Below the pieces are notes generated by a model. The model made no database searches and had not been told where the DNA came from. It worked only from the letters and a program-made list of their open reading frames with translations. 64,000 nt of DNA from Eledone cirrhosa (taxonomy: Eukaryota): contig OZ024745.1 in the NCBI GenBank assembly GCA_964016885.1, positions 88,660,001-88,724,000 of the forward strand, given 5' to 3'. The stretch's first letter is position 1. Each line of letters opens with the position of its first letter. Position numbers and translations under genes: made by a program. Below are positions 1 through 64,000 of the stretch, one piece after another.

Positions 1-2346
1 CTGAGCGCTGCGAAAGACCGATAACTTCAGCCGAAATTCAGGACGCCCTTGTCGGCTGCATGAGGCGCAAGTCACTCGGTTTGGATGGCCTGACCTACGA
101 GCTTTACGTAAATATGCCAGACTTGTTTTCCGATCTCCTCGAAGCACTCTACTACAACTGGCAGCAGAATGGGAGTATTGCCAGTTCTGTAAGCGGGAGA
201 GTGGTGACGCTGATAAAGAAAGACGAGAACAAGAGGGATACATTAGACAACTTCAGACCCATAACTCTGCACAACACAGAGTTTAAGATTTTGGCCAAGG
301 TGTTAGCAAAGAGATTGGCGCTTGTCATCGATGATTTGGTTGGGGGGCGCAAACCTGTGCATTCCCAGCCAGGTCCATAAACGACAATCTCCATCATAGA
401 GAGGGTAAGGGTGTAAAACTGGCTTCGGTGGGGGCACTGATCAATTTAGATCATTCGAAAGCATTCGATAGGATCGACGATCGGTATCTGGAGTTTGTCC
501 TCAAAGCAGCTAGCTTCGGCCCTGTCTTCAGAAGGTGGATCGCTGCAATGCACAGCGGCACATGCTAGGTGGTCAAGGTTAATGGCCACCTCTCGGAACT
601 ATTTCGGCTCTCCCTTCTGTACATATTGACTCTCAAGCCTGTACTGCGGAAGCAGGAACTGTTGCAGGGCATCCCGCTCGACCCGGGACGTGGAAAGGCT
701 GTGTCGGCTTATGCGGACGACATCACCGTGATAGTGTGAAATCGAGGTGGTCGGCACCTTATTGAAGGAATATGAAAGGTTGACAGGAGCAAAACTTAAC
801 CCGGAAAAGTCGGTGTGCTTGCAGCTCGATACCTGGAGAAGCAACCCCATGCCGTCCAACAGCGTCATGGGGGGGGGGGCGACGGACGGACCAGTAAAAT
901 TGCCTGGGGTTTGGTTCCGACCAGACCTCCAGGTGGAAAAGAATTGGGACGAGGTAACGAGCAAGGTAGCCAGTCTCACCAAAAAATGGGCTGCGAGGAA
1001 GCTATCAATGAAATGTCGGGCAGAGGTGGTGAATGTGTACATCGCGTCCGTCATCTACTATCGCCTGACCGTCGTGCCTTGCACCCGTCCGCGCCTCGTC
1101 AAGTTGGAACGGCTCCTACAAATTTTTGTGGAGAGGACAAGTTATGTTGGTGAGGCGGTCCATCTGCTGCCAGCACCCTCTACACGGAAGACCGGACATG
1201 CCGTGGCTAATGATGCAGAGGCATGCGCTGAGGCCGCGACATCTCCAGATATTTTGTCTAAACCGAGAACAGGTCTGATTGCCGTTTATCAGACAGGTCT
1301 TTCCGCAGCTCGTTTCTTTGACTGAGCTGCAGTCCTTGGTCAAGAAGAGACCGAGACTGGGTGACTGGCACCTGGAATGTTGCCAGCCACTCACTGCCCT
1401 CTACCAAGCGGACAATGAGTTCAGTGGAACTTCCACTCTCGAGTTCTATAGATGATTAATGGTGGGCCAGTGCGATGACGCACTGGGAGAAGCTTTGGGC
1501 CTCGTAAAATGGAATTGACCAGTCTGTTCCGGAGGACTTTCGAGTCGGGGACGATGGACAATTTCCAGAAATCCCTCGCTTGGCAGTGGTTGCGGAGGGC
1601 ACTTCCGGTTCGGGATAAACTCTACAGGCACGGAGGTGCTGTCTGACGGACCTGCGCAAGATGCGCACAGAGCGACGAAACCGTTCTGCACGCGCTTGTC
1701 CAATGTCCGTGCATTACTGACTTGTGGAGTTATGTCGAACAGCTACTGTCGCGTGTAGACGGATCCGGCTTTCGGCCGAGTCCATAGTGAAGATCGACCC
1801 GCCGCCTTCCTTTGGTAAGGAGGACCAGGCAATTTTCCTCTGCCTGGTGGCCGTTGCGAAAGAGGTTATATCGTGGACCAGATTAAAAGGACTGAAGACA
1901 GACACTTTTCTCTTCGGCCAATCCCTCATCAACTTCTTCAAGTTTCACCTGGAAAGGAAGGTGAGGGTGGAGAGAGAAGTGCTTTCCCCCAGTATATTTG
2001 CTAAAAGGTGGATGAATGTGGCGAGAATGGCCCGTGTGAATGGGCATACTCTGACCATGCGCCTATAGGCTAGCTAATTTGAAGAGAGGGGTGCCCTCCC
2101 TGGGTGCCCTAGAAGCGCAGGGTGGTTCAGGATTGGTGGTGTGCCTGAGTCTCCCCTGGGTCGTCCACCTCTTATAGGGGAATTGATTTCGTTATATTTA
2201 TGCATAGTTTATTTAAATTTTTTATATCTTCATTGTTAAATTAGTTTTGCCATTGTGCACTTTTACTCGACCTTATTGTAAACCCCCACTGTCCCTGTCT
2301 TTGTATTGTCTCCTACATGTCGGCCCTTGTGGCTAATAAATGAAAT
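1..2346 (+). mobile_element. Decayed L1/Tx1-clade LINE, ORF2 (RT plus C-terminal Cys domain) and 3' UTR; 5' part lies outside the window
   Basis: Frame-shifted RT motifs GLDGLTYELY, NFRPITLHNTEFKILAKVLAKRL, LDHSKAFDRID, AYADDIT and GAKLNPEKS. C-terminal C-x2-C...ETVLHALVQCP. Ends AATAAATGAAAT next to a (TTG)n tract. Confidence 0.88.
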
Positions 2347-2915
2347 CGTTATTATTGTGGTTGATATTACTTTTGTTGTTGTTAATGTTATTTACTTGTT
2401 TTTGTTGTTGTTATTGTTATTTTCTTGTTTTTTTTGGTTATTGTTGTTGTTGTTAACCTTGTTATTGTTGTTGTTGTTAATGTTGTTATTATTGTTGCCG
2501 TTGTTAATGTTGTTATTTCTCTTGTTGTTGTTAGTATTGTTATTGTTGTTGTTATTGTTGTTTTTGTTAATGTTGTTATTACTGTTGTCATTGTTAATAT
2601 TGCTGTTGTTGTTATTAATGTTATTGTTGTTAAAGTTGTTGTTGTTGTCAATTTTATTAGTACTGTTGCTGTTCTTATTGTTGTTAATGTTGTTGTTGTT
2701 ATTATTATTGTTGTTGTTGTTCTTGTTACTGTCATTTCTTTGCTTTTTTGTTATAATTGTTGTTATTGTTTATGTTATTTTTATTGTTGTTGTAGTAAAT
2801 GTTGTCGGTATTGTTGTCGTTGTTACAGTTCTGATTAATGCAGTGATGATGATTATGATGTTGATGGTGATGATGATGACGATGATGATGATGATGATGA
2901 TGATGGTGGTGATGG
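2347..2915. repeat. Degenerate (TTG/ATT)n then (GAT)n trinucleotide microsatellite
   Basis: Directly visible; gives rise to the poly-L/V/T/H pseudo-ORFs. Confidence 0.95.
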
Positions 2916-2987
2916 AGGTTTTCAACAGAAGTCAGGATTTCTGTCTTTGTGATTAGAGATTTCCTTATCTCAGAGTTTCGCCGCAAA

Positions 2988-4155
2988 TATGTGTGTGTCA
3001 GTGTGTGTGTGAGTGAGTTAGCGTGCGTGTGTGTATGTGTCAGTATGTGTGTCAGTGTTTGTCAGCGCGTGTGTGTGTGTGTGTGTGTGTGTGTATCAGT
3101 ATGTGTGTGTATATCAGTGTGTGTGTTAGTGTGTGTGTCTGTGTGTGTCAGCGTGTGTGTGTCTCAGTGTGTGTGTCAGTAAGTGTGTGTATATCAGTGT
3201 GTGTGTTAGTGTGTGTGTCAGTGTGTGTGTGTCAGTGTGTGTGTGTCAGTGTGTGTGTGTCAGTGTGTGCGTGCCAGTCTGTGTGTGTGCGGATTTGTGG
3301 GTATACGTGTGTGTGTGTCAGTGTATGAGTGTGTGTTTATGTGTCTGCGTGCATGTTTGTGTGTGTATACGTGTGTGTGTGTGAGTGAGTCAGTGCGCGT
3401 ATGTGTGTATTTATGTGTCTGTGTGTGGTTTGTGATTGTGTATACGTATGTGTATGTCTGTGTATGGGCATGTGTGTGTGTGCTTATGAGTCTGTGTGCA
3501 TCTTTGTGTGTGTATACGTGTATATATGTTTGTGAGCTGCTTTTGAGTGTGTATACGTGTGTGTGTGTGTGAGTTTGCTTATGTGTCTGTGTGCGGTTTG
3601 GTGGGTATTCATGTGTGAGTGTGTGTGCGTGTGCTTATGTGTCTGTGTGCATTTTTGTGTGTGTAAACGTGTGTATGTTTCAGTGTGTGTGTGTGCTTAT
3701 GTGTATGTGTGTGGTTTTGTGGGTATACGTGTGTGTATGTTGTGTGCGTTTATGTCTCTGTGTGAATTGTTTTGTGTGTATACGTGTGTATATGTTTGTG
3801 TGCATTTTTTGAGTGTGTGTGTGTGTCAGTGTGTGTGTGTGTGTATTTGTTTGTGCATCTGTTTCAGTGTGTGTGTGTGTGCATCTGTATGTGTGTGTGT
3901 GTGCCTATGTGTATGTGTGCGGTTTTGTGGGTATACGTGAGTGTGTGTGTGTGAGCTTTTGTGGGTATACGATGTATGCACGTGTAGTTATGTGTCTCTG
4001 TGCGTTTTTGTGTATGTATACGTGTGTGTTTGTGTGAGAGAATCTGTGTGTATGTGTGTTTATGTATGTGTGGTTATGTATGCCTCTACTTTTGTGTATG
4101 TATACGCATGTGTGTGACCTTATGTGTCTATGGGCGGTTATGGGAGTTTGCGACT

Positions 4156-4198
<43 letters not shown>

Positions 4199-4625
4199 GT
4201 GTTGTGGTATATTATGTATATCGTGTAGTTTTCAGAGAATGTGAGGTTGCGTGTATGTATATGACAGTGTATATGTGTTTATGCGTTTTGTTTTGTGGTT
4301 TGCTTTTGTGGTCGGCTTGTGTATGGTATATACATTTACGTTTGACTGTGTATGTGTGTAGAATAATTGTTTGGAGTGAGTTTGAGATGAAGAAGAAGAA
4401 GAAGAAGAAGAAGAAGATAAGGAGGAGGAAGAGAAAAAGACAAAAGAGAGAGAAGAAATATATTTTATATCCATTTGTGTGTGTTTATACACGTGTATTT
4501 GTATTGTATCTATGTATACACGAATGTATATATCTCTGTATGTATGTTTATGTATGTATGTTTATGTATGTATGTTTGTATGTGTATGAATGTATGTATG
4601 TATGTGTCTATGTATGTATGTATGT
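2988..4625. repeat. Long degenerate (TG)n tract with (GAA)n and (TATG)n segments
   Basis: Directly visible. Confidence 0.95.
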
Positions 4626-7424
4626 TATTCTGGTTTTATAATTTCACAATTTTTTTCCCAACAGAGAGAGAGTCGGTTTCTAACATAGACACAAGACACA
4701 TTGGAATTTACACATCAACTAGGTAGATATATATGCATGTCTGCATGAGTAGATATGGATGTTATTGTATGTGTGGATGTGTATGTTTTGAGTTGTATCT
4801 GTACATGTGTACATGCAGTTATTAGATGCAAAACCTTTGGAATGTCTTACATATTTTTACTGTTCCATTAATGGATTGTACTTGTAATTTCCTAACTAGT
4901 TGTGTTCTTTCTGTTCCTGTGAAGCCTAGCTTCTCAAGATTTGTATTGAGGCAGTTACTAACATATCCCAGTGCCCCAATAATCACAGGCATAAATCTGA
5001 AGGTGTAATCAGGGTGGAGTATCTGCAGATTTCTCATCAGTTCTGCATAAATGTTCTTTTCACTAATCTTTGATATTATATTGGCATCTGCTGGGCAGCT
5101 AATTTCCACTACTGTGCATGCTTTCTTTTCCCTGTCCCATATCATAATATCTGGTCTGTTGTGCCTGCATTTTATTGGGGTTTTTACTGGAACATTCCAC
5201 CAGTATTCTTTCATATTTCATATTATGTATATGGAGTCTGCACTTGTTATCACATCTAGGTGTTTTGCCTGCATCCCTATCACTTTTGTGAATCAGGTAT
5301 TTCGTGTTAATTGCCTGTTCTTGGATTGCAAAAGCGTATCCTCAAAGTGGGAGCCAATATACCAATATAGCGATTGTTGGTCCAAGATAGACTACCTTCC
5401 TTATCTATATTACTCTCACTCTGGAGCTTCCATGCATTATTTTTTGCTGATAGGCATGCAGTTTTTCATCCATGGACTCACTGCGAAACTGCTGAGCGAT
5501 TTCGCTGGGTGTGAGTTTTTGATTATCACACAGGGAATATCTCTCGAGGAGTTCCTTCCCAACTCTCATGATCTTATCTGTTTCATGCAGATAAACTTGT
5601 TCGAGAGACGGGCTCCTACGCTTCGAGGTTCGTAGATGTTGTCGGAGGGATATGATGCGATATTCAAATGCTGCCTGAACTGATGTTAGGCCTCAGCCTC
5701 CCTGCTTACGTTTCAAGTAAAGGCGGTTTATATCACTGTTGATATGGAAGTTTCCGGTGTTGTTTAGTACTTTTTGAGTTCCAACATCAACTACTCGGAT
5801 TTCGTCTATCGTCCAAAATGAGTATTGCAGACGTTGGTGTTAGGACAGGCACAGCAAACACATTGTGAGCCACTGTTTTGTTTTTCGCAGAGAGTTCCGA
5901 TGACCAAATCTTTCTTAATCGGGTGTAGTATTCCCTGGTTACGCGTTCTTTATTACAGATGTCATTGATGACAATGTTGCTAGATTGGGTTGTTGTTTTT
6001 CCCCGCTTTACAGTCATGTATGAGCATTTATCTTGGCCAAACTCCATTCCTATATCCTTTGAGAACATTGTAACCAGGTCAAGATTTTTCTTCATCCCAT
6101 CCATGTTCTTGGCATAGAGTTTCAGATCATCCACAAAGAAATTATGGGTTAGGTTCGTATTTCTGTCCTCCTGTGAGCTAATGATGTATCCTTAACATTT
6201 CTTGAGCAGAAAGGACAAGGGGTTTAATGACAGGATGAATAATATCGCAGAGAGACTGTCTCCCTGAAATATACCCCTGCGATATTTTATTTAATCAGTG
6301 AAAATAGAGTCCTCCTTCTCTGTCTTTAACCTTAGGATAGTAACTCAAGAAGAAGACAGCTTCTCTATGGCTCTGACAATAATGTCTGGGACTTTAGCAA
6401 GTTGGAGAGCCTCTATCATCCAAGAGTGGGGAACAGAATTGAAAGCTTTCCTGTAGTCCAGCCGGACTGTAGCCATGTTCCTCCTCAGTTATCGCACCTC
6501 CGACATCGCAGTTTTGTTGATTAGGAGTTGTTCAGAACATGCCCAAACTCCTTTCTTTCCAGCTGCTTGTTGATCTGTGATGATTTTATTATTTTCCCAG
6601 TGATCTTGGAGAAATAGGTTCAGGTAGGTTGTATACATCTTATACATCATGTACTGGCATGCAATGGGTCGGTAGTTTTTTGCCAAGTTGGTGTCTTTGT
6701 TCTTGGGGACCAATAATGTTTGTGCTAATGTCAACCATTCTGGTATAAGTGTATCTCCCTTAACAACTTGATGGTAGAGGTCAGTAAGATACCTCCGATT
6801 GAATATCAGTTTTTTTGTGCTAGTAGCCGACATTCATGTCTCTTCCTGGTGTTTTCCTATCACAGTCTCAATGGTACACTCCCTTATTTCTTATGTTTTT
6901 GTTGAAGTGTAGGAGCAATAGTTCTTTTGGATTTCTTTTAGCCACACTGCATCTTGGTTTCATCCGAAAGCACTTTTCTTTCATCTACCTTCTTCAGGTT
7001 TCGACATTTTTCGCTAACAGCTCTCAATTCTTCTTTGAGGGTGATCAGCTTATATTGAAGAGTTCTGGTTCTACTGTTACCAAACATCGGCTCTATTTTA
7101 TTTTTCACTCTTTGTTGGTTGAGGACTGAGGTTTTTTTGCGTTTGTGTGCATGTAGGAAGCATTGTCACATATCCTATGGTTTTTTGTAGTTCAGCAATC
7201 TTGTTTTCTATTTTCGTTATATATGATTGTATTTTTCGTGGTGTTTTGTTCTTGTTAATATCTCTGCTATCACCAAGATAATGCTTCACTATCGTTGCTA
7301 AGGCATATAAACAGGCGTTGATTTGCCAAAATGTTGGTGTTTTTATCCGTCGTAAATATTCATCCCCTATTTCGTCAATAACACGTAATATTTCATTATT
7401 TGTTGTTGTTTTTTTTATTAAATA

Positions 7425-9893
7425 CTAGCAGTAAAGCCCGGCGTTGCTCGGGTCGCTCAGTAGCTGTGTTAAAGTTACAATGTTAAGTTTCTTTTTTGGC
7501 TTAAAAACTGTAGTGTCTACTGTGCAGACTTGCATGTGATGTTTTTGATTAATATTCCCTCAACCAACAATATGCCTTATGAAGTTAAGAAAACATAACG
7601 ATAACCCGAATGTTATAACAAAAGAGGATGCTGGGAATAAAAACTGCACTGGTTATTTATTAACAAAGATCGAAAATGTAAACACTGCAACGCAGAGAAA
7701 AACATTAGCGTAACCAAATTATCAGTTATGTCTGTCTGCACGCCTATATCACCTCTCTGCACGACTGTCTGTCTGCACGCCTATATCACCTCTCTGTACG
7801 ACTGTCTGTCTGCACGCCTATATCACCTCTCTGCACGACTGTCTGTCTGCACGCCTAACGAAATTTACAGATACATATATTTTAAATAAACTTATATAAT
7901 TTTTGCTTTTTTTTACGAAATATTTGCTTGTTTTACGTAGTCTTTAAATAGACTTGTTTTCAAGTAAAAATATTTTTGTAAAGCCCGGCGTTGCTCGGGG
8001 TCGCTCAGTAGCTGTGTTAAAGTTACAATGTTAAGTTTCTTTCTTGGCTTAAAAACTGTAGTGTCTACTGTGCAGACTTGCATGTGGTGTTTTTGATTAA
8101 TATTCCCTCAACCAACAATATGCCTTATGAAGTTAAGAAAACATAACGATAACCCGAATGTTATAACAAAAGAGGATGCTGGGGATAGAAACTGCACTGG
8201 TTATTTATTAACAAAGATCGAAAATGTAAACACTGCAACGCAGAGAAAAACATTAGCGTAACCAAATTATCAGTTATGTCTGTCTGCACGCCTATATCAC
8301 CTCTCTGCACGACTGTCTGTCTGCACGCCTATATCACCTCTCTGCACGACTGTCTATCTGCACGCCTATATCACCTCTCTGCACGACTGTCTGTCTGCAC
8401 GCCTATATCACCTCTCTGCACGACTGTCTGTCTGCACGCGTATATCACCTCTCTGCACGACTGTCTGTCTGCACGCGTATATCACCTCCCTGCACGACTG
8501 TCTGTCTGCACGACTGTCTGTCTGCACGCCTAACGACGAAATATTTGCTTGTTTTACGTAGTCTTTAAATAGACTTGTTTTCAAGTAAAAATATTGTTTT
8601 AAAATGCTTTTAAATGGAAATGAAGCAAAACGGAAGCTTAGTGTTCGAACTGATGAATTTTGCAGGTCAATATTTTGCTGGCTCGACAACTGTTCGTGTC
8701 AGCGTAATTTTTTACGTAAGACGCTCAATGTAAACAGAACAAAGGGAAATAACTGATAACTTACGCTCAAAAATCGATACATTATATTCGATTTCGTCAC
8801 ACAGGGTAGGTCAATTTGAATTTTTTTTTTCCGATGTCTTCGCTAGGGCTCAATGTACAAGTATAGCAATTTCGGTGCAATTCCATGAGAGATTCTAAGA
8901 GGAGATGTGTGCCAAAAATCGATAGACAGACAGACAACCACAGTTTTATATATATAGACTAGCAGTAAAGCCCGGCGTTGCTCGGGGTCGCTCAGTAGCT
9001 GTGTTAAAGTTACAATGTTAAGTTTCTTTCTTTGCTTAAAAACTGTAGTGTCTACTGTTCAGACTTGCATGTGGTGTTTTTGATTAATATTCCCTCAACC
9101 AACAATATGCCTTATGAAGTTAAGAAAACATAACGATAACCCAAATGTTATAACAAAAGAGGATGCTGGGGATAGAAACTGCACTGGTTATTTATTAACT
9201 AAGATCGAAAATGTAAACACTGCAACGCAGAGAAAAACATTAGCGTAACCAAATTATCAGTTATGTCTGTCTGCACGCATATATCACCTCTCTGCACGAC
9301 TGTCTGTCTGCACGCCTATATCACCTCTCTGCACGACTGTCTGTCTGCACGCCTATATCACCTCTCTGCACGACTGTCTGTCTGCACGCCTATATCACCT
9401 CTCTGCACGACTGTCTGTCTGCACGCGTATATCACCTCTCTGCACGACTGTCTGTCTGCACGCCTAACGACGAAATATTTGCTTGTTTTACGTAGTCTTT
9501 AAATAGACTTGTTTTCAAGTAAAAATATTGTTTTAAAATGCTTTTAAATGGAAATGAAGCAAAACGGAAGCTTAGTGTTCGAACTGATGAATTTTGCAGG
9601 TCAATATTTTGCTGGCTCGACACCTGTTAAAGCCAGCGTAATTTTTTACTTAAGACGCTCAATGTAAACAGAACAAAGGGAAATAACTGATAACTTACGC
9701 TCAAAAATCGATACATTATATTCGATTTCGTCACATAGGGTGTGTCAATTTGAAATTTTTTTTTTCCGATGTCTTCGCTAGGGCTCAATGTACAAGTATA
9801 GCAATTTCGGTGCAATTCCGTGAGAGATTCTAAGAGGAGATGTGTGCCAAAAATCAATAGACAGACAGACAACCACAGTTTTATATATATAGA
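7425..9893 (-). mobile_element. Tandem array of three non-autonomous Helitron copies (7425-7977 partial, 7978-8958, 8959-9893)
   Basis: Minus strand starts 5'-TCTATATATATAAAA and ends with hairpin CCCGAGCAACGCCGGG then CTAG-3', between host A and T. Exact CTAG|TC junction at 8958/8959. Confidence 0.9.
8276..8532. repeat. 37-bp minisatellite inside the Helitron (also at 7727-7856 and 9263-9466)
   Basis: Unit CTGTCTGTCTGCACGCCTATATCACCTCTCTGCACGA; copy number differs among the three Helitron units. Confidence 0.92.
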
Positions 9894-10889
9894 TTGTCGT
9901 TTTTTATTAAATATTGTCGTTCAGCAAGAGAGATATTTATACATGAATTATTTTCAGTCTGGAAGATTTCGTTGAGGGAAAATTTCAATTGTTTATACTT
10001 TTGACTAATATCATTATCGATAGAATTTTCCACAATCGTCGAGTTATACTCGGATGGTATACGTGGTGTTAAATTTCTTCGATTATTATTATTATTTCCT
10101 CGATTATTATTATTATTATCGATAGTGTTTTCCCCAGCATTCGCGGTAGACTTAGATGGTACACGTGGTGTCAAGTTTCTTACAGGCATAGTTGTTTCAA
10201 GGCGCTGTTCGACCTGGCTGCTTGGAAGTCTAATAGCATGGCGACCTATATCACGTGTTGTTGATCCCAAGTTTGTTGTGGGGGACTTACAATTAATAAT
10301 ATTTATCTTACTTTTACGTTCAAGAAACGTCGCTTGTTGGTGTAATTGTTTCGCTGTGAAATAATTTAGCTCTGGGTGCATTTCGTCCCAGTGTAACTTC
10401 ATTCTATTCATATAGTCAATGGAGAGATTGTTTTTGGCCATTTTATAACAATTAAATAAATCATCATTAAGTTCGCAACTCCAAGAGAAATGCGATTTAT
10501 AATTTCGGTTTCTTCTGTAGCTACATCTGAATAAATTTTGTTTACCATTCTCGTTGTTTATCTTCGATACTTCCTTAATGTTATTGTTGTTGATGTTGTG
10601 TTCAGCCATGCTGTTTGTAGCAAATCTTTGTAAAATGAATTATGTATTTAGTCGGATATCTCTACGAATTCGAATAAAAGGTGTCTTCAGTAGATATAGT
10701 TAGAAGAATAACCAGTTATTCAACATGACTGTAGTTGTGGCATTACTGTTGGAGATAGTATTCATCTTAAATTTAATAAATAGTCTCCCACGCCAAAATA
10801 TGCCACTGATCGCGTTGACTGTATGTATGTATCTGTGTATGTATATATATGTATGCACGAATATATGCATGTACATATGTTTGTATGTG

Positions 10890-13800
10890 TCAGGTTGCTC
10901 TCGAGTGCTACTGGTAACATATAACCCAGTACTACCTGTCTCATGGCCGGGTCGTCGGCGACAAAACCGGCAACCACACCAAGCTTGCTTGGTGAGGAGG
11001 GTGATATTTGTACACCCTGCGGGATGAAATACAAGAGTCAACGGCCATCCAAATAGTACCTTTTTTTTACCTGGGAGCGAAGGGCCCACAGTTGTTGTCA
11101 CAACACCTTTCTAGGAGAGGGAAACTCTGAAAAAAAACCTGCGGCTTCGGAAGCATCCGTTGATGTTGACCAGTTCTCCTTTTCGGGTAGTGTTTTGGAT
11201 GCTTAGAAAGTGGGATTGGTCGCGTGCAAGGCCTTTCTCCACTTAAAAACCTGCAAAAAACTAGCCCTGAAAGAAGATCTGCTTTGGTGTCGAGGGAACT
11301 CGATCGCTATAGCATGGACATCGTTGCTCTTTCAGAAACAAGATTGGCAGGTGAGGGTCAATTCTCAGAACAGAAGGGAGGATATACCTTCTATTGGAGT
11401 GGTGAGCAGAGGGTTGTAGGAGAGAGGCAGGGGTCGCATTTGCTGTCAGGAATGGAATCGTCTCAAAGCTGGAAAATCTTCCCTGTGGATTCAATGATCG
11501 GATAATGTCCATGAGAGTCCCTCTGATTCAAATCCGCTTTTTGACTCTGGTCTGTGTGTACGATCCTTCTATGTGTGCCAGTGATGATGAAAAACTAAGT
11601 TTCTACATGTCTTTCAGAGAGGTCATCCTTATACAGACAAGATTGTCATCCTTGATGATTTTAATGCACGTGTTGGTAATGACTGGGAAGCTTGGAGTGT
11701 GATGGGCAAGCATGGAGTGGATAAGTGCAATAACAATGGCCTACTTCTGTTGCAGATGTGCACTGAGATGGATCTTGTTGTTGGAAACACGCTCTTTCAT
11801 CAGAAAGACAAATATAAGACAACTTGGATGCATCCAGGTTCCAAGAAGTGGCACCTTATTGACTTCGTTTTAATGAGAAAACGTGATATTAGGGATATCA
11901 CATTCGTTCATGTATTGCGAGTCGCGGAATGTTGGACTGATCATCGTCTGTTGCGCGCCAAATTTCAATTTGTTGTGAAGCCCAAAGTAAGGGGAAAGAA
12001 GGTTGCACTTCCAAAACAACTAAACGTGGCCTGCCTGAAAACAGAGAAAGTCAGAGCTGAGCTGTAGAGGTCTCTTGAGTCCATGTAATGTGAAAACACT
12101 TGGGAATCATTGAAGAAAACCGTCTATGATGTTAGTGCTGGAGTTTTGGGTAATACCAATAGAAAGCACAAAGACTGGTTCAATGAACATGATGCAGTGA
12201 TCCAGACTTTGCTTGAAGAGAGACAAAAAGTGCTGTCATCATTGTTGTGTCAGACCTCCAGGATGATCAAGGCACGTGTGCAACATCGATTGAGAGCCAT
12301 GCAGGTTACCTGGTGGAGCCAAAAGGCTGATGAAATCCAGAAGGTCTCAGATAGACATGACACAAAGCTCCTATACAGTCTGATCAGGGAGGGGTATGGT
12401 CCGACCGGTTAACAAATATCACCACATCGCCCCGGGGACGGCAAGGAATTGCTCAGAGACCGAAGGAAATTCTGATCAGGTGGCATGACCACTTTGATGA
12501 GCTTCTCAACAGACCACCAGAAATTGATGATGAGTTCATCCGGTCGATTCCATCCGGACCTACAAAGCTGGCTATGGCTGATCCTTATTTGATGAGGTGG
12601 CGAAGGCCATTGCCAAATTAAACAGCGGCACGTCACCTGGAATGGATGGACCGAGTGCTGAGATTTTCAAGTGTGCTGGTGATAACTTCTTAAACCGCCT
12701 CACTGATCTCTTTGTGAATGTTTGGATTGGAGATGTGCCACAGGATTGGAAAGATGCATTGATGGTGGTACTTTACAAAGGCAAGGCAGCCAAAGACGAC
12801 TGTGACAACTACAAAGGTATTTCACTGCTATCTGTGGTAGCGAAGATCTTGTGCAGGATATTGTTGGCCAGATTGATAGAGCACATTGCTGTTGAGGTAC
12901 TTCCTGAGTCCCAATGTGGCTTTAGGAATGGCAGAGGCACTGTTGACATTATCTTCTCGGTCAAACAACTTCAAGAGAAATGCATTGAGCAGCGCATGAA
13001 CTTATACCAAGTTTTTGTCGATCTGACCAAGGCATTTGACACCGTTAATCGGAAGGCTTTGTGGGTTATTTTGGAGAGATTGGGCTGTCCTGGAAAGTTT
13101 GTGAACATTCTGAGACTCTTCCACGATGACATGCAGGCATGGGTGAATGCTGGAGGTAAACTGTCTGAGCCAATCTCGGTTGAAAATGGTGTCAAGCAGG
13201 GTGATATACCTGCACCGACTTTGTTTGCCTTGTATTTGGCTATGGTGATATTCTTGGCCTTCAAGGATTGTCAACACGGTATCTGTCTCAGATATCATAC
13301 TCCCGGCAAGCCTTTTAACCTTAGGCGTCTCACTGCCAACACTAAATTACTAAGTACCTTGATCAGAGAATTTTTATATGCAGATGATTGTGATCTCTTT
13401 GCACACTCCCAGAGTGACATGCAACACCTTATGGATTCTTTTTCCAATGCATGCAGTGCTTTGGGCCTGACAATCAGTCTGAAGAAGACTGTCGTCATGT
13501 ACCAACCTGCTCCGGATAAAGTTATCAATGACCCCTCCATATACGTATACGGTCAAAAGCTGAAGGCTGCTGACACATTTGCGTATTTGGGGAGTACTCT
13601 GAGTGTGGCCTGCTCTCTGGATGCAGAAGTTGGTCTACGTGTTAGTAAGGTCATTTGGAAGTGAGTCATTTGGAAGGCTCAACGACCGTCTTTGGTGCAG
13701 GCGAGGAATCACGATGAGGACCAACGTGAGAGGGTATGTTTCATGTGTACTGTCAGCTTTGCTGTATGCATGTGAGACATGGCTTGCCTACAAACGGCAT

Positions 13801-14535
13801 ATCCACAGACTGGAACGGTTTCACTAGCAGTGTCTCAGAAAGATGCTCGGTATCAAGTGGCAGATGCATGTGAGTGATGTTGAGGTCCTTGAGAGAAGTG
13901 AGTGTCGGAGCATTGAGAGTATCATCCACCAACGGCGTTTGCGATGGAGCGGGCACCTCTGCAGAATGGAAGATGATCGAATCCCAAAACAACTCTTGCA
14001 TGGCGAGCTTTGTGAGGGTAAGAGACCACCTCACAAGCCGAGGCCCCGATTCAAGGATTGTTTAAAGGACTCATTGAAAAAACTTGGTTTGATTATGGCT
14101 GACTTGGAGATAGAAGCTCTTCAAATAGAAACTTGGCGTGGAATGGTGAATGATGGGTCCATAATTATGAGGATAGACGCATAGAGCACGAGCAGATCAA
14201 ACGGGATGTGCGTAAGAAATGCCCTGGTGTATCTCTCGAAACGATCGGTGTCTCCATTAAATTGAAGTGCCATGAAGGTCGAAAAAATTTGCTTCAGCAA
14301 GTCTGGTCTCAAGAGCCGCAGTCGCAGCCATGTTCAATGAGAACCAGTGAACTATGATCTCCATGGTGGTGTAAGGGTACATTCGTAACCTGATGCAGGA
14401 CCTCAAGCCAGGGAATAGTTGTCGTCAGTGTGTGAAGGAGTGTAAGTCTTTAGCAGGCTTGAAAAGCCATATCCGAGCGTCACACATCTGAATTTGACAA
14501 GCGATTGCAATACTCTTGGCAAATTTGCAGCCATC
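10890..14535 (+). mobile_element. Full-length decayed RTE (BovB-like) LINE: APE endonuclease, RT and C-terminal C2H2 finger
   Basis: PERRSALVSRELDRYSMDIVALSETRLAGEG, TTWMHPGSKKWHLIDF, CWTDHRL, PESQCGFR, FVDLTKAFDTV, GVKQGD, LYADD, LRWSGHLCRM, CRQCVKECKSLAGLKSH. Several stops and frameshifts. Confidence 0.92.
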
Positions 14536-14558
14536 ATGTACGTATGCACGAATGTATG

Positions 14559-14597
<39 letters not shown>

Positions 14598-14967
14598 ATA
14601 TATGTGGGCAAATGTATGTATGTATCTATGTATATATGTACGTAGATGTATATGCCCTTATTCATGTATGCAAGTATGGATGGGTGGCTAGATGTGTTGC
14701 TTTATGCGTATTAAATAATTTGTGTTTGTATTGATTTATATTTGAAATACATTTTTATTTCCAGAAACTGTGAGATTACCATGTTGCTGAGTATTCCTTC
14801 CTGGTTTTATATTAACTATGATCGTTATAGTACAAATGATTGTATTTATTATTTATTATGGTTATTGTAATAGTTGTATTGAAGCTCGATTTACGGAGAT
14901 ATATTTATCTTTCATCAGCTTGAAAAAATGTAATGCGCATGAATGAATGTTTGTATATATTTCTTGT

Positions 14968-15052
<85 letters not shown>

Positions 15053-15145
15053 ATATATATATACATGATGATTTCTCCCGAATGAAACAATTCTAGCTCG
15101 CCCTGTGGAAGCCCTTTGAATATTAAATATATATATAAATATGTG

Positions 15146-15194
<49 letters not shown>

Positions 15195-15196
<2 letters not shown>

Positions 15197-15510
15197 CATA
15201 GAAAAAAACGAGGAAGTTTCGTTTACATATGAAAAGTATTTATTGCGTATCAACCTGTTACGCGAGTTTCGCAGCTGATTCATTCATATGAGTTATGGAC
15301 CCGGCTCCAGTATCTATCTGCTCCTCAGACTTGTGATACGACAAATATATCTTTAACCAATCCTCTGCAAAATACGCGTAACAGGTTCATACACAATAAA
15401 TATTATTCATATGTAAACGAAACTTCCTCGTTTATTCTGTTATATACACTCTGCCTGTTCATAGAGAGCTTGATTTGGTATCAACACCAATAATTCACCG
15501 TACTACTTAC
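15195..15510. repeat. Small inverted-repeat insertion (arms about 15197-15275 and 15365-15440) between microsatellites, with an HHR remnant
   Basis: CGAGGAAGTTTCGTTTACATATGAA versus TTCATATGTAAACGAAACTTCCTCG. Minus arm reads GAAA CTCGCG TA ACAGG. Confidence 0.7.
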
Positions 15511-15632
<122 letters not shown>

Positions 15633-15832
15633 GCGTATGCGTGTGCGTATGCGTGTGAGTGTGTGTGAGAGGTAGAAGGTGAAGAAATGAGCCGGTAAAA
15701 TATAATGATTTCGACTGATTGAAACAATGCAAATTTGTGTATTAGTCATTTTCGTACGAAATAGATTATATATATATATATATATAACCCTGTGATTATT
15801 CATGTTTATTTATATGTTAATCAATTTCTAGT

Positions 15833-15861
<29 letters not shown>

Positions 15862-15866
<5 letters not shown>

Positions 15867-16618
15867 TAAAGTATGTCCATAGAATCATTTGATAACATAT
15901 ATACACTATTTCCTCTCTCAATTAGCATAATCAACCACATAAAAAATCAATTAGGTCAGGTTATAAGAATAAAGGCTCCTATGAAGAAATATTTGATAAA
16001 TGAACGACAGCAGCCTCTTCGCGGCCGACCGCAATAAAAATGGCTAAGAATCGTGACGTGGCAGTGGTCACGATTCTTAGCCATTTTTAAATCTATTTCT
16101 GGCGGGGATCGCTTTGAAAAATTACCTGTCCTATGAGTTTGTCTCCTGATGAGTTCGAAACTCGAGATTTTATCTTTAATAGGATATCTCAAAATGCGAA
16201 CGAAACCCCAGGGTAGGGATATAATCATGGTAAGAGTGTACGCATTTCTTCTAACTTTAAATTTATACCTAATTGTGTGTGGTTGACGGTATATTTAGTC
16301 GATTTCTACATGCTGTTGAAATGTTGGGTAAATATTCTATTGCGATCAGCCGTTAAGAGGCTGCTGTCGTTTATTTATCAAATATTTCTTCATAGGAGCC
16401 TTTATTCTTATAACCTGGTCTAATTGATTTTTTTATGTGGTTAATTATGCTAATTGGGAGACGAAATGGTGTATATATTTTATCAAATGATTCTATGGAC
16501 ATACTTTATGATATATTTCTCTGATTATTTAATTTATTAATTCTTCATTGAGCCACATCGTGAATGGTTGCCACATATATATCTGTGACTTTGCTTAATC
16601 TGTGTACATGTAAATCTT

Positions 16619-16620
<2 letters not shown>
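15862..16620. repeat. Inverted-repeat insertion in (TA)n (arms about 15862-16020 and 16355-16515)
   Basis: ATATCATAAAGTATGTCCATAGAATCATTTGATAA versus TTATCAAATGATTCTATGGACATACTTTATGATAT. Confidence 0.85.
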
Positions 16621-16699
<79 letters not shown>

Positions 16700-17112
16700 A
16701 ATTATCGAGAATCGGAACCTCGGCCCACGAAATAACGAAACACAATCTTCGTAATATGTGGCAAAGTGCTCAATAGTTTGGATAAACCAGAGCTATAACA
16801 AACGTTTAATACCAACACACTGAGACGATGCTTAAACAAGCATTCGCACAGCCGAAAACACGACCAAGAAAATTCGGGTCAGGCAAATAAAAATATATAT
16901 GAATGAAGTTAAAATTGAAATACAACATGATGTTGTATTTAAATTTCAATTTTTCTTTGATTCTGTTTTAATGTGATTCTGATTTTGAATTTAAATTGCC
17001 ATTCAGAAATAATATAATATATGTCATCCCACTGTGCATCAATATATACATATGTATCTGTATGTCTCTTGCATTGGAAAGGAGGTCATGTAAGTGTACA
17101 AACATTGAAAAA

Positions 17113-17159
17113 TGGTCCGAAGAATCCAAGCCTCGGTTTGGATGAAACAATTGTAAGCG
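17113..17159 (+). ncRNA. Type I minimal hammerhead ribozyme with CCGAAGA core
   Basis: TGGT CCGAAGA ATCCAAGCC-TC-GGTTTGGAT GAAA CAATTG TA AGCG; homologous to 32436-32482. Confidence 0.65.
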
Positions 17160-17239
17160 AATAAATGCTTTGAACATAGCTTTGATTCCTGTGAATTCTA
17201 TATATATAAATATATATATATAAATATATATAAATATAT

Positions 17240-17875
<636 letters not shown>

Positions 17876-19361
17876 ACGTAAAACAAGAAAATTATAGTAA
17901 TTAACTTACTTACTTAAGTTTCACTCCAACTAATTAGTTTCTGAAAGGGGATATACATAGTGTTAAAAACTATGGAGAATCCTTTCTTCATCAGGGAGTC
18001 AATTCTCGGCTAAGATTCCTGGCGATAGGCGGACACAGGGAGTTCAAACAAAAATAATTTAGTGAATGGAAAAAAGAAAGGGCAGACTAAATTTCAAGAC
18101 ACTGAAAATTTCACTGCCTTCCCGGTCAGTGGCAAATTCAAAAGAATCAATCACGTGACATAATGGTTAATCAGTGATGAGTGGGGTGTTAAAAGGACAG
18201 TGGCTAAAGTGTTACTATGAACCATAGTAGTAATTTAGGCAAATTTTTGCTCAACAAAATAATTTGGAGATAATTATAAAGAATTAGTATATCTACCAAC
18301 ATATTTATACAGATGTATACTTATACTAACAAGATATAGGTTTTGTCTTAGTAACTTTGTGGTTCAATACAAAAATGTAGAACAATTATATGAAAGCCGT
18401 AAAATAAGAAAATTATAGTAATTAACTTACTTACTGAAGTTTCACTCCAACTAATTAGTTTCTGAAAGGGGATATACATAGTGTTCAAACTATGGAGAAA
18501 CCTTTCTTCATCAAGGAGTCAATTCTCGGCTAAGATGCCTGGCGATAGGCGGACACAGGTAGCTCAAACAAAAATAATTCAGTGAATGGAAAAAAAGCAA
18601 GCGCGGACTAAATTTCAAGACATTGAACATATCACTGCCTTCTCGGTCAGTGGCAAATTCAAATGAATCAATCACGTGACATCAAGGTTAATCAGTGAGG
18701 AGTGGGGTGTTAAAAAGACAGTAGCCAAACTATTACTATGAACCATAGTAGTAATTTAGGCAAATTTGTGCTCAACTAAATAATTTGGAGATAATTATAA
18801 AGAATTAGTATACATCTGTATACATATGTTGGTAGATATACTAAATCTTTATAATTATCTCCAAATTATTTTGTTGAGCAAAATTTTGCCTAAATTACTA
18901 CTATGGTTCATAGTAACAGTTTAGCTACTGTCTTTTTAACACCCCCATTCCTCACTGATTAACCTTGATGTCACGTGATTGATTCTTTTGAATTTGCCAC
19001 TGACCGGGAAGGTAGTGAAATTGTTAGTGTCTTGAAATTTAGTCCGCACTTGCTTTTTTATTCATTCACTGAATTATTTTTGTTTGAGCTCCCTGTGTCC
19101 GCCTATCGCCAGGAATCTTAGCCGAGAATTGACTCCCTGATGAAGAACCATATTTTGAACACTATGTATATCCCCTTTCAGAAACTAATTAGTTGGAAGG
19201 AAATTTAAGTAAGTAACTTAATTACTATAATTTTCTTATTTTACGTCTTTCATATAATTGTTCGACATTTTTCTATTGAACCACAATGTTACTAAGACAA
19301 AAGCTATATCTTGCTAGTGTAAGTATACATCTGTATAAATATGTTGGTAGATATACTAATT

Positions 19362-19366
<5 letters not shown>
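17876..19366. mobile_element. Retrozyme-like repeat of about 520 bp: about 1.8 tandem units on minus, then an inverted unit of about 1.1 on plus ending in (TA)n
   Basis: Repeat start at 17880 recurs at 18401; inversion point near 18812; one HHR per unit; no ORF. Confidence 0.8.
17923..17999 (-). ncRNA. Type I hammerhead ribozyme (further copies 18444-18519 minus, 19132-19198 plus)
   Basis: Minus strand reads ACTCC CTGATGA AGAAAGG...CCTTTCA GAAA CTAATTAG TT GGAGT, with a 5-bp stem I and palindromic stem III. Confidence 0.7.
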
Positions 19367-19441
<75 letters not shown>

Positions 19442-20829
19442 CGAAGGAAGTGTGGTAAGGAAGGAACAAGGTGGACCATAAGGTACCAGAGTACTCTATA
19501 CTTTGGGTAGTAGAGGGGGTAATAGGAAAAGAGTCAGAACTCAGACGGCAGAGCTCAAGCCGTTTCGATAACTATATATATATATAATATAGACATTTAT
19601 TTTACAGGACTAGAACTGTTTCATTCGGGAGAAATATATATATAATGCCTTACTTCATTGCTCTAGATCTCAGGCTTGAATACTTCTACCATGTCTGTAG
19701 ATAAATATGTGTCTATAAATACTTTTGGTTGAAAGCATGATGATTTCATAGGAGTAAAACTGCGTTAGTTGCATTTTCCTTTCCTACGAATTCTATGAAT
19801 ACAATCATCACATCATTTTCTCACCATTACAAAGTTGATCTCGGAACAGTTTGCACATATCTCCGCACACTTTCTATTTTTATCATGAGCAATCAGGCAA
19901 TTCTCATTGGACTAACTGTTTCTCTGTGAAGATGTCTAATTTGAAAGTAGACATAATCAGCACTAGTAACAATGAAAGTTCATTAACAAAACTACAATAA
20001 CAGTAATGCTGTTTGATTACTACCAATTAACAACGATAAGTTCATGAAATATATTTTCAGAGATCAAGAAAGATTAGAATGGAATAGAAAATGTAGGGAA
20101 AGCAAACATTTAGAGAAAGAAATTAAAATATAAACCCATAAAATGATAGCAGTTACCGCCTACTCAATTCTCCATTAAATTCACGATAATTACGTTACTC
20201 CATTTGTCATTCACAATATGTTAGTGTTTAGCCCCAGGTCAATACTGATTGTGCAGGCATTTTATCACAGCATTTCCTCTCATAATAATCACGTCCTTTT
20301 AAAGATGTCTAGGACTACATTAACTAAATATGTCCATTATTATTTTTTTTATTTTTGTAAGACGACTCACCTCACGTTTACTTAATTCTAAAACACATTA
20401 TATCAACTAAGTGGAGTTAAAGATAAATAAGTACATAGATAAAAAAAGAAAGACACGATAATTACGTGATCTTCAGATGGGAACATAAACCACGAATGCT
20501 CATTGGGGCTTTGGCACATTACAATTGGATACACATAAATATACAAGCAAAGCGCTATTTGGAGAATATATCTAAAGATGATTGATGCATTTTATGCTCT
20601 CACTTTCGTAACTGATGCATAATATGGAATCAGCTTTTGTGTCTAAGATATCGCAACAAGCAAACGAGGTTATAAAACAGGATATCACCATATAGAGACG
20701 AAAAGGATTTGTTACAGACAAATGCATATTCTATAATTCACAGTTTACCTATAGATACTTTATCACACGCAAATACTTGCATGCATCTAGCCCAGTCTTT
20801 GCTTCTCACTTTCTATATCCCTATCTATG

Positions 20830-20921
<92 letters not shown>

Positions 20922-20944
20922 ATGTGTGTGTGTGTGTGTGTATA

Positions 20945-21290
20945 TACATTACTATTTCAGAGCACCAATCCTAATTTTTTTATTTTTGCTGGACCGGTAA
21001 TCGCGCTGTATAATCAGTTCCTGATTATTACTGGAATTCTATAAGAATCCAGCCTCTATAATTTCCGGCAAAGGCGGGGAGTACGATGCTCTGAGGATCA
21101 CCAACAGCGTGAAACATAATCTGTCAGCTTCTCTCCCTTCCTTTGCCGAAAAAAGAAGTAAGTGACATAGTCACTACTTTAAAAATGATAGCGCAAGGTC
21201 TTCAAAATATTTTTAATCAAACATTTTCTGCCAAATAGATTATACATAAATTCATGTATACATCCCCATTTCAGAACACCAATCCTAATA
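20945..21290 (+). mobile_element. Retrozyme-like unit of about 315 bp (family E), about 1.1 copies, ending in (TA)n; HHR at 21088-21128
   Basis: ATTTCAGA(G/A)CACCAATCCTAAT at both ends. GCT CTGAGGA...GAAA CATAATCTG TC AGC. Confidence 0.72.
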
Positions 21291-21304
21291 TATATATATA
21301 TGTA

Positions 21305-21462
<158 letters not shown>

Positions 21463-21507
21463 TAACCGATTAAAGTTTAAATCTGTTATTTTAATATATA
21501 TATATAT

Positions 21508-21688
<181 letters not shown>

Positions 21689-21825
21689 TAAAATAACAGA
21701 TTAAAGATTAAATCTGTTATTTTAATAAATATTTGCTCTACGGTTCTTATATATTTGATATATATTTATCCTTATCGAGCCCTCTTTGGATTTTAGTATT
21801 CAAATTTATTATTATTACTATATAT

Positions 21826-22303
<478 letters not shown>

Positions 22304-23082
22304 AAAGAAAAAAAGAATAGTATTGTAACTTGCCGTTTTCATTCTGATATCAATCAATCAATCAATCAATTAGGTATCAATTAGTTTCTTGCTGTGGGAT
22401 CATGCATCACTACTATATAATATATTTCTTCCACGAAGATTTCCGCTTGCAAGGAATCGCTACGATTACCGAAGAAGCAGTGAGATTCTAGTAGATTGTG
22501 ATTTTGCTAAACATAATCGAGAATGGTATTACTATCATTTATAATCGACATTTAAAATCGAGAACATTGTCTGCGGCATTCGCTTTGTTATCATATAAGC
22601 AATTTATATAATCGGTTGAAAGACTCCCAGGTTTCCAGTCGTCGATGACTTCTTTAAACGTCTGATAGTTAATCTAAATGTTGTTGCTGTATAGAATTCA
22701 AACACATGTTATTCTCATCTGCGCTGTCTAAAGTAACGCTAGCTAGTGAATACTTCGACTAAATTTTAGAATATCGTTTATGAACGTCTGTTTGCAGAGG
22801 ATTGACAGAAATTTCAACTTAGAAAAGTGTATAGTTTCGCAAATTCTCTTCAAACTGTTTCCCTTCAAGTGTGACAGTCATTTAAGACTGCAGCAATACA
22901 TTGTATTTGTTATCACGTAAGAAACTATTTATTCCGCATCTTTAGATGCAGCTGTAAGTGCATCATATTTATGCAACTGTAAAGTGTATTATATTGAAAT
23001 TTAGAAGAGTCTTGGATATTGCTTTACTCTTCACTTCCTTATAAACGTGATAATTTTGTGCGTGGTATCTCGATGATGTATG

Positions 23083-24645
23083 TTCTCTGGTTTTATAATT
23101 TCACACATTTTTACCCATAGAGAGAGAGTCGGTTTCTAACATAGACATTCATTGGAATTTACACAACATCAACTAGGTAGATTATGTCTGCATGTCTGCA
23201 TGTTTATATATGGATGTTATTGTATGTGTGGATGTGGATGTTTTGAGTTGCATGTGTGCATGCGTATATGCTTTGTATCTGTACATGTGTATATGCAGTT
23301 ATTAGATGCAAAGTTTTTGTAATGTTTTACATATTTTTAGTGTTCCATTAATGGATTGTACTTGTAATTTCCTAACTAGTTTTTTTTCTTTCTGTTCCTG
23401 TGAAGCCTAGCTTCTGAAGTTTGTATTGAGGCAGTTACTAACATACCCCAGTCCCCCAATAATCACAGGCACAAATCTGAAGGTGTAATCAGGGTGGAGT
23501 ATCTGCAGATTTCTCATCAGTTCTGCATAAATATTCTCCTTTTCGCTAATCTTTCACATTATATTGGCATCTGCTGGGCAGCTAATTTCCACTACTGTGC
23601 ATGCTTTCTTCTCCCTGTCCCATATCATAATATTTGGTCTGTTATGCCTGCATTTTATTGGGGTTTTTACTGAAACATTCCACCAGTACTCTTTCATATT
23701 ATGTACGTGGATGTCTTCCCCATTGCTGTAGCTTTTAATGTGTTTATTATCGGGGCTATCTTTTTTACGAACTGCATTGTACAGTGTTTTGGCCACTACA
23801 TCATGCCTCATAGGTAGATAGTACCGCGATGACATCTTTGGACAGCTGCTGATGACATGGCTGATATCCGCGATGTTAGTTCTGCAGAGTCTGCACTTGT
23901 TATCACATCTAGGTATTTTGCATGCATCCCTATCTCTTTTGTGAATTAGGTATTTCGTGTTAAACCCCTGTTCTTGGATTGCAAAAGCGTATCCTCAAAG
24001 TGGGAGCCAATATAGCGGTTGTTGGTCCAAGATAAACTACTTTCCTTACTCTCACTCTGGAGCTTCCAGGCAACATATCCATGCATGATTTTTTGCTTAT
24101 AAGCATGCAGTTTTTCTTCCATGGATTCACTGCGATATTGCTGAGCGATTTATTTGGGTGTGAGTTTTTGATTATCACACAGGGAATATCTCTCGAGGAG
24201 TTCCTTCCCAACTCTCTTGATCTTATCTTTTTCATGCAGATAGACTTGCACGAGAAACGGGCTCCTACGCTTCGAGGTTCGTAGATGTCGGAGAGATATG
24301 ATGCGATATTCAAATGTTGTCTGGACTGATGTTAGGCCTCTGCGTCCCTGCTTACGTTTCAAGTAAAGGCGGTTTATGTCACTGTTGACGTGGAAGTTTC
24401 CGTTGTTGTTTAGTATTTTTCGAGTTCCAACATCAACTGCTCGGAGTTCGTCTATCGTCCAATTGAGTATTCTAAACGTTGGTGTTAGGACAGGCACAGC
24501 AAACACATTTTGAACCACCGTCTTGTTTTACGCGGAGAGTTCTGATGACCAGATCTTTCTTAATCGGGTCTAGTATTCCCTGGTTACAGATACCATTATA
24601 GGATATGTTCTGATTTATCCCCAGGTATCATTAGGAGTCCTCATA
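23083..24645 (-). mobile_element. 5'-truncated copy of the R4/Dong-like LINE
   Basis: High identity to 4626-5945. Zn knuckle CRLCRTNIADISHVISSC, RHDVVAKTLY and REL motif. Confidence 0.9.
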
Positions 24646-25294
24646 TGTATGTATGTATGTATGTAAATCAGCAAGAGGGCTCAAACGACATGCAGAAGTA
24701 CATGAACTCCAACCACAGCAGGCTATTCCCAGTGAATGTTTTGGTTGCCGACTCTGTGCAAGACATTTTAGATCATTGACTGGGCTAAAAAGTCACATTC
24801 GATCGCAGCGCTGTTAATTGCTATCGTGTGTGTGTGTGTGTATAGATATGTTTATGTGGGCGTGTGTGTATATATATGTATACTATTATTGTTGCTGTTG
24901 TCGCTATTATTATTGTTGTTATTATTATTATGATTGTTATTATTATGTTTTTTTGTTTTTTTTCTCGTGCAATGGCCATACTAGATAACGAGAGGCAGCC
25001 ATCATCATGTATGTATGTATGCATGTATGTATGTATGTATGTACGTATGTATGCATGTATATGTGTGTGTAAGTATGTATATGTGTGTTTGTGTATATAT
25101 GTATGCATGTATGTATGTGTGTGTGTAAGTATGTATGTATGTGTGTGTCTGTGTATAAATGTATGTATGTATGCGCTCATACTTAATTGTTTCTACTTTA
25201 ACATAATGTTTGTATATATGTCTGCATGCAAACATGTCTGTTTGTATGTGTATTTTAGTGTTAATAGTCACTTTTCGAATTGCGAATATTATAC

Positions 25295-25690
25295 ATTAAT
25301 AATTGTTTCTACTTTTGGCACAAGGCCAGCAATTTTCCCAGTGTATTACTGGTACTTTATTTTATCGACCCCGTAAGGATGAAAGGCAAAGTTAACCTTG
25401 GAGGGATTTGAACTCAGTCTGTAAAGGTACGTAATTGTGCTGTAAAGCGTGGCGTCCAACCCTCCACCGATACTGCCAATTCACCACCTTAATAATGGTT
25501 TCTGATTTAGGCACAAGGCCAACAACTTTGGGGAAAGGGCAAGTCGATTAAATCGACACCAGTGCATTACTGGTACTTTATTTTAATGATGAAAAGCAAA
25601 GATAACCTCGTCAGGATTTGAACTAGAGCGTAAAGAACCATAACTCTATGCCGCTAAACATGTTGTCCGACGCTCTACTGATCCTACCTA
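25295..25690 (-). mobile_element. Two adjacent tRNA-derived SINE copies (octopus-type)
   Basis: Minus-strand B-box (GA/TA)GTTCAAATCC, core CTTTGCCTTTCATCC...GGGTCGATAAAATAAAGTACCAGT, tail GCCTTGTGCC...AGAAAC. Confidence 0.8.
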
Positions 25691-26099
25691 TACATTACTA
25701 ATGAAACAACCAATGGGCAACGCGGATTTATGTATGTATTCGAGCAGATATTAATCAAAGTAGTTGGTGATAATATTCACCAGTTATGATTTTCTATGCA
25801 CAGGAACCGCCGATTCTTTATTTAAACATGTTATCTTATCCATTCTAAACTTTCATTGTTGTCGATTATTTACCTTAAATTAATGTTCTTTATAAAATAT
25901 ACGTAACACTTCGTGAGTTTATCCAGTGATTTCGAAATATGTGCAGGTTATTAGTTATATAGAACATATAATAATACAGCGCATTGTTTGTATCTCGTTA
26001 ACTGCTCTACATTATTTTAGTAAAGTCACTTGAATTGTAAAAATATAATACATAAACTGCGCATAGACAAAAGAACTAATCAACGATGTATACAGAGAT

Positions 26100-26320
26100 A
26101 TTGGCTTCTGATTTAGGCACAAGCCAACAATTTTGTGGAGAATGGGAGTGTAGATTAAATATCATCCCCAGTGTATTGCTGGCACTACATTTTATCGACG
26201 CTGTAAGGATGAAAGACAAAGCTAACCTGGCAGGATTTGAACTCACATCGTATAGGAAAGTAACCCTATGCCATAGATCATGTTTTCTTACGCTCTACAT
26301 ATACTGTCAATCTACTACCC
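26100..26320 (-). mobile_element. tRNA-derived SINE, same family
   Basis: TTTAGGCACAAG...TTTATCGAC...GGATGAAAG...GATTTGAACTC. Confidence 0.75.
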
Positions 26321-26849
26321 TTCAGTAAATAAAGATATTAGCTAATGTTTCGTTAGTTTGAGGTCTTCTGCCAGAAATTCTTGTATAAATTTGAAGATTA
26401 AACGGTAAGCTACCCTGGTACTGTAACTACTATATGTGTTGGCTAACTATTTCAGCTTTGCGTCACTGTTTGCCTCCCTTTTCTATTCGGATAGGATAGT
26501 ATCAGTAAGACCGTGAATTATACGGATTTCTCGTTGCTTGCACTGAAATATATTTACAGTTGTATAAACTGAAATCTGTGCAAAATAGAAATTTTGCCAT
26601 ACAAACATAGCAATAATGATAGATCACCGGGCTTTTTAATCATACAATCCTTCGACCGTCAGAAGATAAATGATGGGTGCAATATACTAAACACTATTTC
26701 TTGAGTTCAACGGCCTTCAAATGTAATTAACTAGAGTTATGGCTAAAGAAATGATATTTTTATAATGTCTGCAACCAATGCATCATATGTACAAATACCG
26801 TTGCGCATTTTCGGCTGCTACTATACAATTATTAAAATAGCAGAATCAT

Positions 26850-27236
26850 GGTCATGAAACTTGGGTAATAACCGAAAGAATACGATTGCGAATACAAGCG
26901 GCCGAAATGGAATACCTCCGACGGGTCTTTGGCGTAACGTCACTCAATAAAGTGCGTAGCTCGGAGATCAGAGAGTCACTCCAGGTAGAGCCGCTACTTC
27001 TCTGAATTGAGAGATCACAGCTCTAGTACAATGGGTATGTGGTTAGAATGTGTCAGGAAAGAATCGCTGGACAGATTTTACGTGCCAAACCAACCGACAG
27101 GAGACCAAGGTGTAGATCCCGAACAAGATGGTTGAATAACATCCATGAGCTCTGCTGGTCTCGCTTGGGGATCCAGCCGGATCCAGCCAGAAGAAGAAGA
27201 AGAAGAAGAAGAAGAAGAAGAAGAAGAAGAAGAAGA
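26850..27236 (+). mobile_element. 3' fragment of an RTE-group LINE with (GAA)n tail
   Basis: RIQAAEMEYLRRVFGVT, ERSQL, VVRMCQERIA and RSRTRW, followed by (GAA)n. Confidence 0.8.
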
Positions 27237-27775
27237 TATCTGTATCATTCATCCTCAGATAGTTGATTATTTTATCCAAATAATAGTATATATGAGACCT
27301 CCACCTGTGACTTTAAGGTGTATACATATGTTTAATAATATAGAATATTAATATTCATTCCTAAGGAAAATTGGAATAGCAGGCAACATATTAATGCCAT
27401 AACACCAATTGACAATTGTTGTTTTGTGGTTGGAAAGTATCTAAATACAAACATCCTCGCCAATTTATACACCAGCTGAAGGCTATTGGAAATGTATGAT
27501 ATTTATGCATTCGTGAGCCTTATAACGAATAATGATTGTATTCGAATCGTTTGCAAGCAAGTAGCCTCATTACACTATGTGTTTTAGACGACGGTCGTCA
27601 TCTTTTTGTTCTAGCGGTGACAGAGAGAAACAAAACAATCGACAATAATATTGTTTTTGGGTTATCGCTCTTTGTCAAGATTGTGTATCTCTCTTCTGTA
27701 TTTTAAATATTCGGCAAAGAAAGCCTTAAAATGGCTCGGCATGCAAATTAGGCTAATCAGATGTTTACTTTAGAG

Positions 27776-27944
27776 CAGCCATGTCAAATATGCGGTCAAC
27801 GGTCCGAATGCGGCCCTTTACAAGCACACCTGCGGCCCGCACAAAGGTTCTTACAGCGCGCAATTAGTGTTTTCGTGTGTGGCCCTTATACAACAGATAT
27901 GTGACCCATGTGGCCCTCGAGGGACCTTCAGTTTGACATGCCTG
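27776..27944. mobile_element. hAT (Charlie-like) MITE
   Basis: TIRs CAGCCATGTCAAA / TTTGACATGCCTG; 8-bp TSD CTTTAGAG / CTTTAAAG. Confidence 0.8.
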
Positions 27945-28121
27945 CTTTAAAGAATTCTATATATTTTCAAGAGTTCTAGTATGATATTTATGTTTTTGTC
28001 TAAACCCTCGCTTCATCCTTATAAGAGTGAAGCAAGAAAATAAAATTCTGTTGAAGGACCAATACACGTTTCTTATTCTACGGCGGTCATATTAAAAAAA
28101 TAGCTTCTATTATATATTCTA

Positions 28122-29192
28122 CTAGCAGACGTACCCAGCTTCGCCCGGGTAAAAGAGAAAATGACTGTATTGGATGTTTGTCTGGTTACAGTATGAGGCG
28201 AGTCCGTGGTGTCTGTGTGATACAGAAAACAGTAAAACAAAATCTTCCAGATATACCAGATTCTTCATTGTACCGTTTGTGCATAGTATATGAACAATTA
28301 TAGGTGCTCCCACCTAGAATAGTGACCTCTAGGAGATGGTCATATTCTGCCTGACAGTAAAACGTGTATCGTTGCATAGACGTGGTTGTTCCACGTTTCT
28401 CAAAAGGATGATGGAAGTTCCAATCTTTTATATTATATGTAGATATAGATATAGATAATTAATATAAAAGATGATGCTCAGACAGTTCCTCTTCAACCAT
28501 CGTAGCACGCCGTCGCTGCTTGGCTCCAGTGTTTCGTTGGCGTTGTTCAGGCAGCTCCTCTTCATTCATGGCGGCACGTCTTCGCCTCTGAAGTTCATCG
28601 TTCCGATGGCGCTGTTCGGCCCATTTTTCTTCATTCCTGGCTGCACGCCGTCGCCGCTGTAGTTCACTGTTTAATAAAGTCGAGTTGCTTTTATTATCAG
28701 TATTCATTTCGAGCAATTGTCAAAAAATGACACAATAATAAATATAAAAGATGTCTGTCAATGTAAAAAAAGGTCCCTATTTACTCCCTTCACAACTCTG
28801 TGTATCTTAGACTGACAGACATATAAACTGCGTGGCGATTGTGGAACGCCCCACGTACACACACATACTCGCATGGAAACGCGCACACGCACACAAACTT
28901 ACACACGCACCCGTGCACTTTCACACACTTACACACTCACACATGTTGATAGTTTTTACTTTCTGTGGAACGCTGCACGCACGTACATACACACGCACAC
29001 ATGGTAATAGTTACACCGTTCACTTTGCCTCTCTGTTTCTTACTACCCCCTCTCACTCCCTCATTGACATTATGCGTATTAATTTAAGTTTGGCATCGTT
29101 GAGGTGGGCGGAGTCGTTTGAAACCTATGAACCAATGATAATCGAGAATTATGACACACAGAAAACTGACGTTGTTGAAATTAATATATAGA
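28122..29192 (-). mobile_element. Internally deleted Helitron with RepHel remnants
   Basis: 5'-TCTATATATTAA...hairpin ACCCGGGCGAAGCTGGGT...CTAG-3' in an A|T site. Helicase fragments IILLRNVEQPRLCNDTRF and SRVGAP...KNLVY. Charged N-terminal repeat ORF 28459-28716. Confidence 0.82.
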
Positions 29193-29759
29193 TGTGGCTT
29201 TGTACCAATATTCAAATACTGCCTGACCACGATTTTTGGTTCAATGAAACATACATAAAGACATACAGAATATTAATGAATAATGGATTTATTTCTCTGA
29301 CTTTCATGAAATATATTTAAGGACATGTCACAGCTTTGTCACTGCGCATATGTGAAATAATTTACTGTAGTATTTATTTCGTTGACATTTATTTTATTTA
29401 TTTTATTTACTTATTTATTTATTTGTTTATGTTTATTTATTTTACTTGCGTTTCACTACAATCTGGTTTTACTAATGCATACAAATGTTTATAAATATTC
29501 TATGTGAATTACATAAGAAAACATCATGGTATTTGAAGATATAATATTCCCTGGATAAGAATAAAAATATTATTGCTAAATTAAGTCGACGCCATTTACT
29601 TTAGATTTTAAAGAAAGGGAACAATCTTTTATGAATATAGTTGCTCAAAAATATTATTATACCACAACAATTTATAGTATTGTTTTTTTTTTAAAACTGA
29701 ACATGAACATGTTTAATAAAAAAAATTAAAAATATGAAAGAAAGACATTTACAAATCAT

Positions 29760-31050
29760 CTACGTTTGCATATGTGAAAAAATAGAGAAAAGAAAAACGA
29801 AAGAAAGAGAGTAGAAAATTAAATAGTGAAAGTAAGGGAAAGGTGGAGGTAAACGTCAGCTGCATTCCACGGACAAAATGGTGAAGACAATGCCACAGAG
29901 AACAGCCAGCAGTACTCGTTCTAACAGCCAATTTAACTCCCTGGGCCCTTTCCTCAGGCAGGAAGTGCTTCTCGCAATTTTGTGGAGGAAAATGGCAGCC
30001 TAAGTCCCGAGACACACGAGTTGTCGATGTTGACCGACATTAAGATGTAGCGGTTGATATTTAGTTATTTTCCTTTCTTCTGCATTACTGGCGGTGGTAC
30101 CCAGTTTGTGATCGAATGGACAAGACTGGAGGCGGAAAACGTGTCACAACACATGGCGTCTCAAATAAAAGATTGAGCTCCCTCTAACAAGAAAAAGGTT
30201 ATCCTATTTGATCGTTTTTCAACACCATTTTCGATGTCGGTAAATTCACGTTGTAACGGGAACACGGCCGTGTCGAAGTTCCGTCTGATGATGTCGTTCA
30301 AAGCGGAATGTTAAGAGACACGACGTGCACTATGGTTGTAAAATTGTGGGAGTATTCCGAAATAATCTACCATGGCACCACAATGGCATGTGTGTGAGCC
30401 ACCGCCGAGCGGGTCAACTCATTCTAAAAAAGGGTAACATTTATTGAAGGGAGCATCGAATTAAGTCACCCACTGCTGATTGGTTGCGAAGAAGAGAGTT
30501 GGGTGAGATGGTGTTAGTCCCGGATAGACTCGCCGCGCAAGACGTTTTACCTGCACCTGATGTTCTCCCAGCTGCATTGGAAATTATATAGTGGCCGATA
30601 GCCAGGATGAAGCTGATTCAAATTCTTGGTCAACGTCTGGATCTGGTATCTCCTGGAGACCTTCACTGATGAGGGTGCTGCTGGAGATAAAAGGTAAATG
30701 GATCGGCAATTTTCGATTAGATGTTGATTGGAAGCCCAGGACACACAACATTTCGGAGACTGTCGCCCGTTGTGGTGAGTTTGGCCCAGCGACGAATGGT
30801 GGCGTCATGTTCGTTAACGATGACATGCACCATCACGCAGCGCGAAGAGAAACAGTTAATCAGGAAGAGTGCATGAGGACGTTCATGCTTCAGCTTAGAG
30901 TTCTCGTGTAGCTTTCGGGATGTTCATGATGATCCTGAAATGATCAGGTACCTGTTGTATCGAGCTCCTGAGTCTTCCTGTAATGTCGAGGACGTTGGGG
31001 AGTCAGCATGCAGACTGCCTCCGGTGCAAGGATTCAGACAAAGAAATGAG
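29760..31050 (-). mobile_element. Highly decayed CRE-clade REL LINE, 3' part
   Basis: Manual minus-strand translation: HTCHCGAMVD...HSALNDIIRR...EKRSNRIT...DAMCCDTFSAS...WNAADV, matching the layout of CRE Zn-knuckle/REL domains. Confidence 0.6.
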
Positions 31051-31054
31051 GTTA

Positions 31055-31245
31055 TTGTGAATTGGCAGTATCGGTAGAGGGTCGGACATGCTTTCCAGCA
31101 TAGTCACGTCCCTTTACGATCTGAGTTCAAATCCGGCCGAAATTGACTTTGCCTTTCATCCTTACGGGGTCGATAAAATAAAGTACCAGTAATGTACTGG
31201 ATAATTGCTTGCCTTGTGCCTAAAATAGTGAAAAAAAAATTATTA
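31055..31245 (+). mobile_element. tRNA-derived SINE, same family
   Basis: CTGAGTTCAAATCC...GACTTTGCCTTTCATCCTTACGGGGTCGATAAAATAAAGTACCAGT. Confidence 0.82.
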
Positions 31246-31387
31246 AATTGTATTATTATTGAATTATAGAACATGAAGATGGCGAGAACAGAGTCGGATT
31301 CATTTAATTAACGATATTCATCATTAAGCACTTTACTTTATCATTAACATTTAATGACTTAGTTTAAGATAAAATAGTATGTGCGTG

Positions 31388-31430
<43 letters not shown>

Positions 31431-31479
31431 GTATATATGTATATGTATATATATATGTATATATGTATATATATATACA

Positions 31480-32690
31480 TATATGAAATATAGGAATCAA
31501 AGAACTGTTCAAAACATTATTGTGCTTACAGCTGTTTCCTCCAAACCGAGGTTTGGATTCTTCGGAGCAATTTATTAATGCATGGACAGTTATATGACCT
31601 CCTTTTCAGCCGAGAGACATACCAATACATATTCAAACATTGATACATATTCAAACATTGTGGGTCAACATTCATTACAGAATTTAGAGTGGCAGTACAC
31701 ACTTCGAGATTACATTTATATTAATAGGTACAATCAAAAATCAAAGATATAGGTTAAAGTACAACATGAAGATAAGTGGTTATATAGTGCAAATGTTATA
31801 TGTGTGGCACGCATGTGCGTCTTGTTTATATAATGGCGTCTCTCGAAACGTAACAACCTCCTGTATCGAACTAAAGAACACCAGACTACGATCTCTAACT
31901 GGATTGTCGTGGATTATGTGAAAGGCATATAATCGAAATATACACTCCCTTGACCATGAAAATGCCGAAGTACATGAATTACTTGACATCCCTGCGCTGT
32001 GCATCTCCAATACTTATAACACTTTTAATGCTTGCACTATCTTTAATGCTTATAATATTTCTCCACACACAGACTATATCAATCATATAAAGACTTTGCC
32101 ACCAGATCTACCAACCTAACACTCTTATTTACCTACCTAAGTGCCTCTACCACACATATCTCTCTGCCACACTATATAAACAAGACGCACATGCGTGCCA
32201 CACATATAACATTTGCACTATATAACCACTTATCTTCATGTTGTACTTTAACCTATATCTTTGATTTTTGATTGTACCTATTAATATAAATGTAATCTCG
32301 AAGTGTGTACTGCCACTCTAAATTATGTAATGAATGTTGACCCACAATGTTTGAATATGTATCAATGTTTGAATATGTATTGGTATGTCTCTCGGCTGAA
32401 AAGGAGGTCATATAACTGTCCATGCATTAATAAATTGCTCCGAAGAATCCAAACCTCGGTTTGGAGGAAACAGCTGTAAGCACAATAATGTTTTGAACAG
32501 TTCTTTGATTCTTATATTTCATATAACTGCTCTGTAAATCATCTGATGTTTTTACATTGAGCTACTTAACTTACTGGTAATAAGGTAGTAATACATTACT
32601 GCCTACCACTATTTAGGGTGTGTGTAAAATACTTACAACTGCTTAAGGTTTTGTGTTTACATAACCATAAATAGTATAACTAATACTATA
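31480..32690. mobile_element. Head-to-head PLE 3'-end palindrome in (TA)n (arms 31480-31832 and 32173-32525)
   Basis: About 350-bp near-identical inverted arms, each carrying an HHR. Confidence 0.88.
32436..32482 (+). ncRNA. Type I hammerhead ribozyme with CCGAAGA core (mirror copy 31523-31569 minus)
   Basis: TGCT CCGAAGA ATCCAAACC-TC-GGTTTGGAG GAAA CAGCTG TA AGCA. Confidence 0.72.
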
Positions 32691-32856
32691 TACATATATA
32701 TATGTGTATTATGTATATATGTATATAGCATGTGTGTGTATATATAAATATATATACAAATATATATATGTATATATACATATATACATATATACATATA
32801 TACATGTATATATATATATGTATATATATATATGTATATATACATATATATGTATA

Positions 32857-32905
<49 letters not shown>

Positions 32906-32947
32906 GTATATATGTATATATGTATGTATATATATATATATATATAT

Positions 32948-35388
32948 ATTTCGTTTCTGAATTTGTTTAGCAAGATTCTTTATCTGAAATCGTGTATTGA
33001 AACCGATATTGTTCTACTTTGGGAGGGTCATGTTGCCAATAAGAAACACCGCACCAGTTGCTTTCACTTCAATTTATTATAGTAAATTTATATTAAATTT
33101 ATAAATTTATAAATTTCTGGTTGGTTGGTTCCACAACCAGATAGTTGTTTATATATAGTCATAGTTCTTTCGTCACACACACTGTGACCTCTTCAGTGAC
33201 TGGGGATTCCTTTCTTTGTTTCTGTGCCTCTCCTTTGTTCTGTCCTACGCCATTTTGTTTCTGTGTGTGTGTTGTGTGCTCAGTCTGCGCATGCGCCACA
33301 TCTGGGTGTCTGTGTGTGTTTATGTTCATTTATTTATTTGTTTATTTACATGTTACTGGTTGGTTGTTTGTTCTATGTGTGTGTGTTTTTTCATTTTGTC
33401 CTTAATTGTAAGTTGTGATGTTGCTGTTCCACTCATATTTTCTATTTAATTTTGGTTGTAATTCTTTTATGTTTATTGCCTCTGTGATTTGTCTAAACAT
33501 TGCGTCTTTTCTGTGTGTAGATTCTATTTTTATTTCTATGTTCTCTAATTTACCCTTGTGTTCTATTTTAGCATGTTGGTAGAGTACAGATGATTCTTTA
33601 TTATCTTGAAGGTCTCGCCAGTGTTCATTTATCCATTCCCCTACACTACGAGCTGTCTCACGTATGTACACTATATTTTTGGCTCTACATTGTCCTTCAG
33701 TACATCTTATGCTATACACTACATTTCTAGTTTTACAGTTAATATGGGGGCTTATTTTACAGGTTATACATTTCTTATCTATACATGAAGGTCTTTGAAA
33801 AGGGTATGTCTTGCTAATAAGTGTTTTTACGGAGGTACCTGGTCTTTCTACTATCTTAATATTGAGTTTATGTTTATTTAGGGCCCTTCTGAATTTGTAA
33901 GCTAATTCACATCTAGGGGTTGTATCGGTGAACATTACACTCTGGTATTTATTGCTATCATACCATGAGTTTATTCTATTAGCCTTGTTCCTAATTCTTT
34001 CTATTCTATTCCAAAATTTGCTGCTATACAAGGGGCAGGTCCCATTTATGTCATTATTTACCATTTTTCCCATCTGGGAAACAAATCCTCCAATCCTCTG
34101 TTCCCATTATGCCAAACCCATGACTTCCAAACATCTGATCCACCGAAACTCGGCCGTTTCGGACCATACCAACATCAACTTACTGATTGCGGATTTGGTA
34201 CGGGTGATGAGAAATGTGTCCCGCATGTGCAATCCCGAAGAACTAGAGAGACACATACAACACTTCATCCACCGTATGCAGTTCTCTGGCTACAATCAGA
34301 GAGATAACATCAGAGTGTATAGAGGAGCCAGAACCAAATGGGAAAAAATGGTAAATAATGACATAAACGGGACCTGCCCCTTGTATAGGAGCAAATTTTG
34401 GAATAGAATAGAAAGAACTAGGAACAAGGCTAATAGAATAAACTCATGGTATGATAGCAAAAAATAACAGAGTGTAATGTTCACCGATACAACCCCTAGA
34501 GTTGAATTAGCTTACAAATTTAGAAGCGCCCTAAATAAACATAAACTCAATATTAAGATAGTAGAAAGACCAGGTACCTCCGTAAAAACACTTATTAGCA
34601 AGACATACCCTTTTCAAATACCCTCATCTATAGATAAGAAATGTATAACCTGTAAAATAAGCCCCCATATTAACTGTAAAACTAGAAATATAGTGTATAG
34701 CATAAGATGTACTGAAGGGCAATGTAGAGACAAAAATATAGTGTACATAGATGTGACAGCTCGTAGTGTAGGGGAACGGATAAATGAACACTGGCGAGAC
34801 CTTCAAGACAATAAAGAATCATCTGTACTCTACCAACATGCTAAAATAGCACACAAGGGTAAATTAGAGAACATAGAAATAAAAATAGAATCTACACACA
34901 GAAAAGACGCAATGTTTAGACAAATCACAGAGGCAATAAACATAAAAGAATTACAACCAAAATTAAATAGAAAATATGAGTGGACAGCAACATCACAACT
35001 TACAATTAGGGACAAAATGAAAACACACATAGAACAAACAACCAACCAGTAACATGTAAATAAACAAATAAATAAATGAACATAAACACACACAGACACC
35101 CGGATGTGGCGCATGCGCAGACTTAGCATACAACACACACACAGAAAGAAAATGGCGTAGGACAGAACAAAGGAGAGGCACAGAAACAAAGAAAGAAATC
35201 CCCAGTCACTGAAGAGGTCACAGAGTTTGTGACGAAAGAACTATGACTATATATAAACAACTATCTGGTTGTGGAACCAACCAGAAATTTATAAATTTAT
35301 AAATTTATTATAAATTTACTATAATAAATTGAAGTGAAAGCAACTGGTGCGTGTGTTTCTTATTGGCAACATGACCTTCCCAAAGTAT

Positions 35389-35396
<8 letters not shown>
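32948..35396. mobile_element. PLE family A: two 5'-truncated copies head-to-head (32948-34053 minus, 34054-35396 plus)
   Basis: GIY-YIG domain NVVYSIRC...YI(G)ETARS...RINEH...RQITEAINI...LNRKYEW with Cys-rich linker. Both outer ends lie in (TA)n. Confidence 0.92.
35204..35248 (+). ncRNA. Minimal type I HHR in the family A 3' region (also 33157-33201 minus, 50702-50745 plus, 58510-58553 minus, 61588-61631 plus)
   Basis: AGTCA CTGAAGA GGTCACA-GAGTT-TGTGAC GAAA GAAC TA TGACT. Confidence 0.8.
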
Positions 35397-35451
<55 letters not shown>

Positions 35452-35471
35452 TTGTTATATAGTAAGGTGCA

Positions 35472-35514
<43 letters not shown>

Positions 35515-35523
<9 letters not shown>

Positions 35524-38500
35524 TTGTTATATAGTAAGGTGCATTATTGGTTGTGTAAAATGATCCAATAACTTTATGTTACCAATATTAAGTTGTTCAC
35601 GCTTTTGTATATCTCCAATTTCATTCAAGGGAACAGCTAGATGACGTAAAAAGGAGTATAAGTATCAACATGAAAATCCGAAGGCAAGTTAAAATTCCAG
35701 TCATTTAATCACGACACATGTTTCGATAAGAGATAGATCAATTGTGAAGCCATGATCGATTATCACTTATCTCAAATTCTTGATATGAAGGAGAGAAAGT
35801 AACGATGTTCTCTCACAGAATTCATTCCCTCATATGGAGACACACCAGTCAGAAATACGGCGACTGCTATTAGCTTCAGTCGAGGTATTACAAGTTTTCA
35901 GATTTCTATCGCTGCAAAAGGCGCTGGACATCAATCAAATCTGTAGGGATACACTCAGTCACCGTTAATGTGAGTGGGTACACACACATTCCACACCCAC
36001 ATACACCGGCTAGAGGTCTAAGAAAAATATATACATATAAATACACACATCAACACAGTATTAAACCTGTAGAGTTAGTGTGGGTGGGTACACACACACT
36101 TTCACACACACCGAAACGATGTCCGAGAAAAAACAAATATAAGAAAACAAATATAATAAAACAAATATAAGAATGTACCAACACAGCACTCACCGAAAGT
36201 TAGTTCACAAAGCAACAGAAGCTATATTGGTCAAATCTCAATTTGGCGATGTAAATTGGAAATATTGGGTTAACCAACGCCCCACACATACACAGACACA
36301 CACACGCAAGTAAGTTCAGTTCAGTGTTCTGCTATACGTGTATAGATCGAATTGTAACATCCATATCTTCAACTGTATGTTATGGTATATACACATCAGA
36401 ATCGTCCAACAAATGGTATGTACGGGTATATACACATCCATGTGAAGAGCAGGCAATCAGCTCATGTCGAACTCAGTATGTACCGCCGTCACATTGAGAA
36501 TCCGAGTCACCAAATCTGTGCGTGCAAGCAACCGCAATGTACGCCAGCAAAGGGCTCCATGTAGGGTTGGGTATTGGATAAATGCGTCCGCAAGTGCGAT
36601 TTCCCGTCATAAGGGCCAATGAGCTTTTAAGATTGTTGTTTGAGTGGTGGAGGTGTGTTATCCAACACAGAAGGTGAAATAAAAAATCACAGGATAGTAA
36701 AATCCAAAGGATGTGTTTAGGCCCATTAATGGTGTGTCAGTATTATTGTTCAATCCGTAACAGTGAGTCCTCCATGCTTAGATGATCACGGATCAAAACC
36801 TGGTGTAGTGTTCAGTCGGTAGGAACGTGACAGTCGTAATTGTGGGAGCTCAATGTCTAAAGGAAACGGGTAGTGTGTGTAGAGTTATGTATATAGAGAG
36901 TAATCTGTCCTAACTAAGTGTGTAGTCAATCTAACTATTTACTAGCTAGGTATTCTAAAAAAGAGCACTCAGCTGTGAGAAATCCGTGGAAACAAGCCGA
37001 GTATCGTTTGTAAGTACGCAAACAATCTTAGCCGTCTAACTACCTAAGTTTGTGACTGTCTGTTTATTGAGAGAACTCTATGGCTAAAGTAGAGAAGGAG
37101 GAGTTAGTGGTAGGTTACCTTCCAAAAATCCTGCGGAAGGTTTTCGAGGTTCTATGTTGGCAGTTGCTGAAAAAATCTGCTCTCCTATTAATTAATAGGG
37201 GGCCGTCTCTAATAATATTAAAAGTTTCAGCTATGCATAAATTGCAGACACCAGTGCTGCTGTAATAAGATTGGGCTGAGGAAACTATGGACCAGGATAA
37301 GCAGTGCTCTATATTCTGATGTTTAAGCTTCCAGACTAATTCCGAAAGTGCCGTGCTATTTTCTTTATCTAATGTATTAAAGGTATAGCGGTGATTATAC
37401 CATCTATCCTTAAATTCCGTGGCAGTTGCCCCAACATACCTAAAGGTTCTATCAGGAGTGGAGACCTTACAGTCGTAGACTATGTTTTTGGTAAGGCATT
37501 TCCCAGCCATGGGGCAGGTGGCGGTGCTTCTGCAGTTACATTTTTTGCTATCGACCTGGGTAGTTCCAGATGGACCACGGTACCTTTGGGGTCGGGTCTC
37601 AGTTCCAGTCTGCTCTATGGGTAAATTCCCTGGGGTTTGGGAGACCCGACTCGCCTCACATGTATGAGTCAGTTCCTCAATAGAGCTGCCATTGTTCCTG
37701 CCATGCCTAATTCCCTCATGGGCTGTCCTAAGTCTACTATAATTCATCTTAGCTATATTCTGAGCTATGTTACTAGTTGTGGAGTAGGACAGCTTGATGG
37801 TATTTCTATTGAATATTTTATAATATCTGTGCGATCTAGGGAAGCATTTGTCTAAGGCCCTAAAGTAAAGCTTAGCTATACTAGTGGTCAGGCCAGTGGA
37901 GTAAGGGGGCTTATACCACAGGTCTTTTCTGGTCCAATGCGTCCTGTTCCTACTAACTATATGAGAATTACCTGTCTCCCTATTAGTTACTGGTCTATTG
38001 TAACTGTAAATTGCCTGTGGATCGATGGCGTTCTGCGGTGTCACGATTGTGTTCGGAATCGTCCCAAATCTCCAGGGTGGTGTACCCCACGTGCGGCCAT
38101 TGGGACCACCCTCGATAGCATGAGTTGTATCCACTATGCGTCTGCTACACCTGCCCCTTTCCCCTTACTCGACCCTCGTTCCATACTGCGTTCAACGGTA
38201 GTTTTATCGGTTCCACAATTAAGGTTACTATTAGAGTTTCCGCTGGCGTTACGTTGCTCAGACCCAGTGTTAGTACCTAGGAAGTTGTTTCTATTGGTAC
38301 CAACAGCATCGGGACTAGGCGGCAATACAACATGAATTCTATATAAATCCTCCCTCGTATCACGCCTGCTGTTAACTAGAGTGTCACTATTTAGGTGTAA
38401 GCTATCGCAGGCAATGTTGCTTCTACTATTTAATGGACATTTGAATGAGATTCCCTCGTTATGCCCCGCGCGTTCCAGGGCGCTATTATAGTAATTCGAG

Positions 38501-40400
38501 ATCTTATTAAAGGTATCTTCATTTGAAGATTGTCCTGAAATTCTACTAGAGACGCTTTTGGTAATACCGTTAGTGACTGTTCTAGGGTGGTTCGATTTTG
38601 CGTTGACATAATTTAGATTCTCGTTGGGTTTTTGGTAAGGTTGGAATAGTCCTGAATTGAGGTTAAGTGTAACATCTAGAAAATTAACTATCTTTAAATT
38701 CTCTTCAAATACTATACTTAGGTCTATGTTCTTGAAAAATTTTGCTAAGTTTTTTCCTCACCCTCTCTACCATACTATTATTATGGAACGACACAGTAAA
38801 CAAGATGTCATCTCGGTAAGCGCCGCCCCCCAGGTGGAGCATTTCGGGTCCGAGACAGTCGAGGAGGTAAAGGCCCACCAGATCCGTCACCTGGGCCGAG
38901 TCCGTGGATCCAATGGTGATGTCGGAATTGTATGGCCAATCCTTCCTGGTCCACATGTCATCGTTGAATTTAGCTAGGAGAATAATGATAATTTCCTCGG
39001 ATGTAAGGTCGGTGTGTAAGCTAGCAAAGTTAAGGACCCTACCTAAAAGATTTGGGGAGATTGAAGAGTAGTAATTAGAGATATCGAACTGTATAAAATT
39101 AGTCCTATTCTTATTCTGCGATTTCTCAAACCAGTTAAATACCTCACTAGTTCCTGACCACTGCTTGAGCTTCGATCTCCTAACTAGAGTAGGGATTATT
39201 TTATCAAGGATGTTTTTACTTACGATTCCTATGTCCGACTTCGAACGGGCTTAATGATTCAAAGTCCAATTTGTTGTCCTTGAGCAAAATCCTCGGTGTT
39301 CTAGGATGGAAGGGTTCAGTTTTATCCTCAATACCCACTTCATTTATGACGTTATTGGCCTCAGTGTTAATTAAATCCAGGTTGGCCCGTGTAGTTTTTC
39401 TGTAGCTTTTCTAAGTTCTCTACTTATCAAATCATCATAAGTTACTCTATCCATATCGTACAGGTTGTTAGTCTTGTCTGTGTGCACCAAAATGCCGGTC
39501 GAGTTCTTTAATTTTACTAGATCACCATTTAGTTGTCTCAGGTAGCTTTTTCTCCTGAGTGTGTTTTTTCCTAAACTTAAGGTTGGACACTATGTTAGAC
39601 ATTTCAGTCTCGAATTCTTATTTATTGTGGTGGATTTGTTCTGGATTTGAATATTTCCTCGATGCCGCGCGTTCCCTCTCCGGGGTGGTTTGTTGGTGTT
39701 CCTCTGTCGAAGTGGAAGGCTTTCCAACGCATTCTACGGACAAAGGAATCCGATTTACCTATGGCCAACCTTGAAAATTCTTTTATGTTGAGCAAAGGGA
39801 TGTCCTTAAGTGAAGAGTTCACCTGAGAATTTCTCCATCATATTCCTTGCTTAACAGCATTAAGAGCTCAACAAAAATAGGAGCTTTAAGTTCTTATATA
39901 GTAAGGTGCATTATTGGTTATGTAAAATGGTCTAATAACTTTATGTTAGCAATATTAAGTTCTCCACGCTTTTTTATATCTCCAATTCCATTCAAGGGAC
40001 CAGCTAGATGAAGTAAAACTGAGAGTAAGTATGAAAATGAAAATCGGAAGGCAAGGTAAAATTCCAATCATTTAGTCACGACACATTTTCAATAAGAGAT
40101 AGATCGATTGTGAAGCCATCGATTATCACTGATCTCATCAGGTGAAAATGAATTGTCTTCAAATTCTTGATATGAGGGAGAAAAAATAACGATATCCTCT
40201 CACAGAATTCATTCCCTCATATGGAGACACACCAGTCAGAAATACGGCGACTGCTATTAGCTTCAGTTGAGGTCATACAATTTTCAGATTTCTATCGCTG
40301 CAAAAGACGCTGGACATCAATCAAATCTGTAGGGATACAGTCAGTCAGCGTTAATGTGAGTGGGTACACACACATTCCACACCCACATACACTGACTCGG
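35515..40400 (-). mobile_element. PLE family B (Naiad-like), full ORF region (about 39842-37115, disrupted) with upstream pseudo-LTR repeat
   Basis: SLKDIP...RRMRWKA, DKT, AYRDD, WYKPPYS, CNCx5Cx5C, IVY...YVG and CNLC...CQH. The 3' region is repeated at 39895-40400. Confidence 0.9.
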
Positions 40401-40429
40401 GGTCAAATAATTCTCGAGGTCAAAGAATT

Positions 40430-43400
40430 CTTGGATTCTCAATGGTACGGCGGTACATACTGAGTTCGACATGAGCTGATTGATTGCTCTTCACATGGAT
40501 GTGTATATACCCGTACATACCATTTTTGGACGATTCGGATGTGTATATACCATAATATACACTTGAAGATGTTACAATTCGATCTATACAGGTATAGCAG
40601 AACACTGAACTGAACTTACTTGCGCGTGTGTGTGTGTGTGTGTATGTGTGGGGCGTTGGTTAACCCAATATTTCCAATTTACATCGTCAAATTGAGATTC
40701 GACCGATATACGATTGGAGATATACAAAAGCGTGGAGAACTTAATATTGCTAACACAAAGTTATTGGAACATTTTACACAACCAATAATGTACCTTACTA
40801 TATAACAACTTAAAGCTCCTATTTTTGTTGAGCACTTAATGCTGTTAAGCAATGAATATGATGTAGAAATTCTCGGTGAACTCTTCACTTAAGGACATCC
40901 CTTTGCCCAACATAAAAGAATTCACAATGTTGGCCATAGGTAAATCAGATTCCTTTGTCCGTAGAATGCGTTGGAAGGCTATCCACTTCGACAGAGGAAC
41001 ACCAACAAACCACCCCAGGGAGGGAACGCGCGGCATCGAGGAAATGTTCAAATCCAGAACAAATCCACCACACAATAAAAACTTGGAAGAATTCGAGACT
41101 GAAATGTCTAACATAGTGTCCAAACTTAAGTTTAGGAAAAACCCACTCAGGAGAAAAAGCTACCTGAAACGACTAAATGGTGATCTAATAAAATTAAAGA
41201 ACTCGACCGGCATTTTGGTGCACGCAGACAAGACTAACAACATGTACGATATGGATTGAGTAACTTATGATGAGTTGATAACTAGAGAACTTAGGAAAAG
41301 CTACAGAAAAACTACACGGGCCAACCTGGATTTAATAAACACAGAGGCCAATAGCGTCATGATTAAACTGGGTATTGAGGATAAAACCGAACCCTTCCAT
41401 CCTAGAACACCGAGGATTTTGCTGAAGGACCACAAATAGGACTTTGAATCATTAGGACCTGTCAGGCTGATAGCCCCTTCGAAGTCGGACATAGGAATCG
41501 TAAGTAAAAACATCCTTGATAAAATAATCCCCACTCTAGTTAGGAGATCGAAGCTCAAGTAGTGGTCAGGAACTAATGAGGTAATTAACTGGTTTGAGAA
41601 ATCGCAGAATAAGAATAGCACTAAGTTTATAGAGTACGATATCTCTAATTACTACTCTTCAATCTCTCCAACTCTTTTAGGTAGGGTCCTTAACTTTGCT
41701 AGCTTACACACCGACCTTACATCCGAGGAAATTAGCGTTATTCTCCTAGCTAGGAAATCCTTAATTAAATTCAACGGTGACTTGTGGACCAGGAAGGATA
41801 GGCCATACAATTTCGACATCACCATGGGATCCACGGACTTGGCCCAGGTGACGGATCTGGTGGGCCTTTACCTCCTTGACTGTCTTGGAGCGGAAATGCC
41901 CCACCTGGGAGGCGGCGCTTACCGAGATGACATCTTGTTTACTGTGTCGTTCCATAATAATAGTATGGTAGAGAGGGTGAGGAAAAAACTTAGCAAATTC
42001 TTCAAGAACATAGATCTAAGTATAGTATTTGAAGAGAATTTAAAGATAGTTAATTTTCTAGATGTTACACTTAACCTCAATTCAGGACTCTTCCAACCTT
42101 ACCACAAACCAAACGAGAATCTAAACTATGTCAACGCAAAATCGAACCACCCTTGAATAGTCACTAACGGTATTACCAAAAGCGTCTTAATAAAATTTCA
42201 GGACTATCTTCCAATGAAGATACCTTTAATAAGATCTCGAATTACTATAATAACGCCCTGGAACGCGCGGGGCATAGCGAGGGAATCTCATTCAAATGTC
42301 CATTAAATAGTAGGAGCAACATTGCCTGCGATAGATTAGACCTAAATAGTGACACTCTAGTTAACAGCAGGCGTGATACGAGGGAGGATTTATATTGTCT
42401 TCGTGTTGTACTGACGCCTAGTCCCAATGCTGTTGGTACCAAAAGAAACAACCACCTAGGTACTAACACTGGGTCTGATCAACGTAACGCCAGCGGAAAC
42501 TCTAATGGTAACCTTAATTGTGGAACCGATAAAACTACCGTTGAATGCAGTATGGAACGAGGGTCGAGTAAGGGGAATAGGGACAGGTGTAGCAGACGCA
42601 TAGAGGATACAACCCCGGCTATCAAGGGTTGTCCCAATGGCCGCACGTGGGGTACACTGCCCTAGAGACTTGGGACGATTCCGAACACAATCGTGACACC
42701 CCAGGGCACCATCGACCCACAGGCAATTTCAACTTACAATAGACCAGTAACTACTAGGGAGACAGATCATTCTAATATAGTTAGTAGGAACAGGAGGCAA
42801 CGTACCAGAAAAGTCATGTGGTATAAGCCCCCTTACTCCACTGGCCTGACCACTACTATAGCTAAGCTTATCTTTAGGGCCTTAGACAAATGCTTCCCTA
42901 GATCGCACAGATATTATAAAATATTCAATAGAAATACCATCAAGCTGTCCTACTCCACAACTAGTAACATAGCTCAGAATATAGCTAAGATGAATTATAG
43001 TAGACTTAGGACAGCCCATGAGGGAATTAGGCACGGTAGGAACAATGGCAGCTCTATTGAGGAACTGACTCATACATGTGAGGCGGGCCGTATCTCCCCA
43101 ACCCCAGGGAATTTACCCATAGAGCAGACTGGAACTGAGACCCGACCCCAATGGTACCGTGGTCCATCTGGAACTACCCAGGTCGATAGCAAAAAATATA
43201 ACTGCAGAAGCACCGCCACCTGCCCCATGGCTGGGAAATGCCTTACCAAAAACATAGTCTACGACTGTAAGGTCTCCACTCCTGATAGAACCTTTAGGTA
43301 TGTGGGGCAACTGCCACGGAATTTAAGGATAGATGGTATAATCACCGCCATACCTTTAATAGATTAGATAAAAAAAATAGCACGGCACTTTCGAAATTAG

Positions 43401-45047
43401 TCTGGAAGCTTAAACATCAGAATATAGAGCACTGCTTATCCTGGTCCATAATTTGCTCAGCCCAACCTTATAACGGCAGCACTGGCGTCTGCAATTTATG
43501 TATAGCTGAAACCTTTAATATTATTACAGGCGGCCCCCTATTAATTAATAGGAGAGCATATTTTTTCAGCAACTGCCAACATAGAACCTCGAAAATCTTC
43601 CGCAGGATTTTTGGAAGGTAACCTACCACTAACTCCTCCATCTCTACTTTAGCCATAGAGTTCTCTCAATAAACAGACAGTTACAAACTTAGGTAGTTAG
43701 ACGGCTATGATTGTTTGCGTACTTACAAACGATACTCGGCCTGTTTCCACGGATTTCTCACAGCTGAGTGCTCTTTTTTAGAATACCTAGCTATTAAATA
43801 GTTAGATTGACTACACACTTAGTTAGGACAGATTACGCTCTATATACATAACTCTACACACACTACCCGTTTCCTTTAGACATTGAGCTCCCACAATTAC
43901 GACTGTCACGTTCTTACCGACTGAACACTACACCAGGTTTTGATCCGTGATCATCTAAGCATGGAGGACTCACTGTTACGGATTGAACAATAATACTGAC
44001 ACACCATTAATGGGCCTACACACATCCTTTGGATTTTACTATGATGTGTTAGATAACACACTTTCTGTGTTAGATAACACACCTCCACCACTCAAACAAC
44101 AATCTTAAAAGCTCTGTGGCCCATATGACGGGAAATCGCACTTGCGGACGCATTTACCCAATACCCAACCCTACATGGGGCCCATTGCTGGCTTACATTG
44201 CGGTTGCTTGCACGCACAGATTTGGTGACTCGGATTCTCAATGGGATGGCGGTACATACCCGTACATACCATTTTTTGGACGATTCGGATGTGTATATAC
44301 CATAACATACACTTGAAGATATGGATGTTACAATTCGATCTATACACGTATAGCAGAACACTGAACTGAACTTACTTGCGTGTGTGTGTGTGTGTGGGGG
44401 GGGGGGGGGGGTTAACCCAATATTTCCAATGTACCTCGCCAAATTGAGATTTGACCAATATAGCTTCTGTTGCTTTGTGAACTAACTTTCGGTGAGTGCT
44501 GTGTTGGTACATTCTTATATTTGTTTTATTATATTTGTTTTCTTATATTTATAGTTTCTCGGACATCGCTTCGGTGTGTGTGAAAGTGTGTGTGTACCCA
44601 CCCACACTAACTCTACAGGTTTAATACTGTGTTGATGTGTGTATATATATGTATATATTTTTCTTTGACCTCGAGCCGGTGTATGTGGGTGTGGAATGTG
44701 TGTGCACCCACTCACATTAACGCTGACTTACTGTATTCCTACAGATTTGATTGATGTACAGCGTCTTTTGCAGCGATAGAAATCTGAAAACTTGTAATAC
44801 CTCAACTGAAGCTAATAGCAGTGGCCGTGTTTCTGACTGATCTCTCTCTCCATATGAGGGAATGAATTCTGTGAGAGAACATCGTTATTTTTTCTCCCTC
44901 ATATCAAGAATTGGAAGACAGTTCATTTTCACCTGATGAGATCAGTGATAATTGATCATGGCTTCACAATCTATCTATCTCTTATTGAAACATGTGTCGT
45001 GATTAAATGATTGGAATTTACCTAGCCTTTCGGATTTTCATTTTGAT
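40430..45047 (+). mobile_element. PLE family B second copy (ORF about 40858-43621, disrupted), divergent from the first
   Basis: Same motifs on plus; long 3' UTR with HHR; ends at TATATA near 45047. Confidence 0.9.
44929..45002 (+). ncRNA. Type I HHR with extended stem II (also 40076-40145 minus; core-deleted copy 35708-35773 minus)
   Basis: TCAC CTGATGA GAT(A/C)AG...CTTAT(C/T) GAAA CATGTG TC GTGA. The copy at 35.7 kb shows a perfect GATAAG/CTTATC stem II. Confidence 0.75.
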
Positions 45048-45950
45048 ATATATAATATATGTAGAAATAAACACAGTAAATTGTGTGTCTAAAATTACAA
45101 GGGTTGAAATACCACATTGGTTTGATAAATTTAACCTGAAGCAAACGGAAAATATAGAGTAGATATACAGACCATCTCAATAACTATTTCATCTCTCGGA
45201 CAGATTAGATATTTAATCAGTTTCGCCTTGAAATTTGTGTTTGTAACAGATAATCCGTAGGCTTTCCTCAGCGAGAGATAAGATCAAATAGAACAAACAC
45301 ATACATCTAAAAGTCACACGAGTGAATATCTCACTTCGTGCGATGGACGTTAGAAGTGGTGTGAGTGCATATGCTAAAAACAATAGCCTTAATACACCCA
45401 ACTTATAAGCTCACCTATTTAGTGGCCGAAATACTTTGAGCTTGTTAATTGCAGGGTATCAATATGAGTTAGTAACTCTGTATTTTATTTGTATTTCGGC
45501 TTCCTAACTAGGTGAGCTTATAAGTTGGGTGTATTAAGGCTATTGTTTTTGGCATATCCACTCTCACCACTTCTAACGTCCAGCGCATGAGGTGAGATAT
45601 TCACTCGTGTGACTTTTAGTTGTATGTGTTTGTTCCATTTAATCTTATCTCTCGCTGAGGAAAGCCTACGGATTATCTGTTTCAAACACAAATTTCAAGG
45701 CGAAACAGATTAAATATCTAATCTGTCCGAGAGATGAAATAGTTATTGAGACGGTCTGTATATCTGCTCTATATTTTCCGTTTGCTTCAGGTTAAACTTA
45801 TCAAACCAATGTGGTATTTCAACCCTCGTAATTTTAGACACACAATTTACTGTATTTATTTCTACATATATTATTATATATTGCGCCGTATTTATACTTT
45901 GAGGTGGTAATTACAGGGTATCAGTATGCGTTAGTAACTCTGTATTTTAT
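45048..45950. mobile_element. Retrozyme-like unit of about 463 bp (plus, about 1.1 copies, 45431-45950) with an inverted partial copy (45048-45434)
   Basis: ATACTTTGAG...GTAACTCTGTATTTTAT repeated at 45431 and 45894; inverted arms of about 390 bp. Confidence 0.85.
45647..45735 (+). ncRNA. Complete type I hammerhead ribozyme (mirror copy 45191-45279 minus)
   Basis: ATCTCTCG CTGAGGA AAGCCT...AGGC GAAA CAGATTA-AATATC-TAATCTG TC CGAGAGAT. Stem I is 8 bp, stem III is 7 bp, and the cleavage triplet is GUC. Confidence 0.85.
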
Positions 45951-45953
45951 GTG

Positions 45954-45985
<32 letters not shown>

Positions 45986-46477
45986 AGTGTGTGTGTGCGC
46001 GTATGTGTGTGTGTGTATGTGTGTGTGTATGTTTGTGTCCGTGTCTGTGTGTGTCTGTTAGTGTCTGCCTGTCTGTGTGTGTCTGTGGTCTGTGTGTGTA
46101 GTTGAGGTGCATGTTACATCTTTAGTTCAAATCCCATAAGAGATCATTGAATGACAAGTGAATGAACGCAGTTTCAACTTAGTTCCGCCTCGTTCAAATT
46201 GATATAATTAGTCTAATGTATGCTCTTTAGGGAGACGTTATAAATATGTACAGAAATAGGAGACTCAACAACCGGTAATGAAATATTTACTATAAATGAA
46301 CTCCCTAAAATACGTTATATTCCATAGAACTAATGCGGTAATTACTTATTCATCAGAATATTGATTTACTCTCGCTCAAAAGTATTTATATTGTAGAATA
46401 CAGCAAGTATCACGGTTTCAACCTGGTTTGGGTGGTATTAACTTTTAATGGATAATGGTGCTGTACGTTCCCTTGTG

Positions 46478-46508
<31 letters not shown>

Positions 46509-46560
46509 TGTGTGTGTGTGTATGTGTGTGAGTGCGTGTGTGTATATGTGTGTATACATA

Positions 46561-46641
<81 letters not shown>

Positions 46642-47266
46642 CATATATACATACACCCCATATATACAGTATATATGCGAGTTCATGTGTGTTTATATAT
46701 ATATGCAGGTGTGGCTATGTGTGTGTGTCTGTACGTGTTTGAGGTATATAGCCATGTACCATGTCATTAGTTAGCCAGCCTGGCGGAAACCTTCCGTATC
46801 CAGACACATTCATAAGGGAATGTAACACGTAACAATATTACAAAACAAAGGCAATATTTATCGATTACATTGTTCTCCTGTGGTGAGGCGTATCTAACTA
46901 TGGAAATTATATGTTTCAACGTAATCATGTGATAACTACGTCTTATTGTAATTAACACAACACACTACCTATGTGCATTTCTGAATATAAACCCTTCCCA
47001 TTGGCAGTATATAATATAACAAAATATAACATGTTGTTAAATTATATACCATGTTTTTCTAAACATTAAGAAGACGGTCCTGCATTAGGAAGAGAGGAGA
47101 AGCAGGGATAAAGGGAGTGTTAGACAGAAAGAGAGAGAGAGAGAGGTGGGTATATATATGTATATATATATGCATCTGACGAGACCACGTGAATAACCAT
47201 GAAACAGAAATATATATAATGCAATAAACAATTATATTGATTTAAATCCGCCCTAACTACCATTAT

Positions 47267-47304
<38 letters not shown>

Positions 47305-47307
<3 letters not shown>

Positions 47308-47482
47308 TGTTTCATTCTTTAGAAATCATCAGGAATTTCCTGAGATTCCTGATGATTTCTAAATCATAAAGAATGAAACAGTTCTAGTCCTGTAGAATCG
47401 CATCTATATTAAAACCGTTATACTCTGCTATGTATTGAGTACCTTACTTACTGTGGTTACCTCCGATTCAACCCGGAATAAC
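47305..47482. mobile_element. Tiny head-to-head HHR-bearing insertion in (TA)n (family F; relatives at 15063-15125 plus and 19585-19635 minus)
   Basis: CTGTTTCATTCTTTAGAAATCATCAGGAA inverted against TTC CTGATGA TTTCT...AGAAT GAAA CAGTTCTAG TC CTGT. Confidence 0.75.
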
Positions 47483-47521
<39 letters not shown>

Positions 47522-47525
<4 letters not shown>

Positions 47526-49585
47526 AAACTGGAACGGGAACAAAAACAGACAGGCACTACGAACAAAGGTTTATTAGTTTCACGCACTTGAGAGTGGGGG
47601 GTGGGGGAGGACGTTTTGGGCATAAGCCCTTCTTCAGGAGAAAAGTGGGTGGGAAGAGAGTTCCGAGGGTGTGTTGGGGAGTGGTGGAGAGACATTTAGA
47701 AAAAAGAGGGGGGGACGGGGGAAGGGGTACAAATAAAAATAAAAATAAAAATAAACATAAAGATAAACAAGTGGCGGAAGGGTGTGGGGTGTGTAGGGGT
47801 GGTGGCGGGTCGAGTAGGGAGAGGGAGGCGGTTTACCGAACCGAGAGGCCTGAAGTTGGTGTTTGTGTATGTGTGTAGATGTACGTGTGTGTGTATGTGA
47901 ATATGAGAGTTGGGGAAAGAACGAGGTTCCATGTTCTGGAAAAGGTGTGTGTGTGGGGTGGGGTGTGTTTGGGGAGGGGTCAGAGGGGTGGGGAGGGGGT
48001 AGTATTGCGGAGGCTGAGTGTGTATATGTGGGGGTACGCACGTGTGTGTTGTTGTTTATACGTGGTGTCGATGAATGTGGCGGGGTTCGAAAAAAATTGT
48101 GGGTGTATGTATTTCCGTGGGTAAGTTCCTAAGTTAGTTTCGTCGAGTGTGGGATGAGGTGCCGGATATTTTTTATGTTATGGAGTGGATAGCTGGAACG
48201 ATTAACGGTTGTGTGTAATCCGTTGGTTGTGGTGGTCGGTAGTGGGGAGATGTGGGGTGCGCGCGCAACAGGAAGTGGTCATAGGGTCAAGGCAGGATGA
48301 AGGCATAGCAGTAGAGGAGAATGACAGGTGGAGAAAGTCAGTGTGTGGTGAGGACTGTGTGTCTGTGTGTGCAGAGGTGCGGTGGACAGGGTAGAGGATG
48401 GGTTGGTGTGAAAGATGGAGTGTAGAGGGGGTAATGTGGGGGGTGGGGTGGATAGGGTGTGTATTAGTAGATGTGTTGGTCGGATGTGTGTGGAGTGGGG
48501 ATAGGGAGAGCAAGAGAAAAGGTGTGGGTTCGAGGGATGGAGTGTAGTGTACTGGTGTATATGTGCATGTTTGGATGCGTGTGTGTGGTATAGGGGGTGT
48601 TAGTGGGTGTTAGTATACTGGTGGTGGGGAATGTGTTGAAAGCGGGTGTGTTGGGGGGTTAGTGGTAGATGGGTGTGTAGTGTGGGTGGTGTATGTAGGT
48701 GTGTGGGAAGATGTGTTTTCGTGTGCGTGGGGTCGGGGAGATGTTAATGGTATTAGTTGTGGGGTGGTAGGAGTGGATGTGAGGGTGAGGGTTAGTGGTG
48801 GTAGTAGGGTGTGTGGATAGTGTAAGTGCGTGTACAGGTGGGTGGGTGCGTGTTAGGGGGAGAGGTGGGGATGTTAGTATCGTTAGTTATTGGGTGGGCC
48901 AGGGGGTGGGCGGTGAAAAGGAGGCGTGTGTTGTGGTGTTAGTGGTGTTAGTGGGGGATATGTATGTAGGGGGGAGGGCACAGGGTGGTCGAAGGCTAAA
49001 GGAATAGGGGTGGGTAGTTCAGGGCAGGGGGAGTGGGGCTCTGTAGGGTGAAGATGGTGCGTTGTTCGACCGTGAGGCGGGTGGCGGGTGTTCGATGGCA
49101 ATGGAGTAGGCCACCGACTGTGAGGTGGTGGGGCGGAATGTCCAGGGGAGCCAAAGTGGCGGGCGATGGGGGAACTCCCGCCGAGACTAATATCCCGGAG
49201 GTATTCAGTGAAACGGGCCGCCAGGCGACGTCCAGTCTGTCCGACGTAGGCTGCGCTGCACACGGTGCAGCGAAGTCCATAGACTAGGTTGGAGGAGGTG
49301 CAGCGGAAGGCGTGCCGGACAGAGAGAGAGTGGTCGTTGGGACCCTGGAAGGTGGTGGTGGTGTTGGTGATGTGGGGAAAGGTGTGGCAACGAGGCCTGG
49401 AGCAAGGAAGGGAACGGGGTGGAGTAAGAAGAGCGTGGGTTGGGGTAGGGAGCTGCGGACGAGAAAGGTGCGGAGATTGCGTGCGCGTTTGAAAAAGGGG
49501 AGGAGTGAGGATGGGAAGATGTGGGAGGTGGAGGGGTCGGACTGGAGGTGTCGGAAGAGGCGGCGGGTGGTAGGATGGAGGGGTG
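47522..49585 (-). mobile_element. PLE family C (Neptune-like), 5'-truncated: GIY-YIG domain, long C-rich 3' UTR and HHR at 47609-47642
   Basis: FKRARNLRTFLVRSSL, PCSRPRC, CTSSNLVYGLRCTVCSAAYVGQTGRRLAARF and PIARHF. HHR-like CTGAAGA AGGGC-TTAT-GCCC (A)AAA CG TC. 3' end joined to (TA)n. Confidence 0.88.
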
Positions 49586-49868
49586 GATATATATATACAT
49601 ATATAAGACAGTATATATAGAAAAATACACAAAGAGGTATGTGTTCAATTATAGGGGATAGATTATCACCAGAGTGAAAAACATATTGTTTAGGAAAGTG
49701 ATGGAGAATACATATCAATTTAAAGAATAAATTAAAATGCACAAACTATCCTTTTATAGATATAACACCTGGACTAACTCGAATAAGAGAATGTTTAGCC
49801 ATAAAAAGTGAAGATTCCATATTGCAGAGGGCTTAATAACATCTCATTGTATTTTTGTTTCCGTTTAC

Positions 49869-50958
<1,090 letters not shown>

Positions 50959-50969
50959 ATATATATATA

Positions 50970-53039
50970 TAAATATTTATTAAAATAACAGATTAAAGTT
51001 TAAGCAAAGAATCGCTGCTTTCACCCTTAACGGGATCTTCTGAAACTAACAAAGTCAATCTGTAAACGCAGAAGTGGATATTTCAAAAAACGTTGCAACC
51101 GGAGGAAGACAGGAAGACGATACTTTGGTTCGTGGAAACGTTCCCTGGCAAAGAACGGGGAAAAACGAATATAATACGTCATTAATAGGAGCGGTGAAAA
51201 ACAATTACACGCAAAGACAGAACCACGTTTATGGTATAAAAGAAGTCGTAGACTAATGTTCTCTTAGGTGGTTCATAGTGACGTTCTCTGGCAATGAACG
51301 GAAAAAACGAAGATAATACGTCATATGTGGAGCGTGGAGAACAATTGCACGCAAAGACAAAACCACGTAAATGGTATAGCTGAAGTCGTAGACTAAAATT
51401 CTAACTAGGAAACCGAATGATTGTCCGCTTCAAATTTAAGAATAAAGTAAATGAAATACAATACAGAGGTAATTGAAATTAAATAAATACATACACGCAT
51501 CCAAATACGTACATACAAGCATACGCGAAAACACTCGCCATAGGTATACAAAACCACGCACATATAAATATGTGTGTGTGTGTGTGTGCGTGTATACAAA
51601 TAAATAAGTAATTAAATAAACGTATATAAATAAATAAATACGTATATAACAAACGCACACACATACCTACATGTCAATACACAAATGTTCGGAGACGTAC
51701 GTCAACCAAAAGTACTCATGAAGTACACATATATACACACCCAACATACGTACGAACCCGCATACTCAAACAGACGCAAATCTCCCGTATACACATAACC
51801 AAAAGCATATGTATCAGAATATATAAAAATATACGCCATAACATATACAATCAAATATACGTACGAGAAAGTATACGTACCTTCACAAAAAATACAGGTA
51901 ATATATACTTACCTATGCAAATAAGTAATGTTATAAACATAACATATACTTAGCCACCACATCAAGACGTAAAATATCCACTTATAGATCGTACTATCCG
52001 TTAGCGTATAATGTGGGGCTGTAATACAGGAAAGTTTTGTGCAATTTATGTTTACAAGCCGAAATTGCATCAGATTCTTCGTTTAAGATGTGGTCTGTGG
52101 CGTAGAGTATTTCCAGGGCCTCGGCGGCGCAGTGGTCACATCATCTTTTATTTCCGTTATACGATTTAGCTCTAGCTAGGATATCCCAGTGTATATTATA
52201 ATGGGTGTGGTTGTCTTTTAGACTCCAGATATAAGCTGAAAGTGACGTCATATTCCTTCTTAGAGGGTAACGAAAAGAATGGGTATGCATGTAAAGACGC
52301 TGCTTGAATCTATTGGCGGTTAACCCTATGTAGGCACTACGTGACGTGGGTGTTTCAACCTTACATTTGTAGACAATGTTACTAGAGAGGCATTTCCCGG
52401 ATAGGGGGCAATCAACCCGATTCCTACAATTACAGTTAGTACTAGCTACAGGGTTGCACGTGTTCCTACGGCTAGGTAGTTTAGTTAAATTTGAAGCCGT
52501 GATGTTAAGTGCAAGGTTAGGAGTCGTAGAGTAAGAAATTTTAATAGTATTTCTATTAAAAATTGTACTATATTTATGTGTAGGGGGAAAATGCTTCGTA
52601 ATAAGGTATAGAAAGATCTTAGCTAATGGTGTGGCCACCTCGATATTATTTGGTGGGTTATACCATATAATGCGACGGATCTATTTCTTCTAGGTCTATT
52701 CTCGTACTCTGTATATGCTACCTTATCGACAAATCCACTCCGAGCAAGAGCTTCATTGTAATAAGTGGCATGGTCGCTGAAAATATGCTCGTTAGTAGAT
52801 AGACGGGATAGCCTCAACGAAAAGTTTCTTACCAGGTTCTTGGTTATGCTGGCAGGAATGCTTACTTTTGTAATTAAGCGTATCATCCGGCTTTCTATAC
52901 GGGTAATACAAGCCATTCGATAAATTGAGGGTAACGTCGAGGTAATTAACGACCGAGAGGTTGGCCGGTTCTTATATATTTGATATATATTTACCTTATC
53001 GAGCCCTCTTTGGATTTTAGTCTTCAAATTTATTATTAT

Positions 53040-53043
<4 letters not shown>
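50970..53043 (-). mobile_element. PLE family G (Naiad-like), 5'-truncated, capped by an inverted 3'-terminal piece (52966-53043 plus)
   Basis: [47 protein letters not shown]...YIG and CDHC...CKH. Terminal sequences match the mini-insertions at 21457-21820. Confidence 0.85.
51125..51405. repeat. Diverged direct tandem duplication of about 140 bp in the family G 3' UTR
   Basis: ACGTTC(C/T)CTGGCAA...ACGCAAAGACA...GAAGTCGTAGACTAA occurs twice. Confidence 0.8.
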
Positions 53044-53126
<83 letters not shown>

Positions 53127-53134
53127 TATAAATA

Positions 53135-53204
<70 letters not shown>

Positions 53205-53305
53205 CATCCGTATAGTAAATTCTTGATGATTTTTTAGGTCAACAATCTATGGTGTTTTCCAACTTAAGCACGCAACGTTGTGGTTCCCTAAACGGCATCC
53301 CACGA

Positions 53306-53411
53306 AATATATATAATAAGGGAAGAAGAAGCTTTTATTTATTCAACGCCGTTTTATTTCCTATAAAATAAAATAAAATGGAATTGAAAAAATAAAAGCT
53401 TCTTCTTCCCC

Positions 53412-53417
<6 letters not shown>
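53306..53417. repeat. Mini palindromic insertion in (TA)n
   Basis: TATAATAAGGGAAGAAGAAGCTTTTATTT versus AAATAAAAGCTTCTTCTTCCCCTATTATA. Confidence 0.8.
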
Positions 53418-53473
<56 letters not shown>

Positions 53474-53480
53474 ATATATA

Positions 53481-53512
<32 letters not shown>

Positions 53513-53759
53513 TTGATAGAGAGAGAAATAGAGACAGAAAGAGACAGGGAGAGAGTGAGAGAGTTAAAGGTGAGATAAAGACGATAAAGTGTACCGAATA
53601 TACAATCGAACATTTCGATTCTAATAAAAATGCTGGACTTATAAAGAAAGAACATCTCACGTTTCCATCAATTCTTTTAGTTATTACCATTATAACTTCC
53701 ATGTTGATTTCTTCTCACTCAGACGCCCATAACATTCATTAAACAAACAAAACTACAAA

Positions 53760-54210
53760 TATTTCTAATTTAGGCAAAAGGCCAGTAATATGAGGATACG
53801 GACTAGTAGATTAATAAGCAAAATTTTGTTTTCGCTCTTACATAGCTGATACGTAAATGCATTCGTGAGTGAATAATAACGATATTATAATAATATTATT
53901 AATGTTCGATTAGTTTGCAAGCAAAGGATGATGTTAATCGTCTAGAAAACATGTAGTTATGAGGCTGTTTGCTTGCAACCGAATCGAATATTAATATTAT
54001 AATAATATTATTATTATTATTGACTCATGAATACGTGGCTAGTAGATTATACTGGCACTTGCATTTAATTAGTATTTAATTTTATTGAACAGGGAGGATG
54101 AAAGGTAAATTTGACATCGGTGGGATTTGAACTGAGAATATAAGAAGCCTGAACAAATTCCTGAACAAGATTTTGCCCAACGCTCTAACAATTCAACCAA
54201 CCCATCGCTC
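53760..54210 (-). mobile_element. Decayed SINE interrupted by an inverted repeat of about 175 bp (53860-54035)
   Basis: TTTCTAATTTAGGCA at 53762 and GGATGAAAGG...GATTTGAACT at about 54095-54133. Inverted arms resemble 27507-27600. Confidence 0.6.
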
Positions 54211-54822
54211 TATAATGCCTGTTACTTTACATAATTTCAATAGACATATGTAGAGAACCTTACAGAATATTGTTTCTCTCATTTATTTTGCTTGTTCTAG
54301 CTGATATTTAGTATCATGAAGAGAAGAAGGTGGATAGGTAAAAGAATATAGAAACGAACCTAAACTGCAAGGGTTCGCCCAATTACTGAAACTAACATCT
54401 CTCTTAACCTTTGAAAATAATGAAGCTTGTGAAACCAGTAAAGTTATTGTAGTAAATAAACCTTCTTAAAGGCTCCAATTGCATTTTCGACTTCTTTTCC
54501 CTATATATATATATATATATATGAAAAATATGGGTGAGAAGAATACTGCTGGTTGCACATGGATAACATGTTATAAAATGAGTCCCTCATCAGTGATTTA
54601 CCAAACGATCATGGATATTTCATCGCATTAAAAATCATATACCTCACGTTGGAGCGATAATAACTAAAATAAGTTATTAGGACAATAGAAACGCGTAAAG
54701 CGAGTGAGACAAGTAAACAACACAGGGGGAAGCTAACCGAAGATGGAAATAAACACAAGCAACATAGTTATTCTTTCAGCATAAGCTGTGTGAATATATG
54801 AGCGAGTCAGAAACAGACCTTT

Positions 54823-57810
54823 CGCTAGTGAATCCGGTGTTAGAAAGGTCTTCCATTTCGGTTGGTGTTGTTATGGAAGTACCAGCAAGGATCTTCACTG
54901 CCCTCCTTACTCAGATGTGCATTGAAGTCCCCTAAAACAAGCAGGATGTTGTGTGCTTGTGTGGTGTTGACAGCTCAACACACCTCCTCATGGAACTCTT
55001 CTGCACTCACATCACTGTCTCCCTCGGTTGGACTATAGGCTGAGATGACTCTCAGTCTTGGGTTTCCATTGAATGTAACCCTCAACACTCGCGGGGAGAC
55101 ATGTATTATTTCCCTCAACAATAGACTCATTTTTGTGCTGAAAACAAAACCCACTCCTCCCACTGCAGCATTAATCATATTCCTCACTGCCGATGTGGTC
55201 ATGAGCTGGCTCATCTTCCCAATCATCACACTCCTCACGAGCTCATCGTGTAGGATCCTGTGTTCTTGGATCGCAAGTATCTGTATACCACATTCCTTGA
55301 ACAGATGTCCCAACTCCTCTCTCTTCTCCAGCGTCCGAATAGACCTCACATTCAAAGGGCCCATTTTGATGGCTCTTCTGCGGGACATAACTGCACTCTT
55401 TATATTTGTCTCAGAGGCAGCTGATCCATCATCCTGTTGGAGGCGAACTTAATAGCGACCAACCTAAGGTTTAGGAAGAATTCGGGGAAGACCTACATCT
55501 CAGATATTCACCTGTCCAAGTCCCAGATTGATTTCATTCTGGTGAGGAAAAAGTGGCGGAATAGTGTGCTGAACACAGAACCATACAACTATTTCAGTAC
55601 ACTGGCTAGTGACCACCGGCTTGTTATGAGTGAGGTCCGGGTGAGCTTAAGAAAGAGCAAGGCTCAGCCCCGGAGAGCAATCTATGACTGGGGAGCTTTC
55701 AAGAAAGATGATAAGCTACAGGGGAGGTTCACAGAGGAAGTGAGGAACAGGTTCAGTGCTCTGTGTGGAGACACAGAGGAGAGAGAGATTGGATGGACTG
55801 AGGAAAGTGTGACGAGGAGGTACGGGCACTTCACTAATGCAGTGGCGGAAGCAAGTGAGACACTGGTGCCGAGGAAAGAGAACAAAAGGAAGCACGTCAG
55901 CTCTACAGACCCAAAAGTGTGTGCAGCCAGAACAACACCTGAAAGCTGCCAAGGACCAATTCTATGCTGATCCTACGGGGAAGTGGATGGAGACGGTGGA
56001 GATAATTTGGGAAGAACTCTGTACCGCTTACACTGAGGCCAGAGAGGAGGCACTGATAGAGAAGATCAGAAGTGTGCAGAGAGCGGTTGAGAGATCTGGA
56101 TGTAAGGAGAGCTGGATGATCATCAACGAGATCACAAGGAGGAAGAGAAAGTGTTCGAGTCAGATCCAGGGAACAGGGCCCGGGGATAGGAAGAGGAAAT
56201 GGCTAGACTATTTTAGGACCCGACTAGGAGAGCCGCCTCCACAGCCCAGAGCACTGGGGAGATCAGGCGGCTGTTTGAAGAACTGGATATTGAGACAGAG
56301 CCCTTCACCAGAGAGGAGCTTCAGAGAGTCAAGAAGAAGATCAAGTAGGGCGAGGCTCTCGGAGAAGATGGAGTGGCATGAGAGGTGATGAAGAGGTGTG
56401 ATTTTGATGATATCATCCTGGGGTTCTGTAACCAGGTACTGGAGAAAGGAGTTGCCCCGAATCAGTGGAGGAGCAGTAACATCGTCCCAGTGCCAAATAA
56501 TGGAAATCTCTCTAACACCAACAACTACAGGGGGATCTCACCGACGTCACTTGTGGAAAGACCCTCAACAGGATGATTCTTAACAGGATCCAGCCTGAGA
56601 TGGAGAAGAAGCTCATGGACAACCAGAACGGCTTCAGAGAGGGAAGATCAACCACCTATCACATCCTGAAGCTAAGGAGGATTTTAGAGGGAGCTAGAGC
56701 TAAGTGCCTTCCTGCTGTCATGGTTTTAATTGACTTTACGAAGGCCTTTGATTCTATGGACCGTCACTGCCTGATGAAGATCTTACAGGCTTATGGAATT
56801 CCCAAGCAGATAGTGGACCTGATGTCTATGCTCTACACCAACACCAAAGCCCAAGTCATTACACCTGATGGCATGACAGACTTCTTCATGATACTGGCTG
56901 GAGTGATCCAGGGAGATACATTAGCTCTCTATCTTTTTATCATCGTAGTGGACTATTGTATGCGCCTAGCCCTGGAGAAACACCAGGTTTCTGGCTTTAC
57001 TGTAGCACCGGCTCAGAGCAGGAGAGTTAAGGCGAAACAGATATCGGATGCTGAATTTGGCGACGACATAGTTTTGGTGACAAATACAGTGAAGGAGGCA
57101 GAGGATTTGATGCAGGAGGTTGAGACTGTGTCTATGAGTGTGGAGCCTAGAATGAATGAGACTAAAACAAAATATCTGGTAGAGAATGTTGAGAAGCCAG
57201 AGGGGATCACTAATGTAGGTGGGAAGCCGCTAGAATTGGTTGAGGACTTCCTGTATTTGGGAGCAAAGATTGGGAATACGCAAGATGATGTGGTTGAGAG
57301 GAAGAGCAAAGCCTGGGCGGCGTGACACACCTTGAGATCGGTGTGGAAGTCGGACCTTTGTAAAGACCTGAAAATCCGCCTCTTCATTGCTGTAGTGGAG
57401 TCTGTGCTACTGTACGGGTCTGAGACTTGGACACTGACCAAGAAACTCACTCAGATGGTGGATGAGTGCTACACGAGAATGCTGAGGATGGCTCGGAACA
57501 TTAATCAGTATACACTGAGGATGAAAGACTCAGAGCTGTATGGGAGCCTCCCAAAGTCAGCTCAAAAGTGAGACAGAGGAGACTGAGTTTAGCTGGACAT
57601 GCTCACTGGCATCCAGAGTTGACATTGCACTCGGTGCTCCTATGGGAGCCCCTACATGGACACACTGGAAGTGGAAGACCATAGTTAACCTATGTTGATG
57701 CCTTAAGGACAGACACTGGTCTGTTGGAGACGCAGGACATGGCAGCGATAATGAAGGACAGAGACCGCTGGAGAGAACTCGTCTATTGATCACGAGAATT
57801 TTACCCGCCC
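54823..57810. mobile_element. RTE-group LINE with 5' inversion (APE N-half 55435-54823 minus, remainder 55439-57810 plus)
   Basis: Minus: LNVRS, AIQEHR, ISAYSPT, GDFNAH, NRNG. Plus: QIDFIL, SDHRLV, NQNGFR, IDFTKAFDS, GVIQGD, FGDD, LLYGSETW. Confidence 0.9.
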
Positions 57811-57836
57811 TAGAATATATATATATATATATATAG

Positions 57837-57902
<66 letters not shown>

Positions 57903-57907
<5 letters not shown>

Positions 57908-58335
57908 TGTATAATTAAAAGCATTTTGAAGACCTTACGCTATTGTTTTAAACTAGTGACTATGTCACTTACTTCTATGTTCAGCAAACAAGGGGAGATA
58001 AGCTGACAGAGCTCTGTCTCGTACTGTTGGTACTTATCAAAGCCTAGCACACCTACTGTCTACTGAAAATTATGAATGTTGAATTCTTATAGAATTCCAG
58101 TAATAATTATGAACTGATTATACAGAGCGGTTGTCGGTCCAGCAATCAGTTGCCGGAGCTCTGTCGGAATATCTCCCCTTGTTTGCTGAAAACAGAACTA
58201 AGTGACATAGTCACTACTTTAAAACAATAGCGTAAAGGCTTCAACATGCTTTTAATTAAGCATACAGTGTATTGCAAAATACACTATATATACATTCAAA
58301 TATATATCGCTATTTCAGAGTACCAATTCTAATTA
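57903..58335. mobile_element. Family E retrozyme-like head-to-head pair in (TA)n (57903-58145 minus, about 58155-58335 plus); HHR at 58002-58043 minus
   Basis: Minus strand reads GCT TTGATAA GTAC-CAACA-GTAC GAGA CAGAGCTCTG TC AGC. Confidence 0.78.
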
Positions 58336-58356
58336 TATATATATGTATATATATAT

Positions 58357-62021
<3,665 letters not shown>

Positions 62022-62028
62022 TATATAC

Positions 62029-62148
<120 letters not shown>

Positions 62149-62666
62149 TTGTGTGTGTTTGTATGAGGAAGTGTGTATGTATGTTCATGTGTGTGTGCTT
62201 GTGTGCGTGTATGTGCCTTTCAATGTTTATTCAAATATTTCCATTACTCTAATTGCTTACAGTGTTTATTTCATCTTGTTGATTTCATATTTATTTTAAG
62301 TTTAGCGGCTTCAAATTGAATTCGCTTGATGTGTAGGTCAACATTAAAGTACACATTATCAGAAGTGATAAATATATGTTTATATTCCTCAAATATATAT
62401 TGGTTAATAGGAAAATTCTCTACAAACAGATTCTCGTTTACCCGATTAATTTCAATTCCGCCATGCTTCATTAGAATGTGTAAGTTCATGGAATATACTC
62501 ACAAACAGATAGACACACAGTGATAGACCAATGATAGACCAATACTCTCGCAATCTCCTACTGAAATCATACGCGTATGCCGATATATTTATGCATGCAT
62601 GTGTGCATGTATACATTCACGTACGCATAGATAGATGCTCTGACATATACATGTATATATATATAA

Positions 62667-62816
<150 letters not shown>

Positions 62817-63459
62817 TTAATAAATAACAATCAAAGCGCTAGACAGTAATCATCGGAGTACAAATCAAAGATTAAGACGCAGATGAATATGGGAAGAAAG
62901 CATAAATAATAAATATTAACATTCATATAAGAGAAGAAAGCAAACATAGAAGCATATGAAAATATGAACATATATATGCAATTATGAGCAGCTAAAACCA
63001 TTAAAAATCTTTAAAATATGCTGCTATACAGAAATATGCTGCTATAGGGAAGTAAACCATACTCAAAGGCATATATCATAATTAATAAATTAACATATCA
63101 CATAAGCATAACAAAAGTTTAAAAAACAGATGCATAGATGAAATATAAATTCAAGAATATATACATCTCCAAAATATATTTTTAATAAAAAGTTTGACTC
63201 CGTCTTTCAGTTATAAGTATATAGATACTCTATTATTCTTTAAAAGTAATAATATCGGTGTAGTCAGCAAAATAAACCTTAACATGCTATTATTATTAAT
63301 AATTAATCAAACCAATCGAAGGAATTAATATTAAGAAAATAGAATCAGCTCTGTATTATACTTGTTATCTTACATGGAGCTATTGTCATACTTGTAATTG
63401 GATAATATTTAATATTACCCACATTTTTATATATATATATGTATATGTATATGTATATG

Positions 63460-64000
<541 letters not shown>

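Follow-up and report, generated by a model that had tools for sequence, protein, structure and literature searches.

How inverted copies of one retroelement come to have unequal outer ends is the question raised by this locus, within the window (the whole stretch of 64,000 nucleotides of Eledone cirrhosa DNA that was analysed). The window is repeat-rich animal DNA with numerous (TA)n tracts, and its self-comparison reveals many head-to-head inverted insertions whose outer ends adjoin (TA)n. One family, called A here, has five copies with two 3' end sites 58 nt apart, three copies being long and two short. The long ends, CAGAAACGAAAT followed by (AT)n, lie at 32948 (minus strand), 50958, and 61842, and the short ends, AACAATAT followed by (AT)n, at 35396 and 58357 (minus strand). 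A preliminary description had placed all five ends at these positions, and they stand; the extension, which it put at about 55 nt, measures 58 nt with its terminal AT and 56 nt without it. Among the three long copies, this tail is 93-96% identical over 57 nt. As had been described, the palindromes at 32948-35396 and 58357-61842 each combine one long with one short end. Sequence beyond the long end is shown by no family A copy in the window, and a protein search for a continuation of the tail peptide returned nothing.

Judged by its anatomy, family A is an endonuclease-bearing (EN+) Penelope-like retroelement (PLE), and the difference between long and short ends is very probably the optional 'tail' known from such elements. 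Its coding order is the 3' part of the reverse transcriptase (RT), a C-x4-C-x2-C linker, GIY-YIG, and then the terminal region, that is, RT followed by a C-terminal GIY-YIG in a single ORF, as in EN+ PLEs. The 383-aa frame (Table 1) carries YSRYVDD plus IYIG/ETAR-type motifs, and a CCHH motif was located by eye in the translated GIY-YIG core, with two Cys inside the split motif and two His downstream. The Pfam match to GIY-YIG (E=4.8e-4, 20.8 bits) falls under the 22.6 cutoff. Twenty longer relatives of the protein were found, down to E=8e-130, and RVT_1 and GIY-YIG hits are weak in these; the atlas neighbours carry PF26215 and, in some cases, PF01541. The closest named protein, labelled Octopus vulgaris, is 64% identical, and a comparison of one relative with solved structures gave no match. 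Like EN+ PLEs, family A shows 5' truncation, an inverted arm, and an optional tail at one end.

The linker was detected by regular expression in family A and in 16 of the 20 relatives. In the available text of PMC8557442, a CX2-5CxxC linker upstream of GIY-YIG defines Neptune/Nematis-type clades; family A has this feature in common with them, the comparison being one of the linker motif, and no clade is claimed. Membership of Naiad/Chlamys (N-terminal GIY-YIG, no hammerhead) was rejected, as family A has its endonuclease at the C-terminus and carries a hammerhead motif. The window contains no full-length copy of family A, and an internal copy of the tail is directly visible in family B. The 28-codon frame that runs through the family A tail may represent the ORF start repeated in the pLTR; homology between this frame and the N-termini of the relatives was not detected, and BLASTP against one relative was not significant.

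Table 1. Positions, strands, and ends of the insertions and motifs found in the window.
Feature	Positions	Strand	Remarks
Family A palindrome 1, left arm	32948-34077	-	3' ORF part, pLTR, tail; long end 32948; 95.7% inverted match to 34334-35396
Family A 58-nt tail, palindrome 1	32948-33005	-	
Family A palindrome 1, right arm	34092-35396	+	short end 35396; stop near 34465 breaks ORF
Family A solo copy	49975-50958	+	5'-truncated; flanked by two (TA)n tracts; long end; tail 50901-50958
Family A palindrome 2, left arm	58357-59950	-	short end
383-aa open frame in this arm	58750-59901	-	RT motif YSRYVDD to GIY-YIG
Family A palindrome 2, right arm	59951-61842	+	long end; 72-nt insertion at 60646-60717
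28-codon open frame from ATG	61759-61842	+	spans short site and entire tail (61785-61842)
Type I hammerhead-like motif, family A	35204-35248	+	core CTGAAGA at 35209, bulged stem II, GAAA; helix I by eye
Same motif, other family A copies	33196(-), 58548(-), 61593(+)		degenerate near 50706
Family B palindromic PLE	35522-45054		long end near 35522; tail 35523-35655; short end near 45049
Family C palindrome	45046-45958		short end near 45052; long end near 45954-45958; tail 45882-45953
Family E palindrome	31480-32690		arms 99% identical; short 31480, long near 32690; tail 32526-32686 single-copy
Family H palindrome	63583-63969		long 63583, short 63968; tail 63584-63723 single-copy
Family G insertion 1	50972-53043		2-kb minus arm ends at short site; 78-nt plus arm 52966-53042 purely tail
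Family G mini-palindrome	21681-21819		short + long; joins short-site sequence to tail
Family G mini-palindrome	21451-21500		short + short
Family D tandem/inverted 520-bp unit	17872-19368		hammerhead-like core; ends 115 nt apart in unit coordinates
Family F mini-palindrome	47306-47484		hammerhead-like core; short 47307 / long 47484
Palindrome K	15189-15512		old; ~63-nt one-sided extension reaching (TA)n tract; tail single-copy
Palindrome L	15859-16618		one-sided extension 60 or 102 nt; tail single-copy
Palindrome with centre (TC)n(TA)n(GA)n	17280-17874		15-nt one-sided extension
M, possible further asymmetric unit	53201-53420		extension may be host

Unequal ends recur in other families. The four other pairs listed in the preliminary description are all asymmetric, by about 165 nt (31480/32690), 141 nt (63583/63968), 72 nt (45048/45950), and 133 nt (35515/45047); in the last, the position 35515 had to be moved, the true long end being near 35522. 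Further units of the same kind lie at 50972-53043, 21681-21819, 17872-19368, 47306-47484, 15189-15512, 15859-16618, and 17280-17874. Tail lengths are 58 nt in A, about 72 in C, about 84 in G, 115 in D, about 133 in B, and, for two single-copy tails, 141 in H and about 165 in E. A second copy of the tail exists in the window for families A, B, C, D, and G; for example, the tail of B also occurs internally at 39894-40018 (minus) and 40713-40809 (plus), and that of C partially at 45446-45488. The internal copies in B, C, and D continue beyond the long end, which places this end inside the repeat unit. For E, H, K, L, and most of F, the tail is single-copy. Such extensions (e.g., 32526-32686 and 63584-63723) are probably element DNA, since they run up to a (TA)n tract, which is rare by position: looking in a given direction, one meets a (TA)5 tract within 65-165 nt from only 5-10% of the positions in the window. 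The left end of family D adjoins another repeat, not (TA)n. The short units of C, D, and F resemble non-autonomous PLE derivatives.

The insertions are frequently chained. The palindromes E, A, B, and C are contiguous at 31388-45962 with TA tracts alone between them, the short ends of B and C having one 9-nt AT run in common (45046-45054), and similar chains occupy 47269-53483 and 57815-62148. At 35400-35547, a 72-bp segment made of (TA)n and the terminal 27 nt of the tail of family B is duplicated in tandem; it was counted once and could be local slippage, an assembly error, or an abortive long-site insertion. The palindrome at 17280-17874 joins the family D short end directly on its right side, with no TA tract between. 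Family I, a unit of about 310 bp in tandem with an internal AT run, appears at 20941-22330 and 57905-58345 in inverted arrangements with nested insertions. A single-armed, 5'-truncated PLE-like copy at 47522-49586 has a GIY-YIG frame (48883-49644, minus), a very G/T-skewed 3' region, and, at 47637, a hammerhead-like core some 116 nt from the end of the copy. The insertion at 60646-60717 has a flanking duplication of about 17 nt, resembles by eye the repeats at 25288-25484 and 31057-31256, and is presumably SINE-like. Other mobile DNA includes degenerate LINE ORFs at 11591-13664 and 54975-57325, in which Pfam matches mark AP-endonuclease-like and RVT_1 regions (E 5e-30 and 3e-22), decayed non-LTR fragments at 599-1325, 4618-6191, and 23076-24587, two of which are 88%-identical copies of one family, and, at 7411-9893, a unit of about 0.5-1 kb that is present three times in tandem, contains a 37-bp minisatellite, and looks Helitron-like. 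The ORF of family B (37115-39250 and 40867-43367) contains a long low-complexity insert between the RT and endonuclease regions, which recalls the N-rich inserts of rotifer PLEs described in the available part of PMC3846280.

The claim that each palindrome pairs a long with a short end describes most units, although the one at 21451-21500 is short at both ends. Among palindromes with multi-copy tails, seven of eight are long plus short (p=0.035 against 50:50), a count that includes D, a tandem whose short end has no TA flank. The test of non-random pairing, suggested earlier and run here on the window, thus succeeds across families but not in family A alone, where the observed pairing arises in 4 of the 10 ways of distributing three long and two short ends (p=0.4). 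Altogether, 14 of the 15 units examined are asymmetric and none is long plus long, with the reservation that single-copy tails make asymmetry uninformative; family I was left out because of its orientation. Solo copies of both end types exist.

The two arms of a palindrome are closely related. In family A, their divergence is 2.0% and 3.7% within palindromes and 4.1-6.2% between them, and 22 of 22 informative sites group the arms by insertion; the arms of one palindrome have one source per event or were homogenised later. At 32948-35396, the two arms differ in extent: about 240 nt of upstream ORF occur in the short arm only, and the tail in the long arm only; the extra short-arm sequence may stem from a later central deletion. 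At 50972-53043, the tail arm begins 6 nt past the point where the 2-kb arm stops, the two being adjacent, inverted, and non-overlapping, so that neither was copied from the other. In the majority of the remaining units, the long arm contains the entire short arm, with overlaps of hundreds to thousands of bases, a geometry that fits copy-back and twin priming with displacement alike. Assignment of the central spacer to the long arm as a general rule was discarded: it holds for family A palindrome 2 and for C, and fails for family A palindrome 1 and the first family G insertion.

The endpoints had also been said to fall on internal AT/TATA words. This was assessed at the 13 distinct sites for which the continuation of the element is known, a set that does not contain the family A long end. 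The alternating A/T run common to element and flank is 4 nt at the A short end, 3 at B short, 1 at B long, 3 and 3 in C, 4 at D long, 1, 4, and 3 at three G short sites, 1 at F short, 5 at E short, 4 at H short, and 6 at L short. The overlap with the (TA)n flank therefore reaches at least 3 nt at 10 of 13 sites, against 1.8 expected for a random cut and phase (p<1e-5) and 4.7 under the best phase within 25 nt (p=0.002); the remaining three sites overlap by 1 nt. The same threshold is reached at 7 of 9 sites with multi-copy tails (p 4e-5 to 0.02), at 5 of 7 when family G is counted once by its weakest site (p 5e-4 to 0.057), and at 2 of 3 long ends (p 0.03 to 0.22). The short ends of family G spread over about 10 nt. 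The bias toward TA words is thus real, not absolute, and the overlap is compatible with primer pairing, endonuclease preference, or repair joining.

The junction test relies on counts of overlaps of at least 3 nt, not on sums, and automated values are inexact at several sites: B long and E short were miscalled at imperfect flanks, the third G site was given 8 for a true 3, and F was read on a wrong diagonal, its value being 1 either way; the counts stay the same when these errors are corrected. The long ends of A, E, F, G, and H (continuation unknown), the short ends of D and J (no TA beside them), K (CA flank), M (possibly host), family I, an E relative at 17035-17199, and diverged F relatives at 15064-15127 and 19587-19634 were omitted. 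These tiny F relatives show a third, intermediate end position near a TATATT word. Family E has a 12-nt repeat on both sides that may be a target duplication; it sits in degenerate TA sequence and was not used.

A mechanism in which reverse transcription is primed at two internal sites, probably of the same RNA, by two nicks in (TA)n is judged somewhat likelier to be right than wrong as a whole. PLEs would insert into (TA)n tracts from a template RNA extending beyond the 3' pLTR into a second copy of the 5' region, to which the element protein would bind, starting reverse transcription at a short site (S) or a long site (L). Opposite-strand nicks in the (TA)n tract would prime S and L in one event, most simply on one RNA. 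The L-primed cDNA would then either stop at S or displace the S-primed cDNA, and, once the two cDNA 3' ends were joined centrally, the product would be a head-to-head palindrome bearing a single tail. The (TA)n primer would pair with a TA word over 3-6 nt, which would adjust the exact start without defining the site. Two discrete ends, a tail that continues the pLTR, arms from one source, and the TA-word bias are seen in the window; two primed sites, and nicking and extension of strands in vitro, are known for another PLE, Poseidon_Ac (PAc) of Anolis carolinensis, and would apply here by analogy.

This mechanism is favoured by ends that are discrete and identical to the base in independent insertions, by tail copies that are internal (B, C, D) or present twice or more (A, G), by the pairing counts and the absence of long-plus-long units, by the arm-grouping sites together with the unique sequence on each arm of 32948-35396, and by the TA overlaps and the non-overlapping arms of 50972-53043. 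The PAc work, as far as the available text of PMC11167929 goes, adds cleavage and extension of both strands, two internal starts, and a predicted dimer. It is weakened by small counts from a single window, the three sites with a 1-nt overlap, the short-plus-short palindrome, the solo copies of both types, and the nested short arms, which cDNA fold-back explains equally well; moreover, the starts of PAc are reported to be non-homologous to the target and to show no difference between top and bottom strands, so that no published result forces the assignment of primers to S and L. Internal initiation by microhomology, as first proposed, hence keeps its internal starts (two discrete sites, and a published PLE in vitro) and its frequent overlaps, but pairing is not required. 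The suggestion of two primers on one transcript agrees with the heterotypic pairing, the shared variants, and 50972-53043; nevertheless, arms overlap in most palindromes, and this requires strand displacement, a second RNA, or cDNA fold-back.

Fold-back alone is a possible but unlikely account: priming would occur once, at the long site, and the cDNA would fold back, copy itself, stop at the short site, and join (TA)n by microhomology. Near-perfect centres and short arms nested in H, C, F, the second G unit, K, and family A palindrome 2 agree with it, it explains the single tail per palindrome, the common variants, and the TA words at short ends, and self-priming has been proposed for rotifer PLEs from palindromic junctions (available part of PMC3846280). 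It cannot, however, yield the arms without overlap at 50972-53043, nor 32948-35396 in the absence of a later deletion, and both sites serve as RT starts in vitro according to the accessible sections of PMC11167929. Rather improbable is a resolution of a DNA transposition intermediate by staggered endonuclease cuts, with TA ends reflecting endonuclease preference instead of primer pairing. The accessible text of PMC8557442 suggests endonuclease resolution for the tail, the enzyme prefers AT-rich DNA (PMC11167929, same sections), and the measured junction overlaps would look identical under this model; yet the later in vitro work locates the tail ends at RT starts on RNA (PMC11167929, likewise), and family-specific staggers of 58-165 nt would be hard to fit to one cut geometry.

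The hammerhead-like motifs of the pLTRs bear on a further alternative. The minimal type I motif occurs in four of the five family A copies and is degenerate in the fifth. A strict scan without a bulge missed family A; allowing the bulge published for minimal hammerheads (described in the available text of PMC4209133) recovered it, with 6 hits in the window against 0.44 in shuffles. An Rfam scan returned no hammerhead, only microsatellite-driven miRNA matches under gathering scores. An origin of the two ends as true 3' termini of separate RNA isoforms, made by processing or ribozyme cleavage and copied from the end as in LINEs, would suit these motifs and the anole RNA-seq read ends that coincide with the start sites (available part of PMC11167929), but is very unlikely: in family A, the short end lies 188-192 nt and the long end 249-250 nt downstream of the core, so that cleavage there would remove both, ribozyme mutants left PAc insertion unchanged (PMC11167929, same part), and heterotypic pairing would go unexplained. 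On this distance, an origin of the ends by hammerhead cleavage was rejected. Palindromes beside microsatellites are unstable, which, together with the single-copy tails of E, H, K, L, and most of F, is what speaks for the least credible account, namely a tail lost later from one of two long arms (by deletion from a TA word to (TA)n), or host DNA and assembly errors; the same short end in independent copies despite other nearby TA words, the lack of long-plus-long units even with arms 99% identical, the multi-copy tails of A, B, C, D, and G, and single-copy tails that reach a (TA)n tract, as 5-10% of positions do, stand against it.

Measured from the first base of the core, the long end lies 249-250 nt away in A, 252 in B, 251 in E, and 249 in H, four families with no clear mutual sequence similarity (best local z 3.2). 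Elsewhere the distance is 232 nt in D, 300 in C, 136 in F, 203 in K, 155 in G (variant core), and about 430 or more in L (doubtful core). That 4 of 10 families fall within 4 nt has a probability of 0.0008 to 0.03 depending on the null, in a post hoc comparison in which two of the four matching families have single-copy tails and from which PAc departs, and the spacing of about 250 nt is offered as a lead. No hairpin common to the long ends was found; A and B fold weakly, and the others strongly. A stronger form of the two-nick mechanism, doubtful as it stands, would make obligate twin priming of a single RNA the origin of PLE palindromes, with the long site set by a ruler of about 250 nt from the hammerhead core; the trailing RT would displace the leading cDNA, or stop there as at 50972-53043. 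If true, one mechanism would account for tail, inverted arm, and microsatellite targeting, and the ruler would give the ribozyme a structural, not a catalytic, role.

PLEs are the closest relatives of telomerase RT, and for the making of their inverted arms and tails the window constitutes a test bed, with about ten families side by side. In the available text of PMC11167929, the second-strand steps are left unvalidated. The long and short ends are real, the phenomenon is already known as the PLE tail, and the families described here are new members; the preliminary description had rediscovered this tail, and its published explanation, without recognising it. What is added here is longer tails, the bias of ends toward short TA words, the geometry of 50972-53043, and the spacing of about 250 nt. 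TA-word bias at tail ends, pairing statistics, and a fixed ribozyme spacing found no report in titles and abstract openings of a mostly open-access literature, the primary papers of 2004-2006 aside. Heterotypic pairing, TA-word overlap, and hammerhead-to-long-end spacing are predictions that can be carried genome-wide, and tails 2-4 times the textbook length matter for consensus boundaries.

Among known systems, L1 twin priming also uses two target primers per event and leaves an inverted 5' part through internal priming by short pairing; its arms are adjacent and non-overlapping, with the first primer on the poly(A) end and a variable second site. Such geometry is found in one of the 15 units (50972-53043, with a 6-nt gap), whereas the arms of the other 14 overlap, usually extensively, and both sites are fixed and internal here. 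The short tandem units of C, D, and F with their hammerhead-like cores are similar to non-LTR retrozymes, which, in the available text of bioRxiv 10.64898/2026.07.22.740005, form long head-to-tail arrays, in contrast to the inverted, tailed insertions of these families.

PAc, too, has two tail-defining ends, AT-rich targets, and a pLTR hammerhead. According to the accessible parts of PMC11167929, its protein nicks and extends both strands in vitro without homology to the cleaved DNA, its RT has two internal start sites that equal the genomic tail ends, and its hammerhead is not needed for insertion. It starts in an AC-rich stem-loop described as non-homologous to the target, whereas most testable ends here overlap (TA)n by 3-6 nt; it needs only the first 172 nt of the ORF and starts less than about 180 nt from the ribozyme core, compared with 250 nt here; and it belongs to the Penelope/Poseidon clade, whereas family A has the Neptune/Nematis-type linker.

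A close counterpart is the tail of EN+ PLEs (PMC3846280, PMC8557442, and PMC8969392, each in its available part), likewise an optional 3' extension on one of two inverted pLTRs, in elements with a 5'-truncated inverted arm, (TA)n targets, and a pLTR whose ORF start, as may also be the case in family A, is extended by the tail. For example, the 31-bp tail of Pen2a_Av, optional on one inverted pLTR, extends the ORF start from 12 to 22 codons (PMC3846280), compared with a putative extension from about 9 to 28 codons in family A. Published PLE tails measure 30-40 bp, often at one end only, with (TA)n targeting in several clades (PMC8557442); this length is typical, not defining, and the tails of 58-165 nt described here extend the known phenomenon.
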